In this document: positions 1 through 64,000 of the stretch, one piece after another
How positions within the stretch are numbered: position 1 is the first letter of the stretch
How the letters are laid out: the number at the start of each line of letters is the position of its first letter
Assembly: GCA_963726255.1 (NCBI GenBank)
Contig: CAVSBL010000002.1
Span: 1,792,001-1,856,000 of the forward strand
DNA length: 64,000 nucleotides
Direction: 5' to 3'
DNA from: Candidatus Bathyarchaeota archaeon
Lineage (GTDB): Archaea > Thermoproteota > Bathyarchaeia > 40CM-2-53-6
Translations under genes and position numbers: made by a program
The notes under the pieces: model-generated
The model's input: only the letters and a program-made list of their open reading frames with translations
Database searches by the model: none
Told to the model about the DNA's origin: nothing

Positions 1-1
1 C

Positions 2-178
2 CGCACGCAAAACAACGACCCGTCAACCTTCGGCATCACCATCTTCCGCGCTGAATCTGAGAACGCGGCCCGCTCGATAATGAACAATGATCCTGCAGTC
101 AAAAAGGGCCTAATGCGGGCGGAACTATTTCCTTACAAAGTCGCTGGCTTGGATGCCAGCAACTGGGCAGCCGACTGA
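2..178 (+). CDS. Partial (5'-truncated) YciI-like protein
   Basis: Frame 2 translated by hand: ...TFGITIFRAESENAARSIMNNDPAVKKGLMRAELFPYKVA...; the 'DPAV..G' and 'ELFPY' pattern resembles the YciI C-terminus. TGA at 176-178. Confidence 0.6.
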   Translation, partial: RTQNNDPSTFGITIFRAESENAARSIMNNDPAVKKGLMRAELFPYKVAGLDASNWAAD

Positions 179-310
179 TCGACGAATGCACTGTGACTAT
201 TGTTTACCCCTTTCTCAACGAATCACTGAAGCCAGAGTTCAAATTACGATACCAGCACTTGACAGGTACTCGCGTCCCGTGAGGTGAGAACCACGAGTGA
301 TGGACAAACG

Positions 311-1060
311 ATGAAGGAACCGGAGTACGGCAATTGGGTGTCCGCCAAATTGCTCTATGCCTCGGTTGCGATGAGCCTTCTATTCCTGTGCCTATCGTTT
401 GTGGTCTCCATCCTCGTCGTTGGAGCAGTTCCATTTCTCTTGTCACTCGCCTATTTTGCGTATGCGCGCCGCACGTTCTCACAGCGAGGAGGAAACCTAC
501 AGGCCCGAATCCGCAACCTCGTGATTGAGCACTTAAATTGGGAAGGAGAGGGCAAAGCGCTCGACATCGGATGTGGAAATGGTCCGTTGGCGATCAAGCT
601 GGCAAACCGACACCCTAACGCTCACGTGACCGGGATTGATTATTGGGGCGGCATGTGGGAATACTCGGAAACGGTCTGCGAGAGGAATGCGGAAATCGTA
701 GGTGTCGCTGACCGTATAACTTTCCAAAAGGCAAGCGCAGCCTCCCTGCCATTCGAAGACGAATCATTCGATGCAGTAGTCAGCAACCTCGTATTTCACG
801 AGGTACGCGACGTCAAAGACAAAAGAGAACTGGTCAAGGAAGCTTTGAGAACGGTCAAGAAAGGCGGAGCATTCTCTTTTCAGGATCTGTTCCTTTCAAA
901 GGAATATTTTGGAGATGTCGATGGTCTGCTCGCGACGATCAAGAGCTGGGGGGTCAGAGAGGTGGTGTTTGTGAACACAAGTGATTCCGAGTTCATACCG
1001 AAAGCGCTGAGACTCCCGTTCATGCTCGGGAGAATAGGCATCGTCTACGGAACAAAGTGA
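311..1060 (+). CDS. Class I SAM-dependent methyltransferase with N-terminal TM helices
   Basis: LDIGCGNG motif I, 'LPFEDESFDAVVSNLVFHE', 'KKGG'; hydrophobic N-terminus. ORF could start at 284. Confidence 0.85.
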   Translation: MKEPEYGNWVSAKLLYASVAMSLLFLCLSFVVSILVVGAVPFLLSLAYFAYARRTFSQRGGNLQARIRNLVIEHLNWEGEGKALDIGCGNGPLAIKLANRHPNAHVTGIDYWGGMWEYSETVCERNAEIVGVADRITFQKASAASLPFEDESFDAVVSNLVFHEVRDVKDKRELVKEALRTVKKGGAFSFQDLFLSKEYFGDVDGLLATIKSWGVREVVFVNTSDSEFIPKALRLPFMLGRIGIVYGTK

Positions 1061-1157
1061 TGTGGTGGTTGTGGGAGTGGAAGATTCGGGGAGCAGCCCG
1101 ATAGTGTCATTATCGAGAAGGCGCAGTGCTTCCGATTTTGTGTATGGTTGGGTCGGC

Positions 1158-2204
1158 CTAAGTTTTCGTGCTCTTGCTGCTTTTCCTTAACGCCCAGAAA
1201 GCCATGGCGATTCCTATCAGGCCTATGATTATGCCACTCATGCCGAGCGTTGTTGCCGTGCTTATTTGCTGCCCAAATGAACCTGTCTGCGAGACCGGGA
1301 GCACAATCACTTCACCTACCATACCGGCTATGTGGCCGTTTTCGACCGCCGAGTGATACTTACAGTAGTAGAGGTAGGTTCCAGGGTTGTTGAAAGTATA
1401 GCTGAACGTATCCATTCCGGGTACTGGTGCCATTGCTCCGCCTAGCAACGCTACGCCCTGATCATTGACTGCAGGCACTTGGTCTATCGTAATGCCTGGG
1501 GGCGCAATCATGGGGCTTGAGTCGAACAACGTGCCAAGAACCTGGGTGCCATTTGGCAATGTTACGACTGAGACAACGGTGTGTACTTCAAAGCCGGAAA
1601 GGTTTTGGAAAATCACTTTCGTTCCCCATGGGACTGCGATGTTGTTCGGCAAGAATTGCTCAACCTCTGTAGGTCCGCTCGAGACGCCAGTTACGACGGT
1701 GAACTGCGAACCAGGAGAAGCTGTTTGATTTGTTACCGTCAGCGTTCCATTCATTCCCGAATCCTGATGGAGGGTACACAAGAACCCGTAGGTTCCCGGG
1801 CTAAGCTTGCTAGTATCTAAGACAAAGCTGCCACCAGGTGGGATGAAACCCCCAGGACCAAATACGAACGGAGGTAAAGGAAACGAAACCTTCGGGTTCG
1901 AGTCAAACAACGGCGTACCGTCGGCCGTGACGTTCTCTGAGGTCACAGTATGTGGTCCGTCTAGAGCCTTCCAAACAATAGTATCGCCTGCATTGATGAC
2001 CATCACTGAGGGGCTGAAGCCCATATACATCGACTCCCCGCCCGGATGCGGCAGGTCGCCCCCCACAAACACTGTGTGCGTTGTGGGAGAATTCTGCGCA
2101 AACGCACTGGACGGCAGAGCAAGTGCGATTACTAGAGTCAGAGAAAGGACAACGATTGCCGCGAACAATTTCCCAGTGTGTGTACTCAGACTGATCTTGA
2201 CCAT
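1158..2204 (-). CDS. Membrane-anchored tandem cupredoxin (blue copper) protein
   Basis: Signal peptide, two 'H-T-V' plus C-x-x-H...M ligand sets (FLCTLHQDSGM; YYCKYHSAVENGHIAGM), C-terminal TM helix. Confidence 0.8.
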   Translation of the reverse strand: MVKISLSTHTGKLFAAIVVLSLTLVIALALPSSAFAQNSPTTHTVFVGGDLPHPGGESMYMGFSPSVMVINAGDTIVWKALDGPHTVTSENVTADGTPLFDSNPKVSFPLPPFVFGPGGFIPPGGSFVLDTSKLSPGTYGFLCTLHQDSGMNGTLTVTNQTASPGSQFTVVTGVSSGPTEVEQFLPNNIAVPWGTKVIFQNLSGFEVHTVVSVVTLPNGTQVLGTLFDSSPMIAPPGITIDQVPAVNDQGVALLGGAMAPVPGMDTFSYTFNNPGTYLYYCKYHSAVENGHIAGMVGEVIVLPVSQTGSFGQQISTATTLGMSGIIIGLIGIAMAFWALRKSSKSTKT

Positions 2205-2219
2205 ATCAACATCAACGCA

Positions 2220-2843
2220 TTATTTTGACGCCGCTGAAATGAAACCATCATTATTAAGTTTGGTTAAGGGGCTGAGGCCTCTCGCGACCATTCCGGCTAC
2301 GCGGATTGGTTCGGGCAGCCGCGAAATTGTAGCTGCGAAAGCGATGGCCTTCCTGGCAAATGACGGTGAAGTGCCTTTGACTTCGAAGTAGAGTTTGGCT
2401 TCTTTGGGGTGTGGTTTGAAGTTGTAGAGCGGGCCGGCGTTCTGGACTATTCGCCAGCGCTCCGCCCAATCGGTAAAATGTTTTCGCAGAGCGCGCCTGA
2501 CGGCTGTGTTATTCGGCTGCTCTTTGCTGATTGCGACGATGGGCTTCCGGGTGGACCGGGCGAGTTCTTGAATGTCAACGAGGTTGAAGCCTCCGAAAGA
2601 AATGCCGGATAGCATCACAACATCGAATCTGAGGGCCTTGAGCATAGATGCTAAGACTCGGTTGGCGTCCCTTCCGTCAACTTCTATCAGTCCCAGCCTC
2701 ACAGCGGAGATGGTTGAATGTTGGAAGAGCACTGCCGCTAGGAGGGCGTGTTGCTTAACCTTCTGCGTTATCTGGAATGTTCCGTCGTCTACTCCTACAA
2801 TTCTCAGGTTATTTCTGGTGTTTCTGAAGTGACTTCGGGACAT
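2220..2843 (-). CDS. DUF99 family protein (endonuclease V-like fold)
   Basis: 'IVGVDDG', 'VDGRDA', 'LSGISFGGFNLVD', 'LPEPIRVA' motifs; directly downstream of cdc6. Start uncertain. Confidence 0.8.
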   Translation of the reverse strand: MSRSHFRNTRNNLRIVGVDDGTFQITQKVKQHALLAAVLFQHSTISAVRLGLIEVDGRDANRVLASMLKALRFDVVMLSGISFGGFNLVDIQELARSTRKPIVAISKEQPNNTAVRRALRKHFTDWAERWRIVQNAGPLYNFKPHPKEAKLYFEVKGTSPSFARKAIAFAATISRLPEPIRVAGMVARGLSPLTKLNNDGFISAASK

Positions 2844-4068
2844 ATCCGAAGAGTCTGCCTGCAAGGTTGTCCTCGGCGTAAGTGTCCGCGATGACTCGTG
2901 GTGAGACGCCTATTCTTATCTTCTTGGTTCGGCCGTACCGCCCGAAACTTACCACGCGCGCATTCAAGATGCCCATTACGTCTAATTCGTTGATCAAGCC
3001 GCTAACCCTACGTTGTGTTAGGGGCTCCAAGTCGCTTGTTGAGCAGAGTTCATGGTACACTTCGTACACGTCGCCTGTAATCGCACCTCCAGGAAGGTGG
3101 TTGCTGAGCAGGTAGGCACTTACGAGGAGTATTTTCGAGTGCGCTGGGAGGGACTTCAAGACCTCCGACACCCGGTCATGTTCAATTTTCTGTTGGGCTA
3201 GTCGTACGTGCTGCTCAAGGATACGTGTCGCACTTTCGCGTTCCGCTAACTCGCCTGCCACCCGGAGAAGGTCTAGGGCGCGTCGAGCATCACCATGCTC
3301 CCCAGCCGCGAGAGCGGAACAAAGCCTCAAGGCGTTTTCATCCAGGCGGCCGTTAATGAAAGCCAGCTTCGCCCGATCCATCAAAATATCGAAGAGCTCA
3401 TTGGCCAAGTATGGCCGAAAGACCACTTCTTCTTCGCTAAGAGAGCTTAGAACCCGTGGGTCCAAGAATTCCTTAAAGTGAAGGTCGTTTGAAATTCCCA
3501 CGAGGCTAATCCAGGATGAATTTAGGTTCTCGTTGATCCTTGTCAACTCGTACAGCAACGAGTCATCCGCGCTATGTCGTATGAGGGCATCAATCTCGTC
3601 CAACGTAACGAGCAGCGCAGTTCGATCCGCGTTTATCCCGTTAGAGAATCGGTCGAGCAATTCGCCAACTGCAATGCCTGTGAAAGGCACTTCCACACCC
3701 ACAGCCCTGCATATCTCGGCGAGCACTCGGTAGTTTGTCCCCGCCAGACGGCAGTTGATGTAAGCGATCTTAACCGGTGCTCCGATTTCCGTAGCTTTCT
3801 TCTCAAGTTTGCCAAGAACAAATTTCGTGACGATCGTCTTACCAGTGCCCGTTTTACCGTAAACAAACACGTTCGATATCTTCGACTCTTGAAGCGCGGG
3901 TGCGAGGATCCCGGCCAGGCGCTGGATATGTTCGTCCCTGTGCGGTAGGTGGATTGGCATGTAATCATGTCGAAGAACGTCCCTATCCTCGAAAATCTTT
4001 GCAGTCGACAGGTACTTGTCGAACAAAGTCTCCATAACATCTGTTGCTGGTAAAGAAAACCTCTCCAC
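2809..4068 (-). CDS. cdc6: Orc1/Cdc6 replication initiator
   Basis: 'LPHRDE', Walker A GKTGTGKT, Walker B LDEID, 'GDARRALDLLR', C-terminal wHTH 'GRYGRT'. Confidence 0.97.
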   Translation of the reverse strand: MERFSLPATDVMETLFDKYLSTAKIFEDRDVLRHDYMPIHLPHRDEHIQRLAGILAPALQESKISNVFVYGKTGTGKTIVTKFVLGKLEKKATEIGAPVKIAYINCRLAGTNYRVLAEICRAVGVEVPFTGIAVGELLDRFSNGINADRTALLVTLDEIDALIRHSADDSLLYELTRINENLNSSWISLVGISNDLHFKEFLDPRVLSSLSEEEVVFRPYLANELFDILMDRAKLAFINGRLDENALRLCSALAAGEHGDARRALDLLRVAGELAERESATRILEQHVRLAQQKIEHDRVSEVLKSLPAHSKILLVSAYLLSNHLPGGAITGDVYEVYHELCSTSDLEPLTQRRVSGLINELDVMGILNARVVSFGRYGRTKKIRIGVSPRVIADTYAEDNLAGRLFGYVPKSLQKHQK

Positions 4069-4069
4069 T

Positions 4070-4600
4070 GGTTATGGCGCTATTGCATGTTGAAAAGTAG
4101 CTAACCATTCTTGTACAAGAAAACCAACTTGTGCCAGTGGAAACTTCTAATACAAATCAAGGGCGTACTCGCGAAAAATGGTGTAACTTCAGTAATAATT
4201 TGAAAAACTGACCCCCACACCCCTATGGTTCCACTCCAAGTATGCGGTTAGGAGAAATGGTTTGTAATCTGTTAAGAAGAACCCGGTAATGGTAATGCAC
4301 TCGTAATGTAAAGGATAGCGTATTTGTTTCGTTGTATAATATACTCTAATTTTTAGTGGAAGCACTCGTGTTGCCGTTCTTAGTATTGTTATTGAAGCCA
4401 TGGAATGATCAATATCGGATGGAAAGTCCAGTCGAAATGAAGGGGTTAGGGAAACGGTTTCTGAACGACATTACTACGGTTCACCTGTTGTCATCTGTGG
4501 ACTGTTGTAATAACCCCTCTATTTCCACTGTAAGCTTAGAATTGCTACTGGAAGCAAGGAAATCTTCGCCTCCACAGTTAAGTTCAACTTATAACATGTT
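4070..4600. other. Replication origin (oriC) with ORB elements
   Basis: AT-rich intergenic region upstream of cdc6 with ORB-like boxes: CCAGTGGAAAC 4134-4144 (+), GGAGTGGAACCATAGGGGTGTGGGGG 4212-4237 (-), TCCAGTCGAAATGAAGGGGT 4427-4446 (+), ACAGTGGAAATAGAGGGGT 4513-4531 (-), plus partial boxes near 4062, 4355 and 4546. Confidence 0.85.
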
Positions 4601-4621
4601 GAGTGTTATTTGTGGTCGCCC

Positions 4622-5017
4622 ATGAAGAAGCGAATCAAGCTCGAGTTCTTCGATCGCACAGGCGTTAAGCACAGCATTGCAATCGAAGGCGACGTCACTG
4701 CCGATAAAGTAAACCATCTCCTAGAATACGCTGAGATTGTTGCCGGGTCCTCAAATCAGAGGATCCCACTGGCGCCAGGCGCGCAGGATAGCAAGATGAA
4801 CAGGTTGCTGGATGTGATCAACACTCGTTTGGTTGACCGCAGCTTTGACTCGAGGGAGATTCTTCAGTCCTACAGGGAGGCTTGGGGAGATGAGTTCACA
4901 TTGGGGGCCGTTTCAACATACCTCTCCCGTTTAGCGGATCGGGGCACTTTAGAGAGGACGGGCTCGCCCTCTCACTGGTTCTACCGGCTTAAGTCTTCTC
5001 CGACGCTTTCTCCGTAA
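4622..5017 (+). CDS. Hypothetical protein with C-terminal winged-helix domain
   Basis: ATG at 4622; C-terminal 'FDSREILQSY...LGAVSTYLSRLADRGTLER.G....WFYRL' is a wHTH pattern. Confidence 0.75.
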   Translation: MKKRIKLEFFDRTGVKHSIAIEGDVTADKVNHLLEYAEIVAGSSNQRIPLAPGAQDSKMNRLLDVINTRLVDRSFDSREILQSYREAWGDEFTLGAVSTYLSRLADRGTLERTGSPSHWFYRLKSSPTLSP

Positions 5018-5687
5018 CTTCCGGATTGCCAGGGCTAAGCGCGGAACGGGCAGTCTCGCTTATCCTGTATCTAAATGGGGCTTTGTTCGATTCGCGGTCA
5101 ACGTATCCTTCCAAGTACAACTTCTTCATCAATCGCGACGTGTGCTCCCTCGACTTGTTCAGGCGCCGTCCCAATTCAGGTGCTGCCTTAGGCCCTTCCC
5201 GGCTCAATATCTCCAAGGTTTCGCGCTCGGTGGGAGTCAGAGAAGACAAAACGTCCCCCTCGCGCACAACACCACCTAATGGAGGGCGTTTAGCGGGGGC
5301 TTCGACTGTTGGCCCTTTCTGTTGAAGGGAGGCAAACTTAGTTTTCGCCTGTTCGAGTTCGCTTATCAGACGTTTGTCATTGGCTAGGGTTTCCTGCATG
5401 CTCTTTAGCAGCTGACTATGGGACGAGTGAAGGGATGCTTGCTCCCACTCGACTCCCGAAGTCCGGCTCTTGACGCCGTCCAGCTCGACTTGCAGTTGGC
5501 TGACGACAGATTCGGATTGTTCAATGCGTGAGGTAAGGGCGTCTACGATCACGCTGACGAAGGAAGCTGACTCGGTGAGCGCCTGTTTACTCTGCTTGAA
5601 CGCTCGCACAGCCCTGCCTGCTAAGAGCAGGAGGGCTATGAATATCACAACAGAAAGGGCGTCCAGGGCTAACGTCAATGGGTCCAA
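4989..5687 (-). CDS. Membrane-anchored coiled-coil protein with C-terminal wHTH (MarR-like)
   Basis: N-terminal TM helix (LSVVIFIALLLLAG), heptad-rich middle, 'LTPTERETLEIL...APELGRRLNKSREHTSRLMKKLYLEGYVDR'. Confidence 0.8.
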   Translation of the reverse strand: MDPLTLALDALSVVIFIALLLLAGRAVRAFKQSKQALTESASFVSVIVDALTSRIEQSESVVSQLQVELDGVKSRTSGVEWEQASLHSSHSQLLKSMQETLANDKRLISELEQAKTKFASLQQKGPTVEAPAKRPPLGGVVREGDVLSSLTPTERETLEILSREGPKAAPELGRRLNKSREHTSRLMKKLYLEGYVDRESNKAPFRYRISETARSALSPGNPEVTEKASEKT

Positions 5688-5731
5688 GGTTGAGAAGACG
5701 TTTGGACGAGCCTATTTTAGTCTCATTTACG

Positions 5732-5944
5732 CGTGTGATGTCACACGGCACATTTGACGTCACAATGATGACACGGTGATGGAAGAATGATGCGGCTCCG
5801 CATCACAATCTCACGAAACCCGCCGTATATGCGTGGGAAAGGCTGGAAATCACCTCTTTTCACGATATTCAGCCTACCTAAGCTCATCACGGTGATGCCG
5901 GGAGGATGTCCAGCGCTCATGAGACATCACGTGATGTCACGTGA
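5732..5944. repeat. Array of TGAYG/CATCA half-sites and palindromes
   Basis: CGTGTGA-TG-TCACACG 5732-5747; TGAYG starting at 5755, 5766, 5777 and 5788 (11-bp spacing); TGATGCGG-CT-CCGCATCA 5788-5805; CATCAC-G-GTGATG 5885-5897; perfect palindrome GACATCACGTGATGTC 5923-5938 running into TCACGTGA 5937-5944. Confidence 0.8.
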
Positions 5945-5975
5945 GCAATTTTCAAATGAGCTTCGCTCGCCATTG

Positions 5976-6446
5976 TCAGAGTGTGTCTTTGAAACTTTGG
6001 CGTTTGGCTAGGGCGGAAATGCTTTCGAGGAGTCTTTGGTTCAATTGTTCGATGGCTTCGCGGTCAGTTTGGGATGACCTCTTAGCTTCCTGAATGTATC
6101 CCTGAATCGTGTCCGAGAGTTCGGTGAAGGGTTGAAGGGAGGGTGTATCGAAGAGCCCCACGTATCCAAGCAGCAAAATGGTGTAAATTGAGCGAACCAC
6201 ATTGTTTTGGCCTTGAATCAGGGTGCGATTGTACGCGCCACGGCTGACGCGTTTCCCAGACGGCCTAAAGAGTCGTCTTTGCGCCTTTAGTGCTCCCTTC
6301 TCACTTGAGAGAGAATCAGCGAGGAGGGTTTCTAACTGCGGGAGAGTAAGTTGGCTGCTCCGAAGAAGGAGTCGCGTCACAGGATCGGTCAAGGTCTCGC
6401 GAATTGAGGAACGGGCCTCAGACACCATATCTAGACGGTCAGACAC
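5976..6446 (-). CDS. Conserved-looking hypothetical protein (possible DNA-binding helical protein)
   Basis: 156-aa ORF filling the gap; 'LLRSSQLT..QLETL', 'VSRGAYNRTL.Q...NV.RSIYTILLLGY.G'. Confidence 0.7.
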   Translation of the reverse strand: MSDRLDMVSEARSSIRETLTDPVTRLLLRSSQLTLPQLETLLADSLSSEKGALKAQRRLFRPSGKRVSRGAYNRTLIQGQNNVVRSIYTILLLGYVGLFDTPSLQPFTELSDTIQGYIQEAKRSSQTDREAIEQLNQRLLESISALAKRQSFKDTL

Positions 6447-6619
6447 ACCACCAGCCTCATGGATACGGTTTCGTATTCGCTTAAGACCTTTTTCGACGAC
6501 CCCGACTCAATCTCCACCCCCATCAATTTTCTACAACGTTCCATGAAAGTTCGCTGACGGCATGCAACCTTGAAATAAGCCGTGACTCATGTCAACTTCT
6601 ACTAAAGAAGGAAATCTGG

Positions 6620-6904
6620 TTGGGTAGACGCAGAAGAAGGGTCGTCAAAGTAATCAAGAAGAAACTGCCATCAGTTTTCACTTGCCCTTCCTGCGGCGAG
6701 GAATCAATACGCGTGAAATTGCCCCAAGGGCCGGGACCCGCTACAGTTCAATGCGGTGCCTGTGGAATCAAACGCGAATTCGAAGCCACACCCTCAAGCC
6801 AGATCGTCGACATCTACTGCAAGTTCACGGACGAATACTACAGCAAAGAGAAACCACCAGAAGCCCCCAAGCAAACATCCGAACCTCCCCCGCAAACGAC
6901 GTAG
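6620..6904 (+). CDS. elf1: Transcription elongation factor Elf1
   Basis: MGRRRRR basic N-terminus, 'LP.VFTCPSC', 'CGACG', 'VDIYCKFTD'. Confidence 0.92.
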   Translation: MGRRRRRVVKVIKKKLPSVFTCPSCGEESIRVKLPQGPGPATVQCGACGIKREFEATPSSQIVDIYCKFTDEYYSKEKPPEAPKQTSEPPPQTT

Positions 6905-6992
6905 CCTCCCATCGCATCACTAGAGCCAGCTGAATCCTCGCGCCTCTCAGTGTTAAATTCCTCTTAGCTACTCTTTAGGCTGGGCTAGCCTA

Positions 6993-9900
6993 ATGGAGGC
7001 CTCCGTTCTCAGCGAACATGACGCGTATTTCCAACGCCTCAAAGATCAGTTAGATAGACTCTACGATCTTTCTAGGCAGGCGAGAGCGAAAGGATTCGAC
7101 CCCTCACCCGAACCTGAATCCCTAGTTACACACGACGTCGCCGAGCGTGTTGAGAAGGCAGTTGGCCCGGTTGGCGTGGCTTCAAGGATTCGTGAACATT
7201 CACGTGTCATGCAACGCGAGCTTGTGGCACTTAAGATGGCGGAAGAGATCGCCCTAGGTAAGTACGGGACTGGAGGGGAAGAAGCAGCTGAACAGGCGGT
7301 GCGAACGGCCTCCGCCATACTTGATGAGGGGGTAACCGCCGCCCCAATAGAGGGAATCTCAGACGTCCGAATTAGAACGAACCAGGATGGCAGCAAATAC
7401 CTAGCGGTCTACTTTGCCGGCCCCATAAGGTCGGCCGGCGGCACAGATATGGCGCTTATTCTCGTAATCACCGACTACGTTCGCCACCAACTCGGATTGG
7501 GCAAATACAAAGCTACGGAACTTGAAGCGAAACGATTCGTGGAGGAACTCCGCATCTATGAGAGAGAAGTCGCCCGATTCCAGTTCAAGGTATCAGATGA
7601 GGAGTTGTTCAACGCAATCATGCGGCTTCCGGTTGAAGTTAACGGCGTCGAAACCGACCCTGTCGAAGTGAGTGCGTACCGAAACGTGCCAAGAGTGGAA
7701 ACCAACCGGGTCAGGGGCGGAGCACTCAGGGTTGTCCACGACGGTTTGATTGGCAGAAGCCACAAGGTTCTGAAAATTGTGGACAGCCTCGGCATTGAAG
7801 GGTGGAGTTGGCTGAGGGAGATCAAGCCCCCAGTCGCTGAATCGGAGGAGGCACGTGAGTTCATGTTCATGGAGGACGTTCTCGCAGGCCGGCCAATATT
7901 CTCCTTCCCACAATTCCCCGGAGGCTTCAGGCTAAGGTATGGGCGGGCCAGAAACACAGGGTTGGCCGCCATTGGGGTACATCCCTCGACAATGATCGTT
8001 CTTGGAAAATTCATTGCGGTTGGGACACAGTTGAGGCTGGAGAAGCCTGGCAAAGCAGGGATAGCCGCGACGGTTGATTCCATTGAACCCCCAATCGTAA
8101 AACTAAAGGACGGGTCCGTCGCCAGGCTGCCCGACCCTAAGCAAGCGGAAAAACTGCTTGATTCAATTAGCAAGGTCCTCTTTCTCGGCGACCTTCTCAT
8201 AGGGTTCGGGGAATTCCTTGAAAACAACCGCCCACTCCTGCCGTCGGGTTTTGTTGAGGAATGGTGGCGGGAGCTCGTTAGGCTTGAGGCTGCGAACTAC
8301 GGTGGACTAGAGGCGTTCGCGAAACATGTCGATGTGAACGCCGCCGGACTAATCGAGTGGGCCGATGATTCAATTGGGGCCGTCCCAACCGCCGAAGACG
8401 CACTGCGCATCGCGAAACATTCCAACATACCCCTACACCCGCGGTACACCTACTTCTGGGAGAACATCGCCCCCCAGGACTTTGACCAGTTACGTTCCAG
8501 GCTGATGGACAAGGCCCAAACAGTAGCTTCCGCTACGCGAATCGTAACCAGAAGTGAGCCGTTAACCAAGGCCATTCTGGAGAACCTTTGCTTCCCCCAC
8601 AATGTCGACCATGAATCCATAGTAATCGAGGCCGAGGCGCCAATCCTGTACGAATGCCTCGGGCTGTCTTCCCCATCGAAACCACTCGAGGGCGGGGACG
8701 TCTTCCAGAAAATTGCCCAAGCATCGGGCATCCGCGTGATGAAGAAGGCCCCGGTCTATGTGGGCGCTAGGATGGGGCGGCCGGAGAAGGCAAAGCGGCG
8801 AGAGATGCGGCCGTTAGTCCACTGCCTCTTTCCCGTGGGGTTAGGTGGGGGCCCAAGGAGAAGCATCGTGGAGGCAGCAACGGAGCATGCCGTTATTTCC
8901 GTTGAAATAGCCTACCGAAAATGCAAGTGCGGCAACGTAACCCACCTTAACTTCTGTGAAAGATGCGGCGAGAAAACCACGAAGGTGTTTGTCTGCCCGA
9001 AATGTGGCGCTGAGGGCGCAAGCAAGACCTGCCCCAACTGCAGGAGCACCGCGCACGCGTATACAGAGAGAAGCGTGCCAATTCGGGATTTGTTGAATTT
9101 AGCGGAAAGAAAACTCTCCCTCACCGTGGTCCCCGAGTCTGTGAAAGGAGTGCGGGGGTTGACTAACGATGCTAAAGCACCGGAGCCGCTCGAGAAAGGC
9201 CTACTCCGGGCGAAACATGACGTGTCCGTCTTCAAAGATGGGACGATTCGATTCGACGCAACCAACGCCCCTCTTACACACTTCAAACCAGCTGAGGTAG
9301 GCGTCGAGGTTGAAAAGCTTCAAGCGCTAGGCTACAGCGTGGACATGAACGGCGAACCCCTCAAGTCAGCCGAGCAGTGTTGCAACCTCAAAGTGCACGA
9401 TATCATAGTAACCGAACAATGCGGCGACTATTTCGTCAGGGTTGCAAAGTTCCTTGATGAACTACTCCAAACCTTCTACGGCCTACCACCCTTCTACCAA
9501 GCCAGAACGAGACAGGACATAGTCGGCCAACTGGTCGTAGGCCTCTCCCCACACACGTCAGTCGGAGTCATCGGGCGCATCGTCGGATTCACCCGCGCCA
9601 GCGTCTGCCTCGCCCACCCCTTCTGGCACGCCACCAAGCGCCGCGATTGCTTCTCAGGAAAAGAAACGCTTCCCGTCTACGATGGAAAGGAGTGGAGAAT
9701 CCTTCCTATTCAAGAGCTAGTTGAAGACAAACTCCGTACGTGCAAGAGCAGAGAATACCCATTCGGTGAAGTCGTAGCAGAAGACCGAAGCCTACAGACA
9801 CTGGCACTTAACCCGCATACTATGCGTTACGACCTGAAACGAGTAATTGCATACTCTCGCCATCCCGCCCAGAATCACGTCGTAGAGCTAGTTACAAAGA

Positions 9901-11816
9901 GTGGGAGAAAGATAGTAACCACCGGAGTGCACCAGTTTCCGATCCCTAACGGACAAGTCCTAAGCAAAGTAAGTGCCCATGAAGCACCAAGAGTTCTCGT
10001 GCCCAAGAAACTGCAAATCCCCTTGAAGGACATCGACTTCGTGGATTTACTAGACCTCGATGATCCAAACATAATGATACGCGGCTGTCGAACGGTTTTG
10101 GAGAAGGCGTTACTGAGGGAAGGCGGCTTGGCAAGAACCGCCGCGAAACTCGGCTTGACATTCAAAGCCCTCTCGAACTACGTATATCGCGACTCGGTTC
10201 CAAAATGGGTTTTCCAGAAACTCAGGCTACAGGTTCCGAAAAACGCCAAGATTGCTGCAAAGCGGGACACCGTGGAACTGCCACGCATGTTGCCAGTGAA
10301 TAGAGACTTCCTGACGCTTCTGGGAATCTACTGTTCTGAGGGCTATGCTAGCAAACGCGCCGAGGCCTATCAGGTCACCCTATGCAACAAGAAACTGGAG
10401 AAACACGTTGTAAGAATCGCAAAGAAACTCTTCGGAGTCAACGTTTGGGTCGGCAAGGATGAGCAAACGATAAGCTCACGTTTGGTCTACAAACTATTCA
10501 CGGAGTATCTCAAGTGCGGGAGCAGGGCGAGTGAAAAGAGAGTCCCGAACTTCGTATTTTCACTCCCGAAGACGAAAGTCAAACACTTCTTGCGAGCGTA
10601 CTTCGAAGGAGACGGAAGCGTTTCCATGGCCAGCACTCTCGAAGCCAATTGCACCTCCATAAACCCGCTTCTCCTTCGTGACGTAGAATTTCTGCTCTCA
10701 AGATTTGGAATCGAAACATCCTGGCAGCATGACAGGAGGGTTAATCGCGGGAATGGTGTAGTTGGGGCCTTCTACAAAGGGAAGGGAATGGAGCGCGTTG
10801 ACGACTCTTTCAAGTTGCGCATGTTCGCTGCAAACGCGAAAGCATTCTGCCAACAGATAGGTTTCTACAGTCAGAAGAAAAACGGCAAAGCAAAGAGATT
10901 GTCGTCGCGTAAGTTTAGGTCGAGAAGCCATCTCCTAGGCCAGACGAAAATTGAAAGGGTAAAGGAGGTAACCATTCGCAGAAACGAGGAACCCTTCTAC
11001 AACATAACCGTGGAGGACCACCACAACCTAGTGATCTCTGGTGTAACATCAAACAATTGTGACGGTGATGAAGATTCTGTCAGCTTAGCGTTGGATATTT
11101 TGTTGAATTTTTCTAGGCAGTTTCTGCCTTCGAGGATTGGGGGGATCATGGATGCGCCCCTCTTGTTGACGGCAACCATCAAGCCAAGTGAGATAGCACG
11201 CCAGGCCTTCAACCTCGAAACGGTCCAACGCCTTCCGTTGAAGTTCTTTGAGGAGACACAGATACGTTCGGACCCGAAGACACTAACGGCGTTAATCGAG
11301 ACGGTGCAGCAAAAGCTTGGCTCCGACGCCGTCCTGGGGTCACTTGGCTTCACTCATGAGACTCGTGACTTCAACAGCGGAAACTTGGAAAGCGTGTACA
11401 AGAAGCTGGGGTCCATGATTGACAAGGTGACCTTGCAGCTGAATCTGGCTGAGTCGGTGAAGGCGGTGGAGGCTGGTGAAATTGCGAAACGGGTTCTGTC
11501 GACACATTTCATGCGGGACTTAACCGGAAACCTGAGGGCGTTTGCGGGGCAGCGGTTCCGCTGCACGAAGTGTAATGCAAAGTTTCGAAGGGTCCCATTG
11601 AAGGGCGCGTGCCCGCGTTGCGGTGGCAAACTCTCACTAACCGTGTACAGGGGCAGCGTAGAAAAATACTTGACCGTGGCGCAGGACTTGGTCAAGAAGT
11701 ACAACCTAGGCAAATACCATGAACAACGCCTACTACTTCTACATGAAGAGATCAATTCACTGTTCAATGAACAGGAGGAGAAAAGGAAACAACCCACCCT
11801 CGCGCAGTTTGTCTGA
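6993..11816 (+). CDS. polC: DNA polymerase D large subunit (DP2), intein-containing
   Basis: 'EGVTAAPIEGI', 'YFAGPIRSAGGT', 'GFRLRYGRARNTG', 'RMGRPEKAK.R', zinc fingers, 'FKDGTIRFD', catalytic 'CDGDED', C-terminal CxxC motifs. Confidence 0.98.
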   Translation: MEASVLSEHDAYFQRLKDQLDRLYDLSRQARAKGFDPSPEPESLVTHDVAERVEKAVGPVGVASRIREHSRVMQRELVALKMAEEIALGKYGTGGEEAAEQAVRTASAILDEGVTAAPIEGISDVRIRTNQDGSKYLAVYFAGPIRSAGGTDMALILVITDYVRHQLGLGKYKATELEAKRFVEELRIYEREVARFQFKVSDEELFNAIMRLPVEVNGVETDPVEVSAYRNVPRVETNRVRGGALRVVHDGLIGRSHKVLKIVDSLGIEGWSWLREIKPPVAESEEAREFMFMEDVLAGRPIFSFPQFPGGFRLRYGRARNTGLAAIGVHPSTMIVLGKFIAVGTQLRLEKPGKAGIAATVDSIEPPIVKLKDGSVARLPDPKQAEKLLDSISKVLFLGDLLIGFGEFLENNRPLLPSGFVEEWWRELVRLEAANYGGLEAFAKHVDVNAAGLIEWADDSIGAVPTAEDALRIAKHSNIPLHPRYTYFWENIAPQDFDQLRSRLMDKAQTVASATRIVTRSEPLTKAILENLCFPHNVDHESIVIEAEAPILYECLGLSSPSKPLEGGDVFQKIAQASGIRVMKKAPVYVGARMGRPEKAKRREMRPLVHCLFPVGLGGGPRRSIVEAATEHAVISVEIAYRKCKCGNVTHLNFCERCGEKTTKVFVCPKCGAEGASKTCPNCRSTAHAYTERSVPIRDLLNLAERKLSLTVVPESVKGVRGLTNDAKAPEPLEKGLLRAKHDVSVFKDGTIRFDATNAPLTHFKPAEVGVEVEKLQALGYSVDMNGEPLKSAEQCCNLKVHDIIVTEQCGDYFVRVAKFLDELLQTFYGLPPFYQARTRQDIVGQLVVGLSPHTSVGVIGRIVGFTRASVCLAHPFWHATKRRDCFSGKETLPVYDGKEWRILPIQELVEDKLRTCKSREYPFGEVVAEDRSLQTLALNPHTMRYDLKRVIAYSRHPAQNHVVELVTKSGRKIVTTGVHQFPIPNGQVLSKVSAHEAPRVLVPKKLQIPLKDIDFVDLLDLDDPNIMIRGCRTVLEKALLREGGLARTAAKLGLTFKALSNYVYRDSVPKWVFQKLRLQVPKNAKIAAKRDTVELPRMLPVNRDFLTLLGIYCSEGYASKRAEAYQVTLCNKKLEKHVVRIAKKLFGVNVWVGKDEQTISSRLVYKLFTEYLKCGSRASEKRVPNFVFSLPKTKVKHFLRAYFEGDGSVSMASTLEANCTSINPLLLRDVEFLLSRFGIETSWQHDRRVNRGNGVVGAFYKGKGMERVDDSFKLRMFAANAKAFCQQIGFYSQKKNGKAKRLSSRKFRSRSHLLGQTKIERVKEVTIRRNEEPFYNITVEDHHNLVISGVTSNNCDGDEDSVSLALDILLNFSRQFLPSRIGGIMDAPLLLTATIKPSEIARQAFNLETVQRLPLKFFEETQIRSDPKTLTALIETVQQKLGSDAVLGSLGFTHETRDFNSGNLESVYKKLGSMIDKVTLQLNLAESVKAVEAGEIAKRVLSTHFMRDLTGNLRAFAGQRFRCTKCNAKFRRVPLKGACPRCGGKLSLTVYRGSVEKYLTVAQDLVKKYNLGKYHEQRLLLLHEEINSLFNEQEEKRKQPTLAQFV
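9648..11057 (+). mobile_element. Intein (470 aa) with LAGLIDADG homing endonuclease in polC
   Basis: Interrupts HATKRRD|CDGDED. Starts CFSGKET, block B 'TTGVHQF', LAGLIDADG-like LLGIYCSEG and FLRAYFEGDG, block F 'FYNITVEDHHNLV', ends ...TSNN before the +1 Cys. Confidence 0.95.
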
Positions 11817-11825
11817 GATGATAAC

Positions 11826-12098
11826 ATGCCAAAGGCCCCCGCACTTCATCCAAAAGCCTACCTAACGTTGAAGAGGAACGTCAAAGCCGGATTGATGTCC
11901 AGGTCAAAAATCCTAGTCGTTCTTGAAAGGGAACGGAAGAGCGCCAGTGGCATAGCGAAAGAAGCTGCGCTCTCATACGAGTGCGTGGCTTACCATCTGA
12001 AGGCGTTAAGAAAAGAAAGGCTAGTTGACAGGCTAACTAAGACACGGCCGTTCACGTGGGGACTCACCCCATTCGGCCAACAGAAACTGCCAACGTAA
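11826..12098 (+). CDS. ArsR-like wHTH protein
   Basis: 'SRSKIL..L......ASGIAKEAALSYECVAYHLKALRKERLV'. Confidence 0.8.
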   Translation: MPKAPALHPKAYLTLKRNVKAGLMSRSKILVVLERERKSASGIAKEAALSYECVAYHLKALRKERLVDRLTKTRPFTWGLTPFGQQKLPT

Positions 12099-12175
12099 CC
12101 ACGGCCTTTTCACAAACACACTAATTACAAGCCTTCCCCTACTTCTTCCAAGAAACTCAGCCCCGGCGATATGAA

Positions 12176-12943
12176 ATGCAAACGGAGGTTAGGTACTCTC
12201 AACAACCGCAACTCAGCAAACCTGTAATGGTTTGCGGCCTGCCAGGAATCGGGTCCGTGGCCTGGCTTGCGGTCAGCCACCTGTTAAAGGAATTGAAGGC
12301 AGAGCTTTTCGCGGAAGTCTTTTCTCCCATGTTTTCGCCGAAGGTGTGGCTTACAGACGAGGGAGTGGTGCAATTGATGAAAGGAGAATTTCATTTCTGG
12401 AAAAACAACGGTGGCGGAACGGATTTGTTATTGTTTTCGGCAAATGAGCAACCGTACTCACCAGAGGGGCAGTATGAGCTGGCTGAAGTTGTTTTGGAAA
12501 TGGCGCAGAAGTTCGCTGTGAAAAGAGTCATCACGATGGGTGGGATGGCCACAGAAAGGTTCACCGAGCAACCAAAAGTGTACGTGGGCGGCACGGATGT
12601 GCAACAGGTAAAGGAATTGGAGGAGTATGGCGCCGTTAAACTTGCGGGGGGCGCAATAACGGGGACAAACGGCCTAATTTTCGGGCTTGCAAAACCAAGA
12701 AAGATACCTGCTATCTGCCTGCTCGCGGAAACTCCCGGTTACCTAACACTGGACGCCAACGCTGCGAAAGCGGCTTTGCAACTCGCCTCTAAGCTGCTGA
12801 ACATCTCAATGGACCTGTCGGCGTTGGAAAAACAGGCCAAGGAGAACGTTGACGCAGTGAAACGTGCGAAGGATCTGTCCCGCGGAGCTTTCCCACCTGA
12901 AGCTAAGAAAGGCGGCGAAAGAGAACTCCCGTACGTAAGCTGA
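12176..12943 (+). CDS. PAC2-family proteasome assembly chaperone
   Basis: 'GLPGIGSV', 'ITMGG', 'ITGTNGLIFG', 'CLLAETPGY..D..AA'. Confidence 0.9.
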   Translation: MQTEVRYSQQPQLSKPVMVCGLPGIGSVAWLAVSHLLKELKAELFAEVFSPMFSPKVWLTDEGVVQLMKGEFHFWKNNGGGTDLLLFSANEQPYSPEGQYELAEVVLEMAQKFAVKRVITMGGMATERFTEQPKVYVGGTDVQQVKELEEYGAVKLAGGAITGTNGLIFGLAKPRKIPAICLLAETPGYLTLDANAAKAALQLASKLLNISMDLSALEKQAKENVDAVKRAKDLSRGAFPPEAKKGGERELPYVS

Positions 12944-12960
12944 CGCGCCCAGGGCTCCAA

Positions 12961-13122
12961 ATGAAAGTAATGTGCAACCAATGCGGTAAAGTGCTCGACC
13001 TTATGGGCTCAACGTCCTTTGCAGTAGAAGAATCTGGCCAACTGAAAACATACTACTTTTGCACTGATGAGCACATGACGGATTTCGCCCAGAAGAAAGG
13101 GCTGCCTTTAGGGAAGGATTAA
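12961..13122 (+). CDS. Small TRASH/YHS-like metal-binding protein (53 aa), absent from the ORF track
   Basis: MKVMCNQCGKVLDLMGSTSFAVEESGQLKTYYFCTDEHMTDFAQKKGLPLGKD*; CxxC...YYFC...H; fits the gap between co-oriented genes. Confidence 0.75.
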   Translation: MKVMCNQCGKVLDLMGSTSFAVEESGQLKTYYFCTDEHMTDFAQKKGLPLGKD

Positions 13123-13165
13123 CTGCTCGCTCAACGCCATAGTCCCCGTAAGGGTGGATTATGGT

Positions 13166-13462
13166 ATGTCGGCTTCCGACGAACTGAAGTCCGCCTCCAC
13201 AACTTTCGCTGCGTTAGGTAATAGTGTCCGGCTTCGCATTCTACTGATGCTCATGGATAGTAGGAAACCCTTGCACATTACTGCAGTCGCGAGCAACTTG
13301 AAGATGGATTATGGCGGAATTTACAGGCATGTAGAGGTTCTACGAGACGCAGGCCTTCTACAAGTCTATGAAGTGGGCAGGTCGAGAGTTCTCTCCCCCC
13401 TGAACGCAGATCTTCTGCGTGACCTCGTTTCGAAAGCGAAAAGCTTTAGTAAAAAGCGATAA
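13166..13462 (+). CDS. ArsR/SmtB family transcriptional regulator
   Basis: 'FAALGNSVRLRIL..L', 'IYRHVEVLRDAGLL'. Confidence 0.85.
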   Translation: MSASDELKSASTTFAALGNSVRLRILLMLMDSRKPLHITAVASNLKMDYGGIYRHVEVLRDAGLLQVYEVGRSRVLSPLNADLLRDLVSKAKSFSKKR

Positions 13463-13470
13463 TTTAAGGC

Positions 13471-13537
13471 CATAATGGACATGTAGTTATGATTATTTAG
13501 TAAAATTGTCATAATGTAAAGGTTAAGTAGTTGTGAC
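13471..13537. promoter_or_regulatory. Putative operator/promoter upstream of the ECF-cofDC genes
   Basis: AT-rich gap with two copies of CATAATG...GTAGTTRTGA (13471-13492, 13510-13536), each partly self-complementary. Confidence 0.35.
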
Positions 13538-13555
13538 TTATCGTGCGCACAATCT

Positions 13556-14251
13556 GTGGTTTCCTTGGCGCAAGCATTGTTTGCCAGACGAAGCGTGGCT
13601 TTGACTGGCGCTGCCGTGTTCGGGAGCTTGGCGGCTCTCACAACAATGGTGCTTCCAGCCAATATACAGCCCGCATTCCCACTATTGCCGTTCCTCCGTT
13701 TCGACCCGGCTGAATTATTCTCCGTCCTAGCCTTCTTGATCTTTGGCCCAATCCCAGCGCTGATAACCGCCACCGTTCACTGGGCAATTCTTGCAGAAAC
13801 TGGGACTAACGGCATCCTGGGCCCGACGGGGAAGTTCGCCGCAGTCTTGTCGACGCTGTTGGGGCTGTGGTTAGGGAGTATGGCTTACCGGCGAATTGCA
13901 CATAGAAGCACGCACACCTCTGTGGCCCTAGGCACGATGCTGGGCTTTGCAGCCTTGGCTCGTGTTGGCCTAATGCTCGTCCTCAACTACTTCATTTTCA
14001 CGTATATTGGGCCAGTTATTTTTGGAATCGATTACCTCGGCTTCAGCCAAAAGTCGCTTGCCGCGGTAGGGATGCAGTTCGCGAACCCATGGCAAGTGCT
14101 CTGGGCGATGCTCTTCTTCACCAGTATCTTCAACGGGTTGCACGCGGCCTTCTCTGTGGTCATCCCGTGCATGATTTTCACGCCTTTGAGTTTGAAGGTC
14201 CCTGAGATCGCTTCAGGTCATCCCTGGATTAGCAAGTTTACGTCCCATTAG
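13556..14251 (+). CDS. ECF transporter S component (RibU-like)
   Basis: 'FPLLPFLRFDPAEL...LAFLIFGP..A' S-component signature; about 6 TM helices. Confidence 0.8.
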   Translation: MVSLAQALFARRSVALTGAAVFGSLAALTTMVLPANIQPAFPLLPFLRFDPAELFSVLAFLIFGPIPALITATVHWAILAETGTNGILGPTGKFAAVLSTLLGLWLGSMAYRRIAHRSTHTSVALGTMLGFAALARVGLMLVLNYFIFTYIGPVIFGIDYLGFSQKSLAAVGMQFANPWQVLWAMLFFTSIFNGLHAAFSVVIPCMIFTPLSLKVPEIASGHPWISKFTSH

Positions 14252-14287
14252 AGAAACGCTCCCGACTGCAAATACACGGTCCTCTTC

Positions 14288-15214
14288 TTGATCGTAGCCC
14301 TAGCTGGAGGAGTAGGAGCAGCCAGATTCCTCGAAGGCTTGATTCGGGTAGTTCCGCAGAAAGAAATCACGATCATAGGTAACGTTGGAGACGACACAAA
14401 CATTTACGGCCTCCACGTATCCCCAGACTTGGACATCGTCACCTACACGCTCGCTGGCCTTGTCGACGCGCAGAAGGGGTGGGGTTTTCGTGGCGACACC
14501 TTTCACTGCCAAGCCCTACTTCGAAAGTATGGGTTCGAAACCTGGTTCAACCTCGGTGACCGAGACCTATCTACGCACATCTACCGCACGGAAGAACTTC
14601 GCCGGGGAAGACGGCTGTCGGAAGTAACAGCAGACTTGGTTTCACGTTTCGGTCTTCGAGTAAAACTGCTCCCTGCAAGCGACGACCCGCTCCAAACATA
14701 CGTTCGTTCCGGCGGGCGCCAAATGCACTTTCAAGAATACATGGTAAAACGAAAGACAAGGCCAACGGTTCAAGGAATCAGTTTCCGGGGGGCTGAATCC
14801 GCTCGGCCGGCAAAACACGTTACGGAATCAATTGGTAGAGCAAAAGGTATCGTTGTTTGCCCGAGTAACCCGATTGTTAGCATCGGCGCAATCCTAGCCG
14901 TTCGCAAGATCAAATCCGCACTGAAGAAGACCCGGGCAAAGGTTGTCGGGATCAGCCCAATCGTGGGCGGCAAAACTGTGAAAGGGCCAGCTGACAAACT
15001 GATGAAAGCGGTCGGGATTGAGGCGAGTGCATTTGGCGTAGCCAAGTGTTACAGCGACTTCTTAGACACGCTCATAATTGACCGCGTTGACAGGGCACTC
15101 GCACAGGATATTGAGGCTCTGGGAGTCAAACCGATCGTGATGAACACCCTGATGAGAGGATTGGCTGACAAGGTACGATTGGCAAGAGCCGTCAAAAGTG
15201 AATTCGAAGATTGA
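14288..15214 (+). CDS. cofD: 2-phospho-L-lactate transferase (F420 biosynthesis)
   Basis: 'LAGGVGAARFL.G', 'NVGDD', 'VSPDLD', 'WFNLGDRD', 'HFQEY', 'PSNPIVSI', 'VKGPADKLM'. Confidence 0.95.
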   Translation: MIVALAGGVGAARFLEGLIRVVPQKEITIIGNVGDDTNIYGLHVSPDLDIVTYTLAGLVDAQKGWGFRGDTFHCQALLRKYGFETWFNLGDRDLSTHIYRTEELRRGRRLSEVTADLVSRFGLRVKLLPASDDPLQTYVRSGGRQMHFQEYMVKRKTRPTVQGISFRGAESARPAKHVTESIGRAKGIVVCPSNPIVSIGAILAVRKIKSALKKTRAKVVGISPIVGGKTVKGPADKLMKAVGIEASAFGVAKCYSDFLDTLIIDRVDRALAQDIEALGVKPIVMNTLMRGLADKVRLARAVKSEFED

Positions 15215-15912
15215 AGAGACAGCCACGTCGAGGCGGACGCATACATGCGATAGTTCCTGTGAATGTTCTTAGGAAGTCCAAGGCTCGCCTTTCCCCACTA
15301 CTGAACCCTGTCGAGAGGGAGCAGTTAACTGTCGCAATGTTGAAGGACGTTCTCAGCGCCTTGAGAAAGGCGAAGAGGATTCATTCCGTAACAGTTGTGA
15401 GCGCCGATACGAGCGTGCGTAGAATTTGCAGGCGTTACGGGGCCAGTTTTCTATGGGAGGGGAAGCGGCGCGGCCTCAATAGGGGTGTCAAATTAGCTGT
15501 TAGTAATTCTGAACGAAGGGGCGCCTTGTCCGTCCTCGTGATTCATTCGGACCTTCCACTTCTCAAATCTTTGGAAATTGACATGTTCCTTAGGCGGTCC
15601 CAAGGGTACTCTGTGGCGCTCACCCCTTCCAAAGACCGCAACGGAACCAACGCCCTGCTCATGACTCCCCCCCATGTCATCCGCCCGGTTTTTGGGAGAG
15701 ACAGCTTCCGAAGGCACCTACGGCTTGCTAGGCAGAGGAACGTACGAAGCAAGGTGTTGCGGTTCAAGGGAATTGGCTTCGATGTTGACACGCCCCGTGA
15801 TCTCGTTCACTTAATGCATGTGCCGTTGCGAAATGAGTCAGGCCGATTCCTGCGGGCATTTCGCGAACGGGTCAGTGAATTACTGAGAGGTATTCAGGGC
15901 AAAGGAATTTAG
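15211..15912 (+). CDS. cofC: 2-phospho-L-lactate guanylyltransferase
   Basis: 'AIVPV....KSKARLSP.L', 'AMLKDVL', 'SDLPLL', 'GTNALL', 'FG..SF..H', 'DVDTP.DL'; follows cofD. Confidence 0.92.
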   Translation: MKRQPRRGGRIHAIVPVNVLRKSKARLSPLLNPVEREQLTVAMLKDVLSALRKAKRIHSVTVVSADTSVRRICRRYGASFLWEGKRRGLNRGVKLAVSNSERRGALSVLVIHSDLPLLKSLEIDMFLRRSQGYSVALTPSKDRNGTNALLMTPPHVIRPVFGRDSFRRHLRLARQRNVRSKVLRFKGIGFDVDTPRDLVHLMHVPLRNESGRFLRAFRERVSELLRGIQGKGI

Positions 15913-15937
15913 ATGCAGCTGGCTGTGCTTGGTTGGG

Positions 15938-17294
15938 GTGTTTGGTTTAACATCGCCTAAGGAAAGCCACGATAAAGTGCTGCAACTGCTTGAGCAGCAT
16001 CATAAGTGGTTTTCAGAATCGATTCCGTTGATCGCATCGGAGAACGTTCCCAGCCCCGCGGTTCGCGAAGCTATCGTTTCGGATTTCGGGAACCGTTACG
16101 CGGAATAGGCCTAAGCCGAGCTTAGGCCTCCGTAGGGATGGGTCGGGGAACGCATATACGCGGGCTGCGTATACATCGACCAGGTTGAGAGGCTCTGCAT
16201 AGACCTAGCAAAGGAACTATTCCACGCTGAATTCGCGGACGTTAGGCCCGTCTCTGGAGTTTGCGCAAACCTAGTGGTTTACACCACCTTCACAAACCCA
16301 GGCGACCGCATGCTCACTTTAGCCATACCGAACGGCGGCCACATCTCGAGTGGGCGGAAGGATTTCTCGGGAACTGCGGGCTCGGTCCACGGCTTGGAGG
16401 TAGAGTACTTTCCCTTTGACCGTCACGAAATGAACATCGACGTGGACAAGGCCAAAGCCAAGATCGAGAAGATGGCGAAGGAGGAAAACGAACCGCCCAA
16501 ACTTGGAATGTTCGGGGGAAGCCTCTTCCTCTTTCCGCAGCCTATCAAAGAGCTCGCCGAGTCATTACATAATGTTGGTGCAACCGTCGCCTATGATGCA
16601 GCGCATGTTGCCGGGCTCATTGCCGGAGGCATCTTCCAAGACCCGCTCAGGGAAGGCGCTGATGTAGTATGCCTGAGCACCCATAAGACGCTCTTCGGCC
16701 CGCAAGGAGGCGCGGTACTCTCCTTCGAAAAGTACGGAGCAAATCAAGAAGGCAACTTTTCCATCAAACACGAGCAACCACCACCTGCATCACCTAGCTG
16801 GAAAAGCGGTTGCTTTCGCGGAAATGTTAGAATTCGGAAAACAGTACGCTCGGCAAGTCGTGGCCAACGCCAAAGCCTTGGGCCAAGCGTTGCATGAACG
16901 GGGCTTTGCCCTACTGGGCGAGCACAAAGGTTTCACTGAGTCGCATCAAATCGCAGTTGACGTATCCAAGTTCGCTTTGGGCGGAGATATGGAAAGAGCA
17001 CTTGAAAGCGCCAACATAATCGTCAACCGCCAACTACTCCCCGGCGACATACAGGCCGGAAGGCACTACCAAAACCCAGGGGGCATACGCATCGGGACCT
17101 CGGAAATCACCCGCCTCGGGATGAAAGAAAACGAAATGGTGGAAGTAGCTGAGCTAATCAAACGAATCGTGATCGACAAGCAGGATCCAAAGAAAATCAA
17201 AGCCGACGTAACAGAGTTCAGAAAAGATTTCCAGAAGGTTCACTACTGCTTCGAAAACGCAAAGAAAGCCTACGAATACATCAGAATACGTTAG
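15938..17294 (+). CDS. glyA: Serine hydroxymethyltransferase, split by a 30-nt candidate intron (16106-16135) and a frameshift at about 16736
   Basis: Hand translation: 'IPLIASEN', 'GNRYAE|GWVGERIYAGC', 'RPVSG..AN', 'GGHIS', 'YDAAHVAGL', PLP lysine 'STHKTLFGPQGG', 'FPSNTSNHHLHH', 'GIRIGTSEITRLG'. Start uncertain (GTG 15938). Confidence 0.93.
16106..16135 (+). other. Candidate bulge-helix-bulge (BHB/BHL) intron in glyA mRNA
   Basis: TAGGCCTAAGCCGAGCTTAGGCCTCCGTAG: 10-bp hairpin (16107-16116/16120-16129), central helix GCGG/CCGU (16100-16103/16130-16133), bulges AAU and AGG. Carries 3 in-frame stops; removal restores YAEGW. Confidence 0.8.
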
Positions 17295-17310
17295 CCTATA
17301 GGGCTGGGGA

Positions 17311-18093
17311 TTACCAACGGATCATAAAGTCACCGTAATAACCGGCGCAAGCAGCGGCATAGGTGCCGCCTTGGCTAAGGAACTTGGCTCCAGAGGCCAC
17401 CGGTTGGTGCTCGCGGCCCGTCGAGAGAAGGAACTGAAAGAAGTAGCGTCCCATGCTGGGCCTGAAGCGGTGCCGATTGTTGTGGACGTTACCCGGCGGC
17501 AGGATGTCGAACGTTTGCGTGATGTTGCGATAGAGAAATTCGGTTACGTTGACGTTTGGGTGAACAATGCAGGCCGCGGCTCAGGGAAGACGGTTGTGGA
17601 GTTGACGGAGGAGGAATTGGATGAGATGATTGACGTTAACTTGAAATCTGTTTTCTACGGGATGAAGGCCATCGTCCCATATTTTGAGAAGAGGGGCGAG
17701 GGGCATCTGATCAACGTTTCATCCTTTCTCGGCAGGGTTCCTTTGGCAACGTACCGTTCCGCGTACAATGCGGCTAAGGCAGGCGCAAATTCCCTAACCG
17801 CCAATTTGCGTATGGACCTTAGGGCGAAGTATCCAAAGGTGCATGTTTCGCTGGTGTTGGCGGGGTTTGTCGATACTGACTTTCACAAAGTCGCCCGCAC
17901 ACCTTTCCCAGTGAAGGCGGGGGCCCGCGTTGGGGATGCGGTTGTTCAGTCAGCTGAAGAGGCCGCCAAGCAGATTGCTTCACTAATAGACCATCCAACC
18001 GCCGAACTCTACACAAACCCAGGCCTCAGAGATCTTACCCTACATTACTATCAAGACGTGGGCGCGTTCGAAGAAAAAATGGGCCAAAGATAG
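17311..18093 (+). CDS. Short-chain dehydrogenase/reductase
   Basis: Rossmann motif 'VITGASSGIG' lies upstream of the tracked start at 17371; 'VNNAG', catalytic YNAAK. True start codon unclear. Confidence 0.85.
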   Translation, partial: LPTDHKVTVITGASSGIGAALAKELGSRGHRLVLAARREKELKEVASHAGPEAVPIVVDVTRRQDVERLRDVAIEKFGYVDVWVNNAGRGSGKTVVELTEEELDEMIDVNLKSVFYGMKAIVPYFEKRGEGHLINVSSFLGRVPLATYRSAYNAAKAGANSLTANLRMDLRAKYPKVHVSLVLAGFVDTDFHKVARTPFPVKAGARVGDAVVQSAEEAAKQIASLIDHPTAELYTNPGLRDLTLHYYQDVGAFEEKMGQR

Positions 18094-18173
18094 TTCCTGA
18101 ATGTGTGGACTTCGCGGTGAGTACCGTCACGAAAAACTAAACCCAGACTACGCTAGAATCTTAGCCGGTATCG

Positions 18174-18737
18174 ATGCCAGTCCTACGCCCAGGGCAAATG
18201 TACAAAGAGGTTGTTCTTCGAGACGGCAGGAAGGCTATTCTGAGGGCTCCTGACTGGAATGACCTCGACGACTTCTTGCGTTTGATAAACGAGTTAGTAG
18301 ACGAACACGTCGACATTCTGAGAAGCAAGCATTCCTCACGGACTGAGGAGGCTGAATGGTTAGCGGAGCGGTTGGCCGCTATAGAGATGGGAAACGTAAT
18401 CGCCCTAGTCGCCGAAGTAAACGGAAAGGTCGTAGCGAGTTCAGACGTGGCCCAGAGGACTCCGCAGAACCCGGAACACAGCCACGTGGGAGTCCTAGGC
18501 ATCGTCGTTTTGAAGAATGCTAGGGGAGTTGGGCTCGGGAAAGTGCTGATGGGCTCCCTTCTTCAACTTGCCAAACAAGCGGGTTTGAAAATAATAATCT
18601 TAGACATGTTTGCAACCAACACGGATGCCAGACGCCTCTACGAAAGCGTTGGATTCGTCGAAGTCGGAAAGATACCGAAAGCCATCCACCGAGACGGCAA
18701 ATACATCGACCTCGTCCGATTCGCCATCGAACTCTAA
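18174..18737 (+). CDS. GNAT family N-acetyltransferase
   Basis: 'LGIVV...ARGVGLGK.LM', 'N..ARRLYESVGF...G'. Confidence 0.9.
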   Translation: MPVLRPGQMYKEVVLRDGRKAILRAPDWNDLDDFLRLINELVDEHVDILRSKHSSRTEEAEWLAERLAAIEMGNVIALVAEVNGKVVASSDVAQRTPQNPEHSHVGVLGIVVLKNARGVGLGKVLMGSLLQLAKQAGLKIIILDMFATNTDARRLYESVGFVEVGKIPKAIHRDGKYIDLVRFAIEL

Positions 18738-18747
18738 AACATACATA

Positions 18748-18765
18748 TGGGCCTAATGGTGCGCG
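18748..18765 (-). repeat. Degenerate copy of the GTGTGTG-CGCACCA repeat family
   Basis: Reverse complement CGCGCACCATTAGGCCCA matches the core of the copy at 57265 (GCGCACCATTAGACCCA). Confidence 0.5.
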
Positions 18766-18772
18766 TCGTACT

Positions 18773-19663
18773 ATGAAACCAGCTAAACTATCCCTTACTG
18801 CAAGAATCGCTCGGCCATCTGATTATCGATTAGCCGCTCGCCTTTGTAGACGTGCCACTGGCCCAAGTGATTACGTGCTTTCGATTTTGAAAGCAGCCAT
18901 CGATAATCACGGCCTCTTTCTAGCTTGGAACGAAGGCCAACTTGTTGGAATGACTAATTTCGAAAAATGCATCGACGGAAGCGCCTGGTTGAGCATGGCT
19001 CGCACCGATCCCGAGTGGCGTCGCAGTGGTGTCGCCTTATTCCTCCAAAGGCAAATCGCTGCTCACGCGAAGCAGAGGGGAACTAGAACCCTCAGATTAT
19101 GGGTACTCTCCAAGAACAAACCGTCAATCAGAGCGTGCGTCAAAGGGGGTTTCAAGCCGGTTTGCGAAGCCGCCCACATCTCCTGTAGCATTCGGCGGAA
19201 ACCTTCGAAAACAAGAATCCCCCCAGTCAACGCAAGGTTAGACGCCTTCCCCAGATCTATCTGGAGATCCACATACCTATCCAAAATGAATGGTTACATT
19301 GCTTACAAGCGACATTTCCTTAAAGCGAGCAACGGCCTCCTCAAGCAGTTGCTGCAAGAAGAAGGGCTTTACACCATCGGCACATCTGCGTTCATTCTAA
19401 CTAAACCTGAAAGGAGATTCCATACGCTGACAAGCAGTTTGACGGTTCTGAACGGACCATTAGCCCCCTCGCTACGAACCGCTAGGGAGGTTGCTGGAGG
19501 ACTGGGTGCACGCAGGTTAGGGGCTTACGTCCCATACGACTCATACATGCTAAGAACGGCAAGAGAACTCGGTTTCAAAAGAGACGACTGGGGTAAGCAC
19601 TGCGTAGTCTTTGAGAAGTCGCTTCGAAACACGACCCGAGACCCGCCGCTAGGTGACAAGTGA
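18773..19663 (+). CDS. GNAT family N-acetyltransferase
   Basis: 'AWLSMARTDPEWRRSGVA', 'NKPSIR...KGGF'. Confidence 0.8.
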   Translation: MKPAKLSLTARIARPSDYRLAARLCRRATGPSDYVLSILKAAIDNHGLFLAWNEGQLVGMTNFEKCIDGSAWLSMARTDPEWRRSGVALFLQRQIAAHAKQRGTRTLRLWVLSKNKPSIRACVKGGFKPVCEAAHISCSIRRKPSKTRIPPVNARLDAFPRSIWRSTYLSKMNGYIAYKRHFLKASNGLLKQLLQEEGLYTIGTSAFILTKPERRFHTLTSSLTVLNGPLAPSLRTAREVAGGLGARRLGAYVPYDSYMLRTARELGFKRDDWGKHCVVFEKSLRNTTRDPPLGDK

Positions 19664-20274
19664 CACGAATGCCATCGACCCAGCACGCCCACAAACGTTT
19701 CCCTGAAAGATTGGCCTTCTTACTCAACAATCCAATAAGAAGAGCCACCAGCTCACCTGACGAAATTATTTCTAAACTCAACGTCAGCCACGACAACGTT
19801 GTAATGGATTTCGGCTGTGGCCCAGGCTTCTTCACAATTGCCCTCGCGAAAATCGCAGCCAAAACAATCGCGGTTGACGTATCAGCGGGAATGCTAGAGA
19901 AAACGGCGAACTATGCACGGAAGAATCGAGTTCACGTTGAGTTGTTGAAGAGCGACGGAACCATAATCGACCTGGCAGATGGCAGCGTGGACCTGATCTT
20001 TCTCTCCCATGTCTTCCACGAAGTTGAGGATAAGCCGAAAGTACTGAGTGAGTTCTCTAGAATCTTGAAACCGGCAGGCAGACTAGCGATAGTTGAGAAA
20101 ACTCAGCGTAACGGAAAATTCTCGGGCAGTTTTGGGCCACCTATTATCAAAGCGGGCGACGTCATTGACGAAACGACCCGCGCAGGCTTCAGGCCGATTC
20201 AAAGCATCCCTCACCATAAGGATACAATAATTATTGTTCAGAAGTTGCGAGCGGACGATGACAGTAACCAATAG
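19660..20274 (+). CDS. Class I SAM-dependent methyltransferase
   Basis: 'MDFGCGPGFF', 'VDLIFLSHVFHE', 'RILKPAG'. Confidence 0.88.
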   Translation: MTRMPSTQHAHKRFPERLAFLLNNPIRRATSSPDEIISKLNVSHDNVVMDFGCGPGFFTIALAKIAAKTIAVDVSAGMLEKTANYARKNRVHVELLKSDGTIIDLADGSVDLIFLSHVFHEVEDKPKVLSEFSRILKPAGRLAIVEKTQRNGKFSGSFGPPIIKAGDVIDETTRAGFRPIQSIPHHKDTIIIVQKLRADDDSNQ

Positions 20275-20335
20275 CCGCCGTCACGATCTTAGAATTGGCG
20301 GCCGCGGACGGAAACGGGTAGTCTTGGCTGCACCC

Positions 20336-20803
20336 CTATCTCTCTTTGACTTCGACCATAATTACTCTGTATGAGATGAATAGTTCCAAGGCCTGGTAGG
20401 CTACTCCGCATACCACGAGAAACATTCCCGCAGTGAAAGTGGCGTTGATCATGAGCTGCGTGAAGCTTGTTGGAACGGAGAAGTATCCCAACCCTATTGA
20501 AAACGAAGTGAGGACGAAGAATATGACCGCTAGCAGGTGGCACAGCATCCCATTTCTTACGTACTTCACCCGCGGCAAGAGTAAGCCTAACTGGTTGTCG
20601 ATGTTCTTTTCCCTCAGCTTTTCCGTTTTATCCAGCTTCCTTTGAAGCCGCCTTCTCTCATCGTTCAGCAACCTGATTCTGTTTACGAGGGAACTATGTC
20701 TGGCGTTGAATGTGAGGAGAAGCAAACCTACACCAGTAATCATAACCGCCGGGGCTAGAATTCCCTGAATCGCTTGTATCGTAGTAACAACATCACTAGC
20801 CAA
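20336..20803 (-). CDS. DUF2721-like membrane protein
   Basis: 'ILAPAVMITGVGLLLL...AR....VNRIRLL' plus two further TM helices; TTG start at 20803 assumed. Confidence 0.7.
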   Translation of the reverse strand: MASDVVTTIQAIQGILAPAVMITGVGLLLLTFNARHSSLVNRIRLLNDERRRLQRKLDKTEKLREKNIDNQLGLLLPRVKYVRNGMLCHLLAVIFFVLTSFSIGLGYFSVPTSFTQLMINATFTAGMFLVVCGVAYQALELFISYRVIMVEVKER

Positions 20804-20992
20804 CTTTGACCCTAACCTGGGCTCGACCGCAGTCGTTGTCGTCGCCGTGGTTGCAGTATTATTCGTTGTGGTTATTACGAGGAAACGAAGTCGAGGTTTT
20901 GGTCGATTGCATATACTGACAAACATGCAAGATGATTCCCAACAACTTGAGCTTTCGCACTAAAGACTCACCGATTTGAACCGTAAGCTCAG

Positions 20993-21030
20993 TTTGTGTG
21001 TGTGCGCGCACCAGTGGACCCACACACAAA
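20993..21030 (+). repeat. Palindromic repeat family copy
   Basis: TTTGTGTGTG-TGCGCGCACCAGTGGACC-CACACACAAA with perfect 10-bp inverted ends. Confidence 0.85.
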
Positions 21031-21096
21031 TGAATCGCAAAGTGTAATTCTTAGTATTGTGTGAGATTAAGTTCAGATCCAAGGACATGAAATGAA

Positions 21097-22011
21097 ATGA
21101 AATCGGTACATGTCTTTCTTGTTACAACTGCGCTTCTCCTGTCAATCTCGCTGTTCAGCGCCGCGTTCGCTCAGCCCGCTCAGGTTTCGTACACAGTTAA
21201 CCTGAACTCGTTTAGTCTACAAGTAACCTACCCATCAGAAGTTATGCCCGGGGATACTGTTACCGTGACTGTTCAAGGTAGCCCGAAGAGTAACAGCATT
21301 TACCTACAGAGTCTAAGCGCCACAATCTATTACGCTGACGCGGCCGGCCTCCATCAGCTCGCATCCCAAAACCTCGTCAACAGCTCAGCAAACGCTTACG
21401 GGTATTACGGAGCTTCCACGACGGGAAGTTTCAGCAAGACCTTCACGGTGAACGTACCGCAAAATACACCGAGAACTTCACTCGTGGCAATATTCTCCGA
21501 AGCCGTCCAATCTAACAACTATTACTATTCCGACTACTGGCCATACTATGGCTCGTACTGGTACTACGGAAACCCATTCTTCTACGCCTACTACCCATCC
21601 TACAGCACTGTGACCGACCAAGCAATAGCACCCCTATCCTACATCAAGGCGACTACGCCCGAATACGTGGCTCTTCAGTCTGAATATCAGATGCTTCAGC
21701 AGCAACTCAACCAGACCCAAACTCAGAATCAGCAACTACAAACCACCATTACACAGCAGGGCGCTATGATTAGCCAGCTGAACCAGCAACTAACTTCCGC
21801 AAACACCACTGCGCAGACTTACCAGACGGTCGCGGCAGTCTTCGTCATCATAGCCGTGGCGTTGGCCGCATTCAGCATCTATGAGTTGAGAAGTAAGAGA
21901 AAACTCGCAACGCAGCCCAGCAATAGCGCCGCGACAGTGGCCTCAGCCAGAGCGGCGCCGTCACCTTCACGTCGCCCTCGGACTGGAAGCAAGACAGAGT
22001 CAACGCCGTAG
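21097..22011 (+). CDS. Secreted/membrane-anchored hypothetical protein (Tyr-rich segment, Gln-rich coiled coil)
   Basis: Signal peptide, beta-rich domain, YYYSDYWPYYGSYWYYG segment, Q-rich heptads, C-terminal TM helix. Confidence 0.8.
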   Translation: MKSVHVFLVTTALLLSISLFSAAFAQPAQVSYTVNLNSFSLQVTYPSEVMPGDTVTVTVQGSPKSNSIYLQSLSATIYYADAAGLHQLASQNLVNSSANAYGYYGASTTGSFSKTFTVNVPQNTPRTSLVAIFSEAVQSNNYYYSDYWPYYGSYWYYGNPFFYAYYPSYSTVTDQAIAPLSYIKATTPEYVALQSEYQMLQQQLNQTQTQNQQLQTTITQQGAMISQLNQQLTSANTTAQTYQTVAAVFVIIAVALAAFSIYELRSKRKLATQPSNSAATVASARAAPSPSRRPRTGSKTESTP

Positions 22012-22122
22012 AGAACAAGTTCCTCAAGAATCCCTGACTTGAGCCCTTCTTCAAAACCAAGAGCGACGGATTGAAAAGGCTCCTAACGACGCTAGAACAC
22101 TCGGAGTCTTCTGCTATTGTGA

Positions 22123-22905
22123 TTGATGGTGATCTATGTGCGATTTGAGGGAAGGGTGGCAGTTGTTACGGGCGCTTCGAGAGGAATTGGGAGGACGACC
22201 GCCTTGGCTCTGGCGAGGGAAGGGTGCAACGTGGTCATTGGTTATGAGAAGAATCGAGAGAAGGCACGCGAGGTCGTTCAAGCCGCGAAAGAGTCAGGAG
22301 TGAGGGCCATTGCAGTCGCGTGCGATGTTTCGATCAGAAACGACGTTGAAACTATGTTTAAGACTACCGTGCAAGAGTTCGGAAAGGTCGACATACTTGT
22401 TAACAACGCTGGCATCGACTATGGTATCAAATTATTGGAGACAACTGACGAGGTCTGGGACAGGACGCTGGATGTTAACCTCAAGGGAGTATTCCTCTGT
22501 ACGCAAATTGCGGCTCGTTACATGATCCAGAGAAGATATGGGAAGGTCGTGAACATCGCGTCCAATTCAGGTTTCGGTATTGCGGTGTGGGGAGAGACGG
22601 CTTACGCCGCGTCCAAGGCAGGGGTCATACAGCTGACGAAGACAGCTGCATTTGAACTCGGCGAATATGGTATCAACGTAAACTGCGTGGCGCCAGGAAC
22701 AGTTAACACAGAGATGCTGAAGGGAAACATGACCGATCAAGAGTACGCTCAATTTCTTGACGCGAGGAAGAAGATAACCTCGCTAGGCTTTATCGCTGAA
22801 CCAGACGATGTCGCCAATGTGGTGCTTTTCTTTGCCAGCGACGAATCGCGATTCGTGACCGGAAAAACACTACTGGTCGATGGGGGAAGAAGAGACTTCC
22901 TATGA
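22123..22905 (+). CDS. FabG-like short-chain dehydrogenase/reductase
   Basis: [18 protein letters not shown], '[11 protein letters not shown]'. Confidence 0.92.
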
Positions 22906-22907
22906 CT
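22868..22907 (+). repeat. 40-bp direct repeat, left copy (3' end of SDR gene)
   Basis: CACTACTGGTCGATGGGGGAAGAAGAGACTTCCTATGACT, identical to 44950-44989. Confidence 0.95.
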
Positions 22908-22969
22908 CGAATCATGGATCGAAACAGATCAGCTGGCCTTGTAATTGTTCCGCGTCAGCGGAGATCGAT

Positions 22970-23950
22970 ATGAAACCCAAAGTGTACGTAACGAGGCTCC
23001 TGCCCAAGCCGGCTATGGATAAGATTCATTCATTTTGCGAGGCAGAGGTATGGGAGGGCGAGCTTCCGCCACCGAGAGATACTCTCTTGGAAAAAGTTCG
23101 CGATGTGAAGGGTTTAGTCTCGCTTCTCACGGACAAAGTGGACGCCGAACTCATGAATGGAGCGCCCAACTTGAAAGTCGTTAGCAACTATGCAGTCGGC
23201 TTTGATAACATAGACGTGGCTGAGGCCACAAATCGGGGCATAATAGTCGGAAACACGCCCGGAGTTTTGACGGACACCACAGCAGACTTTGCTTTCACGC
23301 TCATGATGGCGGCCGCCAGAAGAGTGGCAGAGGCCGATAGAACGGTGCGGGCCGGAAAGTGGAAGACTTGGGGGCCAATGGTTCTCTTGGGTCAGGACAT
23401 TCATGGCGCGACGCTCGGTATCCTTGGACTGGGACGCATCGGTCAGGCGGTCGCTCGACGAGCAAAGGGCTTCGACATGAAACTACTATATTATGATGCC
23501 GTCAGACAAAAGCAGAGTGAGGAAGAGCTTGGTATTCAATTTGTGGAATTTGATAGGCTTCTGGCCGATTCGGATTTCATAACAATTCACATAAACCTCA
23601 CGCCGGAAAATTATCACCTCATGGGAGCCAAACAATTCGACAAGATGAAGAAAACGAGTATTCTAGTCAATACCGCGCGAGGCCAAATCGTTGATAACAT
23701 GGCATTGTATGAAGCGCTTCGCGACCGAAAAATAGCGTATGCGGCTCTAGATGTTACTGACCCTGAACCGCTACCAGCCGAACATCCGCTACTCACGCTT
23801 GATAACGTGATAGTTGTCCCTCACATCGCCAGCGCTTCGGTGGCAACAAGGACAAAGATGGCCCTGATGGCCGCCGACAACCTCATAGCAGGTTTAAAGG
23901 GCGAGACTCCTCCTAATCCTGTGAACCCCGAAGCTCTCAAGAAGGCCTAG
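22970..23950 (+). CDS. gyaR: Glyoxylate reductase / D-2-hydroxyacid dehydrogenase
   Basis: 'KPKVYVTR', 'AVGFDNID', 'NTPGVLT.TTAD', GLGRIG, 'NTARG', 'LDV..PEP', 'PHIASA'. Confidence 0.88.
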
Positions 23951-24204
23951 TGCCAGACTCTCAATCGCGCTTTGAGAGCTAAGCGATAACTTATCGGAAT
24001 TGCTTCGGTATTCTGACGCAGTAGACCGCAAGAAATCCTAGTGATCTCAGCCTAACTGTAGCTGGTACGTTCCGGTTAGGCTCATCGTCCAAGTTAGATC
24101 TGCGTAGAGTGGAAATCATTTGTGTGGCATGTTTTCACGACTGATATTGAGTAGTTTAATGTTTAGCTGTCTCACCCGTTGCAGGCGTGGCAAGCAGGAG
24201 CGAT

Positions 24205-25563
24205 ATGAAATTGGTTACTGCCCTAAGGTATGTTGACCGAAATCGAGCTGAATACGTTTCACGAACGAAGAAATCCAAGGAGCTGTATGAGCGAGCCTGT
24301 AAAGTTATTCCTGGCGGGATTTCTGCCAACGCAAAAGCGGTTCTTCCTTATTCCATTTTCATGGACAAAGCTAAAGGAAGTAGAGTTACTGACGTGGATG
24401 GGAATGTCTACGTAGACTACTGCATGGGTTATGGCCCGCTTATCCTAGGGCATAGGCATCCAGAGATCCTCAAAGCTGTATATTCACTCTTCGAGGAACA
24501 TGGCACATGGCACTTTGGAACGCCTACTGAAATGGAGCTGAAACTGGCGGAGAAACTGTGCCGTGTGATTCCTAGCGCTGACATGGTGCGATTCACTAAT
24601 TCCGGCAACGAGGCAACTATGATGGCGGCAAGGCTTGCTCGCGCATACACGAAGAGAACGAAGATTGGACGATTTGAAGGCCACTACCACGGGTGGAACG
24701 ACTTCGCAGCCATCAGCTTTAACCCATCCCTCGACAGCGTAGGGGCCAGAGAATCGCCAAATCGGGTAATTCAGTCAGCAGGGCTGACTCCTGGCGCAAT
24801 TGAAGACACAGTAATCTTGCAGTTCAATGACGTCGACATCCTTGAGAAGCAGCTGAAACTACACAAGGACGACTTGGCTGGAATAATAATTGAACCTATC
24901 TCGAAAGCATTCTTGGCAACTGAGCCTGAGTTCATGAAGGTTCTGCGAGAACTAACGGCGCGTTATGGAATCACGCTAATTTTCGACGAAGTCATAACCG
25001 GTATGCGGGTCGGTCTGACGGGAGCGCAAGGATACTACAATGTTAAGGCTGATCTAGTCGCAATGGGAAAAGTGATCTCAGGAGGATTTGCAATGGGTGT
25101 CATTGCGGGTTCTGAAGAAATAATGAAATTGGTATCACCAACCGAGCCGGTTGAGCGTCGAATCTTCCACAGTGGAACATTCAACGGCCACCCTGCAGCC
25201 ATGGTTGCAGGCCTTAAAACCATCGAGATACTTGAAACCACAGACGCATATGAGAGAGCGAATGGCGCTGCCGAAAGACTCAGAAAAGGATTACAAGAGA
25301 TCATCAAGGACAGACGTGTGGATGCTCAAACTTTCGGAGTAGCCTCAACCTTCCACATATTGTTCACAAAAGATGAAGTCAGGTGTCATCGTGATGTGAT
25401 GAAATCCGACATGGATAGACTTCTCGCATACTATTATGGAATGTGCACTAAAGGGTGCTTCGTTCTACCTAGACACGCCTGCTACACCTCAGCCGTTCAT
25501 ACCAACGAAGACGTGGAAAAGACCTTGGCCGCAGCAGATGAAGTGATCAAAGACCTCAGGTAG
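24205..25563 (+). CDS. Class III PLP aminotransferase (HemL/GSA-aminomutase-like)
   Basis: 'DVDGNVYVDY..GYGPLILGH', 'NSGNEA', 'FEGHYHG', 'FDEVITG', 'GKVISGG', 'SGTFNG.P'. Confidence 0.9.
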   Translation: MKLVTALRYVDRNRAEYVSRTKKSKELYERACKVIPGGISANAKAVLPYSIFMDKAKGSRVTDVDGNVYVDYCMGYGPLILGHRHPEILKAVYSLFEEHGTWHFGTPTEMELKLAEKLCRVIPSADMVRFTNSGNEATMMAARLARAYTKRTKIGRFEGHYHGWNDFAAISFNPSLDSVGARESPNRVIQSAGLTPGAIEDTVILQFNDVDILEKQLKLHKDDLAGIIIEPISKAFLATEPEFMKVLRELTARYGITLIFDEVITGMRVGLTGAQGYYNVKADLVAMGKVISGGFAMGVIAGSEEIMKLVSPTEPVERRIFHSGTFNGHPAAMVAGLKTIEILETTDAYERANGAAERLRKGLQEIIKDRRVDAQTFGVASTFHILFTKDEVRCHRDVMKSDMDRLLAYYYGMCTKGCFVLPRHACYTSAVHTNEDVEKTLAAADEVIKDLR

Positions 25564-25582
25564 AGGGAATCAATCAGGATTA

Positions 25583-27304
25583 CTAATATGTAGGAACGCC
25601 GGGGAACATCTCCTCGCTAAGCCTGCGTTCCGGTCCAATCGGCGCATACTCTCTCTTGTCGGTGATCACGTCAACCACCGCTGGTTTACCGCAATCGAAG
25701 GCCACACGGATTGCCTCTCCTAGTTCGCTGGGCCTCTCCACCCGCACGCCATAACATCCAAAACCTTCAGCGATTTTGGCGTAATCGACATCGCCGAAGT
25801 CCGTGCAGCATATCCATGGCGGCTTTTCGTTTTTCCAGTCTTCAAGTTGTGGTCTGGCTTGGGCAAGGCTCGAATTATTGTTGACGAGAACGACAAGCGG
25901 TACATGTGCGTCGTTATACCGTCTGGCCGTCTCAAGCTCCGAAATGCAGTAGGCGAACCCGCCGTCACCTATCATGTTGAGAACTCTCTGATGCTCCTCG
26001 GCTGCAAAGGATGCTCCTATAGCAAGCGGAAAACTCGATCCTAACGTCCCGCCGCTTGAGAGGTATGTTCTCCCAGCGTTCCTTATCTTCAAGAGACGGG
26101 TAGTCCAGCAAATCGTTTGACCCGTGTCACTGACAACAATGTCGGTGGGCCTCAATATTTCGGATATTTCTTTGACAATTCGTTGCGGCTTTATTGGAAC
26201 CGCATCAGAGCCCATCATAGGTTGAATCGTGCTTTCGTACGCCTCTACCGCATCACTAATGACGTGCAAACGCTTTTTCCCATTGGCCTTCGCATCTACG
26301 CTTCTAACCGCCTTCAAGAGACCTTGCAAGGTTGCCTTTGCGTCACCAACAAGAGGCACGTCGGTCTTGTAGACGCGTCCTATCGAAATCGGGTCGATGT
26401 CAAGATGGATAATCCTAGATTTCGTCGGTTCGGGAGCGCTTAACTCTTCGGTCATGTGACGACCCGCTCTTGTTCCTGCAAAAAATACGACGTCCGCTTC
26501 ACGAACGATCTGGTTGGTCACCTCGCGACCGTACGTACCCACCACTCCAATCGAGAGAGGATGGTCTTCCGGGAAGCAACCCTTTCCAGCGTAGTTTGTG
26601 GCGACGGGTATTGCGAGTAATTCTGCCAGTTCCCTTAGCTCGTCGTATGCGCCGGATATGTGTATGCCTGATCCGCATATCACTACGGGATTCTCTGCAC
26701 CGGCTAGGAGCTTTGCGGCGTCTGCAAGCTTGCTGGACTCAGCCCTTGGCCTGAAAGGGGGGGCCCTGCGAAATGCCTCGTGCGTGTAGAATTCAGACAT
26801 TTCAGCTATCTTCTCCACGATGTCATTGTGCATATTGATATGCGTCGGCCCCGGGCATCCACTCACTGCAATCTGTGTGGCAGTCCGTATGTACTCGGGT
26901 AGCCTACTTACGTCGGTGACATCCACGCTGAACTTACATGTACCTTCGAAGAACGGCATCTCGAAGCATTCTTGAAAGCGCCACTGATCTTTTTCTAACG
27001 TCGGAATGGATCCCGTCAGAGCGACCACGGGGCTGTGCGCATACATTGGTTCATACAGAAGTGAAGCAAGGATTGCCGCTGCGGCTCCATGCTGAGCGAA
27101 GCATATTGAAGGACGATTTGTCACACGGGAGTAGCCATCCGCCATGCTACAGGCCCCCATTTCACTTCTGCAAAGAATCGTGTTCACGCCTTCGCCCTGG
27201 ATCGTCGGGAAGAGCTTAGCCATCGCACCTTCTACGTAGAAGAAGTAGTTGACGCCACATTCTCGTATTGCATGCGCGACTGCCTGTTCTCCACTCAACT
27301 TCAA
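25583..27304 (-). CDS. Thiamine diphosphate-dependent enzyme (acetolactate synthase-like family)
   Basis: 'RSEMGACSMADGYSR', 'GPTHI', ThDP motif 'GDGGF...NN'. Confidence 0.9.
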   Translation of the reverse strand: MKLSGEQAVAHAIRECGVNYFFYVEGAMAKLFPTIQGEGVNTILCRSEMGACSMADGYSRVTNRPSICFAQHGAAAAILASLLYEPMYAHSPVVALTGSIPTLEKDQWRFQECFEMPFFEGTCKFSVDVTDVSRLPEYIRTATQIAVSGCPGPTHINMHNDIVEKIAEMSEFYTHEAFRRAPPFRPRAESSKLADAAKLLAGAENPVVICGSGIHISGAYDELRELAELLAIPVATNYAGKGCFPEDHPLSIGVVGTYGREVTNQIVREADVVFFAGTRAGRHMTEELSAPEPTKSRIIHLDIDPISIGRVYKTDVPLVGDAKATLQGLLKAVRSVDAKANGKKRLHVISDAVEAYESTIQPMMGSDAVPIKPQRIVKEISEILRPTDIVVSDTGQTICWTTRLLKIRNAGRTYLSSGGTLGSSFPLAIGASFAAEEHQRVLNMIGDGGFAYCISELETARRYNDAHVPLVVLVNNNSSLAQARPQLEDWKNEKPPWICCTDFGDVDYAKIAEGFGCYGVRVERPSELGEAIRVAFDCGKPAVVDVITDKREYAPIGPERRLSEEMFPGVPTY

Positions 27305-27386
27305 CTAATCTAGCGCCGCTGAGGAAGTATCGTTTCACAGAAAAATAGTTTCTTTCAACGGCCTTTCCAAGTGTTCGTTTTTACGT

Positions 27387-28520
27387 GTGACCTGTGTAAG
27401 TAGATGTCAGGTGTCGGAATTGGGTGGACCTGGATATTTGCAGAAGGCGCGTGCGCGCGACCTTGGGATCCCTTTTGAAGGAAGAACGGGTTTGCTGAAT
27501 GCGATCACCGATGTGGTCGGTGTCGAAGTGGGCCATACCACTCTCATCTCGGGCGATGGACCGCTCAAGATGGGTGAAGGTCCTGTGAGGACCGGTGTTA
27601 CGGTAGTATTGCCGCGAGGCAAGGAATCGGACGACCCGACTTTTGCAGGTTGGTTCTCTTTGAATGGTTGTGGGGAGATGACCGGAACCACTTGGATTGA
27701 AGAATCAGGGTTCTTGGAGGGACCGATTGTGATTACGAATACCCACAGTGTCGGAACTGTACGAGACGCGGTTGTCGCATGGCAACTGAAACACTTTCAA
27801 AAAGGAGTGAACCCCTTCTTTCTACCGGTCGTCGCCGAAACCTATGACGGTTACCTGAACGATATCAACGGATTTCACGTAAAGGAAAATCACGTGTTTG
27901 AAGCTCTGGACGGAGCCATGTCTGGACCCGTGGCAGAGGGAAATGTTGGAGGGGGGACGGGCATGGTCTGCTATGAGTTCAAGGGTGGCATTGGGACAGC
28001 ATCGAGGAAGTTGGACGATAGGGCTGGCGGCTTCATTGTGGGCGTCTTGGCACAGTGCAATTACGGTGGTAGAGGTCAGCTGCGAATTGCAGGGGTTCCC
28101 GTGGGTCTTGAGATTCCTGAGAACACCATTCATGTCGAAAACAGCGGATCGATAATAATTGTCATCGCGACTGACGCGCCGTTGCTTCCACACCAATTGA
28201 AACGATTGGCTAGGCGAGCTTCAATGGGAATCGCAAGGAATGGCAGCATCTCAAGAAATAGCTCGGGAGACCTATTCATCGCCTTCTCCACTGCAAACCC
28301 TAGATGCACGAAATCGCTGGAAAGTACTGATGTCACCATGCTTCCTAATGAACGACTAAATCCCATGTTCGAAGCATGCATTCAGGCAGTGGAGGAAAGC
28401 GTGATTAATGCACTCGTTGCAGCAGAGACAATGACAGGAATTGATGGCCGCACGGTGATCGCAATACCGCACGACCGTCTAAGACAGGTCATGAAGAAAT
28501 ATAGTCGACTGATGAACTGA
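27387..28520 (+). CDS. DmpA/P1 family (D-/beta-) aminopeptidase
   Basis: 'RARDLGI', 'NAITDV.GVEVGH.T', 'PVVAETYDG.LND', 'EGNVGGGTGM', autocleavage G|SIII, 'SGDLFIAFST'. Start may be TTG 27438. Confidence 0.92.
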   Translation: MTCVSRCQVSELGGPGYLQKARARDLGIPFEGRTGLLNAITDVVGVEVGHTTLISGDGPLKMGEGPVRTGVTVVLPRGKESDDPTFAGWFSLNGCGEMTGTTWIEESGFLEGPIVITNTHSVGTVRDAVVAWQLKHFQKGVNPFFLPVVAETYDGYLNDINGFHVKENHVFEALDGAMSGPVAEGNVGGGTGMVCYEFKGGIGTASRKLDDRAGGFIVGVLAQCNYGGRGQLRIAGVPVGLEIPENTIHVENSGSIIIVIATDAPLLPHQLKRLARRASMGIARNGSISRNSSGDLFIAFSTANPRCTKSLESTDVTMLPNERLNPMFEACIQAVEESVINALVAAETMTGIDGRTVIAIPHDRLRQVMKKYSRLMN

Positions 28521-28799
28521 GTGGGAATTAGAACAATCTGAGACTTCAATTTCAGGGCAACGATGGTTTTTCAGCAAGTCCGGCAACTATCATCGTGCCG
28601 TCTCGCTTTGAAAGGTCCCTGAGTACTTGCGTAGTCGAACCACTTGGGATTTTTTCAGCTACACTCTCAAGCTCTCTTCGAGTTCAGCAATTATAGCTTG
28701 TTGAGAACTTTCTGGAATCAATTATTGACCTACAATATCCATCAGATTTGCTTATATGGCTGTAAAGTCGTCCTCCGCGTGAAATCGTGAGATGCTCGA

Positions 28800-29915
28800 T
28801 TGAAGTCGATACCGCACGTCAAGGTTTTGGATCTGGAAGGGCCCCCACGGGAACGGGGTCAGGTTTACGGTGAGACTCTCAAACCAATGATCTTGCAGGC
28901 TATCGAGGCGTGGAAAGCAAACTTGCGAAAAGCTGTGGGAACGGACCCGGATCACTATATCGAACGCTTCCTCGCGGAAGCTGATCTAGTCGCCGCGGTA
29001 AGAACCTGGACTCCGCATCTGTTGGATGAAGTGAATGGCATAGGCGAAGGCGCTGGTGTAGATTTTAACAGTATTTTTGCGTATCAGTGTCCAGATGAGG
29101 AATGGTGGTATCGGATATTTGAGAGGGGTCTCGGCTTAGAATCACTTATCCATAGCCATTGCAGCGTGCTTGGATGCTTCAAAGAAGATGGGGCTCCCAC
29201 CCTGTTAAGCCAGAATATGGATCTGCCTAACCTGTATGATGGGTATCAAGTTCTTCTGCACATTAGGGATTGGAAATCGTCGGCAGAATCTTATGTTTTT
29301 GCAGTTGCAGGAATCATGGCGCTTTGTGGTTTGAACAGTCAGCCAATCGGTATATGCGTCAATACTGTACTCGATCTGAACCATGTTAAGGGCGGCTTAC
29401 CAGTAGCTTTCATAGTTCGTCGGCTTTTGGAGTGTTCAACCCTGGATGAGGCCATGAACTTCATTATGAAGATTAAACATGCTTCTGGCCAGAACTACAT
29501 GATCGCGGACGCGGAGAGAGTTGTTGATTTTGAATGTTCAGGCAACAAGGTCTGCGAATTCGAACCTTACAAGGGAGCCCATAGGCTTTATCACACAAAC
29601 CACGCGCTCGCAAATGACGATCAACGTGCCTCCGCCGCACAAGTGGTCGAAGAGAAGGAACCATTAACCCGCAGCAAAGCAAGGTTCAGTTTTCTTGAAA
29701 GGGAGCTTAGTGACCGATCCAAGAGCATTGACGTGAAGACAATCCAGTCTATCTTAACTTCTCATGAAGTACCTGTCTGCATTCACGATAACCATGACTC
29801 CAATGGCGTTCACACGTGCGGGTCTCTGGTAATGTCCTTATCCAGTACACCGGAACTACAGCTTGCCGTACAGCCCCCATGCTCTAGAGGATATGAAACG
29901 TTTCGTTTCTCCTAA
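28800..29915 (+). CDS. C45 family Ntn peptidase/acyltransferase
   Basis: 'G.PRERG..YG', 'E..GI.EGAG', nucleophile 'H|CS', 'QNMD', 'GLNS', 'HTNH'. Confidence 0.85.
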   Translation: MKSIPHVKVLDLEGPPRERGQVYGETLKPMILQAIEAWKANLRKAVGTDPDHYIERFLAEADLVAAVRTWTPHLLDEVNGIGEGAGVDFNSIFAYQCPDEEWWYRIFERGLGLESLIHSHCSVLGCFKEDGAPTLLSQNMDLPNLYDGYQVLLHIRDWKSSAESYVFAVAGIMALCGLNSQPIGICVNTVLDLNHVKGGLPVAFIVRRLLECSTLDEAMNFIMKIKHASGQNYMIADAERVVDFECSGNKVCEFEPYKGAHRLYHTNHALANDDQRASAAQVVEEKEPLTRSKARFSFLERELSDRSKSIDVKTIQSILTSHEVPVCIHDNHDSNGVHTCGSLVMSLSSTPELQLAVQPPCSRGYETFRFS

Positions 29916-30010
29916 AGCTCCAACGCGCCAATCCAAATCGCTCCTCAACGCATTTTTAGAGGCTTTGGGCTTGGTGATCCAATTTCGTATACTCCGTTCG
30001 GCTGCAACGC

Positions 30011-31411
30011 TCACAGGGATGGTCTTCGGTTACGAAGTTCGGGGGTGGCTTTCTCAAGAGCAAAGGCCAATTTGAGAAGTTTAGCTTCGCACAGTCTTGG
30101 TGCCATCAGTTGGACGCTGAGCGGTAACCCCTCAACTGAATAGCCATATGGAAGAGTTATAGCCGGTATTCCCGTAATATTTCCTAGCAGCGTAAATCGT
30201 ACGCAACAAGACCTGATGTCCATCCGCTTTGAACCAACTGTGACCTCTTCTTCACCAATTCTGGGCGCAGAGATCTGTACTGAAGGCGTGACCAGAAAGT
30301 CTGCACTTTGGAAGAGAATCTCGACCTCTCGGCGTATAACTTCACGACCTCTCAAAGCCGCGATGTACTCCGATCCTGTGATTTTCTGGCCTGTTCTGAA
30401 ACGATTGATTACATTGGCACCGTATTTGTCGGAGTGTTCTTTCAGTAGCTCTGAGTGTTGGGCAGCAGCTTCAGCCAAGAGTAGTTTCGTCGCGGTAGGT
30501 TCAATCAGACCAGCTGTCTCAAAGCTCCTTTCAACGATCTCTCCTCCCAGATGCTCAATTCTTGAAACAGCGTCTTTGTAGGCTGCTTCAACTTGAGAAT
30601 CCATAAATTCCGGAATCAAATCTGGACATGTCGCAATGCTAGTTCCCTCGATCGAGTCGCCGATTTCTTGTGAGAAAATGGGGGGCGGAGTCATAAGACT
30701 TCTTGGGTCAGCCTCATCAAATCCCGCTAATGTTTGCAGCATGATCGCGCTGTCGGTAACAGATGACGTTATGGGTCCAACGTGATCCATTCCGATAGCA
30801 AGTGGAAAAACACCTGCAGTGCTTACTCTGCCATATGTTGGTTTCAGACCTACGACACCACAGAAAGCCGAAGGGATCCTGATAGAGCCGCCTGTGTCGG
30901 TTCCCACAGCGGCGGCACACAAGAAGGCGGCAACAGCCGCCGCCGACCCGCCGCTGGAACCTCCCGGTATCCGATCCAGTGCCCAAGGATTTCTAGTCGT
31001 TCCATAATGCAAGTTATTGGTTGTAACGCCCAGCGCGAATTCAGCCGTATTTGTCTTGCCGAGAATTATCGCACCGGCTTGATTCAGGCGCAACACAATA
31101 GTGGCGTCTCTCTGCGGAACATTGTTTCGGAAAATCGCCGAGCCATACGTCGTTCTGATTCCCGAAGTATCTACAATGTCCTTCACACCTATCGGGATAC
31201 CGTGAAGCGGTCCCCTATACTTGCCTGCTCGGATTTCATCTTCAGCTATTTTCGCTGCACGCCGAGCGGCTTCGGCAGAGATTGTCACGAACGCATTCAA
31301 CTTCGTATTGATTTTGGCTATTCTGTCAATGCAATACTCAACAGCCTCGACTGGCGATATGTCGCCTTTTTCAAGAAGGTCTGCAAGTTGAGCTATTCCA
31401 AGAGACATCAT
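30011..31411 (-). CDS. Amidase signature family enzyme
   Basis: 'PLHGIPIGVKD', GGSSGGSAAA, GTDTGGSIRIP. Confidence 0.92.
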   Translation of the reverse strand: MMSLGIAQLADLLEKGDISPVEAVEYCIDRIAKINTKLNAFVTISAEAARRAAKIAEDEIRAGKYRGPLHGIPIGVKDIVDTSGIRTTYGSAIFRNNVPQRDATIVLRLNQAGAIILGKTNTAEFALGVTTNNLHYGTTRNPWALDRIPGGSSGGSAAAVAAFLCAAAVGTDTGGSIRIPSAFCGVVGLKPTYGRVSTAGVFPLAIGMDHVGPITSSVTDSAIMLQTLAGFDEADPRSLMTPPPIFSQEIGDSIEGTSIATCPDLIPEFMDSQVEAAYKDAVSRIEHLGGEIVERSFETAGLIEPTATKLLLAEAAAQHSELLKEHSDKYGANVINRFRTGQKITGSEYIAALRGREVIRREVEILFQSADFLVTPSVQISAPRIGEEEVTVGSKRMDIRSCCVRFTLLGNITGIPAITLPYGYSVEGLPLSVQLMAPRLCEAKLLKLAFALEKATPELRNRRPSL

Positions 31412-31617
31412 ATGCGTAACCTACAGATGGCACACAGGATCGCGATTTGAAGTTGTTTGAAAGACAAAAGTGTCGTACAGCGCAGTGCATGATTCGAGAC
31501 TAAGAGCCCGCGAAACCTGTTCACTAACTCCTCACATCCCTCAAGAGCTACGTCCGCATAGCTCTCGACAAGCTCGACTGCCTCGTTCAATAATCGTACA
31601 GCAAAGATAAATCCCAT

Positions 31618-32676
31618 ATGCCTCAAGCCCAACAAGGGGGTTTGTTGACTCTCCGCAGCTACGTTGTGGCACGCGTGCTATTGACGGTACCAATGGTTTT
31701 GTTGCTTCTAACGCTCGTATTCATCATTCTAAGAGTGATACCCGGCGATCCTGTCCTTCTGCATTTTGAAAAGTCTGCGAGTCCAGCGGCCATGGACGCG
31801 ATGAGGCATGAACTGGGAACTGACAAGCCTCTGATCAACCAGTACATTGACTATGTCTGGGGACTGCTTCACGGGGACATGGGAAAGTCCATGATAGATT
31901 ACTCTCCGGTGTCGCAACAGGTTATGTCCGCTTTTCCAGCCACATTGGAACTAGCAATATACTCGACGGTTTTTGCAGTCGTGTTAGGCATATTATTGGG
32001 CGTGCAATCGTCACGAAGATTCCATTCCGCTCAAGACCACGGCATACGGACATTTGGAACTATTACTTACTCCCTGCCAGTGTTCTTCTTGGGTATGGTC
32101 TTGCAGCTCACGCTAGCAGTAGGTCTTCATCTCTTCCCAACGGGCGGCCGTATAGCTATTGGGATGGAGCCGGTGGGCCTCACTATCGGCAGCTTCCGCA
32201 TCGCGACTGGACTCTTTACGGTTGACACGTTACTGGAAGGGAACCTAGTGAAATTCGTCAGTGCGCTTCGTTATCTGTTCTTGCCCACCATTAGTCTTGG
32301 CTTGGTAATATGCGGGACCTTCATTCGAATGACGAGAAGCAACATGCTTGAGACCCTGAGAATGGATTTCGTTACAGCGGCCAAGGCTCGCGGTCTTCCT
32401 AATCGTGTTATAACGTACACCTACGCTCTGAAAAATGCATTCCTGCCAATCCTAACGATGATAGGGCTGCAGTTTGCAGCATTACTCGCTGGAGCGGTTC
32501 TGACCGAGACAACCTTCTCATGGCCTGGTTTGGGGAGTTATCTTGTGGGGCGCATCGGTTTCAGAGATTACACTGCCATTCAAGGTGCAGTAGTCTTCTT
32601 CGGCTTGCTTGTGACGCTCGTGAGTTTGGTCGTCGACTTGCTCTACGCGTATCTCGACCCTCGAGTGAGGCTTTAA
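31618..32676 (+). CDS. Peptide ABC transporter permease (DppB-like)
   Basis: 'PGDPV', 'FPATLEL', 'TAAKARGL', 'TETTFSWPGLG', 'YAYLDPRVR'. Confidence 0.93.
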   Translation: MPQAQQGGLLTLRSYVVARVLLTVPMVLLLLTLVFIILRVIPGDPVLLHFEKSASPAAMDAMRHELGTDKPLINQYIDYVWGLLHGDMGKSMIDYSPVSQQVMSAFPATLELAIYSTVFAVVLGILLGVQSSRRFHSAQDHGIRTFGTITYSLPVFFLGMVLQLTLAVGLHLFPTGGRIAIGMEPVGLTIGSFRIATGLFTVDTLLEGNLVKFVSALRYLFLPTISLGLVICGTFIRMTRSNMLETLRMDFVTAAKARGLPNRVITYTYALKNAFLPILTMIGLQFAALLAGAVLTETTFSWPGLGSYLVGRIGFRDYTAIQGAVVFFGLLVTLVSLVVDLLYAYLDPRVRL

Positions 32677-32682
32677 GCTGCC

Positions 32683-33576
32683 TTGAAAAAGCCTGGTCAA
32701 CGAGCTAGAAACGTGCTAACCTTGCGCAAGCCGAGGTTAGAGTTTCTTGCCACAGGTGGGGCTAGTGCATGGATGGTGGTGATCGGAGGTATCACAGTCC
32801 TGGCTGTGGTCATGATGACAATTTTATCACCGTACATTTCTCCATTTAATCCCAGCGCTATCAACGCAGGGCCACTACTGCAACCACCGAACAGCAGGTT
32901 CCTCCTTGGAACTAATCACTTGGGGGAAGACATGTTGAGTCGAGTATTATGGGGCGGATGGGTGATGCTTCAAGTCGCCATTCTGTCGGTGGTCATCTGC
33001 TCAATAATAGGTGTCACAATCGGGTTAGTGGGTGCCTATGCCGGTGGATTTGTGGATAAAATTTCCAGCTTGGTAATGGATAGCATTTACGCCTTTCCGG
33101 GATTGGTGCTTGCCATCGCAATTTCTGCTATGCTTGGCCCAGGGGTGATCAACATGGCACTCGCGATCGCAGTCGTTTATATTCCCTCGTATTTCAGGGT
33201 CGTGAGAAGCCAAGTCCTAACAGTGAAGGAACTAACCTACGTGGAGGCAGCAAGGGCACTTGGGGCCAAGTCTCGAAGGATCCTAACGCGATATATACTT
33301 CCCAACTTGCTTCCCTCTGTAGTTGTCGTTGTCACCCTGAACTTTGCAGATGCCATCCTGACTGCAGCAGGTCTGACCTTCTTGGGACTTGGCGTGCCAG
33401 TATCAACAGCGGATTGGGGGTGGGATCTCACATACGGCCGACAACTCCTGTTTAGTGGGGCTTGGTGGGTTATAGGATTCCCAGGTCTCATGATAGTTGT
33501 GACCGTGTGGGGCTTCACTATTATGGGTGAAGGTTTGAGTGAGTTGCTGAATCCGAAGCTTAGAGAAATAGCGTGA
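32683..33576 (+). CDS. Peptide ABC transporter permease (DppC-like)
   Basis: 'LGTNHLG.D.LSR', EAA loop 'YVEAARALGA', 'LTFLGLG'. Confidence 0.93.
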   Translation: MKKPGQRARNVLTLRKPRLEFLATGGASAWMVVIGGITVLAVVMMTILSPYISPFNPSAINAGPLLQPPNSRFLLGTNHLGEDMLSRVLWGGWVMLQVAILSVVICSIIGVTIGLVGAYAGGFVDKISSLVMDSIYAFPGLVLAIAISAMLGPGVINMALAIAVVYIPSYFRVVRSQVLTVKELTYVEAARALGAKSRRILTRYILPNLLPSVVVVVTLNFADAILTAAGLTFLGLGVPVSTADWGWDLTYGRQLLFSGAWWVIGFPGLMIVVTVWGFTIMGEGLSELLNPKLREIA

Positions 33577-34537
33577 GCAAGATGGTTGAGCCTTTGCTTA
33601 CCGTGCGGGAGCTCAGTGTCGAATATGCAAGCAAGCGAGGACAAGTTAAGGCGGTTACTGACGTAAGTCTATTCCTAGATAAGGGATCAACTCTCGGAAT
33701 TGTTGGAGAATCCGGAAGCGGAAAGTCAACGCTCGGTTTCGCAATTCTTAACCTTGTACCTTCGCCAGGGAGAGTTGTTGCAGGCAATATTATGTTTGAG
33801 CATACTGACATCCTAAAGCAAAATGAGGATGATATGCGTCGCATTCGCGGTGCCGAAATCTCTATGATCTTTCAAGACCCGTTGACCTCATTGAATCCCT
33901 TGCTGAAGATCCGCGATCATTTCACCGAACTATTTCGGGTACATAGCTCTACAAACCATGAGGATTCAATCTCAAGAGCAGGTCAACTGCTGGACGACCT
34001 AGGCATTGCGCCGAACGTTTGAGCGACTATCCTCATCAGTTCAGCGGAGGAATGAGACAAAGGGTTATGATAGGCTTGGCGCTGGCTTTGAATCCGAAGC
34101 TGGTGATCGCCGACGAGCCGACAACCGCTCTCGATGTAATCGTAGAAGCGCAGATACTGGAGCTCATGAAGAAATTGAAAGACGCCTATGGATTAACTCT
34201 CATACTGGTCACTCATAACATAGGCATTGTTGCAGAAATGGCTGACAGGATAGCTGTAATGTATGCCGGACGGATCATTGAGATGGGCCCAACAAACGAT
34301 ATATTTGCCGACCCACTCCACCCATATACGAAGGGTCTCCTAGAGTCAGCGCCGAACATTCTCCATCCCGAAAGATCCATGCGCCCAATACCCGGATCAC
34401 CGCCGGATCTCATTACGCTGCCCACTGGATGCAAGTTTCACCCTCGATGTCCAAGAGTCTTCGAGACCTGTCGGATGTCTGACCCTCTGACGGTCGAATG
34501 CAAACGTCGCCTTGTCGCATGCCATCTGTACACCTAG
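33573..34537 (+). CDS. Peptide ABC transporter ATPase (DppD-like), frameshift at about 34012
   Basis: GESGSGKS in the first frame; YPHQFSGGMRQR and DEPTTALD in the second. One extra base after CC at 34011-34012 gives GIAPERLSDY. Confidence 0.9.
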
Positions 34538-34551
34538 GAGCCTGATCTATC

Positions 34552-35538
34552 TTGCCTTTCGTGGAAGTCACTGGGCTACGCAAGTACTTCCCCGTGCAGA
34601 AGGGCTTCCTTGAGAACGCACTATCGAGAAAGCACGAATTTGTTCGAGCGGTCGACGACATTGAGTTCAGTGTTGAAAAAGGGGAGACATTCGGATTAGT
34701 CGGTGAGAGCGGTAGTGGTAAGACTACGACAGGTCGGTTGCTGCTCAGATTAATAGAGGCGACGTCTGGAAAAATAATCATTGATGGCAAGGACATCGTT
34801 AAGGCACACCCGAACGAATTGCGAGATTTTCGACGACAAGCACAGATGATCTTTCAAGATCCCACGGCTGCGCTCAGTCCACGTATGACTGTGGGGGAAG
34901 CGATCAAGGACGCACTGGACATTCACCAAATTGGCCCAAGCAACGCCAGAAAAGAAACAGTTCTGCAGATTTTAGGACGGGTCGGCCTGACTCCCCCGGA
35001 ACTATTCTATGACAAATATCCGCATCAGTTGAGCGGCGGTCAACGTCAGAGGGCAGTGATAGGGAGGACTATGATACTGGAACCGCACCTAATCGTAGCG
35101 GACGAACCCGTCGCGATGGTCGACGTGTCTGTTCGAGCACAGATCCTTGATCTTCTCTCGTCACTCAAGAAAGACTTGGGGCTCACCTACGTTTTCATTA
35201 CACACGATCTTGCCACTGCAAATTACTTCTGCGATCGCATAGCGATAATGTACCTTGGCAGAATAGTTGAAGTCGGTCTACGAGATGAAGTGTTCAATTC
35301 TCCCAAGCACCCGTACGCGGTCGCTCTCATGTCCGCGATACCAGTGCCCGATCCTCAACATAAGCGTCAGCGGATGGTCCCACGAGGAGAGATTCCGAGC
35401 CCCATCAATCCACCGTCAGGATGCCGATTCCATCCGCGCTGCCCGAAGGCCTTTGGTCCCTGTGCGACAAAAGACCCCGCAATGATCGAAATAAATAGGA
35501 CACATCGCGTCGCCTGCCACCTCTTCGACGCGGAATAG
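34552..35538 (+). CDS. Peptide ABC transporter ATPase (DppF-like)
   Basis: GESGSGKT, LSGGQRQR, DEPV, 'PPSGCRFHPRCP'. Confidence 0.95.
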   Translation: MPFVEVTGLRKYFPVQKGFLENALSRKHEFVRAVDDIEFSVEKGETFGLVGESGSGKTTTGRLLLRLIEATSGKIIIDGKDIVKAHPNELRDFRRQAQMIFQDPTAALSPRMTVGEAIKDALDIHQIGPSNARKETVLQILGRVGLTPPELFYDKYPHQLSGGQRQRAVIGRTMILEPHLIVADEPVAMVDVSVRAQILDLLSSLKKDLGLTYVFITHDLATANYFCDRIAIMYLGRIVEVGLRDEVFNSPKHPYAVALMSAIPVPDPQHKRQRMVPRGEIPSPINPPSGCRFHPRCPKAFGPCATKDPAMIEINRTHRVACHLFDAE

Positions 35539-35751
35539 CCGCCGCTGGAACCTAACGCTTCATACTTGAAGAACAGTCCGGAAAAATGTCATTAGGCTTC
35601 AGTGCAGCCTCCTGAGTTTAATGGCTGCGTGCAACTATTGGGTTGAAATTCTGGACATCGTGCAGCCATCGTAGTGCTAGTATGTTTTCTCAATACCAAA
35701 TCGTTAAAGCCATGGACCTCTCAGCAGGTCGGCACAAGGAGACGGGAAGTT

Positions 35752-37515
35752 TTGTCATCTAAAGCAATTACACGTGCAAACGCGGCTATCATCATCGTAG
35801 TGGTCCTAGTGGCAATTGCGGCCGGAGCATATATTCTAGGCACGCCTCAACCAACGTCACCTTCAACGACCCAAGCAACTACGGCAGTCCCCGCGTTCAA
35901 GGACACCTTGATCGTGGGAACGACAGACTCGGTTGGTTCAACTATTGACCCGGCTGATGCTTACGACAATCTTGGCTGGACAATCATAATGAATACAGGC
36001 AGTCCGCTGGTTGCGGTCAGGCCAGGATCAATCGGTGGCCCAAGTGATGTTTTGCCAGCACTTGCAACGAGCTGGTCGGTCAGTCCTGACGGGCTCGCTT
36101 ATACGTTCAACCTGAGGCAAGGTGTCAAATTCGATGATGGAAGAGAGTTCAATGCAACCGATGTTGTGTACACCTTTGATCGAAACGTATGGGTACTCGC
36201 CCTTCCGGATGGACCACAAATCTCGATAGGATACAATACAATTATAAAAAGCGTCAACGCCACATCAACATACCAAGTGGTTTTCCACCTCTTCCAGCCC
36301 TTCGCCCCATTCCTTTCGCTGATGGCAACCTCTGGGGGCTCCTATATCGTGAACTACAAGTACGCGCCAATTGACAAGAGAGTTGACTATGTCGATGGGA
36401 ATGTGCGTGCAAGCAGTCCGAATGATCTAGGTCCATACGTCCTGAGCAAATGGGTAAGAATCGCCGGGAAAGACCGCGAACTCGATCTGGACGTAAATCC
36501 GAACTACTGGAACCTGAGTAACGGATACCCAAGGACACCCCACATCATATTCAAAATGTACTCCGACCCAACCGCATTGGCCCTTGCCATTCAAGCAGGA
36601 GAGGTTGACATGGCGTTTAGACAGTTACGCACCACAGATATCAAACAGATGATGTCCAACGACCAACTAAAGATCTGGTCGGGGGTTGGAACTCAGAGCT
36701 GGGTTTTCAATATGTACCTCCAAGAAAAGAAGCCACCACTTGACAACCCAGACATTAGAAGAGCAATTGCCGCGTCGATAGATAGGCCGACCATCGCCAG
36801 CACTGTATTCGGAGGCCTAGTGAGTCCACTCTACAGTGAAATACCTCCAGGGCTGGCGGGGCATATCGATGCTTTCAAGACACTGGGAGACGCCAACTAC
36901 ACATACACTCGAAGTGTGCTCGCGAAGTACGGTTACAACGAGAACAACAAGCTGGTTGTTGAGTTCTGGTACGAATCATCAAGCCATTATCAACAGAGCC
37001 CAGACCTGGCTGCCGTAATCAAGAGTTCCTTGGAAGGGAGCGGTGTCATTCAAGTGAATTTGAAGAGCACTGACTGGCCTACCTTCAGACAGAACTACAA
37101 GAACAGAGTCATGCAACTATACTACATGGGCTGGTTCCCAGACTATGTAGATCCGGACGACTACACCTATCCAATGTACAACTCTGCCGCAAACGGTTGG
37201 TCTGCTACAGATTACAAGAATCCTCAGATGGACGCCCTCACCGATCAGGCAAGGGCCACGACTGACCCTGCAACCAGAGACCAGTTGTACGCACAGATAC
37301 AGATGCTTGGCGTTCAGGATTGCCCCATCATTCCACTGTTTACGTGGTCTCCGGCGGCGGTTACCAAGACAAGTGTTGGAGGCGTTATCATTGACGCCAC
37401 GTCGATCATGAGGTACTGGCTAATCTACGTGGTCGCGTCAGGATCAGCACCTGCTTCGTCGCAGATCCAGAGCTATTGGATGCTAGCGGTGATACTTGGA
37501 CGGTTTAGGGCATAG
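35752..37515 (+). CDS. Peptide ABC transporter substrate-binding protein (family 5)
   Basis: N-terminal TM helix, 'IDPADAYD', 'LATSWSVSPDG..YTFNLRQGVKF.DG', 'GWFPDYVDPD'. TTG 35752 assumed as start. Confidence 0.92.
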   Translation: MSSKAITRANAAIIIVVVLVAIAAGAYILGTPQPTSPSTTQATTAVPAFKDTLIVGTTDSVGSTIDPADAYDNLGWTIIMNTGSPLVAVRPGSIGGPSDVLPALATSWSVSPDGLAYTFNLRQGVKFDDGREFNATDVVYTFDRNVWVLALPDGPQISIGYNTIIKSVNATSTYQVVFHLFQPFAPFLSLMATSGGSYIVNYKYAPIDKRVDYVDGNVRASSPNDLGPYVLSKWVRIAGKDRELDLDVNPNYWNLSNGYPRTPHIIFKMYSDPTALALAIQAGEVDMAFRQLRTTDIKQMMSNDQLKIWSGVGTQSWVFNMYLQEKKPPLDNPDIRRAIAASIDRPTIASTVFGGLVSPLYSEIPPGLAGHIDAFKTLGDANYTYTRSVLAKYGYNENNKLVVEFWYESSSHYQQSPDLAAVIKSSLEGSGVIQVNLKSTDWPTFRQNYKNRVMQLYYMGWFPDYVDPDDYTYPMYNSAANGWSATDYKNPQMDALTDQARATTDPATRDQLYAQIQMLGVQDCPIIPLFTWSPAAVTKTSVGGVIIDATSIMRYWLIYVVASGSAPASSQIQSYWMLAVILGRFRA

Positions 37516-37616
37516 GAGTAAGAACTCAAACGCCCTCCCCTTTCTTTCTATTACCTGTGAAAATTACAGGAAAGCTGTTTGCGCAATATCTGTGTAAACT
37601 GAGGAAACCTAATTCC

Positions 37617-39566
37617 TCAAGGGAAGATTCTTTGCTGCCTCAAGTTCTCAATCTCGATTGATTGTATTGAATCAGGCAAGTTGAGTCCGAATATCGTTGA
37701 GTAGAAGTATAGCTCTGCCTCCAGAGCTCGTTTGATGTTTTCTTTGCAGCGGAAACCGTGTTGTTCTTCTTGAAATGGGACGTACGCAAATGGTAATTGT
37801 TTCTCGCGCAGCGCTTTCACCATCAACTCGGCTTGCTCTGGTGGAACAATCTTGTCCTCGAGTCCCTGCAATAGTATCATAGCGCATGAGACGCGATCTG
37901 CGAAGTGGACTGGCGAGCGTTCCCAATATAGCTCGCGCTTCTCGGGGTACGGGCCTAGGAGTTTCCTATTGTAATGCGACTCGAACTTGTGAGTCGTTTT
38001 GTCGAACGCTTCAAGGTCACTTATCCCGTAATAGCTAGCACCCGCCTTGAAGACACTCTTGAACGTGAGGGCACATAGCGTCGTATAGCCTCCGGCACTA
38101 CGCCCACGAATTAGCAGCCTATTACCATCAACCTCGCCACGTCTGACAAGGTACAAGGCACCGTTCACACAATCATCAACGTCCACGAGACCCCATTTTC
38201 CGTACAATCGTTCTCGATAAGCCCGTCCGTAACCCGTGCTGCCCCCGTAGTTCACGTCGAGCAATGCGAAACCTCTACTCGTCCAGTATTGAATGGCTAG
38301 GTCCAAGGTTGTCTGAGTTGAGTTCGTAGGCCCACCGTGAGCGACCACAATCAGAGGGGGCAACTCATTGGGCGGTGCCGCAAAGTCACAATTGTAGGGG
38401 GCGTAAAAGAAAGCGTAAGCCGTATTGCCATCCGACGTTGGAAACTCAATGGGTCGCGGAGTTGACACATATCCAGAATCAATCACGAAATCTTGGGGAG
38501 GGTATACAGGTTTGATCTCTCCCGTCGCAAAGTCTAGTTGAACAATAGCTCGTTCCTTGGTCTGTGAACCCGCCACGAACACCGCACGACCAGGTGCCGC
38601 ACGAACGTAACTTATCTCAGAGTAAGGCTTCCCGACTGTTCGGAGGTCACGACTCGCAGTATCCAATTCTGCCAACTGCCAGTTCCCGTGCAACGAGTAA
38701 GCGCAAACGATTCGCTGTGCCGACTCGAACGCGAATGAAGACAATCCGAACGTCCAATGAGGTCTTCCAAATTCGGCAGTCATATCACACATAGGCTCTA
38801 TTCGTTTCTCGCGCCATCGGTACAGATTCCACCATCCAGTGCGGTCAGAGACGAAGTGCAGCATACCATCGGGTGACCACTCAGGCTGCAAAACGGATTC
38901 TTCAACTCCGCCTGCGACTCGTTCACTCCGACCAAGGGAACCATTGGCTCTCAACTCACCAACCCATAGTTCAGTCCCATCCCACGGCATATTGGGATGG
39001 TTCCACGTTAACCAGGCAAGGTGAGATCCATTGGGGCTAAGGCGAGGAGACGAGTAGAAGTCGTTCCCAGACACAACCACATCGACCCCCTCATGGCCCT
39101 CCGTGTCGATGCTAACTATGGTATTGACGGGTTCGCCCGACGCAACGGTGTGATCCTCTCGAACGCTTATCAGGCGACCTCTCCCTCGATCGATGGCTCC
39201 ATCAGCATATCGCATGGCCGCTTCAGCAGTAATGGGGAGCGGCACAAGGCCGGGCTCCTTCCGGTAGATTTGCTGATTAGCGAAGTTTGAAAAATATACT
39301 GTCCCGTCAGCGACGACAAAGGAGCCTCCCCCATACTCATGCACCAGCGTTCTAGCATTGAAGGGTGCCGATACTACTTCCGTTACCTGCCCATCAGCTT
39401 CCCTGCACATTATGGTGTAGCGTCCTTTTTCCTCTGGACGCAACTCTCTCCAGTACAGGTGAACTCCATCAAGTGTTATTTCCGCAAGCTCCATAGGAGA
39501 AGCTGCTAAATCCGAGGTGATTGGTGATTTCCATGAACCGAACGGCTTCATCATTCGCTCACGCAT
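37617..39566 (-). CDS. S9 family (prolyl oligopeptidase/acylpeptide hydrolase) peptidase
   Basis: 'PFGSWKSPIT', 'HGGPT', 'NYGGSTGYGR', GRSAGG nucleophile, 'ED.IVP', 'EQHGF'. Confidence 0.93.
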   Translation of the reverse strand: MRERMMKPFGSWKSPITSDLAASPMELAEITLDGVHLYWRELRPEEKGRYTIMCREADGQVTEVVSAPFNARTLVHEYGGGSFVVADGTVYFSNFANQQIYRKEPGLVPLPITAEAAMRYADGAIDRGRGRLISVREDHTVASGEPVNTIVSIDTEGHEGVDVVVSGNDFYSSPRLSPNGSHLAWLTWNHPNMPWDGTELWVGELRANGSLGRSERVAGGVEESVLQPEWSPDGMLHFVSDRTGWWNLYRWREKRIEPMCDMTAEFGRPHWTFGLSSFAFESAQRIVCAYSLHGNWQLAELDTASRDLRTVGKPYSEISYVRAAPGRAVFVAGSQTKERAIVQLDFATGEIKPVYPPQDFVIDSGYVSTPRPIEFPTSDGNTAYAFFYAPYNCDFAAPPNELPPLIVVAHGGPTNSTQTTLDLAIQYWTSRGFALLDVNYGGSTGYGRAYRERLYGKWGLVDVDDCVNGALYLVRRGEVDGNRLLIRGRSAGGYTTLCALTFKSVFKAGASYYGISDLEAFDKTTHKFESHYNRKLLGPYPEKRELYWERSPVHFADRVSCAMILLQGLEDKIVPPEQAELMVKALREKQLPFAYVPFQEEQHGFRCKENIKRALEAELYFYSTIFGLNLPDSIQSIEIENLRQQRIFP

Positions 39567-39879
39567 CGTGAATCAATCGAGGATGATGGCTCCCATAAAA
39601 ATGGCTCCGAGACGTCGCTCCCTAAAACTTTGGTAAATACTGTACTCTTCAACGCAGAATATCAAGAGCCAATTCCAGGATTTGACGGCCAAGACCACAT
39701 CTAGACCTAGACGCTGTCCCTAAGAGGATCGGTTAACCGCTTTCTCGTCACAAGTCAATTTCGTTTTGTGTGTGACCCGCTCAAATTGAATTGACCCTTT
39801 GCGATGATGAAGAAATTTCCGACCACGAAATAGCACAAATACCAATCGGATGTAGTTTGATGGTGGAAAGTGAGCTAGA

Positions 39880-40989
39880 GTGATAGCAAGTTCCGATCGT
39901 ATAAAGGAAATGTTAAACAGCCAGCGATTGGACGCACTAGTTGCCTTCGCCCGAGAGAACGTCTACTACTTAAGCGGCTACCAGACGCTGGACATCAGAG
40001 ACTTTGCATTCGTAATTTTTCCTCTCGATGACGAACCAGTTCTCTTAGTGTCGAAGACGGATGAGTACTACGTGGACGAGGAGTGGAGAAAGAAAGCTCG
40101 CTATTTCGGTAAGTACTACGTCGAAGGCGTTCCTAAGACTGCAGGAGACTTCGAAGATGCTGCAGAGGGTGTGGCCGGCATCCTCGCGCAGTTTGGCCTG
40201 AAACATGTTGGACTTGACGAAAGGGCTTTGAGTATTGATCTCTACGACAGAATCAGAGCTAAAGCGCCGGCGTGCACATTTGAAAAGGGCTCAGATATTT
40301 TCGACGAGTTGAGGATGATAAAGAGCGAGAGAGAAATCAGGCAGATTACAAATTCGTTAAGGGTTACAGAAAGAGCGCTCCTGAGTACTTACGACAAGGT
40401 GCATGAGGGGATGACGGAACTTGATGTTGCAAACGAGCTGAGGATTGCTCTTGCTATTGAGAGAGCGGATTGTTCTTGGGTCGAAATGGGTGGAGCAGCA
40501 GGAGTTCCGACTTACCCGGACCCAAAGCATGCCATCAAGAAAGGCGAAATTCTTCACATCGACGTTGGATCTATCTACGAAGGCTACGCCTGCGACACAT
40601 CTAGAGATGCTGTCATAGGAGAACCTAGCGATCGACAGCGCGAAATCAACGAAACCGTCTCCTGCGCCCTGGACAAGTCGATAGAATCAATACGGCCAGG
40701 TGTAAGAGCTTCAGAGGTTTTTAAAACAGGTCAGGAGACGGTGAAGAAAACTTTTCCGCAATATTGGCGACACCAGATCGGACATGGAACAGGCATCATT
40801 CCTCATGAGCCGCCTCGAATATCGCCTGAAAACGATAGGCCCTTGCGAGCGGGCATGGTTCTCGACATCGAGATACCATACTACATCTATGGGTTCGGCA
40901 CTTTTAACGTGGAAGATACCGTTGTCGTTACTGAACGTGGGCATGAAGTGCTTTCAAAACTCGATAGACACTTATCTATCCTAGGCTAG
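39880..40989 (+). CDS. M24 family Xaa-Pro peptidase
   Basis: Creatinase-like N-domain; metal ligands 'IDVG...GY.CD.SR', 'GHG.G...HE.P', 'IE.P', 'VED'. Confidence 0.9.
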   Translation: MIASSDRIKEMLNSQRLDALVAFARENVYYLSGYQTLDIRDFAFVIFPLDDEPVLLVSKTDEYYVDEEWRKKARYFGKYYVEGVPKTAGDFEDAAEGVAGILAQFGLKHVGLDERALSIDLYDRIRAKAPACTFEKGSDIFDELRMIKSEREIRQITNSLRVTERALLSTYDKVHEGMTELDVANELRIALAIERADCSWVEMGGAAGVPTYPDPKHAIKKGEILHIDVGSIYEGYACDTSRDAVIGEPSDRQREINETVSCALDKSIESIRPGVRASEVFKTGQETVKKTFPQYWRHQIGHGTGIIPHEPPRISPENDRPLRAGMVLDIEIPYYIYGFGTFNVEDTVVVTERGHEVLSKLDRHLSILG

Positions 40990-41087
40990 CCCTTCCACCG
41001 CTGGCCTTCGAGCCAAAGTTCGCATGATGCTGGGTTAAGACCGAAAAGCTTCCGTTTGTTCGCTGATGTCTGAGCGGCAAATCAGAG

Positions 41088-41867
41088 CTACTTTCGCGTC
41101 ACCTTTCGGATCTCTGCTACCGCCTGCAATGCAGCGGATTGCATAAAGGCTGCTTCTGTCGAATAGGTCAGCATCGTCATTCCTCTGTCCCTCCAGTACA
41201 GCAAGTCTTCCATATTGGGTGTGTGAATGCCTGATGCCACTCCATATTTCTTACATGCTTCGACAACCTTTCCGATGGCATCGATAATCTTCGGATGCCT
41301 GTGTTCTCCTGGGACCCCAAGCGATACTGACAGGTCCTGCGGTCCGATTAAGGCAGCATCAACACCTTTGACCGACACAAGATCTTCAATGTTCTCGATT
41401 GCATTCACTTTTTCGATTTGTGGGATTAGCATTGTATCTTCGTTCTGTTCTTCCATACGGTCCCTAACGGATAGCTTCTCATAATCACCTACGACCGACC
41501 GGATACCGAACCCTCTCTCTCCCAAGGGAGGATATTTCGCAAACCTTACGATGTTCTCAACAGTCTCTCTGGTTTCAACACGTGGAATAAGGAGCCCCTG
41601 CGCTCCGGAATCGAGAGTTCGGGCCACCAAGTGGTACTGTGGATCCGCGATTCGAGCAAGACAAGTAAGACCTACCGCTTTGCCAGTCCTGACGATCTCG
41701 GTGAGACTTTCAAGGCTGTAAGCAGAATGCTCCATGTCAACAAAAATAAAATCAAAGCCTGAAGCTGCCAACAGCCGGGCAACTTCGGGAGTTCTCATCT
41801 CAATTATCATAGTTCCAACGACGGTCTGACCTTCGGCCAAAACTTGCTTGACCCGGTTCTTTTTCAT
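41088..41867 (-). CDS. HpcH/HpaI aldolase family protein
   Basis: 'GFDFIFVDMEH', 'LDSGAQG.LIP', 'KYPPLGERG', 'QIE', 'IGP.DLS.SLG'. Confidence 0.92.
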   Translation of the reverse strand: MKKNRVKQVLAEGQTVVGTMIIEMRTPEVARLLAASGFDFIFVDMEHSAYSLESLTEIVRTGKAVGLTCLARIADPQYHLVARTLDSGAQGLLIPRVETRETVENIVRFAKYPPLGERGFGIRSVVGDYEKLSVRDRMEEQNEDTMLIPQIEKVNAIENIEDLVSVKGVDAALIGPQDLSVSLGVPGEHRHPKIIDAIGKVVEACKKYGVASGIHTPNMEDLLYWRDRGMTMLTYSTEAAFMQSAALQAVAEIRKVTRK

Positions 41868-41868
41868 T

Positions 41869-42674
41869 TTACATCAACAGCGATCTGAGATAACTCGACG
41901 ACTTACGAAGCATGAATTCTGCGGTGGGCAACGGGAGGCACTCCACTGCGATATAGTCTGCGTAATCTAGGCTCTTCAAGGTATTGATTATTTCGCCGAA
42001 ATGGAGGCTTCCAGTTCCTGGAGCTTTCCTCTGGTTGTCTGCAAAATGCACATGAAAAAGGTAGGGCTTCGCTCTAAGGAGAGCAGCTGTTATACTGTCT
42101 TCCTCCGCGTTCATATGCCATGTGTCAGCGAGGATTCCAACCTGTGCCGACCCTAATTGTCCTAGGAATTTCACCGTTTCACCGACAGTGTTCAAGATGT
42201 TCGTTATTGTCTTGCTCATTGATTCGATTGCCAGACGAACACCATACTCTTCGGCGCTTTTCGCGCATTTTTGCATACATTCGTGGAACCAATCTCTCTG
42301 CTGCGCAGGGTCACCGGTCGACGCGATCTTGCCGCGAACTCTCCCTACAACAACCACTTTCACGTTGAGCTTAGCGGCTAGCTCGATGAATTCTTCCATT
42401 CGAGTCACAGTCTTCTCACGAATAGTTCTATCGGCATCTGTAAAGCTCCATCCTAGAGTGCTGTGTGTAAGGCCAGTGGTTAATGCCGAAATCTCAAGGT
42501 TGTGGGATCTGACGTTTTCTAGCAGCCTCGCATAATCAATTGTCGCTGGTTCAAGGATGTTGAGTTCGATTCCGTCGAAACCAGCGGCGAAACATCTTCA
42601 ATGCAGGATTCCAGTGTGCCGCTCAAACCCAGGTTGCTCTTACCTCCGGGAGTCGCGTACATAGCGATCTTCAT
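41869..42674 (-). CDS. Sugar phosphate isomerase/epimerase (TIM-barrel, IolE-like), frameshift at about 42590
   Basis: ATG 42674 (MKIAMYATPG...); after a 1-nt shift 'AAGFDGIEL', then 'LAIE', 'DTWHMN', 'HVHFAD..R..PG.G', 'VE'. Confidence 0.85.
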
Positions 42675-42720
42675 TTGTTTCACGTTTCTGATCGATTCTT
42701 TATTTCACCACTTTGGTATT

Positions 42721-44103
42721 TCAACGTCTGGCGAGGAGTTCGGGGGCTTTTTCTTGGATTAGAGGTCTGATGGCTTTGATGGTTTCTTTGGTTTGATCAA
42801 TAGTGAAGCGCACGTCTTCCGCGGATGTTACGGTTGAGATGTTGAACCATCCTTGGTTAAGCGTGAAGAAGGCGCCTCTGTTGAGCATTTCTAGGTCAAA
42901 GATCCATCTCACGTAAGCCTTTGATTGGCTCGCGCTCCTGTAATCTGTGATCTCTTTGCTTGTGAAGTACAGATTGAATAGTGAGCCGAAACCCGTCACG
43001 GTGCTCATTACTCCAGCGTCGGCAAACGCTTTGTTCATTCCATCACGCAACTGGTTGCCTCTTGAGTCTAACCGCTCATAGGTGGCAGTGTCTAGTTCAC
43101 TCAATGTAGCGAGTCCGGCAGCCATAGTTAGAGGATGCGCGTTCCAAGTTCCCGATGCGCCGATTCTAGGTCTTTTGCCTTCAGGAATTTCAAACAGTTG
43201 CATTGTTTCCTCACTTCCACCAAAGGCTCCAACGGGGAAGCCTCCGCCTATGTTCTTCCCGAAAACGGCCATGTCAGGTTCTACATGGAAGACCTTAGCC
43301 GCGCCGCCTTTGGAGAGTCTGAATCCTGTTACGACTTCGTCGAACATCAAAAGCACGTCATTCTCCTCGGTTATCTCCTTCAACCTCTTTAGGAAGCCTG
43401 CTTTCATTGGAGCGTATCCTCTTGGTTTTGCGAGTGGTTCGACAATGAGTACTGCGAGCTCATGCCGATTCTTTCTAATTATTTGCTCAGTGGTTTCAAT
43501 GTCTTCAAACGGCAGCACTACGGTATCGTTCGGTACGCTGCTAGGCATGCCCTCGCATTCCGGAACAGCGATTAGGTCAGACCCTTGCCCTGCTTTGTCG
43601 AGGGCTGGATTGACGCTTACGTAGACCGAATCGTATGTGCCGTGAAATTGCCCTTCAAATTTGGCAATCTTGCTCTTGCCCTTGTATGCCCTTGCCACTC
43701 TCAGAGCGTTCATGATGGCTTCCGTGCCCGTTCCTGCGAATCTCACTTTCTCAGCTGCGGGATAACACTCATGTATCTTCTCTGCAAGTTCTACTTCTGG
43801 TTCGGTTGGAGCGCCAAGCGCGGTTCCTCGCTCGAGTTGCGCTGCTATGGCACGCATCACCTCGGGGTGCTTGTGCCCAAGGATGAGCGATGATTGGTTG
43901 AAGCAATAGTCGATGCTTTCGTTTCCGTCCACAAAGTAAATGTGCGAACCAATTGCATGGTCAGCATAAGCTGGAAATGGTCTGTAGAACACCGCGTTCC
44001 TAGTCGTCCCGCTCGGCATAACAGTCCGTGCGCGGGCGTAGAGTACTTGAGATTTTGATCTTTGTGAAAGGAATTTCTTGATAGAACCAATAGTTTCCAT
44101 CAT
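42721..44103 (-). CDS. Class III PLP aminotransferase (HemL-like), second paralog
   Basis: 'ILGHKHP', 'GTEA', 'FEG.FHG', 'FDEVVTGFR', 'GKNIGGGFPVGAFGG', 'SGTWN..P'. Confidence 0.9.
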   Translation of the reverse strand: MMETIGSIKKFLSQRSKSQVLYARARTVMPSGTTRNAVFYRPFPAYADHAIGSHIYFVDGNESIDYCFNQSSLILGHKHPEVMRAIAAQLERGTALGAPTEPEVELAEKIHECYPAAEKVRFAGTGTEAIMNALRVARAYKGKSKIAKFEGQFHGTYDSVYVSVNPALDKAGQGSDLIAVPECEGMPSSVPNDTVVLPFEDIETTEQIIRKNRHELAVLIVEPLAKPRGYAPMKAGFLKRLKEITEENDVLLMFDEVVTGFRLSKGGAAKVFHVEPDMAVFGKNIGGGFPVGAFGGSEETMQLFEIPEGKRPRIGASGTWNAHPLTMAAGLATLSELDTATYERLDSRGNQLRDGMNKAFADAGVMSTVTGFGSLFNLYFTSKEITDYRSASQSKAYVRWIFDLEMLNRGAFFTLNQGWFNISTVTSAEDVRFTIDQTKETIKAIRPLIQEKAPELLARR

Positions 44104-44372
44104 TGATACGTTACCCGTACAAGTGGACCGCGACTAGGCGAGCATTCCGGCATATAGGGTAGCCGACATGCTTCCAGCCTTGAGAAAACTTCTGAATCAG
44201 AATTAGTGCCAATAGTAATGCAAGGAACTAGGGGTTGCGGATTGCGGCCTGTTAATTTTCAAATAGTGGTAATCAACATGGCGGTAGTCTCCTCGGGCCA
44301 GCCTTCCTCGGTCTTATCATTAACAAACGCCGACTACGTCTGAACGCAAGAGAGAAATTACTGAGGGTCTCC

Positions 44373-44888
44373 ATGGAAACAAGGCGACATCGGATGTCTG
44401 ATGCTCAAGCATTAGAAGGAATCGCGTCTTGCCGATTAGAGCGAATTGTTATCGGAAAATTGGCTATGAACACCGATCTTTTAGACGGAATCCTGGAATT
44501 GATCAGAAGGGAGAGAATCAGAACTGGGTTGATTCTGTCGGTTGTTGGGGCTTTGAGAGAAGCGACCTTTCGAAACGTCAAAACTATGCCTCCCAATTTG
44601 AAGGTGAAAAAAAAGCACCGAGTCTATCTAAAACTGGATCAGCAAATGGAATTAGTGTCACTTACCGGGTGGGTTGCAACAAAGCATGATGGTTACCCAG
44701 AAGTCCATGCCCATTTTTCTGTCTCCACAGTGGTTGATGACAAGGTTATGACGTTTGGAGGACACCTCACACGTGGGGCGATAACATCTATCAAAGTAGT
44801 TGTTGCCATCGGTGTTATCGAAGAAAGCGCCATCAAGGCAGTCATGGATTCTAGAATAGGCCAGGTAGATGTGAAACTGCCAGCCTAG
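44373..44888 (+). CDS. PPC/DUF296 domain protein
   Basis: 'VGAL', 'ELVSLTG', 'VHAHFS', 'GGHL..G'. Confidence 0.85.
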   Translation: METRRHRMSDAQALEGIASCRLERIVIGKLAMNTDLLDGILELIRRERIRTGLILSVVGALREATFRNVKTMPPNLKVKKKHRVYLKLDQQMELVSLTGWVATKHDGYPEVHAHFSVSTVVDDKVMTFGGHLTRGAITSIKVVVAIGVIEESAIKAVMDSRIGQVDVKLPA

Positions 44889-44949
44889 TAAACTGCACGT
44901 GTTGGAATTCATAAAGAATGAAATTTCGCTCGCTCAAATCCCCCAAAAT

Positions 44950-44989
44950 CACTACTGGTCGATGGGGGAAGAAGAGACTTCCTATGACT
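44950..44989 (+). repeat. 40-bp direct repeat, right copy (orphan SDR 3' end)
   Basis: Identical to 22868-22907; intergenic here. Confidence 0.95.
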
Positions 44990-45027
44990 TGAACGAGAGG
45001 AAAGTTCAAGCAGGAGCCCGAGAGTGG

Positions 45028-45813
45028 TTAACCTCTCCTCTCTCGTCTTAGAAGTTGGAATGAGACTGCATGGGTAAGTGCGCTGACGAGCATGGCTGAA
45101 ACGAACGCTAAGCCCACTCCCCAGTTAGTGATTGTTGCTGAGATGATCAGGAAGAAGATTATGAACGTGAAGGATCCAGCGACCACACCTCTCAGGAGTC
45201 TGATTGCATGCGCGCCCCCTTCAGACCGGTGAGTGAAGACCGCGAGAATCGTGGCGTACACCGGAAAAGGTGTAAGGAGTCCTGTTAACTATGGCCCAAG
45301 CCACTGGGCAACACCCGTAATCAGGAACACTAAAGCAGTGGCGGAAACCATACGCGCAGGGACCTCCCACCACCCCGTTCTCAGCGAGCTTCCCTCCAAG
45401 GTAACGTGAGGCATTAGCAAGAAGGTTATCAGAAGTACTCCGAAGACCGAAACGAAGCCGATTAACAAAGGCAGTTTTGTCGATTGGAGGAATAGTGTGC
45501 AGGCAAAGTAGGCGCATAAACCTGCCAGCAGGCTTAGCCGCCAGAAAAAGCGCGTAGCTGACCAGGTGTAAGCCAATGCGAAGGCGAATACTGAGATGAT
45601 CCCCATCATGATTGCTGCTGAGGCTGCGGAAGCGAAGGCATCTCCCTGTTCCAGGGCTAGGAAGAATGCAACCGGACCTGAAGTTAATGGCAACCCAATG
45701 AGCCAGCCACCAACGATTGGCCCCCATTTGCGGCTTGAGAGACTGACAAGGCCTATGAAAGTTGGGACAAGGAGTAGTTTGAGGAGAAGAATCATCCAGT
45801 CTGCGTAGATCAA
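45028..45813 (-). pseudogene. Multi-pass membrane protein with one in-frame TAG (45289-45291)
   Basis: Two tracked ORFs share a frame: ...WLGP*LTGLLTPFPVYA...; the halves are internally repeated (KWGP..GGWL.GLP vs WLGP.LTGLL.PFP). Confidence 0.7.
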
Positions 45814-45853
45814 TTTTGACTACTCGAAGAGGAAGCGTTCGAAGTGACTACTA

Positions 45854-45875
45854 GTGTGTGCGCGCACCATCTGAC
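45854..45875 (+). repeat. Palindromic repeat family, partial copy
   Basis: GTGTGTGCGCGCACCATCTGAC. Confidence 0.7.
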
Positions 45876-45911
45876 AGCCCCGAAGGCGAAAGGGGACCAT
45901 GACACAATGAG

Positions 45912-46607
45912 TCATGTGTCCTTGCCTTCCAGTCGGAGGTTCTCTAAGGTAATGTACATTACTGAATCTACTTCGTGTTTTGAGTACGAACCTACTCGAA
46001 TGGTCTTCTTGAATTGTGGGCTGTCTAGAACCACCGTATGATATTCTCCATTTTCTCCGCATATATCAAGCCCGGTCCGTCTACTGATTTCAATTAGCTG
46101 CTCTACTGAACTCGGGGAGAGATCCAATCCGAGCCATTCTTCTGTGAACCAGGGTTTCTTAACGCAAGAGAAAACTATCTTGAATTTGAGCGAGAGCAGT
46201 TTATTCAGAAGTTCAACCCTGTCTCGATGCCACAAAGGCTTGATGAGGTCAATGCCACAACGCGCACAGCGGTCCACCATCCAATCCGGATCGTGACCAG
46301 TGACTTCTCCAATATCCCCGGTTACCAGCGTACTAATTCCGCGCTTTTCCTTGAGGGAGGAGATTGCATCTTCATAGCCCACATCGAATGGCTCCTCAAC
46401 TTCTAATACGTAATGTGGAAGACCCAAAGCCTGCGCCTGAAGCGCCATGAAGCCGAGAGGGTGAGCAAGAAACATTTCCTGACTCGGAGCGAAAGTGATT
46501 AAACAGTCAATCATACTGCCTAACATTCTTGCTTCATACAGGGCTAGAGAGGAATCCTTGCCCCCGGTCCACGACACCGCCACTCTGGACATGTTGCCAG
46601 AAATCAA
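45912..46607 (-). CDS. Diphthine-ammonia ligase-like ATP pyrophosphatase (DUF71 family)
   Basis: PP-loop 'SWTGGKDS', 'GDI', 'PLW', 'DICGENGEYHT.V.D.P.F'. Confidence 0.88.
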   Translation of the reverse strand: MISGNMSRVAVSWTGGKDSSLALYEARMLGSMIDCLITFAPSQEMFLAHPLGFMALQAQALGLPHYVLEVEEPFDVGYEDAISSLKEKRGISTLVTGDIGEVTGHDPDWMVDRCARCGIDLIKPLWHRDRVELLNKLLSLKFKIVFSCVKKPWFTEEWLGLDLSPSSVEQLIEISRRTGLDICGENGEYHTVVLDSPQFKKTIRVGSYSKHEVDSVMYITLENLRLEGKDT

Positions 46608-46662
46608 TCACTTCACAATTTTAGCCTAATGAAGTGTCCAGCTGCGCGCAATTATCCGTCTT

Positions 46663-46694
46663 TTGTGCGTACCCTTAGTGGTGAGCACACACAA
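46663..46694 (-). repeat. Palindromic repeat family copy
   Basis: Reverse complement TTGTGTGTGCTCACCACTAAGGGTACGCACAA. Confidence 0.75.
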
Positions 46695-46749
46695 TAAAAT
46701 CGGTGACGACGTGAAATAGGGGAAGTAGGCGAGGAAGCCTAAGGAACCG

Positions 46750-47154
46750 TCAGTGTTTCATCTGTTTTGCTAGGTACGCTTCAACTTCTGCGAACTGCTT
46801 CTTGAATTTGTCAAAGTCAATGCTTGCCGCATGTAAGATGGCGCTCCAACCAGCTGTGAATCTTGCGAGAAAAGCGGTCTCGGCTATTTCATCATCGGTA
46901 GCGCCGTTCATTCTGGCGGCTCTTGTGTGGAAATGAATGCAGTACGGACAATGAATTGCAGATGCAACAGCTAACCCCATAAGCTCACGGTACTTGGCGG
47001 GTATCTTGGTTTCCGCGAAGGTGAATTTCTTCATCTCTGCCCATTCGTGGGGAAGTGCATCATGTGGAATCGCTGTGAACTGATCGAGCACTAAGCCCAT
47101 GGTTTTCTTGATGTCGTCAAGAGTATTCTCATATTCTCCCATTCGATATGACAC
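46750..47154 (-). CDS. Carboxymuconolactone decarboxylase/AhpD family protein
   Basis: 'KYRELMGLAVA....CPYCI.FH...A...GAT..EI.E'. Confidence 0.9.
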   Translation of the reverse strand: MSYRMGEYENTLDDIKKTMGLVLDQFTAIPHDALPHEWAEMKKFTFAETKIPAKYRELMGLAVASAIHCPYCIHFHTRAARMNGATDDEIAETAFLARFTAGWSAILHAASIDFDKFKKQFAEVEAYLAKQMKH

Positions 47155-47304
47155 CTCCTACTCCAATCTGCTTTCGAAGATTCGATTCACATCTCGCGAC
47201 TGTGCAGGAGACATGATGCGAAAGCACGTAACAGCAAGTGCTAGAAAGCAAACTCCACTAAAACGGCGCGCAACTATTTCAGAGTTTTCATTGCTCGTAG
47301 TCCC

Positions 47305-47329
47305 GTGGGTATGCTGGTGCGCACACACA
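47305..47329 (-). repeat. Palindromic repeat family copy
   Basis: Reverse complement TGTGTGTGCGCACCAGCATACCCAC. Confidence 0.75.
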
Positions 47330-47434
47330 GAATAGTCGGCAGCACACTATCTTTTCAACTTCACACCTGTACGTTGGGTGCTCCGAAACTATGGCGGTCA
47401 CATGGCCTATCGCTGACTTCTGTTTCTTTTCAAA

Positions 47435-47773
47435 TTAGGCAGGTGCTCCACAATGGGGGCATTGGTTTAACGTCTCTTCGAAGATTTGTCCGCAATTTCT
47501 GCATCGTATCTTCACAATTACCTCTCGTTGTATCGTTTCCTTCTCCTTGACCATTTCTGGAGCGTCTGCTTCAACTAGCTTCCAGCTCAGGGGCGTAAAG
47601 AGCGATCTTGCCTGAACTGCTAGAACATACCTCGTTGAACATTCCGAACAGACCACGTTAGGCATCGCAACTTCGAGCATGCGCCCGCCGTCTTTGGGGC
47701 ACCGAGACTTCTTGAGTGCCCTTTCGAAGTTTCTTCGCTGTCTTACCAATTGCCAGGACCGAGCACCGAACAT
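47435..47773 (-). CDS. Small double zinc-ribbon protein
   Basis: CPKD/CSEC and CRNC/CPHC pairs; 'KEKETI.REVIVKIRC' tail. Confidence 0.7.
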   Translation of the reverse strand: MFGARSWQLVRQRRNFERALKKSRCPKDGGRMLEVAMPNVVCSECSTRYVLAVQARSLFTPLSWKLVEADAPEMVKEKETIQREVIVKIRCRNCGQIFEETLNQCPHCGAPA

Positions 47774-47856
47774 ATATCGTGAATGTTTGGCGGCGCTATA
47801 AATGCCCTAGCATATTTTCTCGGAAACTGGAAGACCCCCAGAACTTTCAGGCATCT

Positions 47857-47888
47857 TCGTGTGCGTACCACTAGAGGTACACACACGA
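47857..47888 (+). repeat. Palindromic repeat family copy
   Basis: TCGTGTGCGTACCACTAGAGGTACACACACGA. Confidence 0.75.
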
Positions 47889-47933
47889 GAAAACCTAAAG
47901 GGGGTAACGTACGGTCCCTGTTAGTGTTCAGAG

Positions 47934-48707
47934 TTGGCGGGCCAGGAACGAACCGACATTCCTCTTCTGCATGAATTGCTCCCCGACGACGTAAGGCTTG
48001 GGACCGTTTTCGCAGTTGAATTTGATCCTGTTTCGCACTGGTTTGCCGTAGCGGCAAGTATGGTTGTAAGTTGGGTGAAGAGCGGCCGACGTGCGGGGTG
48101 GGTTGCGATGGCCCGCCCTAGGGAAGACGTCAGAAATGACCTAGCGAGGTTGGGGGTAAATGTGCTTGAGAGCGAGAGAGCTGGAATGTTGCTCGTAGAC
48201 GACTGGCATTCTGCAACTTTAGGCTTGGAGCCCGTCTCTGGCCTTGCCAATGAAATCGTTGAAGGAGAAGGCGGACCTTACAACCGGATACTTTCGCTAA
48301 AGGTTTCGGATTGGAGTGTGCACTTCTTGAAAATGGTGAAGGAGGGTTTGAAGGATGTTGGAGATGACTGGCCTCTCGGTGCACTCGCCATCGCCGATTC
48401 TATTTCACCTGCCCTTAGATTCAACGATGAGAAACCGTACCTTGAGTGGTTAGAAAACAGGGTGAACCCTTGGCAACGACGGAGCATGGGAGTTACATTT
48501 CAAGGGGTAGTTAGCGGGCTTCATTCCGAGTTATTCTACAAGCGGATGGAGAACACTGCTGATGGAGTAATGGACGTGAAGGTAATGGAACGCGAAGACC
48601 AAACCAAGAATTATCTGAGAATCCGCGGTTTCAAAGGTCAAAGGTACGACAGCAGTTGGCATGAGATAGACATCAAATCAAACGGTGAAGCAATTCTGAG
48701 CAGCTGA
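47934..48707 (+). CDS. RecA-superfamily (KaiC/RAD55-like) domain protein with degenerate Walker A
   Basis: 'T.IP.L.ELL', 'IADSIS', 'ADGVMD.K........NYLRIR..KG'; the Walker A position reads EFDPVSHW. Confidence 0.7.
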   Translation: MAGQERTDIPLLHELLPDDVRLGTVFAVEFDPVSHWFAVAASMVVSWVKSGRRAGWVAMARPREDVRNDLARLGVNVLESERAGMLLVDDWHSATLGLEPVSGLANEIVEGEGGPYNRILSLKVSDWSVHFLKMVKEGLKDVGDDWPLGALAIADSISPALRFNDEKPYLEWLENRVNPWQRRSMGVTFQGVVSGLHSELFYKRMENTADGVMDVKVMEREDQTKNYLRIRGFKGQRYDSSWHEIDIKSNGEAILSS

Positions 48708-48718
48708 GCTTCCTTTTC

Positions 48719-48751
48719 GTGTGTGTGCGCACCATTGGACCCACACACAAA
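48719..48751 (+). repeat. Palindromic repeat family copy (closest to consensus)
   Basis: GTGTGTGTGCGCACCATTGGACCCACACACAAA. Confidence 0.85.
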
Positions 48752-48762
48752 CCTATCAGGAC

Positions 48763-48866
48763 AGTCTGGTGGTGCGAGGAACTGAATTTGAATCGTGAGC
48801 ACTAGACACACAAGAAACACCCCGGTTCAATTTCTGGGGCTCGCACCATCAGACCCACACACACAA
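48763..48866. repeat. Inverted pair of tRNA-3'-end-like/repeat hybrids
   Basis: 48763-48796 (minus: ACGATTCAAATTCAGTTCCTCGCACCACCAGACT) and 48824-48866 (plus: GGTTCAATTTCTGGGGCTCGCACCATCAGACCCACACACACAA). Confidence 0.7.
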
Positions 48867-48960
48867 CCTTAGTTTCGGTCGCACGAAGGTTCTATTCGGT
48901 TCCTGGTAGATCAAAGGAATCAGAGAAATATGGGAAGCGAGCATCCTCAATCGAGTAGGT

Positions 48961-49383
48961 GTGAGAATGAAGGAAATTAGTACGAGCCAAGAGAAGAAAG
49001 AGAAGAAGATTGCACTCAGTTTCTTCAGTTTGATTGCCCCTCCTGAAGGACCGATGGCCGCTTTGCGCATTTTTGATCCAAAATGCAGGCATCACAATCC
49101 TTACAGTGCTCCCGGAATGAAAGCGCTATTCAGGGAGATGGCGAAGGTGCAGCAAGACATGGAGGCGAACGAAATGCCGCGTGATCCAGTCTTCCAAATC
49201 AAGCATGTGCTGGTAGATGGAAAGATGGTCGTCATCCATACTACTCTGCAATCCAAATCGAAAAGAACGAGAGGCTTCAGGCAAATCCACATGTTCCGTT
49301 TCAAGAGGGACAAGGTTGTCGAGTACTGGGATGTAACGCAGAGCGTGCCAAAGGAGGCCAAGTATCCGAAGAACATGTTCTAG
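48961..49383 (+). CDS. SnoaL/NTF2-like protein
   Basis: 'HHNP....G', 'LVDG.MVV.H', 'FRF...KVVEYWDV.Q'. Confidence 0.82.
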   Translation: MRMKEISTSQEKKEKKIALSFFSLIAPPEGPMAALRIFDPKCRHHNPYSAPGMKALFREMAKVQQDMEANEMPRDPVFQIKHVLVDGKMVVIHTTLQSKSKRTRGFRQIHMFRFKRDKVVEYWDVTQSVPKEAKYPKNMF

Positions 49384-49481
49384 TAAAGTTTCAGAAACAT
49401 CTCCCAATGAATTAGGGAGACTATTTTTTGAAGCAAGGGCTGGCCGTAATCTGAGCCATCTCGTTTGTCGTCGTTCTCATT

Positions 49482-49519
49482 TTTCGTGTGTGTGGGTATA
49501 GTGGTGCGCACACACGAAA
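49482..49519 (-). repeat. Palindromic repeat family copy
   Basis: Perfect 11-bp inverted ends TTTCGTGTGTG/CACACACGAAA; reverse-complement core CGCACCACTATACCCACAC. Confidence 0.85.
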
Positions 49520-49537
49520 CCTGTTCGACTAGACATC

Positions 49538-49942
49538 CTAGAGTTCCGTGACGATCTCTTTAACAAATTCGAAGTGAGGAATGGTTTTCTCTTCTGCCAA
49601 CGCGATCAGCCCCTCTCGGATTTTCCTCGAACGCTTACTATACTTGGGGAGCAAGGTTGTGAGATAGACTAAGCCAACTGCTAGAATTGATCCTGCAATC
49701 AACAGGATCAAATATGAACGGGTTTCGAGGCTGTTACTCAAAACTCCCTGAATTATTATGCCAAGGGCCACTCCTAACAGTACAGCGAGAACCCCCAAGA
49801 GCCTATTCAACGTCTCAGAGCGAGACTGAACACAAATCTGCAGAACATCAAGCTGCCATCGTCGCTCTTCCAAGTCAGAGTCCAAGTTTCTACCCGAACG
49901 TATTTTGCCTTTTGGGCGTATTTGGTTTCTGTTAAGTCTCAC
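49538..49942 (-). CDS. Hypothetical two-TM membrane protein
   Basis: 134-aa ORF with two hydrophobic helices; no family recognised. Confidence 0.55.
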   Translation of the reverse strand: MRLNRNQIRPKGKIRSGRNLDSDLEERRWQLDVLQICVQSRSETLNRLLGVLAVLLGVALGIIIQGVLSNSLETRSYLILLIAGSILAVGLVYLTTLLPKYSKRSRKIREGLIALAEEKTIPHFEFVKEIVTEL

Positions 49943-50282
49943 AGTGGTGTGGTGGTGGGTCAGCTGGTGCTCCCATCAGATCTAATTCTTCCTGTAACGG
50001 TTTTCGCCAAGTTGCTGCCACAAGTGCCACTATGAGTATGAGGAAGAGTACGCCAGCCACAGAAACCAGGTTCTGCTTGATCGGATTTGTTTCCGTCCAG
50101 CTTGTGCTCACGTAGGGCACACAATATTCCGGGCATTCAGGGTCTTGTTCAGTTATGAGAACGGCGACGGGCTGAGACGGTGCAATTACCACCGCTAACG
50201 CTATTATTCCCTCGGCCAGCAGGAGGATTGTGATTACCTTCCACTTTCTCGCAGTCATTTGCCTCTGGGAGCGCCGTTCCAT
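49932..50282 (-). CDS. Hypothetical two-TM membrane protein
   Basis: 116-aa ORF with two hydrophobic helices flanking a CPEYC loop. Confidence 0.55.
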   Translation of the reverse strand: MERRSQRQMTARKWKVITILLLAEGIIALAVVIAPSQPVAVLITEQDPECPEYCVPYVSTSWTETNPIKQNLVSVAGVLFLILIVALVAATWRKPLQEELDLMGAPADPPPHHCET

Positions 50283-50454
50283 GTTATACGCTGTTGGTTA
50301 TTTCCGTACTTTAACTGAGTGGGTATTCGATTTCGCCCGCTGCTCTAAGGCCGTAATCAATAGCGCATAGTTGGGTCACAGCGCAGGTCTCTCGCCCAGT
50401 CCGGTGCGGAGCTGATCTCTTTCTTCTTCGTCGTCGTTCCTCGTTACTAAGAAT

Positions 50455-50497
50455 GTGCGTGTGAGTCTGGTGGTGCGAGGGACTGAATTTGAATCGT
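50455..50497 (-). repeat. tRNA-3'-end-like/repeat hybrid; direct repeat of 48763-48796
   Basis: 50464-50497 matches 48763-48796 at 33 of 34 positions; the minus strand continues ...CGCACCACCAGACTCACACGCAC. Confidence 0.8.
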
Positions 50498-50582
50498 ATC
50501 ATTGGCTTGGGTTCGCGTGGGCTTGCGAATGAAGGTTTAATTGCTTGTGCAGGCGTCCACCGCATACGGGAAGGCTATTACT

Positions 50583-50762
50583 TTGTCTAGTGCGCGTGAA
50601 AAGCGGCGTAAACGTGAAGCGCCTATGCCTGCGGCAAGTGCAGGTTTGCTCCGGTTCTTCGAGGAGGATACGCCGGGGATTAAGGTTCCGCCGGAAGTTG
50701 TGGTAATGTTCTCCATAGGCCTCGTCGCGGTAAGCCTCTTCATGTACTTGACATTCAAGTAG
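50583..50762 (+). CDS. Preprotein translocase subunit Sec61beta
   Basis: 'PAASAGLLRFFEEDT.GIKV.P' followed by a C-terminal TM helix. Confidence 0.9.
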   Translation: MSSAREKRRKREAPMPAASAGLLRFFEEDTPGIKVPPEVVVMFSIGLVAVSLFMYLTFK

Positions 50763-51777
50763 CGACTTCTCTGAAGTCCAAGAGTTTCGTCTGGGCTACG
50801 ACTGGAAGCGCACTCGCCCTAATGCCCAGCCTACGTTCTATCATTGTCGGCAGCACGTCCGTATAACCGGTGAAAACGTACACTTTCTTCGGGTTTACGC
50901 TGCTCACAAACTGGATCAACTGCTCGTAGTCCGCATGGCTGCTCAATGGGAAGGCGGCGTATCGGCGGAAAGCCATCCGCAACGCCCAACCAGTCGCTAC
51001 GGCGCGCGAAGCATTACGCGGCATTCGCTCCGAGCTGGTGGTCACGAAAATGCAGCCGCCCGCTTTCAACGCGTGCTTACCGTCCGCAGTGGAGGAGTCT
51101 AAGTAATCGAGTGGGAGGCCGTTCTGGTCATGGGCACTGTTGGCGCGGGCTATGCCGACACTGCAGACGACGGGAACCTTCGTGTACACGTTGAACAAGC
51201 GAACTAGGTCTTGTGGTTTTCCGGAAGAGTAGACTTGGAAGGTTGGAACTTTTCCTTCCTTCAGTTCAGTCGTGGTCCATCTAATGATGTCAGCGTAGAT
51301 TGTGCTCCGTTTCGGAAAAACGTACGACGGATGCCCATATGTTGCTTCAATAACTAAGTAATCGCATGACTTAGCCTCAGCCGCGCGCGTTGTCAACGTA
51401 TCCACACAATTAATGTCCCCCGTGTAAACGGCCGTGAACTCAGGAGTGATGACTTCGAATTGGCAGGAACCTAACATATGGCCGGCGTCAAGGGCTCTGA
51501 CTTCAACACCATCGAAGTGAATTGAGTCGCCAATTTTCAAGGTATGTGCGTTCTTAACTTGGCGGTTTTGAAGCGATTCGAAAATTCGAAGCGTCTCAGG
51601 CGTAGAATGCTTCTTGGCGGGTGTGGTGAAGCCGTACGTGTGGTCAGAGTGCGCGTGGGTTACGAACACGTCCCAACCGTCGCCTAACGGCCTGCCGCTC
51701 GTAGGGTCGAAAATCAAACGTGAGGGTCCAGTATTGAAGGATATTCCGTTGGCCCACCCGATTCTTTCCTGCCGCAA
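50755..51777 (-). CDS. Metallo-beta-lactamase fold (beta-CASP-like) nuclease
   Basis: THAHSDH, 'AGHMLGS', 'YTGD', 'EATYG', 'LSSHADY'. Confidence 0.88.
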   Translation of the reverse strand: MRQERIGWANGISFNTGPSRLIFDPTSGRPLGDGWDVFVTHAHSDHTYGFTTPAKKHSTPETLRIFESLQNRQVKNAHTLKIGDSIHFDGVEVRALDAGHMLGSCQFEVITPEFTAVYTGDINCVDTLTTRAAEAKSCDYLVIEATYGHPSYVFPKRSTIYADIIRWTTTELKEGKVPTFQVYSSGKPQDLVRLFNVYTKVPVVCSVGIARANSAHDQNGLPLDYLDSSTADGKHALKAGGCIFVTTSSERMPRNASRAVATGWALRMAFRRYAAFPLSSHADYEQLIQFVSSVNPKKVYVFTGYTDVLPTMIERRLGIRASALPVVAQTKLLDFREVAT

Positions 51778-52047
51778 GGACAGCTTCGCTCTTGACTCAA
51801 CGCTTCAACGCTACGCCAACTTCTGGGCGATACGGCTTCTTCCCCGAATGTGTCTATTAGCGCTTTGTCCGCTCTCTTCAAATCTTAGCCGATGATTCGC
51901 GCGTTCCTTCGTGGAGCCGTCTCATCACATGACAATGGATGTGACCTAAAGCTTGGACAGGTGGGTGAAGACGCATCTTGAGAATGCACTCTATGCATCG
52001 GTCGGCTATGCGATGATTTGAATGCACCAACGCCGGGCGTTCTTTTC

Positions 52048-53604
52048 TCATTTCGTTAGCGTTCTCTTCCTCAGGTAGGCTCGCCAGGTCATGGCTAACT
52101 TCGCAGGGTCTTCTAGGTTGGCGTCGGGTATTCTAGCGATCGAGGAATTGTGAGGGGCGGTCTTCACTAGTTCTGGATTTGAGTACGCTTCCTTGGAGAT
52201 TTCGGCTAATACTGCAACCCAATAGTCAATGTCCGCCTTCGAATATGTCTCGCAGGGTTCCGGAGTGAAGGGTTCAGGCACGACCCAGGGATGGTGGCTA
52301 AGCCAATAGGATTGGACGCCATAGTCTACGACCCTACGTATGACGTCTTGGGCTCCAACTCCCGTTTCTTCGCGTAGCTTCTCTAGGCTGTACCTGATTT
52401 GGTCGAGGCGCCTATTCGTTTTGTATGGTTTGGTTACGCCTGTAACTGTGAGTAGTTTCTTCTCAAGGTAGTTGTTATTTATCATGGAGATTTCTGCCAC
52501 TTCCCTTAATCCGTCTGCCCCCATGCTCATTGCCCAAGCGTAAGCCCTCAACACGATCTGGACATTGCCATAGAAGTCGCGGACTTTGCCGATGCTGTGG
52601 GGCCTATCATAATCAAGGTGGTACCTATCTCCATCGAAGGTTACCACAGGAACTGGAAGGAATTTTGCTAATTCCTGTTTGACACCAACGGCTCCGCATG
52701 CGGGCCCGTAAGACCCGTGCGGCGATGAGAATGTTTTGTGAAGGTTGAAGAAGCACATGTCGAACCCGGACTCTTTAGCCCTTGAGACGCCCAACAGAGC
52801 GTTTGCGTTTGCTTGGTCGTACGCGCACAGACCGCCTGCCTCGTGCACCATCTTGGTCCACTCGTCAATCTCGGGGTTGAAGATCCCTGTGTCCTCAGGG
52901 TTTGTGGTCATCAGCCCAGCTGTATGCTTGGAAACTGCAGCCTTCAGCGACTCCGTATTCGGAAACCCGGTTTCCCCATCGGGGTAGAGTGTTATGACCT
53001 TGAACCCCGCGGTTGCTGCGGTCGCGGCGCTGCTGGGGTGAGAGAAGATAGTCGTGATTATTTCGTCCCGCTGTCCAAGTTCACCATTCAACTCGTGGAA
53101 TTTTCTAATTATGCATGCGTTGGTATAGGCAGCTTCGTTGCCGCCTCCAGCATGGAAGACAAACTCGTCCAACCCGGAGATTTCTCTCAGGAAGACATAC
53201 CCAAACTCGTAAACGATCTTCAAAACGCCCTGAATCGTTTCTTCATCCTGAAGCGGATGGATTTCGGCAAGTTCTTTCACTAGATCTTCGTTGACCTTGG
53301 GGCTGTATTTCATCGTGCACGTTCCTTCTCCTAAGTCGATGTTGAAATCCATTCCAAGCGTCTGCTGGGAAAGGCGCAGGTAGTGTCTCAGAACGTGGGG
53401 CTGGGAGAGTTCAGGTAGGCTAGGCGGCTGTTTCCTTCGCATGGTGGTTGGAACAAACGCCATGGCATCGCCGACCGCGGCCCTAACCTCTTCTTCAACT
53501 TCTGGGATGCGGATCCCTCTTTCCCCTTTGCGTCCCATCGACATTATGACGGGTTCGCTCCATACTGGTGCGTGGTATCTTCTCGGGGATTCCTGAGCTT
53601 TCAT
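52048..53604 (-). CDS. gcvPB: Glycine cleavage P protein subunit 2-like
   Basis: 'LPELS....LRHY.RLSQ', 'GTCTMKYSPK', 'TNPE..G.F', 'DQANAN', PLP lysine 'NLHKTF..PHG'. Confidence 0.88.
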   Translation of the reverse strand: MKAQESPRRYHAPVWSEPVIMSMGRKGERGIRIPEVEEEVRAAVGDAMAFVPTTMRRKQPPSLPELSQPHVLRHYLRLSQQTLGMDFNIDLGEGTCTMKYSPKVNEDLVKELAEIHPLQDEETIQGVLKIVYEFGYVFLREISGLDEFVFHAGGGNEAAYTNACIIRKFHELNGELGQRDEIITTIFSHPSSAATAATAGFKVITLYPDGETGFPNTESLKAAVSKHTAGLMTTNPEDTGIFNPEIDEWTKMVHEAGGLCAYDQANANALLGVSRAKESGFDMCFFNLHKTFSSPHGSYGPACGAVGVKQELAKFLPVPVVTFDGDRYHLDYDRPHSIGKVRDFYGNVQIVLRAYAWAMSMGADGLREVAEISMINNNYLEKKLLTVTGVTKPYKTNRRLDQIRYSLEKLREETGVGAQDVIRRVVDYGVQSYWLSHHPWVVPEPFTPEPCETYSKADIDYWVAVLAEISKEAYSNPELVKTAPHNSSIARIPDANLEDPAKLAMTWRAYLRKRTLTK

Positions 53605-55010
53605 TTTGATACCTCCTTCAACGCGTCGACAAGTCTCAGTATGTCGTCTTTTGTATGGGTCTCAGTGACGCAGTACAAGCTGCTGTTTCCGAGTTCTGGA
53701 AATTCCCGGAAGATGTCTTTTCCTCCGAAGATTCCTCGTTTCAACAATTGTCTGTTTACTTCAGAAACGCGCGTTTTGCTGTCGAATGTTACCACGAATT
53801 CCTTGAAGAAGGTTTGAAATGGGATCTTGACGCCCTTTACTTCAGCCAACTTTCGGGCCGCGTAATGCGATTTCCGCAATATCGTCTCTCCGAGTTCCTT
53901 CATACCCGCGGGACCCATGAGCGCCAGGTAGACTGCGCTAACTATCGTCCACAGCCCAGCGGCCGTTCCAACCCAGTCTTTCGCTTTATCTCTACCAATG
54001 TACGAGGTTCTCTCGGCCATGCAATAGGCGAATGCGCATTCGCCTCGTACGGTTTCAGTAATGGTGACTAGGTGTGAGGGATGTTCGCCAACGAACTTCT
54101 TTTCGTCGGGGCAGGCTAGAAAACCTGCAAGGCTACCGCCACAAAACATGTGGTTGCCGAGGGGTTGAATCTCACCGCAGACAATATCCGCGCCATAATC
54201 CGAGGGAGGCGAAAGCACACCCAAGGAAATGGGGTCTACGCCAACTATACATTCGGCACCGCTTTCATGGGCAGTCTTCGAGATTTCCTGGCCGTTGGCT
54301 TCGATAACCCCGAGGTATGACGGGTTCTCGAAGTAAACGCCCGCTGTCTTAGACGAAATTTCTCTCCTGAGGTGGTTGAGGTCGAGCATGCCGGTCTTGG
54401 GATCGTTGCTGATTGTTTTGACGTCGATGTGGTTTGGCATTGCTGCCGGGCCGCAAAAGTTGCGTATTATTGCGAATCGGTCTGGGCTTATGGTGCGTGA
54501 GACGAGAACCTCTCTTCTGCCCGTTATCCTTGACGCCATTCTAATCGCGTTTCCGGCTGAGGCGCCCCAATCGTATGTGGGAAGGCCGACTACATCCATT
54601 CCCACCAGTTCCCCAATCATACTCTGAAACTCGAAGAATGCTTGATGCTTGCCTAAGTCTGAGTATTCGTCGCCGCCATAGGCGGTCAGAAATTCCGCTC
54701 TTCGAGCAATCTCATCGCAGACGGCTGGCACATAATGCTTCCAGCAACCTGCCCCAAGAAAACTCAGGTTCTTGTTGCAATCGATGTTTCTCGATAAGAT
54801 TTGTTCCACATGCCGTCTTAGGTCGGCTTCTGCGGCGAGGGGCTTCGGGAGGTTCATTCGGTGTTTGAGCCTTAGCCTGTCGGGAATTATTTGAGCGTAG
54901 AGTGCCTCACTGTTCTCCACCCCGATTTCTTTGAGCATCTCCTGCTTTACTTCAGAAACGGAGTTGGGCATGTACGGATGGGCGCTGTGTTCGGTCAGTC
55001 TGAACACCAA
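53601..55010 (-). CDS. gcvPA: Glycine cleavage P protein subunit 1-like
   Basis: 'HPYMPN', 'FLGAG.W.HYVP', 'R.EFLTAY', 'FEFQS', 'GADIVCGE.QPLG', 'CVTE'. Confidence 0.88.
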   Translation of the reverse strand: MVFRLTEHSAHPYMPNSVSEVKQEMLKEIGVENSEALYAQIIPDRLRLKHRMNLPKPLAAEADLRRHVEQILSRNIDCNKNLSFLGAGCWKHYVPAVCDEIARRAEFLTAYGGDEYSDLGKHQAFFEFQSMIGELVGMDVVGLPTYDWGASAGNAIRMASRITGRREVLVSRTISPDRFAIIRNFCGPAAMPNHIDVKTISNDPKTGMLDLNHLRREISSKTAGVYFENPSYLGVIEANGQEISKTAHESGAECIVGVDPISLGVLSPPSDYGADIVCGEIQPLGNHMFCGGSLAGFLACPDEKKFVGEHPSHLVTITETVRGECAFAYCMAERTSYIGRDKAKDWVGTAAGLWTIVSAVYLALMGPAGMKELGETILRKSHYAARKLAEVKGVKIPFQTFFKEFVVTFDSKTRVSEVNRQLLKRGIFGGKDIFREFPELGNSSLYCVTETHTKDDILRLVDALKEVSK

Positions 55011-55033
55011 GTGTTGAAGGCGGTGGATTCCTC

Positions 55034-56182
55034 TTAACTGTCGCGCACATATGGTTCTGACGGGTTTGATATCCTATATATTACGCTGCGGCCGTAGCCA
55101 GTTAGAATTCTGGTGTAGCCGCTCAGTTCGGCGTCGAGCTCGGGATCACCTGTATCGACCAGTAGAGGTGCGCCTTTCAGGGAGGCAAGCTTGTTTGGTG
55201 TGGCGACGATGATTATGTTCTCCTTGCCGACGCGCCTGATGATTTGAGGGCTGATTTGCTGGTTGCCCCGACCGAAAATGAACCCCTGCCCACCAATGAC
55301 CGTGACAATTATCTTCGCTTTTCTTCTCTCTTCCAACAGTTCCAAGAGTTTGGCTTCATTCGCGTCCGAAGCAGCCAGCTTTCGGTTTAGGACTGCGTCG
55401 ACGCCGAGGAGAGTTTTCTTCAACCCAAGCTTGTCCATGATGGGTTTCGTCGTTGTCCCCGGCCCGAGGACGTAGAGGCAATCTTGTTGCATGTTCTCTA
55501 CAATGTCGGTTGCGATATCAATTAGCGAAGAATCCTCCGTGGTGGGGCTGCTCCCCTTTGCACTCTGAACGAGCGCCCTATCAAAGGGGACCTTCATGTA
55601 TCCGTAAAGCTTCGCTGAAACCCGGTTCTCCCTGAAGGCTGCTTCGTCTATGTCCATGACCTCCATATCCCGGAGTTGCATTGGTTGGCGCAACAGAAAG
55701 TTAGCGGCCAAATCGCCTGCGCTTCTCGGGTTCACCGCGAACACAGCGGAATGAATCTTGACTCCCGCAGGGATCCCTATCACAGGAACCTTGAGGTGAA
55801 CTACATCGCAAAGGTCCCTTGCAGTTCCATCGCCGCCGGCGAAGAGGATTAGGTCAACCTTTAGGCCCAGCATTTCGCGAGCTGCGCTCTTTGTATCGTC
55901 TGAACTTGTTTTCCCTTTGGCTATCGAACCTATCACACGTGGGTTGAATCCGGTGACCCTCGCTTCGTCTTCTCCCATCTCGGCGGGATACGTAACCAAT
56001 TCCAAAGAATCCCTGATCCTGAGGATTCTCTGAAGCGCTTCAATCGATCTAGTCGGAGATGTTGGGGTCGCTCCAAGCTCTATTGCCTTCTGAAGGACAG
56101 TTAGGCCGTCGCTTCCTTTCAGCCCCACTTTGCCCCCCATTCCCGCGATCGGGTTCACGATAAAACCTAGAAGCTTTTTCAT
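55034..56182 (-). CDS. ATP-NAD kinase/AcoX family protein
   Basis: 'VNPIAGMGG.VGLKGSDG', GGDGTARD, 'GIPAGVKIHS', 'GGQGFIFGRGNQQ', 'DTGD'. Confidence 0.9.
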   Translation of the reverse strand: MKKLLGFIVNPIAGMGGKVGLKGSDGLTVLQKAIELGATPTSPTRSIEALQRILRIRDSLELVTYPAEMGEDEARVTGFNPRVIGSIAKGKTSSDDTKSAAREMLGLKVDLILFAGGDGTARDLCDVVHLKVPVIGIPAGVKIHSAVFAVNPRSAGDLAANFLLRQPMQLRDMEVMDIDEAAFRENRVSAKLYGYMKVPFDRALVQSAKGSSPTTEDSSLIDIATDIVENMQQDCLYVLGPGTTTKPIMDKLGLKKTLLGVDAVLNRKLAASDANEAKLLELLEERRKAKIIVTVIGGQGFIFGRGNQQISPQIIRRVGKENIIIVATPNKLASLKGAPLLVDTGDPELDAELSGYTRILTGYGRSVIYRISNPSEPYVRDS

Positions 56183-56538
56183 TGGCTGAACCTCGGAGCG
56201 TTGTCGCGGCTGCATTAGTATCCGCTCGCAGCGCCTACCTCTAATGAACGTAGTCTGCGTTTATCAGGCGTGACTCTCGCAAATTGATATGATAGTGCAG
56301 TTTTGCGAAGTGCTGTCACTTCGTTGCATGAACAGTAGACCGTAAACTGGCGTTGGAAAATCACGATTTGAGGTAAAAAGCCTTGAATACCATAAGACAT
56401 CTTGAATCGAAATCACCTAATCCTAATGAGTACGAGCATCCAAATTTGAAACGTCGTGAAGAGGCATTTTTCATGTGTGACTCCCCGGGGACTCATGGTC
56501 AAAACGGACCTAGTTCGGAAAAATCCTCGCGCGGGCAG

Positions 56539-57162
56539 ATGAGATTGCTGCCGAGGGAACACGGCGCAACCGCGATCTGGTTCTCCTCGGTGTTGCTCGC
56601 CTTTGGAATGCTCCGGGAGCCGCCATGGACCCCTGGTGCCGTTGTTTTCCTAGCAGCCTGCGTACTCGCGCTGGTCCTCATAGGACGGCTCACCAGCGGC
56701 TCTATAGTCGTCGTCCGCTTGGAGCGGAATCGAACTCTGCTCCCGGTTCTTTCTGGTCTCCTGACCTTGATCGTCCCGTTAGGGCAGATAATCATGGTCG
56801 GACAGCTCTCCCTTCCAGTCCTTGCCGCCTGGCTCATCTTCCTGACTTATTGTTCATCAGGAGTGGTGTACACGCGAGACTTGGTTCGTTCGGTGCTGAA
56901 GGAGGTGTCACCCACGTGGACCAGCTTCAATCTCTCCGTAGTCTTCATTGTTTCCGAGGTTGTCACACTAAACGCTGTCAACTGGCTTTCCATCGCCACC
57001 GTAGCCATCATTGTGCCGTTGACCGTTTACCGCGTCGTCGTTCTGTCGCTAATTCAACGAAAAAGTTCCTCTAAGATAGAACGTATTCGCGGAGTGGGCT
57101 TCGCGCAGACCGGGAACCTGATAGCCGCGACCATTATCCTCGCCTTGGTTTCGAAACTCTGA
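56539..57162 (+). CDS. YwiC-like membrane protein
   Basis: 'LPREHGA' N-terminal motif, multiple TM helices, 'R.VG..Q' near the C-terminus. Confidence 0.6.
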   Translation: MRLLPREHGATAIWFSSVLLAFGMLREPPWTPGAVVFLAACVLALVLIGRLTSGSIVVVRLERNRTLLPVLSGLLTLIVPLGQIIMVGQLSLPVLAAWLIFLTYCSSGVVYTRDLVRSVLKEVSPTWTSFNLSVVFIVSEVVTLNAVNWLSIATVAIIVPLTVYRVVVLSLIQRKSSSKIERIRGVGFAQTGNLIAATIILALVSKL

Positions 57163-57264
57163 AACAGCCCCTACGCCGACTCCCCTACGAAGCTCGCAAG
57201 AATAGGCTCAGCATGAGTGTGCTTGAGGTGAGCGTGTCCGGACCGTCGTCGGTTCGTTCTAAAA

Positions 57265-57291
57265 GTGTGTGTGCGCACCATTAGACCCACA
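57265..57291 (+). repeat. Palindromic repeat family copy
   Basis: GTGTGTGTGCGCACCATTAGACCCACA. Confidence 0.8.
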
Positions 57292-57338
57292 GTGAAAGTC
57301 ATAAACTATTTACGGAAAATAGGTGTAGAAAAATGGGG

Positions 57339-57366
57339 GTAACTGGGAGTGTATGTCCCAAGTTAC
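57339..57366 (-). terminator. Hairpin followed by a pyrimidine/T-rich tract (putative terminator)
   Basis: GTAACTGGGA...TCCCAAGTTAC stem; the minus strand continues CCCCATTTTTCT. Confidence 0.45.
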
Positions 57367-57374
57367 TTTCGGCT

Positions 57375-57536
57375 TTATGCCTTAACGTTAGGCTGGTACG
57401 CGAATAGTGTTTCGCTTCTCCAGATGCCATCGGTATGGCCTAGTTGTTCGACCGTAGATTTCATGAGTCGCTCATAGTTCTGAGCCTGGAAGTCTCTGGT
57501 TGATTGGTCTTCTCTCGGCCAAGGGACTCCTTGCAC
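57375..57536 (-). pseudogene. Possible remnant of an Lrp/AsnC ligand-binding-domain gene
   Basis: Hand translation ...FQAQNYERLMKSTVEQLGHTDGIWRSETLFAYQPNVKA* resembles an Lrp/AsnC C-terminus; N-terminal part not recognisable. Confidence 0.35.
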
Positions 57537-57600
57537 TTCTTAGCCAATCGATCTTAGGGACAACTGATGATGGGTCGTTGCGGGGACTAATCTCTGCCGT

Positions 57601-58179
57601 TTAGGGGTGACCGTACTTTACGGTTAGAAGTTCCCGTTTGGTGAGGCGTCGTTTCTTCACTTTCCCGGGCTTGGGTGAGACGATTGCGCTGTTGCCGAAG
57701 GGGTCCTTGAGTGTAAGCGTGAAGTGGGGCTTCTCCTTAGCCAGGCGAAATTGCTTGAGCATCTTCTCGCCCTTTGCGAGGCGTTTCCTTGTTGCCGTTG
57801 AGAGCATCATGGTCAACGCGTCTTGAATTCGGTCCAGGATGCCTTCAACGTTTGAAATGTAACCTTCACTATACGGGCCAGGCGTTATGGTCGCCCCGAA
57901 CTCTGGAATACTCACCGTCGCCGTCCCTGATTTTATGACGTGCATGTTCAAGTCTTCAACCGAACTAATTTTAGCGGTTAGGGCAATGGGTTCACGTTCC
58001 GTCAGCGTCATTACGTCCGTATGTCTGTAGCCGCATTTCTCGCAAGTGACTACGCTCATGAGGACGGAGCCAAAATGTTCTACCTCATATTCCGTCTGGG
58101 TGGTGAGCATGGATTCAGTGTCGCAGCTAGGGCACCGCAGGGTGGCGGTGCGTACGTCGATGGGAGCAGTCAAGGCCAA
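57601..58179 (-). CDS. ZPR1 zinc-finger domain protein
   Basis: CPSC...HFG...CEKCGYR..DV, 'IPE.G..I.PG..SEGYI.NVEGIL.R', 'DPFGNS'. Confidence 0.92.
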   Translation of the reverse strand: MALTAPIDVRTATLRCPSCDTESMLTTQTEYEVEHFGSVLMSVVTCEKCGYRHTDVMTLTEREPIALTAKISSVEDLNMHVIKSGTATVSIPEFGATITPGPYSEGYISNVEGILDRIQDALTMMLSTATRKRLAKGEKMLKQFRLAKEKPHFTLTLKDPFGNSAIVSPKPGKVKKRRLTKRELLTVKYGHP

Positions 58180-58316
58180 CTTTCTCCTCCGTACGTCTTG
58201 GTTGCATATGAAGATTGGACGGGGGCGAGATTAGCCAGAGTTTCACCCGAAAATTGGGCGCTTGACGTTTTATCTATTAAACTAGAGTAAATGACTGGGC
58301 TGAGGTTGAGCTGGGA

Positions 58317-58622
58317 ATGTCGAGCGCCGTCCGCCGGATCCTTTGGTGGGTGATTACGGGGAACCGGGGCGGAGCGAACCGTGCGCGAATCATACTCACA
58401 CTCAAGGCTCAGCCATTAAACGCGAATCAACTTGCCCAGACGTTAGGGATGGATTACAAGACCGTACGCCACCACCTCAGCATTCTTAGGCGGAACAGGC
58501 TCGTTCTTGAGGTTGGGCAAGGTTACGGTTCCATGTATTTTCTTTCGCCCGAACTGGAGCAGAATTATGAGGAGTTCGTTAAGATTCGGGAGAAAATTGG
58601 GCCAAAGCAGATAACGCCTTGA
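58317..58622 (+). CDS. ArsR-like wHTH regulator
   Basis: 'RGG.NRARII..L...P.NANQLA..L..DYKTVRHHL', 'YG..YF'. Confidence 0.88.
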   Translation: MSSAVRRILWWVITGNRGGANRARIILTLKAQPLNANQLAQTLGMDYKTVRHHLSILRRNRLVLEVGQGYGSMYFLSPELEQNYEEFVKIREKIGPKQITP

Positions 58623-58647
58623 ACATGGAAAGGAGGCGTGGCAGAGC

Positions 58648-58935
58648 ATGGCACATATGATGCTTCAGGCCGCAGCCATATTCTCCCTAGCGAACATTCT
58701 GCTCCTCATCGGTCTGATTATCGTATACGGTAGTAGTTTCAGGAAAATCAAGGCCGCGTTTACTGCGGGGTTGTTGTTTTTCGCTGGGGTTTTTCTCTTG
58801 CAGAACTTGGTTGCCTTCTACTCGTACGTTGCTATGTTCATGTACTATGCTTCGGCCGTGGAGATGTTTGTGATGGTGATTACGGTTGCGCAGACGGCTG
58901 GGTTGGCGGTGCTCCTCTGGATGAGCCTCCGTTAG
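58648..58935 (+). CDS. Small three-TM membrane protein
   Basis: Hydrophobic 95-aa ORF after an AGGAGG SD, between the regulator and msrB. Confidence 0.75.
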   Translation: MAHMMLQAAAIFSLANILLLIGLIIVYGSSFRKIKAAFTAGLLFFAGVFLLQNLVAFYSYVAMFMYYASAVEMFVMVITVAQTAGLAVLLWMSLR

Positions 58936-58959
58936 CGAGCGTGGAGGGATGGTTGAGAG

Positions 58960-59358
58960 ATGGTAGAGAAAGTTGTGAAGAGTGAGGAGGAATGGAAGAG
59001 CCAACTTACCCCGGAACAGTTTCACGTCGCCCGCAAGAAGGGAACCGAGCGAGCCTTCACGGGCGCGTACTGGGATAATCACGAGAAGGGGGTCTACCAG
59101 TGTGTTTGCTGCGGTAGCGACCTGTTCAGTTCGGAGACGAAGTTTGATTCGAGAACCGGGTGGCCCAGCTTCGCTGCCCCCATCGACGAGAGGAACATCC
59201 AAGCGGAAACCGACCGCAGCTTCTTCATGAAGCGCACCGAAGTCGTATGCAACCGGTGCGACGCCCACTTAGGCCACGTCTTCGACGACGGCCCCGCACC
59301 TACCGGCCTCCGCTACTGCATCAACTCTGTTTCCTTGAAATTCTCGAAAGCGAAATGA
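58960..59358 (+). CDS. msrB: Peptide-methionine (R)-S-oxide reductase
   Basis: 'GTERAFTG', CxxC pairs, 'GWPSF', '[19 protein letters not shown]'. Confidence 0.97.
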
Positions 59359-59399
59359 AACCTTAGCCAGGGCGGAAGGCGAGTTTTCGCTCAGGGCAA

Positions 59400-61040
59400 T
59401 TATGCGACCGTGACCTGGGAGGTGGAGTATCCTGAGGCGCCGTTTGGGAAGGGCTGGACAGCTGCGGGGTCTTGGAGTTGGCCTTTCCCGTCGGTTGCCC
59501 TGACGATTATGTTGGCGGTTCCGGTGGTTGTTGGCGTCCACTGGTAAGCCCAGAGAACCCAGGAGTAAGGCGAGCCCGGCGTCTTCAGCTTTGCCTCGTT
59601 CCAAGTGTTGCCGCCATCCACGCTAACCTCAACCTTGCCTATGCCTCGGTCGCCGGCAAACGCAACCCCGGCTATGGGTGTTGGTCCATGAACCTGTGCG
59701 TTGGGTGTGGGGTAGTAGATGATGGATGTTGTCTTGATGCGGGCATCATTCGACCACCCGCGCTCCTGCCAGTACCCTAGGTACACTTGATCCGAAACCT
59801 GAATCGAAGTTATCCACTTCGCATTCATCATCCCATAAATCCCCGGCACAATCGCACGCAACGGGAACCCGTGCTCGGTAGGAAGCATGACGTCATTCAT
59901 CTTGTACGCTAGAAGGGCGCCGGGCTCTAAGGCACGTTCGATTGGTATGCCAACCGTGTACCCGTCCGCGCACCGGAAAACAACGTAATTAGAATTGGAT
60001 TGCAAACCAGCTTGGTTTAGCAGCGTGGCTAGGGGTACGCCGGTCCACTTGGCGTTGCTGATGAGCCCGCCGGGCGGGGTTATGGTGTTGCTGACGCATT
60101 CAAGCGTCGCGTACTCGTCGGCCGTGGGCAATTGCAGCAGGGAATTCTTGTCAAGCGTTACTGGGTTCTTCACTTTCCCGCCAACATCCAACGACCATTT
60201 ATCGAAGTCCAGCTGCGGGGGAATCGGGTTTATGTCCACACGGTAGAAGACGCGGTTGTCGGTGACTTCTGAGGCGACTAGGTCGCTGATTCTTGGGTCA
60301 CTGAAAACATCCCCCACGCCACTAGTTACGGTGCTCGTAGCCGCTGTTGTCGTTTGCCCTGCGCTGGGGTTGATTGGGACCGCCGTCCCGCTTGTAACGA
60401 CTGGTTGGTTCTCGAAAATGGAAAGTCCAACCCTAGCCGCAACCCCCGCCAACACCAAGACAGCCGCAGCGATCACAGCCTTCTTCAAAATCCCACGCCG
60501 CGCCGAAGCCACCACAGCCATAGGTGCCTGCTTCGCAGCGGGAACGGGCGGGGCAATTGTGGTGTAATTGATGAGTGTCTTAGCGAAGATCAAGTTGACT
60601 GCGACAGCGAGAACGCCAGCGAGAACCCAGCCGTATAGGGATGATATCGCTGGGAACGCGTTAGCTAGGTCTAGTTGAAGGCCGAGGCTGATTGCGGTTG
60701 GCACCCCAACGCCAAGAAGCGTTGCTTGCTTGGCTTTACCCTGCAAATTACCTTTGAACAGGAAGGCTAGGCCTACAGCGATCAACCCGTACATTACAGC
60801 GTACATGGCCGAGGAGGCTACGAAGGCCGAATACTTGGCGTACTCACGAAACGTATCAACCATAAACGATTGAATGGACCCTGGCACCGGAGCAATTAGC
60901 ACTTGAAATATGGCTAGGGGTGGAAACGGGAACATAAGAAGTTCAGTACCCACGTAAAGTATCAACGTGGCAAGAATGCCGCCGAACAGGCCACCAATAA
61001 AGAACCTCTTCAACCTCAATTTCTTAAACGAGTTGCTCAA
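59400..61040 (-). CDS. Sulfite oxidase-family molybdopterin oxidoreductase with N-terminal membrane domain
   Basis: Mo-ligand 'TLECVSN', 'NAKWTGVPL', 'HGFPLR..VPG.YG...AKW', 'GYWQERGW', dimerisation domain 'VEVSVDGG.TW'. Confidence 0.9.
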   Translation of the reverse strand: MSNSFKKLRLKRFFIGGLFGGILATLILYVGTELLMFPFPPLAIFQVLIAPVPGSIQSFMVDTFREYAKYSAFVASSAMYAVMYGLIAVGLAFLFKGNLQGKAKQATLLGVGVPTAISLGLQLDLANAFPAISSLYGWVLAGVLAVAVNLIFAKTLINYTTIAPPVPAAKQAPMAVVASARRGILKKAVIAAAVLVLAGVAARVGLSIFENQPVVTSGTAVPINPSAGQTTTAATSTVTSGVGDVFSDPRISDLVASEVTDNRVFYRVDINPIPPQLDFDKWSLDVGGKVKNPVTLDKNSLLQLPTADEYATLECVSNTITPPGGLISNAKWTGVPLATLLNQAGLQSNSNYVVFRCADGYTVGIPIERALEPGALLAYKMNDVMLPTEHGFPLRAIVPGIYGMMNAKWITSIQVSDQVYLGYWQERGWSNDARIKTTSIIYYPTPNAQVHGPTPIAGVAFAGDRGIGKVEVSVDGGNTWNEAKLKTPGSPYSWVLWAYQWTPTTTGTANIIVRATDGKGQLQDPAAVQPFPNGASGYSTSQVTVA

Positions 61041-61215
61041 TCGCTACCATCCTACGCATGTCTGCGAGCCTTCGCGCTGAATCATCCCTAATCAACTTAT
61101 GCCAGATTCCCACCAGAATAGATTCAAGTTTTCGCTTACGGCAGCGTAATTCAAAGGCCCAGAAAGTTTCGTTTATGGGAAAGCATATCTTCGTTCACGT
61201 TTCGATTATGCGGGC

Positions 61216-62094
61216 GTGGTTGTTATGGAAGTGAAGCGTGTAGGCGTGTTAGGGGCCGGCCTCATGGGGCACGGTATCGCACAGGTTTGTGCACAGACTG
61301 GTAAATTCGACGTGACGATGCGGGATATTGAGCAACGTTTTGTCGACAATGGAATGAAGATGATCCGGGACAGCCTCCAACGTTTCGTTAAGAAGGGAAC
61401 CATGAGTGAGAGTGAATCCAAAGAAATCTTGAGTCGAATTCACCCAACCCTCGACTTGAAGGAGGCGGTACAGAATGCGGACTTGGTCATTGAGGCTGTG
61501 ACAGAGAATCCGCCCCTGAAGAAACAGGTCCTCGCGGAAGCCGACAAGTATGCGCCCGCTCACGCAATAATCGCTTCAAATACGTCTTCAATCAGCATCA
61601 CTGAGATTGGGGCCGCGACGAAGAGGCCTGAGAAGGTCTGCGGGATGCATTTCTTCAACCCGCCCCAGCTGATGAGGCTCATTGAAATCGTGCGCGGTTT
61701 GAAGACATCAGACGAGACAGTGGAGGCTATCAAACAAGTAACCGCGAAGCTGGGTAAGGAACCTGTTGTTGTCAAGAAAGACACGCCGGGTTTCATCGTG
61801 AACCGCATTCTCGTTCCAGCTCTGAACGAGGCTGCATTCCTAGTGGCCGAAGGTGTAGCTGAACCGGAGGACATTGACAAGGCATGCGTACTCGGCCTCA
61901 ACTGGCCTATGGGGCCGTTGAAGCTGCTCGACTACGTTGGCATCGATACCACCCTCTTCATTGCAGATGTGATGGTAAACGAAACTGGCGACCCAAAGTT
62001 CCGTCCCAGTAGTCTCCTGAAGCAGATGGTGCGTGCGAACCTCCTCGGTAGGAAGTCCGGGCGAGGGTTCTACGACTGGACGGAGAAGAAATAG
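61216..62094 (+). CDS. hbd: 3-hydroxyacyl-CoA (3-hydroxybutyryl-CoA) dehydrogenase
   Basis: GAGLMGHGIAQ, 'IEAV.E....K', 'ASNTSS', 'GMHFFNP', 'PGFIVNR', 'PMGPL.L.D..G.D', 'GRKSGRGFY'. Confidence 0.92.
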   Translation: MVVMEVKRVGVLGAGLMGHGIAQVCAQTGKFDVTMRDIEQRFVDNGMKMIRDSLQRFVKKGTMSESESKEILSRIHPTLDLKEAVQNADLVIEAVTENPPLKKQVLAEADKYAPAHAIIASNTSSISITEIGAATKRPEKVCGMHFFNPPQLMRLIEIVRGLKTSDETVEAIKQVTAKLGKEPVVVKKDTPGFIVNRILVPALNEAAFLVAEGVAEPEDIDKACVLGLNWPMGPLKLLDYVGIDTTLFIADVMVNETGDPKFRPSSLLKQMVRANLLGRKSGRGFYDWTEKK

Positions 62095-62106
62095 AGAATT
62101 CAGGCC

Positions 62107-62802
62107 TCAGAACTGAGGCTTGAAATCGTCCGTCATCGTGCCCAGTCCACCCAACCCCACGGAGAATCCTTTCGCACCCTTGAATTGGGTGTGATCCATG
62201 GCAATAGCGTAGGCTACGGCCACGTATGGGTCGAGTTCTTGGCTTAGAATTTCGATGCCATATGAATCTCGGACGCTGACCCATTTCTTGTGGATTTGCG
62301 CTATCTCGGTTCCCGAGGGGGATTGAATTGAGAAGTTATGTTCAGTTATGTTCCCCTTGATTCGAGCAATCTCCGTCCCCGATGCATCTTCAAGCCACCA
62401 CTCTGATCCTATCAGTTTGAGGATTTTCTTCTTCACTACTCCGACGAGACTTTGGGCGTCATAAATCTCAAACGTCGGCCTTACAGTGAGCACCTTCCCA
62501 CGCATCTCGCCCAGCCTACTGCCGTCAGGGGTTTCAAAGTAGAATTGTGGTCCCCAGCTCACAATTTTCTTCTTCACATAAGCGAGAAGGTTACCGCTTC
62601 TATCCTTGATGCCAAACGTATCTCGTAGTGCCATAATCTTCTGTTCGATTATGTACTCGTTACCAGCAAAAACTGAGCTAGACGCGGCCACTGCAGGCGC
62701 GGGTGCTTTCAGGCTATCCATTTTCGTGCCACAGCTGGGACAGAATTTCACGTTATCCGGCACAGTACTACCGCATGATGGACACTGCAAACCTCTAACC
62801 AC
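62107..62802 (-). CDS. Zinc-ribbon plus LURP-one/Tubby-C-like domain protein
   Basis: CPSCG...FCPSCG N-terminus; 'EQKI...RDTF.I.D', 'IAQIHKKW.SVRDSYGIEI'. Confidence 0.78.
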   Translation of the reverse strand: MVRGLQCPSCGSTVPDNVKFCPSCGTKMDSLKAPAPAVAASSSVFAGNEYIIEQKIMALRDTFGIKDRSGNLLAYVKKKIVSWGPQFYFETPDGSRLGEMRGKVLTVRPTFEIYDAQSLVGVVKKKILKLIGSEWWLEDASGTEIARIKGNITEHNFSIQSPSGTEIAQIHKKWVSVRDSYGIEILSQELDPYVAVAYAIAMDHTQFKGAKGFSVGLGGLGTMTDDFKPQF

Positions 62803-63077
62803 TCACACGCGTGACCACTGGTTTGGCCGTTATATGGCTGCCGAGTTGAGTAGTTCCATGCTGAGCTTATATTTTCTAAATCCTAGATTCTGAAGAAAGC
62901 TGGGATAAGTGGATGCCTAAGAAACCGCGTAGAAAGCAACGAGCAATCTTTCTACAACAACCATGATTGAAACTAACCATCAAAGGCCGATATAACGACC
63001 TTGTTTGAGCGCAAGCACTGAAGCTGGTGAAAGACCAAATAGGCAAGGGATATTGCTTTGCCACAAATGAGCGACAA

Positions 63078-64000
63078 TTGAGCGGCCCCCCTGAAGTCTT
63101 CGAAGAGAAGTGGCATGCTCTCGAGCCAGCGGCGGCTCTGGAAGCCCTGGGTTCGAATCCAAAGCAGGGACTCACGGGCAGTGAGGCGAAGTCTCGCATT
63201 ACGCTCTACGGCTTGAATGAGCTTGCGGAAGCGAAGAGAGCATCTTCGTGGAAGCTGCTTCTAGCTCAATTTAAGGAAACGCTCATCCTAATCCTGATTG
63301 CTGCAGCCATAATTTCTATCGCGGTAGGAGAGACCTTAGATTCAGCGGTAATCCTAGCAATTGTTCTTGCCTCAGCCGGGTTGGGTTTCTATCAGGAGTA
63401 CAGGGCGGAACAGTCCCTCGCACTTCTAAAGAAGTTGGCTGCGCCGGCAGCTACGATTGTGAGGGATGGGCAGACAATTGTTGTTCCTGCGAGGGAGCTC
63501 GTTCCTGGCGACCTCATTCTTCTTGACCCAGGCGATAAGGTTCCAGCCGATGCGAGAATAATCGAGGCAATGAATTTGCAGGTTGACGAAGCGGTACTCA
63601 CCGGCGAATCAGCGCCTGCCAGTAAATCGACGAAAGCCCTTGAGGCTGTCGCTCCCTTGCCTGACCGCAACAACATCGCGTTCTCGGGAACTATCGTGAC
63701 CTATGGCCGCGGAAAGGCAGTTGTCTTCGCTACAGGTATGGGAACTGAATTTGGAAAGATAGCTCGCTTAATCGAAACCGACGAGCAGGAAGAGACGCCG
63801 TTAGAGAAGCGGATGGACGAGCTTGGCAAGTGGATGGTCAAGGTACTTCTCGTTACCGTTGTCCTAGTCTCACTGCTCGGTGTACTTCACGGCCGCGCGC
63901 TTCTGGACATGTTTCTGTGGGGCGTAAGCTTAGCCGTTGCAGCCGTCCCAGAAGCGCTTCCTGCCGTTGTAACCGGCGCCTTAGCGATAGGAGTCTATCG
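63078..64000 (+). CDS. P-type cation-transporting ATPase (P2A/Ca2+-type), runs off the window
   Basis: Hand translation from TTG 63078: 'GLTGSEA..R...YGLNEL', 'QEYRAEQSL', 'LVPGD', 'GDKVPADAR', 'LTGES', 'TGMGTEFGKI', 'AVAAVPEALP'. Confidence 0.93.
   Translation, partial: MSGPPEVFEEKWHALEPAAALEALGSNPKQGLTGSEAKSRITLYGLNELAEAKRASSWKLLLAQFKETLILILIAAAIISIAVGETLDSAVILAIVLASAGLGFYQEYRAEQSLALLKKLAAPAATIVRDGQTIVVPARELVPGDLILLDPGDKVPADARIIEAMNLQVDEAVLTGESAPASKSTKALEAVAPLPDRNNIAFSGTIVTYGRGKAVVFATGMGTEFGKIARLIETDEQEETPLEKRMDELGKWMVKVLLVTVVLVSLLGVLHGRALLDMFLWGVSLAVAAVPEALPAVVTGALAIGVY

What the first reader, a model, noticed from the sequence alone, without database searches (positions are those of the whole stretch)
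16090..16145. Candidate bulge-helix-bulge mRNA intron inside glyA
Seen: the conserved SHMT motif NRYAEGW is split exactly between E and G by 30 nt (16106-16135) carrying three in-frame stops. The RNA folds into a perfect 10-bp hairpin (AGGCCUAAGC/GCUUAGGCCU), a 3-nt bulge AAU (16104-16106), a 4-bp helix GCGG/CCGU and a second 3-nt bulge AGG (16134-16136). The outer exon-exon helix is weak (CCGUU/GAUGG), so this is a relaxed BHB/BHL form. Established: the archaeal tRNA splicing endonuclease (EndA) cuts after the second nucleotide of each bulge, and mRNA introns of this type are best known from crenarchaeal cbf5. Applying that rule gives AA|U and AG|G, which rejoins GAA|GGA in frame with no scar. 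Inference: a central one-carbon enzyme depends on tRNA-type splicing here, possibly as a regulatory link or as one of many hidden mRNA introns that annotators call pseudogenes.
Basis: partly seen in the sequence, partly recalled or inferred. Interest (0 to 1): 0.9.

Follow-up and report, generated by a model that had tools for sequence, protein, structure and literature searches.

The report
tRNA-type mini-intron inside archaeal glyA
The gene for a central one-carbon enzyme (serine hydroxymethyltransferase) of this sediment archaeon is interrupted by a 30-base intron of the kind normally cut out of tRNAs, and related species carry the same intron at the same spot, which adds a new gene to the very short list of archaeal protein genes whose message must be spliced.

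Summary
Window 16106-16135 is a 30-nt insert with three in-frame stops between Glu59 and Gly of NRYAE|GW in an SHMT (glyA) gene of a Bathyarchaeia genome. Pfam places exon 1 at profile positions 4-50 and exon 2 from 51.

The RNA has the tRNA-type bulge-helix-bulge (BHB) geometry:
- 4-bp helix GCGG/CCGU
- 3-nt bulges AAU and AGG
- 10-bp inner hairpin
- almost no outer helix

Cutting after the second base of each bulge rejoins GAA|GGA.

Comparative evidence is strong. 22 species genomes carry an insert at exactly this site.
- Lengths are 25-39 nt, and 15 of 22 are not multiples of 3.
- All 22 have an in-frame stop.
- The inner helix covaries.
- The exon Ala codon covaries with the intron (GCGG/CCGY, GCAG/CUGC, GCCG/CGGU).
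- Both exons are under purifying selection (dN/dS 0.03-0.08).

The genome encodes a two-subunit EndA with the specificity-loop lysine, and RtcB. Its cbf5 carries the classic intron.

The downstream frameshift is a 2-nt gap that is absent from DNA contigs of two runs and from relatives. The second SHMT gene is a 44-47% identical paralog.

No RNA read spans the junction, so splicing is inferred. This scan noted such introns before in rtcB and carB, not in glyA.

The parts
15929..16105 (+). glyA (SHMT) exon 1, 59 codons ending ...GNRYAE. The start codon (TTG 15929) was not verified.
   Evidence: ORF list. Pfam SHMT profile positions 4-50. tblastn to orthologs ends at residue 59 in 109 of 109 other loci.
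16100..16103 (+). 5' strand of the central 4-bp helix (GCGG). It lies in exon 1 and comprises the Ala codon GCG (16100-16102) and the first base of the Glu codon.
   Evidence: Pairs with 16130-16133. The exon codon covaries with the intron across lineages.
16104..16106 (+). 5' bulge AAU. The predicted cut is after 16105.
   Evidence: Geometry. The cut rule, between the 2nd and 3rd bulge residue, is stated in PMC2738675 (passages).
16106..16135 (+). BHB intron, 30 nt, with three in-frame stops.
16107..16129 (+). Inner hairpin: 10 bp with a 3-nt loop.
   Evidence: Fold -16.0 kcal/mol. 8 of 10 pairs show changes on both sides across 16 sequences.
16130..16133 (+). 3' strand of the central helix (CCGU), inside the intron.
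16134..16136 (+). 3' bulge AGG. The predicted cut is after 16135.
16136..17294 (+). glyA exon 2 up to the stop codon. This assembly lacks 2 nt after 16734, which shifts the frame.
   Evidence: Pfam SHMT 51-243 and 265-399. DNA contigs of runs X1 and X2 have 'CG' put in behind 16734. Relatives have the two bases.

Best explanation
The 30 nt at 16106-16135 are an archaeal bulge-helix-bulge (BHB) intron in the pre-mRNA of the serine hydroxymethyltransferase gene.

**How the RNA folds.** In the transcript, the exon bases GCGG (the Ala codon plus the first G of the Glu codon) pair with CCGU near the 3' end of the intron. This 4-bp helix is flanked by two 3-nt bulges on opposite strands. The 5' bulge is closed by the 10-bp intron hairpin. 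The 3' bulge has only one closing pair, so this side is loop-like (a BHL-type relaxed motif).

**How it is removed.**
- The two-subunit (alpha-beta)2 splicing endonuclease of this organism cuts after the second base of each bulge.
- RtcB joins the exons to GAA|GGA, which restores NRYAE|GW.
- The intron is released, probably as a circle.

**Consequence.** Without splicing, translation stops after residue 59.

**Shown.** The structure, its conservation and covariation, the selection on both exons, and the presence of the enzymes.

**Inferred.** The cleavage, the ligation and the fate of the intron.
For: 1. **Geometry.** The layout is the tRNA type. Each bulge lies 3' of its central-helix strand, and the cut rule gives an in-frame, scar-free junction. 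The rule is stated in PMC2738675 (passages).

2. **Same site in other genomes.**
   - 15 of 29 relatives' orthologs carry an insert there.
   - 14 of 80 loci from the genome collection do.
   - 20 of 401 genomes of the class match the insert pattern, with 0 hits for the reversed control pattern.
   - Together that is 22 species genomes.

3. **Census of the 22 inserts.**
   - Lengths are 25, 29, 30, 31, 32, 33, 34 and 39 nt.
   - 15 of 22 are not multiples of 3.
   - 22 of 22 have an in-frame stop.
   - 19 of 22 have a full 4-bp central helix. The other 3 have 3 bp plus G.A.
   - 22 of 22 have at least 3 closing pairs of the inner helix directly next to the bulge.

4. **Covariation on 16 sequences.**
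   - 91.2% of cells are paired, against 32-46% when the partner is slid by 1-3 columns.
   - 8 of the 10 inner-helix pairs have changes on both sides.
   - 0 of 500 shuffles reach the observed score.

5. **Exon-intron covariation in the central helix.** The variants are GCGG/CCGY, GCAG/CUGC (L051) and GCCG/CGGU (L099 and 3 genomes of genus g11). The Ala-Glu codons are GCGGAA in 16 of 19 insert-bearing rows but in only 9 of 75 insert-less rows. The insert-less rows use 8 synonymous variants.

6. **Purifying selection.** Relatives' reading frames run intact for 386 aa downstream of the insert. dN/dS against G000 is 0.03-0.08 for exon 2 where dS is not saturated, and dN is far below dS in exon 1.

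7. **Enzymes.**
   - There are two EndA-family genes.
   - One is 188 aa. Its best solved match is 3p1z_B, E 8e-41. It has Lys at the position aligned to K44 of that chain.
   - PMC3241643 (abstract and passages) shows that K44 in the Crenarchaea-specific loop is needed to cut BHL-type introns.
   - The other is 187 aa and has a gap where the aligned M. jannaschii enzyme has the His-containing stretch.
   - RtcB is present at 571 bits.

8. **Positive control.** cbf5 of the same genome has a 19-nt BHB insert between the 1st and 2nd letter of the catalytic Asp codon. PMC2738675 gives the same place for the experimentally spliced crenarchaeal cbf5 intron. A same-site insert was found in 20 of 41 relatives by pattern.

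9. **The insert is in DNA.** Contigs of two runs bridge it.
Against: - **No RNA evidence.** Of the two RNA runs laid, one covers only 16335-16714. The other has a contig that ends at 16101. Neither spans the junction.
- **Weak outer helix.** It has 1 contiguous pair here and 2 in family f8. The motif is therefore not canonical hBHBh', and cleavage at the 3' site depends on a relaxed-specificity enzyme. That is inferred from sequence likeness only.
- **Imperfect central helix in some.** 3 of 22 inserts have a G.A mismatch in the central helix.
- **Alternative fold.** The MFE of the 66-nt stretch uses a shifted register (A16104-U16129), and its energy z-score is only -2.27.
- **This copy reads as broken.** The window's own gene is frameshifted in the assembly. 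For this one genome, 'functional' rests on the contigs.
Confidence: 0.9

Rival explanations
1. Decaying pseudogene. A palindromic insertion killed glyA, and the paralog at G000:C2:208335-209381 took over.
For: The window's copy has in-frame stops and a frameshift. A second intact SHMT-family ORF of 400 aa exists.
Against: - The frameshift is absent from DNA contigs of two runs and from relatives.
- Insert-bearing orthologs in 21 other species genomes keep intact exons. dN/dS is 0.03-0.08 although synonymous sites are saturated in many pairs.
- The paralog is only 44-47% identical. It also co-occurs in relatives that have insert-free orthologs.
- A dead gene would not keep BHB covariation.
Confidence: 0.02
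2. Translational bypass. Ribosomes hop over the hairpin, as in phage T4 gene 60, so no RNA cutting is needed.
For: In G000 a stop codon directly follows the last exon-1 codon, and a stable hairpin follows it. This resembles the recalled gene 60 layout.
Against: - Take-off and landing codons do not match. The take-off is GAA. The last intron codons are UAG, CAG, UUU, UAU, CAC and CAU.
- In 9 of 22 inserts the first in-frame codon is not a stop (AAA, AAG or AGG).
- Bypass does not predict a 4-bp exon-intron helix with compensatory changes, nor two 3-nt bulges at fixed distance from the junctions.
- Insert lengths vary from 25 to 39 nt.
Confidence: 0.03
3. Split gene. A 59-aa N-terminal peptide and a 386-aa C-terminal protein are made separately and assemble.
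For: In G000 the insert ends with a stop. Exon 2 stays open to the end of the gene in relatives.
Against: - There is no in-frame ATG, GTG or TTG at or near the start of exon 2. The first is at 16274, 46 codons downstream.
- Exon 2 starts at GGN TGG in all 22.
- The break lies between two adjacent columns of the SHMT profile, inside a conserved motif.
Confidence: 0.02
4. Assembly or sequencing artefact of this one genome.
For: The same gene has a 2-nt assembly gap 600 nt downstream.
Against: - A contig of run X1 with 1 other letter and no gap bridges 16042-16165. A 15,981-nt contig of run X2 carries a variant of the insert.
- 21 other assemblies have inserts at the same site.
Confidence: 0.005

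Closest known systems
BHB intron in the cbf5 pre-mRNA of Desulfurococcales and Sulfolobales (PMC2738675, abstract and passages; Watanabe 2002 and Yoshinari 2006 seen only as references there)
   Same: [quoted passage not shown]
- Cut sites between the 2nd and 3rd bulge residue.
- Linked to a hetero-oligomeric EndA.
- Sits at a catalytic-site codon.
- Patchy distribution, read as gains and losses.
- The classic cbf5 intron is itself present in this genome.
   Different: - The host gene is a metabolic enzyme (SHMT), not an RNA-modification enzyme.
- The lineage is Bathyarchaeia and relatives, not Desulfurococcales or Sulfolobales.
- The intron lies between codons (phase 0), not inside the Asp codon.
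- Splicing is not yet shown in RNA.
HVO_1309 mRNA of Haloferax volcanii, cut by EndA and seen spliced in RNA-seq (as told in the review PMC10485636, passages)
   Same: An archaeal mRNA with a BHB motif that is processed by the tRNA splicing endonuclease. The review counts it as the second archaeal gene of this kind.
   Different: It is a euryarchaeon with a homodimeric (alpha2) enzyme. I did not read the primary report, so I cannot compare where the motif sits in that gene.
Archaeal tRNA and rRNA BHB/BHL introns
   Same: The same 3-4-3 motif, the same enzymes (EndA, RtcB), and the same cut rule. The central helix is formed between exon and intron, as in pre-tRNA (recalled from the anticodon-intron pairing).
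   Different: The host is an mRNA, so the exon side of the helix is also constrained by coding. This shows up as fixation of the Ala codon.
Earlier notes of this scan: BHB introns in rtcB and carB of DPANN archaea (e1-3591051, e1-3793527, e1-3172232, e1-4512908; AI notes, unchecked by me)
   Same: Mini-introns of 17-39 nt at conserved codon positions of protein genes, recurring in many species.
   Different: Other genes and other phyla. Some were reported next to homing-endonuclease genes. Here the neighbours are cofD, cofC and a short-chain dehydrogenase.

Membership tests
Archaeal BHB (EndA-type) intron | Two 3-nt bulges on opposite strands separated by a 4-bp helix, each bulge 3' of its helix strand | tested here: met
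   16100-03/16130-33 form the helix, with bulges at 16104-06 and 16134-36. 19 of 22 homologous inserts have 4 bp and 3 of 22 have 3 bp plus G.A.
Archaeal BHB (EndA-type) intron | Cleavage between the 2nd and 3rd bulge base yields the functional mature sequence | tested here: met
   The rule predicts GAA|GGA, which is NRYAE|GW. Pfam SHMT profile positions 50|51 are contiguous. The same holds in 22 of 22 inserts. This is a prediction, not a mapped cut.
Archaeal BHB (EndA-type) intron | Flanking helices h and h' on both sides (strict hBHBh') | tested here: not met
   The inner helix is strong (10 bp). The outer helix has only 1 contiguous pair here and 2 in family f8. This is the relaxed (BHL-like) class, not the strict motif.
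Archaeal BHB (EndA-type) intron | Structure kept by compensatory changes | tested here: met
   8 of 10 inner pairs have changes on both sides. 91% of cells are paired against 32-46% for slid controls. The central helix has three exon/intron variants.
Archaeal BHB (EndA-type) intron | Host encodes a splicing endonuclease able to cut relaxed motifs, and an RNA ligase | tested here: met
   Two EndA-family genes are present. The alpha-like one has Lys at the K44-aligned position. RtcB is present. Activity on this substrate has not been tested.
Archaeal BHB (EndA-type) intron | Spliced RNA and excised (circular) intron observed | not testable with these tools
   The single read-laying run found no RNA contig across the junction.
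Serine hydroxymethyltransferase (Pfam PF00464) | Match over the family's curated cut-off across the whole profile | tested here: met
   Three pieces cover profile positions 4-50 (23.5 bits, under the cut-off alone), 51-243 (125.6 bits) and 265-399 (84.5 bits). The genome search gives 149.6 and 86.7 bits.

The most novel reading that the evidence does not exclude
BHB mini-introns behave as mobile elements that repeatedly enter the same catalytic-site codons of conserved protein genes.

For the glyA intron, the SHMT tree needs at least 5-6 gains or losses. The intron of Bathyarchaeia family f8 (AAAGCUU...AGCUUCCGCAy) resembles that of a distant lineage whose SHMT groups with Nitrososphaerales (AAAGCUU...AGCUUACGCAU, L060). 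Within one genus, by contrast, the same helix bases change freely. That pattern would fit lateral intron transfer, by reverse splicing or by gene conversion over conserved flanks.

One consequence would be that synthesis of SHMT is gated by the capacity of the tRNA-splicing machinery.
Probability: 0.2. Interest if true: 0.85.

Novelty: new member of a known kind. Interest (0 to 1): 0.68.

Why it matters
Very few archaeal protein-coding genes are known to need tRNA-type splicing. A 2023 review counts 'at least two' (cbf5 and HVO_1309) and expects more (PMC10485636, passages). A 2009 paper noted that no gene other than cbf5 had been confirmed (PMC2738675).

- **A new case with strong comparative support.** glyA would be a new case in a central metabolic enzyme and in Bathyarchaeia, a widespread sediment lineage. 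Exon-intron covariation and frame-breaking lengths in 15 of 22 species make the comparative case unusually strong.
- **An annotation problem.** Gene callers split or discard such genes. Here the result is a 59-aa stub plus a headless 386-aa ORF, so metabolic reconstructions from metagenome-assembled genomes can wrongly score SHMT as missing or broken.
- **A link to intron origin and spread.** The intron sits right after the Glu of NRYAE. E. coli Tyr55 and Glu57 are active-site residues according to PMC7916883 (passages). Mapping that numbering to this motif is recalled, not tested. The position parallels cbf5, where the intron splits the catalytic Asp codon.

Tried and rejected
**1. RNA evidence.**
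- One RNA run (X19) gave contigs only at 16335-16533 and 16561-16714.
- The other (X20, a relative, 15 other letters in 125) ends at 16101.
- Nothing spans the junction, so nothing can be said about splicing.
- Contigs of DNA run X2 that continue from 16105 straight into GGATGGGTT... are insert-less relatives (10-11 other letters in about 75). They are not spliced RNA.

**2. Genome-wide scans for further mRNA BHB introns in G000.**
- A first pass gave 1488 candidates. It missed glyA because it required 240 open bases upstream.
- A codon-score version gave 7706 and then 2510 candidates. These were mostly gene boundaries and were not usable.
- A 'headless ORF' approach found 175 ORFs and 176 motif hits, of which 12 had a clean single hairpin. 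Only glyA was convincing.
- A pair-based version with 36 pairs recovered cbf5 but dropped glyA.
- A compact-intron version gave 32 candidates, cbf5 among them. The others have weak helices and were not followed up.
- These scans are insensitive, so 'only two' is not shown.

**3. Dispersed repeat.** The 30-mer and the 23-nt hairpin occur once in the genome. The 10-nt arm occurs 6 times. No repeat family was found.

**4. ARAGORN on the window.** No tRNA was found.

**5. ARAGORN on the genome with introns allowed.** 30 tRNA genes were found and 26 were flagged with an intron. This was not verified and is not used as evidence.

**6. Earlier notes of the scan.** Lookups for this genome and for this protein returned nothing.

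**7. Literature searches** (full-text library only; subscription journals are mostly absent).
- 'bulge-helix-bulge' + 'serine hydroxymethyltransferase': 1 unrelated cancer review.
- 'Bathyarchae' + 'bulge-helix-bulge': 3 papers, on rRNA and tRNA.
- 'BHB' + 'mRNA intron' + 'archaea' from 2015: 11 papers, none on glyA.
- Five terms from 2019: 11 papers. The two I opened mention protein-coding introns only in references, or not at all.

**8. The careful maximum-likelihood tree did not finish.** The quick IQ-TREE result was used instead.

**9. Insert-less pattern not run.** I did not run the insert-less pattern over the 401 class genomes. '0 of 296 genomes outside the order' means only that the insert pattern was not found there.
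Full report
**What is in the sequence**

The window lies at G000:C2:1792001-1856000 of a 2.42-Mb genome in 5 contigs. Titles of the closest public relatives name them Candidatus Bathyarchaeia.

On the plus strand, an SHMT (glyA) gene follows cofD and cofC and precedes a short-chain dehydrogenase (Pfam).
- Translating 15929-17297 gives ...SDFGNRYAE*A*AELRPP*GWVGERIYAGCVYID....
- Glu59 is GAA at 16103-16105.
- The next 30 nt (16106-16135) hold three in-frame stops.
- GGA at 16136 resumes the protein in the same frame.
- Pfam puts exon 1 at SHMT profile positions 4-50 and exon 2 at 51-243. The insert therefore sits between two adjacent profile columns.
- The 30-mer occurs once in the genome.

**Geometry**

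Read 5' to 3', the RNA runs:
- GCGG (16100-03)
- AAU (16104-06)
- AGGCCUAAGC (16107-16)
- loop CGA
- GCUUAGGCCU (16120-29)
- CCGU (16130-33)
- AGG (16134-36)

GCGG pairs with CCGU, giving 4 bp with one G.U. Each 3-nt bulge lies 3' of its own strand of that helix. This is the arrangement of archaeal pre-tRNA, where exon bases pair with the 3' end of the intron (recalled).

The cut sites in such motifs lie between the second and third bulge residue (PMC2738675, passages). Here that means AA|U and AG|G, so the intron is 16106-16135 and the junction is GAA|GGA.

The 5' bulge is closed by the 10-bp hairpin. Beyond the 3' bulge only C16099-G16137 pairs contiguously. The motif is therefore of the relaxed, loop-like (BHL) kind.

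Folding energy alone is unimpressive: -28.8 kcal/mol, z = -2.27, and 5 of 200 shuffles fold as well. The MFE also uses a shifted register.

**Comparison decides the case**

I searched 60 relatives with exon 2. In many genomes of the same genus the open frame around the match was 386 aa. This is what is expected if a stop sits at the end of an insert and nothing is broken downstream.

I then mapped exon 1 and exon 2 on the 29 orthologous loci from other genomes.
- 15 have an insert exactly between ...GAR and GGN TGG.
- 14 have none.

The scan of the species-genome collection gave 80 loci.
- 14 have an insert.
- Three of these are from further lineages: L051, L060 and L099.

A degenerate pattern for 'NRYAE + 15-45 nt + GW.GE' was run over 401 genomes sampled from the class.
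- It hit 20 genomes, all in the window's own order: families f1 (13 of 58 without G000), f7 (3 of 4) and f8 (3 of 3).
- The reversed control pattern had no hit.
- The other 296 genomes had no hit with this pattern. I did not run the insert-less pattern, so I cannot say how many of them have this SHMT type at all.

Together this makes 22 species genomes. For these 22 inserts:
- Lengths are 25 (3 genomes), 29, 30 (4), 31 (2), 32 (6), 33 (2), 34 (3) and 39 nt.
- 15 of 22 lengths are not multiples of three.
- All 22 have an in-frame stop.
- 19 have a complete 4-bp central helix. 3 have three pairs plus G.A.
- All 22 have both 3-nt bulges by construction of the register.
- In all 22 the inner helix starts directly next to the 5' bulge with at least 3 pairs.

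**Covariation**

On a MAFFT alignment of 16 sequences, the structure I named gave the following:
- 91.2% of cells were paired, against 31.9-45.8% when the 3' partners are slid by 1-3 columns.
- 8 of the 10 inner-helix pairs had changes on both sides.
- 34 cells had such changes, against 12.1 ± 3.3 in shuffles.
- 0 of 500 shuffles reached the covariation score.

Because the sequences are related, the shuffle count is not a probability. The slid controls keep relatedness and are far lower.

More telling is the central helix, whose 5' strand is coding. Where the Ala codon is GCG the intron has CCGU, CCGC or ACGC. Where it is GCA the intron has CUGC (L051/G300). Where it is GCC the intron has CGGU (L099 and three genomes of genus g11).

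Among unique rows, the six bases before the site are GCGGAA in 16 of 19 insert-bearing genes but in only 9 of 75 insert-less genes. The insert-less genes use eight synonymous combinations.

**The gene is alive**

Against G000, exon 2 of the insert-bearing orthologs has dN 0.010-0.111 within the genus. Where dS is measurable, dN/dS is 0.034-0.082. In 5 of 11 within-genus pairs dS is saturated. Exon 1 has dN 0-0.095 with dS 0.1-1.9.

A gene that had been dead since before these species split would not look like this.

- Contigs of DNA runs X1 (0 other letters over 16346-16757) and X2 both have 'CG' put in behind 16734.
- Three relatives have the two bases.
- With them the frame reads ...FEKYAEQIKKATFPSNTSNHH...

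The same contigs bridge the insert, so it is in the DNA.

The second SHMT-family gene (400 aa, G000:C2:208335-209381, minus strand) is 44-47% identical. It also co-occurs with the ortholog in relatives. It is a paralog, not a replacement.

**Machinery and a positive control**

The genome has two EndA-family genes at separate loci.
- The 188-aa one matches the chain 3p1z_B at E 8e-41 over its whole length.
- It keeps Lys at the position aligned to K44 and has Lys at R46.
- PMC3241643 (abstract and passages) shows that this loop, and K44 in it, give the A. pernix enzyme the ability to cut BHL introns.
- The 187-aa one has a gap where the aligned M. jannaschii enzyme has the His-containing stretch. 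This fits a structural beta subunit.
- Calling the enzyme (alpha-beta)2 is an inference from these likenesses.
- RtcB is present.

The cbf5 gene of this genome is also split.
- A 19-nt insert lies at C2:296552-296570, between the first and second letter of the Asp codon of GGTL-D-PKVTGVL.
- Its central helix is CCCU/GGGG, its bulges are AGA and UAA, and it has a 3-bp inner stem.
- PMC2738675 gives exactly this place for the cbf5 intron, whose splicing was shown by cDNA in several Crenarchaeota.
- A pattern for it hit 20 of 41 relatives, with lengths 17-23 nt. The exon-intron helix again shows compensating variants: CCCU/GGGG, CCUU/GAGG and CUCU/GGAG.

So mRNA splicing of this type very probably operates in this order.

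**History**

A quick IQ-TREE of 94 unique SHMT rows needs at least 6 changes of the label 'insert', 5 of them forced by well-supported branches. The careful search did not finish, and the root is at the midpoint only.
- 13 of 15 rows of the genus carry the insert. One two-member clade lacks it.
- 1 of 8 rows in the neighbouring clade carry it.
- 3 of 3 rows in family f8 carry it.
- 1 of 2 and 1 of 5 rows carry it in two clades labelled Nitrososphaerota.
- Genus g11 was found later and is not in the tree.

Whether this reflects ancient presence with many losses or repeated entry cannot be told without a root and a species tree.

One hint of transfer is that the f8 introns and the L060 intron share AAAGCUU...AGCUU(C/A)CGCA(Y). 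Within one genus the same helix positions vary freely.

**Rivals**

- **Pseudogene, assembly artefact and split gene.** These are contradicted as set out above. In addition, there is no in-frame start codon near exon 2.
- **Ribosomal bypass.** This is not excluded by experiment. But it predicts matching take-off and landing codons, which are absent. It also does not predict an exon-intron helix with compensating changes.

**What is missing**

My scans for further mRNA introns in this genome are insensitive. They recovered only glyA and cbf5.

**Novelty**

The library searches found no report of a BHB intron in glyA/SHMT or of mRNA introns in Bathyarchaeia. Subscription journals and supplements were not covered.

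A 2023 review counts two archaeal genes spliced this way.

This scan's own earlier notes report such introns in rtcB and carB of DPANN archaea. I did not check them. They concern other genes and other phyla.

I therefore file this as a new member of a known kind. It has strong comparative support, and RNA proof is outstanding.

Noticed in passing
G000:C2:296552-296570 (outside the window; loci L116, L117, L149): The cbf5 gene of the same genome carries a 19-nt BHB intron between the 1st and 2nd letter of the catalytic Asp codon. This is the same place as in Desulfurococcales and Sulfolobales. Same-site inserts of 17-23 nt, with compensating exon/intron changes, were found in 20 of 41 relatives by pattern. 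The 2009 survey I read listed no intron outside those two orders.
   Followed up: partly
window 16734-16735: The assembly lacks 2 nt (one CG of ACGCGG) compared with DNA contigs of two runs and with three relatives. This gap produces the apparent frameshift in glyA.
   Followed up: yes
G000:C2:208335-209381 (minus strand; L001): A second, intact SHMT-family gene of 400 aa, 44-47% identical to the window's gene. It has ...ANRYTSHEHYYMG... in place of NRYAEGW. A similar paralog is present in many relatives. Its function is unknown.
   Followed up: partly
L024-L026 (family f8) and L060: The glyA introns of two lineages share AAAGCTT...AGCTT(C/A)CGCA(Y), although their SHMT exons sit in different well-supported clades. 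This may point to lateral intron transfer.
   Followed up: no
G000 contigs C1, C3, C5 against C2: The small contigs gave the same candidate rows as stretches of C2 (for example C3:11163 and C2:1162772; C1:7725, C5:7651 and C2:2136031). They seem to be duplicate copies of parts of C2, which may add to the 9.3% contamination figure.
   Followed up: no
G000, whole genome: ARAGORN with introns allowed finds only 30 tRNA genes and flags 26 with an intron. The set is probably incomplete and the intron calls are unverified, but it hints at intron-rich tRNA genes.
   Followed up: no
window 14288-15912: cofD and cofC (F420 biosynthesis) lie directly upstream of glyA on the same strand. cofC ends 17 nt before the putative glyA start.
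   Followed up: no

Follow-up and report, generated by a model that had tools for sequence, protein, structure and literature searches.

Between positions 45854 and 50497 of the window (the whole 64,000-nucleotide stretch analyzed here), unrelated small genes alternate with copies of a short sequence. The question raised by this locus is whether these copies are sites at which genes are exchanged, or repeats or signals that merely accompany accessory genes. The window belongs to a Bathyarchaeia metagenome-assembled genome (MAG) of a sediment archaeon that is 98.5% complete and 84% coding.

Architecture of the sites and content of the array

All nine sites listed in the initial annotation were found where it had placed them, and its gene labels agreed with Pfam, the zinc ribbon falling below the cut-offs and the KaiC-like match being weak (Table 1). 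The cargo is indeed unrelated in function and in mixed orientation, and the array ends just before the core gene for Sec61beta, whose real start is probably an internal ATG; this gene and those to its right are syntenic in three relatives, whereas nothing to the left is. Two statements had to be revised. A single palindromic site throughout was only partly correct, as six sites are class A palindromes and those at 48763, 48823, and 50455 are nonpalindromic class B sites with the same core. Nor is the motif limited to the array, since the window contains two further copies and the genome has 76 at E<0.05.

Table 1. Sites, cargo genes, and border gene of the array, with further sites of the window
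Feature	Position	Strand	Remark
Class A site, left arm and core, right CA arm missing	45854..45880	+	Left border of the array
Cargo gene, PF01902 (DUF71/diphthamide-synthase-like ATP-binding), 231 aa	45912..46607	-	Pfam E 1e-34
Class A site	46663..46692	-	One end of contig joint 46693->48825
Cargo gene, CMD/AhpD family, 134 aa	46750..47154	-	Pfam
Class A site with the exact 14-mer and an incomplete right arm	47305..47328	-	
Cargo gene, zinc-ribbon protein, 112 aa	47435..47773	-	All Pfam matches below cut-offs
Degenerate class A site, hairpin-forming	47857..47886	+	E 8.6; folding z -4.5; one end of joint 47861->48808
Cargo gene, KaiC-like ATPase paralogue, 257 aa	47934..48707	+	Pfam, weak, E 1e-4
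Class A site, best copy, GTGTGTGTGC-GCACCA-TTG-GACC-CACACAC	48719..48751	+	E 2e-8
Class B site, tRNA-T-loop-like arm and core, CA arm missing	48763..48796	-	Followed by a half-site at 48797-48812
Class B site	48823..48866	+	E 5e-10; end of joint 46693->48825
Cargo gene, SnoaL-like, 140 aa	48961..49383	+	Pfam
Class A site, extended arms, 13-bp stem	49482..49519	-	Folding z -4.8
Two small genes for membrane or unknown proteins (134 and 116 aa)	49538..50282	-	Pfam search
Weak site-like stretch between the two membrane/unknown genes	49952-49975		E 0.44
Class B site, tRNA-like arm facing the core gene	50455..50497	-	Right border of the array
Sec61beta, core gene outside the array	50541..50762	+	Synteny
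Further class A site	20998..21030	+	
Further class A site close to the right border of a lineage-specific insertion of 5.8 kb (about 51800-57602)	57264..57291	+	

An oriented core and right arm, CGCACCA-N3-GACC-CACACAC, are common to the sites; from the sequence, they can be read as 11-6-11, the core-site geometry of tyrosine recombinases. In class A sites, the left arm is the palindromic GTGTGTGTG, which mirrors the right arm, whereas in class B sites it is a copy of the T-loop-to-CCA end of a tRNA, with the T-loop, the T-stem, and the acceptor strand. As short palindromes outside genes, class A copies form hairpins; class B sites are not palindromic and do not fold, yet their core is that of class A. 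The class B site at 48823..48866 forms 51-nt inverted repeats with 50446-50496. In the window, GCACCANNNGACCCACAC with up to two mismatches is matched 7 times versus 0.16 expected, and the 14-mer with up to three mismatches 13 times versus 5.2 expected; none of 100 shuffles reached either number. A search of Rfam with the sites gave no match.

Distribution in the genome

The genome harbors about 90 sites, of which 76 pass the counting threshold of E<0.05 (44 class A and 32 class B). They are chromosomal and scattered in 35 clusters, mostly away from tRNA genes: 55 of the 76 have a neighbor within 3 kb, whereas 1000 random placements gave 13.3 on average and never more than 28. Tandem or head-to-head pairs are frequent, and 61/76 lie outside open reading frames of at least 100 aa. 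A typical module consists of one gene with a site 10 to 110 nt past its stop codon; such single-gene modules measure 0.2 to 3.6 kb and accumulate in the variable stretches that separate core genes. Five of the eight KaiC-like paralogues listed in the genome are located within 57 nt of a site. Site orientation relative to the genes follows no rule (26 versus 23), 11 of 21 genes downstream of class B sites point the same way, and the sites around modules are neither consistently direct nor consistently inverted.

Position relative to stop codons is biased, with 55/76 sites within 150 nt of one, compared with 30% of random points. Together with T-runs beside many class A copies, hairpins that would form in RNA, and a resemblance of the class B arm to the local promoter box (GGTTTAATTG before Sec61beta), this would suit recognition sites of a DNA- or RNA-binding factor (insulator, terminator, operator, or 3'-end RNA element) traveling with accessory genes, their mobility being ordinary recombination. 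We consider such a role very improbable, as orientation is unconstrained, the U-run precedes the stem instead of following it, the cargo is functionally unrelated, no Rfam family matches, and sites coincide with ends of homology. Moreover, conserved intergenic gaps are free of sites (see below), and the motif is therefore no general terminator or promoter.

Comparison with related genomes and metagenomes

In a comparison with 874 kb of the relative G015, none of 414 conserved short intergenic gaps held a site in either genome. Sites are absent from conserved core intergenic DNA; sites equally common between core genes would, according to the initial annotation, have spoken against its proposal. 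They are confined to gaps differing in length or to lineage-specific DNA. Of the 41 gaps whose length here exceeds that in G015, 35 contain no site.

Breakpoints of gene gain and loss had been predicted to fall inside sites, and some ends of homology do lie in or at a site. Homology with G002:C54 stops inside site 45854, after GTGTGTGC. At C2:1297176, homology ends where a class B site begins, on its first base, and at C2:1562122, inside a degenerate class B site. The class B site beside Sec61beta (50455..50497) is common to the window and G004, with divergence starting just past the CA arm; it is missing in G015 and G014, and the homology of four genomes begins about 25 nt to its right. The prediction failed for several other breakpoints, which lie 40 to 400 nt from a site or at none: no site was found at the borders C2:451097, C2:453557, and around 51800 of the window, the border at 57603 is 310 nt from one, and the identity of two gene copies (96%) ends about 100 nt before the nearest one.

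As proposed in the initial annotation, the sites delimit variable, exchangeable gene units. Their cargo recurs elsewhere beside sites. DNA of the DUF71 gene (PF01902) is found with 92% identity on another contig of G002, and in G008 the gene has sites on both sides in another context. G004 carries the AhpD gene on two contigs, in copies of 86 to 87% DNA identity that both have sites at their flanks, and the gene has flanking sites in three of three contexts; the zinc-ribbon gene recurs in G004:C16 with 89% identical DNA beside one class A site. With 86 to 92%, the identity of reused cargo exceeds that of neighboring core genes (80 to 82%).

Metagenome contigs contained variants lacking cassettes, with joints at sites. 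At joint 47861->48808, the KaiC cassette is missing and a single class A site remains (contigs of two runs; shorter side, 57 nt), and joint 46693->48825 removes three cassettes (contig of one run; 40 nt). A tandem class B duplication was likewise present. The MAG may itself derive from the sample of the best-matching run; the second run belongs to the same study. The predicted excised circles did not appear, no circle junction being seen in these runs, which were searched as contigs.

Across the order, the core is patchy, occurring in 45 of 105 genomes versus controls near 0. Both classes are present in other families; in the arrays of another genus, nearly all gene borders bear a site cluster; and the 18-nt core and CA arm are kept across families, the spacers being near-identical within some genomes. 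In AT-rich relatives, the site is embedded in a palindromic unit that extends over about 110 nt, and the site coincides with contig ends.

This longer unit, the hairpin-forming extragenic class A copies, their occurrence in both orientations without rule, the frequent pairs, the homology breaks away from sites, and the failure to find a cognate recombinase would all fit a selfish REP- or MITE-like repeat that transposes on its own into dispensable intergenic DNA, cassette-like variation then being a secondary outcome of homologous or slipped recombination among the copies. We regard this as rather unlikely. REPs are commonly located between core genes, whereas all 414 conserved gaps are free of sites; class B shares the core yet neither is palindromic nor folds; and the two cleanest indels showed neither a target-site duplication nor the clean insertion of a lone site. 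The sites flanking the AhpD gene in all three contexts and the tRNA ends fused to the right arm (see below) also argue against it, as does the distribution of Y1/RAYT genes, which are missing from this genome and, within the order, occur in no more than 13 of 105 genomes without tracking the sites.

tRNA-like arms, a viral integrase, and the search for a recombinase

The class B arm retains the exact 16-nt spacing from GTTCAAAT to CCA seen in real tRNAs, and its T-stem-like pairing amounts to -2.74 kcal/mol (reached by 3 of 500 shuffles), compared with -2.01 kcal/mol in chimeric controls. Two genera, represented by G028 and G098, show a fusion between a tRNA end and the right arm: a real tRNA ending in GGCCGCACCA is directly followed by AGGTACCCACACAC. 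One contig of a tailed virus has a true class B site near the end of the record, and 260 nt from this site begins the gene for a tyrosine integrase of 363 aa (PF00589, 37 bits). Another integrase gene is followed, 70 nt beyond its stop, by a class B site. Among 30 loci with homologues of the viral integrase, 2 carry non-tRNA class B sites and 6 adjoin tRNA 3' ends ending in CGCACCA. No site was found within 1.5 kb of its five closest homologues or in the 3.7 kb examined around a 49%-identical viral relative, and a second viral record has no recognizable integrase by its site. The tRNA-like arm and the virus-borne copy point to descent from ordinary att sites and not to a principle that is wholly new.

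The window had been described as free of recombinase genes, and this extends to the whole genome: PF00589 gave no match even at E<=10, SSV-type integrase, Y1 transposase, and Cas1 are absent, and no serine recombinase scored over the cut-off. No recombinase is linked to the sites in cis. Contrary to expectation, no recombinase was found to track the motif; neither tyrosine recombinases nor Y1/HUH transposases, RAYT-type enzymes among them, do so. Among the genomes compared, G000, G007, G006, G012, G063, and G067 have sites and no integrase, G031 and G009 have integrases and no strict site, and none of 10 integrase matches in G002 is on a contig with a strict site.

The tRNA-derived left arm, the viral-type integrase family adjoining tRNA ends, the lack of an integrase in the genome, and a tRNA 3' end repeated directly, in classical fashion, on both sides of 3.2 kb (C2:925620 and 928853) might also indicate inert scars, i.e., attL/attR leftovers of many independent tRNA-targeting integrations that accreted and eroded at hot spots with no cassette system. 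We judge this improbable. Core conservation across families and near-identical spacers would be hard to maintain without selection or ongoing homogenization, single-gene modules are far below the size of integrative elements, and class A lacks a tRNA part; the site clusters found at almost every gene border of arrays and recent presence/absence variants ending at sites are further points against it.

The explanation we favor, with moderate confidence, is that of att-type recombination sites derived from tRNA 3' ends, which bound integrase-less gene modules moved in trans. The repeats would descend from tRNA genes ending in ...CGCACCA. We infer an enzyme supplied in trans, most likely a tyrosine integrase carried by a virus or integrative element, that would pair two sites, exchange strands at the core, and excise the module as a circle, which could reinsert at any other site or suitable tRNA end. 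Recombination between inverted sites would flip segments, which would explain the mixed orientation. Since the genome has no such enzyme, its arrays would currently be passive substrates. Site-bounded, swappable units of this kind point to an undescribed form of archaeal gene shuffling.

Comparison with known systems

REP/BIME elements with RAYT transposases are short extragenic palindromes, clustered, in both orientations, and near gene ends, and the present sites resemble them in each of these respects. They differ in that the genome has no RAYT/Y1 gene, core intergenic DNA is site-free, sites bound variable genes, and class B is nonpalindromic. The dif/pdif modules of Acinetobacter plasmids are moved by the chromosomal XerC/XerD at arm-spacer-arm sites of roughly 28 bp. 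Shared features are modules bounded by arm-spacer-arm sites of about this length in either orientation, an unlinked recombinase, and the same module in different contexts; here, however, the genome has no Xer-type or other tyrosine recombinase, the roughly 90 sites are chromosomal, a second class has a tRNA-like arm, and orientations do not strictly alternate.

In CIME-type accretion, integrase-less elements flanked by att sites are mobilized by a helper. With tRNA att sites, treated for archaea in a review (PMC8371274), the present sites share a core formed by the last bases of a tRNA gene, a class B arm copying the tRNA 3' part, real tRNAs fused to the right arm in two genomes, and a viral integrase adjoining a class B site, while the modules have no integrases. 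Differences are single-gene modules instead of elements of 5 to 100 kb, site numbers in the dozens per genome, with most sites distant from tRNA genes, a palindromic class without tRNA part, and sites inverted as often as direct.

Integrons and CALINs (attC clusters without integrase), reported also in archaeal MAGs by Ghaly et al. 2022 (PMC9668308), are similar in that small, unrelated genes, mostly one at a time, precede an imperfect palindromic site, in the same cassette occurring in different arrays, and in many arrays without a nearby integrase. The proposed distinction from classical integrons nevertheless stands: the genome has no tyrosine recombinase, and the attC ends RYYYAAC and GTTRRRY occur at 1 and 0, respectively, of the 76 sites with E<0.05. 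In addition, IntI and an attI platform are absent, and genes and sites are in mixed orientation. The sites span 30 to 45 bp with sequence-conserved arms, their center is conserved and their flanks are variable (the reverse of attC), one class has a tRNA-like arm, and the arrays are many and scattered.

Architecture and classes of the sites

All nine sites that the initial annotation had placed between the cargo genes were found in the window (see the table). Its description of them as copies of one palindromic site holds for one form of the site (class A) but not for a second (class B), which is not palindromic and yielded no fold in the folding test. Common to all copies is an oriented core with the right arm, reading CGCACCA, three variable bases, GACC, and CACACAC(AC). 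The class A left arm, GTGTGTGTG, mirrors the right arm, and the hairpins have stems of 7 to 13 bp. By eye, the class A consensus can also be read as GTGTGTGCGCA / CCAyyA / GACCCACACAC, i.e., an 11-bp arm, a 6-bp spacer, and an 11-bp arm, with arm symmetry at 8 of 11 positions in that reading. The class B left arm is (ACGACG)GTTCAAATT-N5-TGCyC. The motif is far above chance: the window contains 7 core matches against 0.16 expected, a number reached by none of 100 shuffles. The labels given earlier to the cargo genes agree with Pfam (DUF71-type ATP-binding protein, CMD/AhpD, zinc ribbon, a weakly matching KaiC-like ATPase, a SnoaL-like protein, and two small membrane or unknown proteins), and the mixed orientation reported for them was found as well, with genes on both strands.

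Class B arms are directly preceded on their 5′ side by a conserved box, ACGACGAC(G), which also lies 10 to 25 nt beyond the CA arm; besides the examples in the table, it occurs in the right flank of many sites and also in other families. In two genomes of the same order (G028 and G098) and in a viral record (G106), this box forms the arm in a third type of site, (TCG)n-GCACCA.

Sites, joints, and further features located in the genome under study, G000. Positions are those of the window (C2:1792001-1856000); the prefix C2 denotes the contig that holds it. Joints are from metagenome contigs.
Feature	Position	Runs	Shorter side	Remark
Class A site	45854			
Class A site	46663			
Class A site	47305			
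Class A site	47857			
Class A site	48719			
Class A site	49482			
Class B site	48763			
Class B site	48823			
Class B site	50455			
ACGACGAC(G) box	49440-49480			
ACGACGAC(G) box	50420-50445			
ACGACGAC(G) box	C2:871060-871075			
Joint	47861->48808	two	57 nt	KaiC-like cassette and its two downstream sites gone
Joint	46693->48825	one	40 nt	AhpD, zinc-ribbon, and KaiC cassettes gone; site 46663 joined to class B site 48823
Joint	48864->48823	one	40 nt	class B site duplicated in tandem
Joint	56265->57603	two (two studies)	62-83 nt	right end at core border; left end without recognised site
tRNA 3′ end	C2:925620-925647			ends in ..GTCCGAATCCCGGCGGCCGCACCACTTCT
Repeat of that end	C2:928853-928879			3.2 kb downstream
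TnpB gene	C2:48356-48550			intact, Cas12f-like
TnpB gene	C2:338131-338328			intact, Cas12f-like

Occurrence in the genome and across the order

The G000 assembly (2.42 Mb, 5 contigs, 98.5% complete) was searched with profiles built from clear copies, ten matches on real tRNA 3′ ends having been taken out first. This gave 61 sites at E<0.001, 76 at E<0.05 (44 class A and 32 class B), and 89 at E<0.5. The sites are clustered: 55 of the 76 have a neighbouring site within 3 kb, against a mean of 13.3 and a maximum of 28 in 1,000 random placements. Since the gene map consists of longest-ORF calls rather than the output of a gene finder, the following site-to-gene fractions are approximate: 61 of the 76 sites lie outside ORFs of at least 100 aa in a genome that is 84% coding by the same crude map, a stop codon lies within 150 nt of 55 and a start codon within 150 nt of 45, each compared with 30% of random points. 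The 89 sites form 35 clusters, and the 36 segments between sites range in length from 172 to 3590 nt; most therefore hold one gene. No rule relates the orientation of sites to that of neighbouring genes (26 versus 23 among 49 intergenic sites).

Three ordinary functions were rejected. If the class B arm were a promoter, the downstream gene should follow its orientation, which it does in only 11 of 21 cases; an intrinsic terminator is at odds with a T-run that precedes the stem and does not follow it; and as to known RNA families, window 45000-51500 gave no Rfam match at E≤1.

The strict core (at most one mismatch) was found in 45 of the 105 genomes of the order, with reversed-pattern controls near zero. 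Matches occur in 20 of 22 genomes of the own genus, in all 10 of genus g15 (up to 56 copies), in 1 of 22 of genus g12 of the same family, and in scattered genomes of three other families. In the g15 arrays fetched, a class A/B site cluster stands at nearly every gene border, and the cargo is diverse, with almost no recurrent family among 332 array proteins. Both classes are also present in distant AT-rich genomes, where the spacer hardly varies (AGG, then TACC) and TCG repeats make up a third type of arm.

Many copies in G028 and G098 (loci L103, L108, L115, L122, and L127) belong to a longer palindromic unit with outer boxes CTTTAGATAATTAC / GTAATTATCAAAAG and are 80 to 160 nt away from the end of a contig; evidently, the site-bearing repeat breaks assemblies there. 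With matches piling up at contig ends, sites mark misassembly-prone spots in metagenome-assembled genomes (MAGs).

Lineage-specific DNA and breakpoints

Core gaps were compared between G000 and 874 kb of its closest well-assembled relative, G015; the two share 668 reciprocal best hits with a median amino acid identity of 83%, among them 512 adjacent collinear pairs. Sites are not equally common between core genes: none of 414 short conserved intergenic gaps has one in G000 or G015, and sites therefore occur only in lineage-specific DNA. They are present in 6 of the 41 gaps that are at least 400 nt longer in G000, the majority of these insertions (35 of 41) being free of sites, and a G015 site is present in 1 of the 16 gaps that are longer in G015.

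Gene order in the array is likewise not conserved in the relatives G015, G014, and G004. All three keep the order of Sec61beta, the core gene at the right-hand end, and of genes for 340-, 192-, 101-, 193-, and 546-aa proteins, and none has the genes of window 39880-50282 beside Sec61beta. At this position G015 and G014 have other genes and no sites, and in G004 two class B sites directly adjoin Sec61beta.

The expectation that breakpoints fall inside sites was often but not always borne out: they lie in or at the edge of a site at four places (45854, 50455-50497, C2:1297176, and C2:1562122) and off sites at several other borders. Homology to contig C54 of the relative G002 ends within site 45854, just after GTGTGTGC. 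The class B site 50455-50497 is common to the window and G004, which diverge just past its CA arm; on the opposite side, all four genomes are alignable from about 25 nt on. At C2:1297176, the first base of a class B site is the end of G015 homology, and at C2:1562122 this homology resumes within a degenerate class B site, of which the "empty" G015 locus also has the tRNA-like arm. At the six island borders inspected (by inspection, not as a systematic count), class B sites point the tRNA-like arm towards core DNA and the CA arm towards the island.

Among the borders off sites is the left end of an insertion of about 5.8 kb (window 51778-57602; ORFs of 518, 469, 393, 61, and 259 aa), whose flanking core genes are adjacent in G015, G014, and G004; a site lies 310 nt inside its right end. 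Borders C2:451097 and C2:453557 have no site within about 400 nt, and homology between two gene copies at C2:121.7k and 476.5k (96% identical) gives out some 100 nt before it reaches a site.

The flanks of one variable spot, C2:450500-451097 and 453557-454130, share 97% and 93% DNA identity with G015, compared with a median protein identity of 83%, which suggests that this neighbourhood was recently exchanged between species.

Mobility of the cargo genes and variants in populations

Sites bound mobile modules. Cassette genes of the window were found again on unrelated contigs of genus relatives, with DNA identities of 92% (DUF71), 86 to 87% (AhpD), and 89% (zinc ribbon) versus 80 to 82% for adjacent core genes. 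Both AhpD copies of G004 and the DUF71 copy of G008 have sites on both flanks, the G004 zinc-ribbon copy has one site, and a G017 DUF71 copy (67% identical) and two KaiC-like copies have no flanking sites. Likeness between the two AhpD copies of G004 begins about 10 nt ahead of the ATG, takes in the 3′ spacer and the complete class B site, and stops at the outer end of the tRNA-like arm of that site. One module in differing contexts bounded by sites, as characterises pdif modules, was seen for AhpD, DUF71, and KaiC-like genes. The commonest cargo in the genus is KaiC-like paralogues; among the copies listed, 5 of 8 in G000 lie within 57 nt of a site, and 7 of 22 in G017 have a strict site within 80 nt.

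This divergent KaiC-like ATPase family is greatly expanded in the genus (27 matches in G017, 20 in G013, and 9 in G000), and many copies genus-wide have a site 20 to 80 nt past the stop codon.

Contigs of four metagenome runs, three of them from one study and the best-covering one possibly the source sample of the G000 MAG, were compared with window 42000-60000. Joints with 35 nt or less on the shorter side, e.g., 47328->57264 and 48749->57272, match other copies through the site alone and were left out of the count. At the joint that removes the KaiC-like cassette, the remaining 27 nt are a class A site; we could not derive this variant from the reference by one simple exchange, and the strains differ by several events. 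No target duplication or lone-site insertion was seen at two clean indels among the few loci looked at. The right 1.3 kb of the 51778-57602 block (56266-57602) is absent from contigs of two runs from two studies.

Likeness of the sites to tRNA 3′ ends

In class B, the distance from GTTCAAAT to the final CCA is exactly 16 nt, as in the tRNA genes of G000 itself, which encode the CCA; in tRNAs this spacing spans T-loop, T-stem, acceptor strand, discriminator, and CCA. Class B sequences show modestly more T-stem-like pairing than chimeric controls. A real tRNA gene with an intron ends in GGCCGCACCA in G028 and G098, and AGGTACCCACACAC comes directly after it, so that a class B site occurs naturally at a tRNA there. 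Site and tRNA gene 3′ end thus have sequence in common, as att sites do (class B arm; G028 and G098), and the shared core is the end of a subset of tRNA genes. It is established for both bacterial and archaeal elements that attP sites of tRNA-targeting integrases copy the 3′ part of the tRNA (PMC8371274). Because the core is the end of some tRNA genes and class B copies a tRNA 3′ part, our preferred reading, about as likely as not, is that the sites are att-type sites turned into borders of integrase-less single-gene modules.

A tRNA gene as direct source of the sites was rejected: the window has no tRNA, and neither GTGCGCACCA nor CCCTCGCACCA is the end of any of the 35 ARAGORN calls. Nor did any of 28 tRNA calls of up to 220 nt have a site within 600 nt downstream, sites overlapping tRNA ends having been removed beforehand. 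The CCA end is mostly encoded in G000 tRNA genes, and many ARAGORN calls require long introns; several calls of 1 to 3 kb are probably artefacts. One G000 tRNA 3′ end is repeated downstream (see the table), the classical mark of integration into a tRNA gene; G000 itself has no integrase.

Search for the enzyme

G000 has no match to the tyrosine recombinase family PF00589 even at E≤10 (controls, 14/14), no SSV-type integrase, no serine recombinase above the cut-off, no Y1 (HUH) transposase (PF01797) at E≤1, and no Cas1; a casposon, an SSV-type integrase, and a serine recombinase were accordingly rejected as the mover. The suggested search for tyrosine recombinases or HUH/RAYT-type transposases that track the motif turned up none: neither PF00589 nor Y1 follows the sites. 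PF00589 is present in 19 of 23 genomes of the genus; sites without integrase occur in G000, G007, G006, and G012 of the genus and in G063 and G067 of g15, and integrases without a strict site in G031 and G009. None of the 10 integrase contigs of G002 has a strict site, and integrases beside arrays, as in the integron arrangement of IntI plus attI at the array, were not seen in relatives. Of the 105 genomes of the order, 13 encode a Y1 transposase; in the genus, 1 of 22 does.

Two further candidates were rejected: TnpB/IS605, both TnpB genes of G000 being far from any site, and a recurrent array gene as hidden enzyme, the top families (KaiC-like ATPases and zinc alcohol dehydrogenase) being cargo. 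KaiC-like recurrence in arrays is confined to this genus, the family being present in the site-free g12 and nearly absent from the site-rich g15. Among 112 array proteins, the 25 commonest of 118 Pfam families include no recombinase. Lacking any tyrosine recombinase, G000 and three other genomes of the genus have no XerA-type chromosome resolvase; Y1 TnpA is absent genome-wide from G000.

An exact core search of IMG/VR gave 4 matches, 2 of them true class B sites in tailed-virus records, each near the record end; the matches L149 and L150 lack both arm types and were taken as chance. One of these records encodes a tyrosine integrase of 363 aa (L147:12390-13481) that carries a zinc ribbon at its C terminus; its gene starts 260 nt from the class B site, tail genes lie on the far side, and beyond the site there is a KaiC-like fragment. 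The second record has no recognisable integrase by its site, and no site was found in the 3.7 kb examined around another viral integrase, 49% identical to the 363-aa one. Homologues of the 363-aa integrase, among them a 50%-identical chromosomal one in G011 (C1:532002-533024), occur in 23 of 105 genomes; the 1.5-kb flanks of 30 such loci contain non-tRNA class B sites (2), tRNA 3′ ends in CGCACCA (6), or nothing (22), and those of the 5 closest homologues contain no site. For another integrase of the genus, a class B site follows 70 nt after the stop codon. Altogether, an integrase adjoins a site copy on one viral contig and at 3 chromosomal loci (L044, L182, and L184), and nowhere in G000.

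The main rival to att-type borders is that the sites are selfish palindromes of REP or MITE type, which build up in dispensable DNA and, through their homology, provoke rearrangements. It stays live because no enzyme was identified for the sites and some breakpoints miss them. The sites differ from REP/BIME elements in that G000 has no Y1 RAYT and in that they have not spread into core extragenic DNA, being absent from all 414 conserved gaps, and we consider this explanation improbable.

Interpretation and comparison with known systems

Where the sites are taken as att-type borders, a recombinase would exchange strands at the core. A wider and more doubtful proposal is that cassettes are exchanged chromosome-wide throughout the order without a resident integrase. 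Dozens of tRNA-end-mimicking sites per genome would hold single-gene modules ready for exchange, and the recombinase would arrive only transiently, with an infecting virus or an integrative element, or belong to a still unrecognised enzyme family. If so, infection would double as a trigger for reshuffling and exchanging accessory genes across genera, and the archaea would have a system that matches integrons in function but arose independently, from tRNA att sites.

To our knowledge, the ways in which Bathyarchaeia acquire and trade accessory genes have hardly been described. A conserved, easily searchable border site of 18 to 28 nt would be a direct handle on their flexible gene pool and would offer a testable recombination substrate for an uncultured lineage. 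Bathyarchaeia rank among the most abundant sediment archaea (PMC10541130). Full-text literature searches yielded no published account of the motif or of Bathyarchaeia cassette arrays; supplementary tables (e.g., attC lists, PMC9668308) lay outside their scope and might bear on this.

Integrons differ from the G000 system, which has neither an integron integrase with attI nor attC ends; as noted initially, the latter are absent, RYYYAAC occurring near the 5′ end of 1 and GTTRRRY near the 3′ end of 0 of the 76 sites. Integron cassettes are mostly co-oriented, each ORF being followed by its site; here a stop codon lies within 150 nt of 55 of the 76 sites, and genes and sites are oriented both ways. 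With dif/pdif (Xer) modules, the sites share the recurrence of the same module in different site-bounded contexts; they differ in that there is no resident XerC/D or XerA, four site-bearing genomes of the genus being without PF00589. With att sites of tRNA-targeting integrases they share sequence with the tRNA gene 3′ end, but, unlike the direct repeats around such integrated elements, the sites on either side of a module may be direct or inverted, depending on the module. By these comparisons, the family belongs neither to integrons nor to pdif modules and agrees in part with helper-mobilised att-flanked elements; we read it as functioning like integron cassettes, pdif modules, or such elements. 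It would be a second independent case, besides integrons and pdif modules, of short-site gene capture with the enzyme in trans. As a kind, modules of genes between short recombination sites, served by an enzyme in trans, are already known; what is unusual here is that one arm mimics tRNA, that the site is conserved across the order, and that some site-rich genomes have no recombinase at all.
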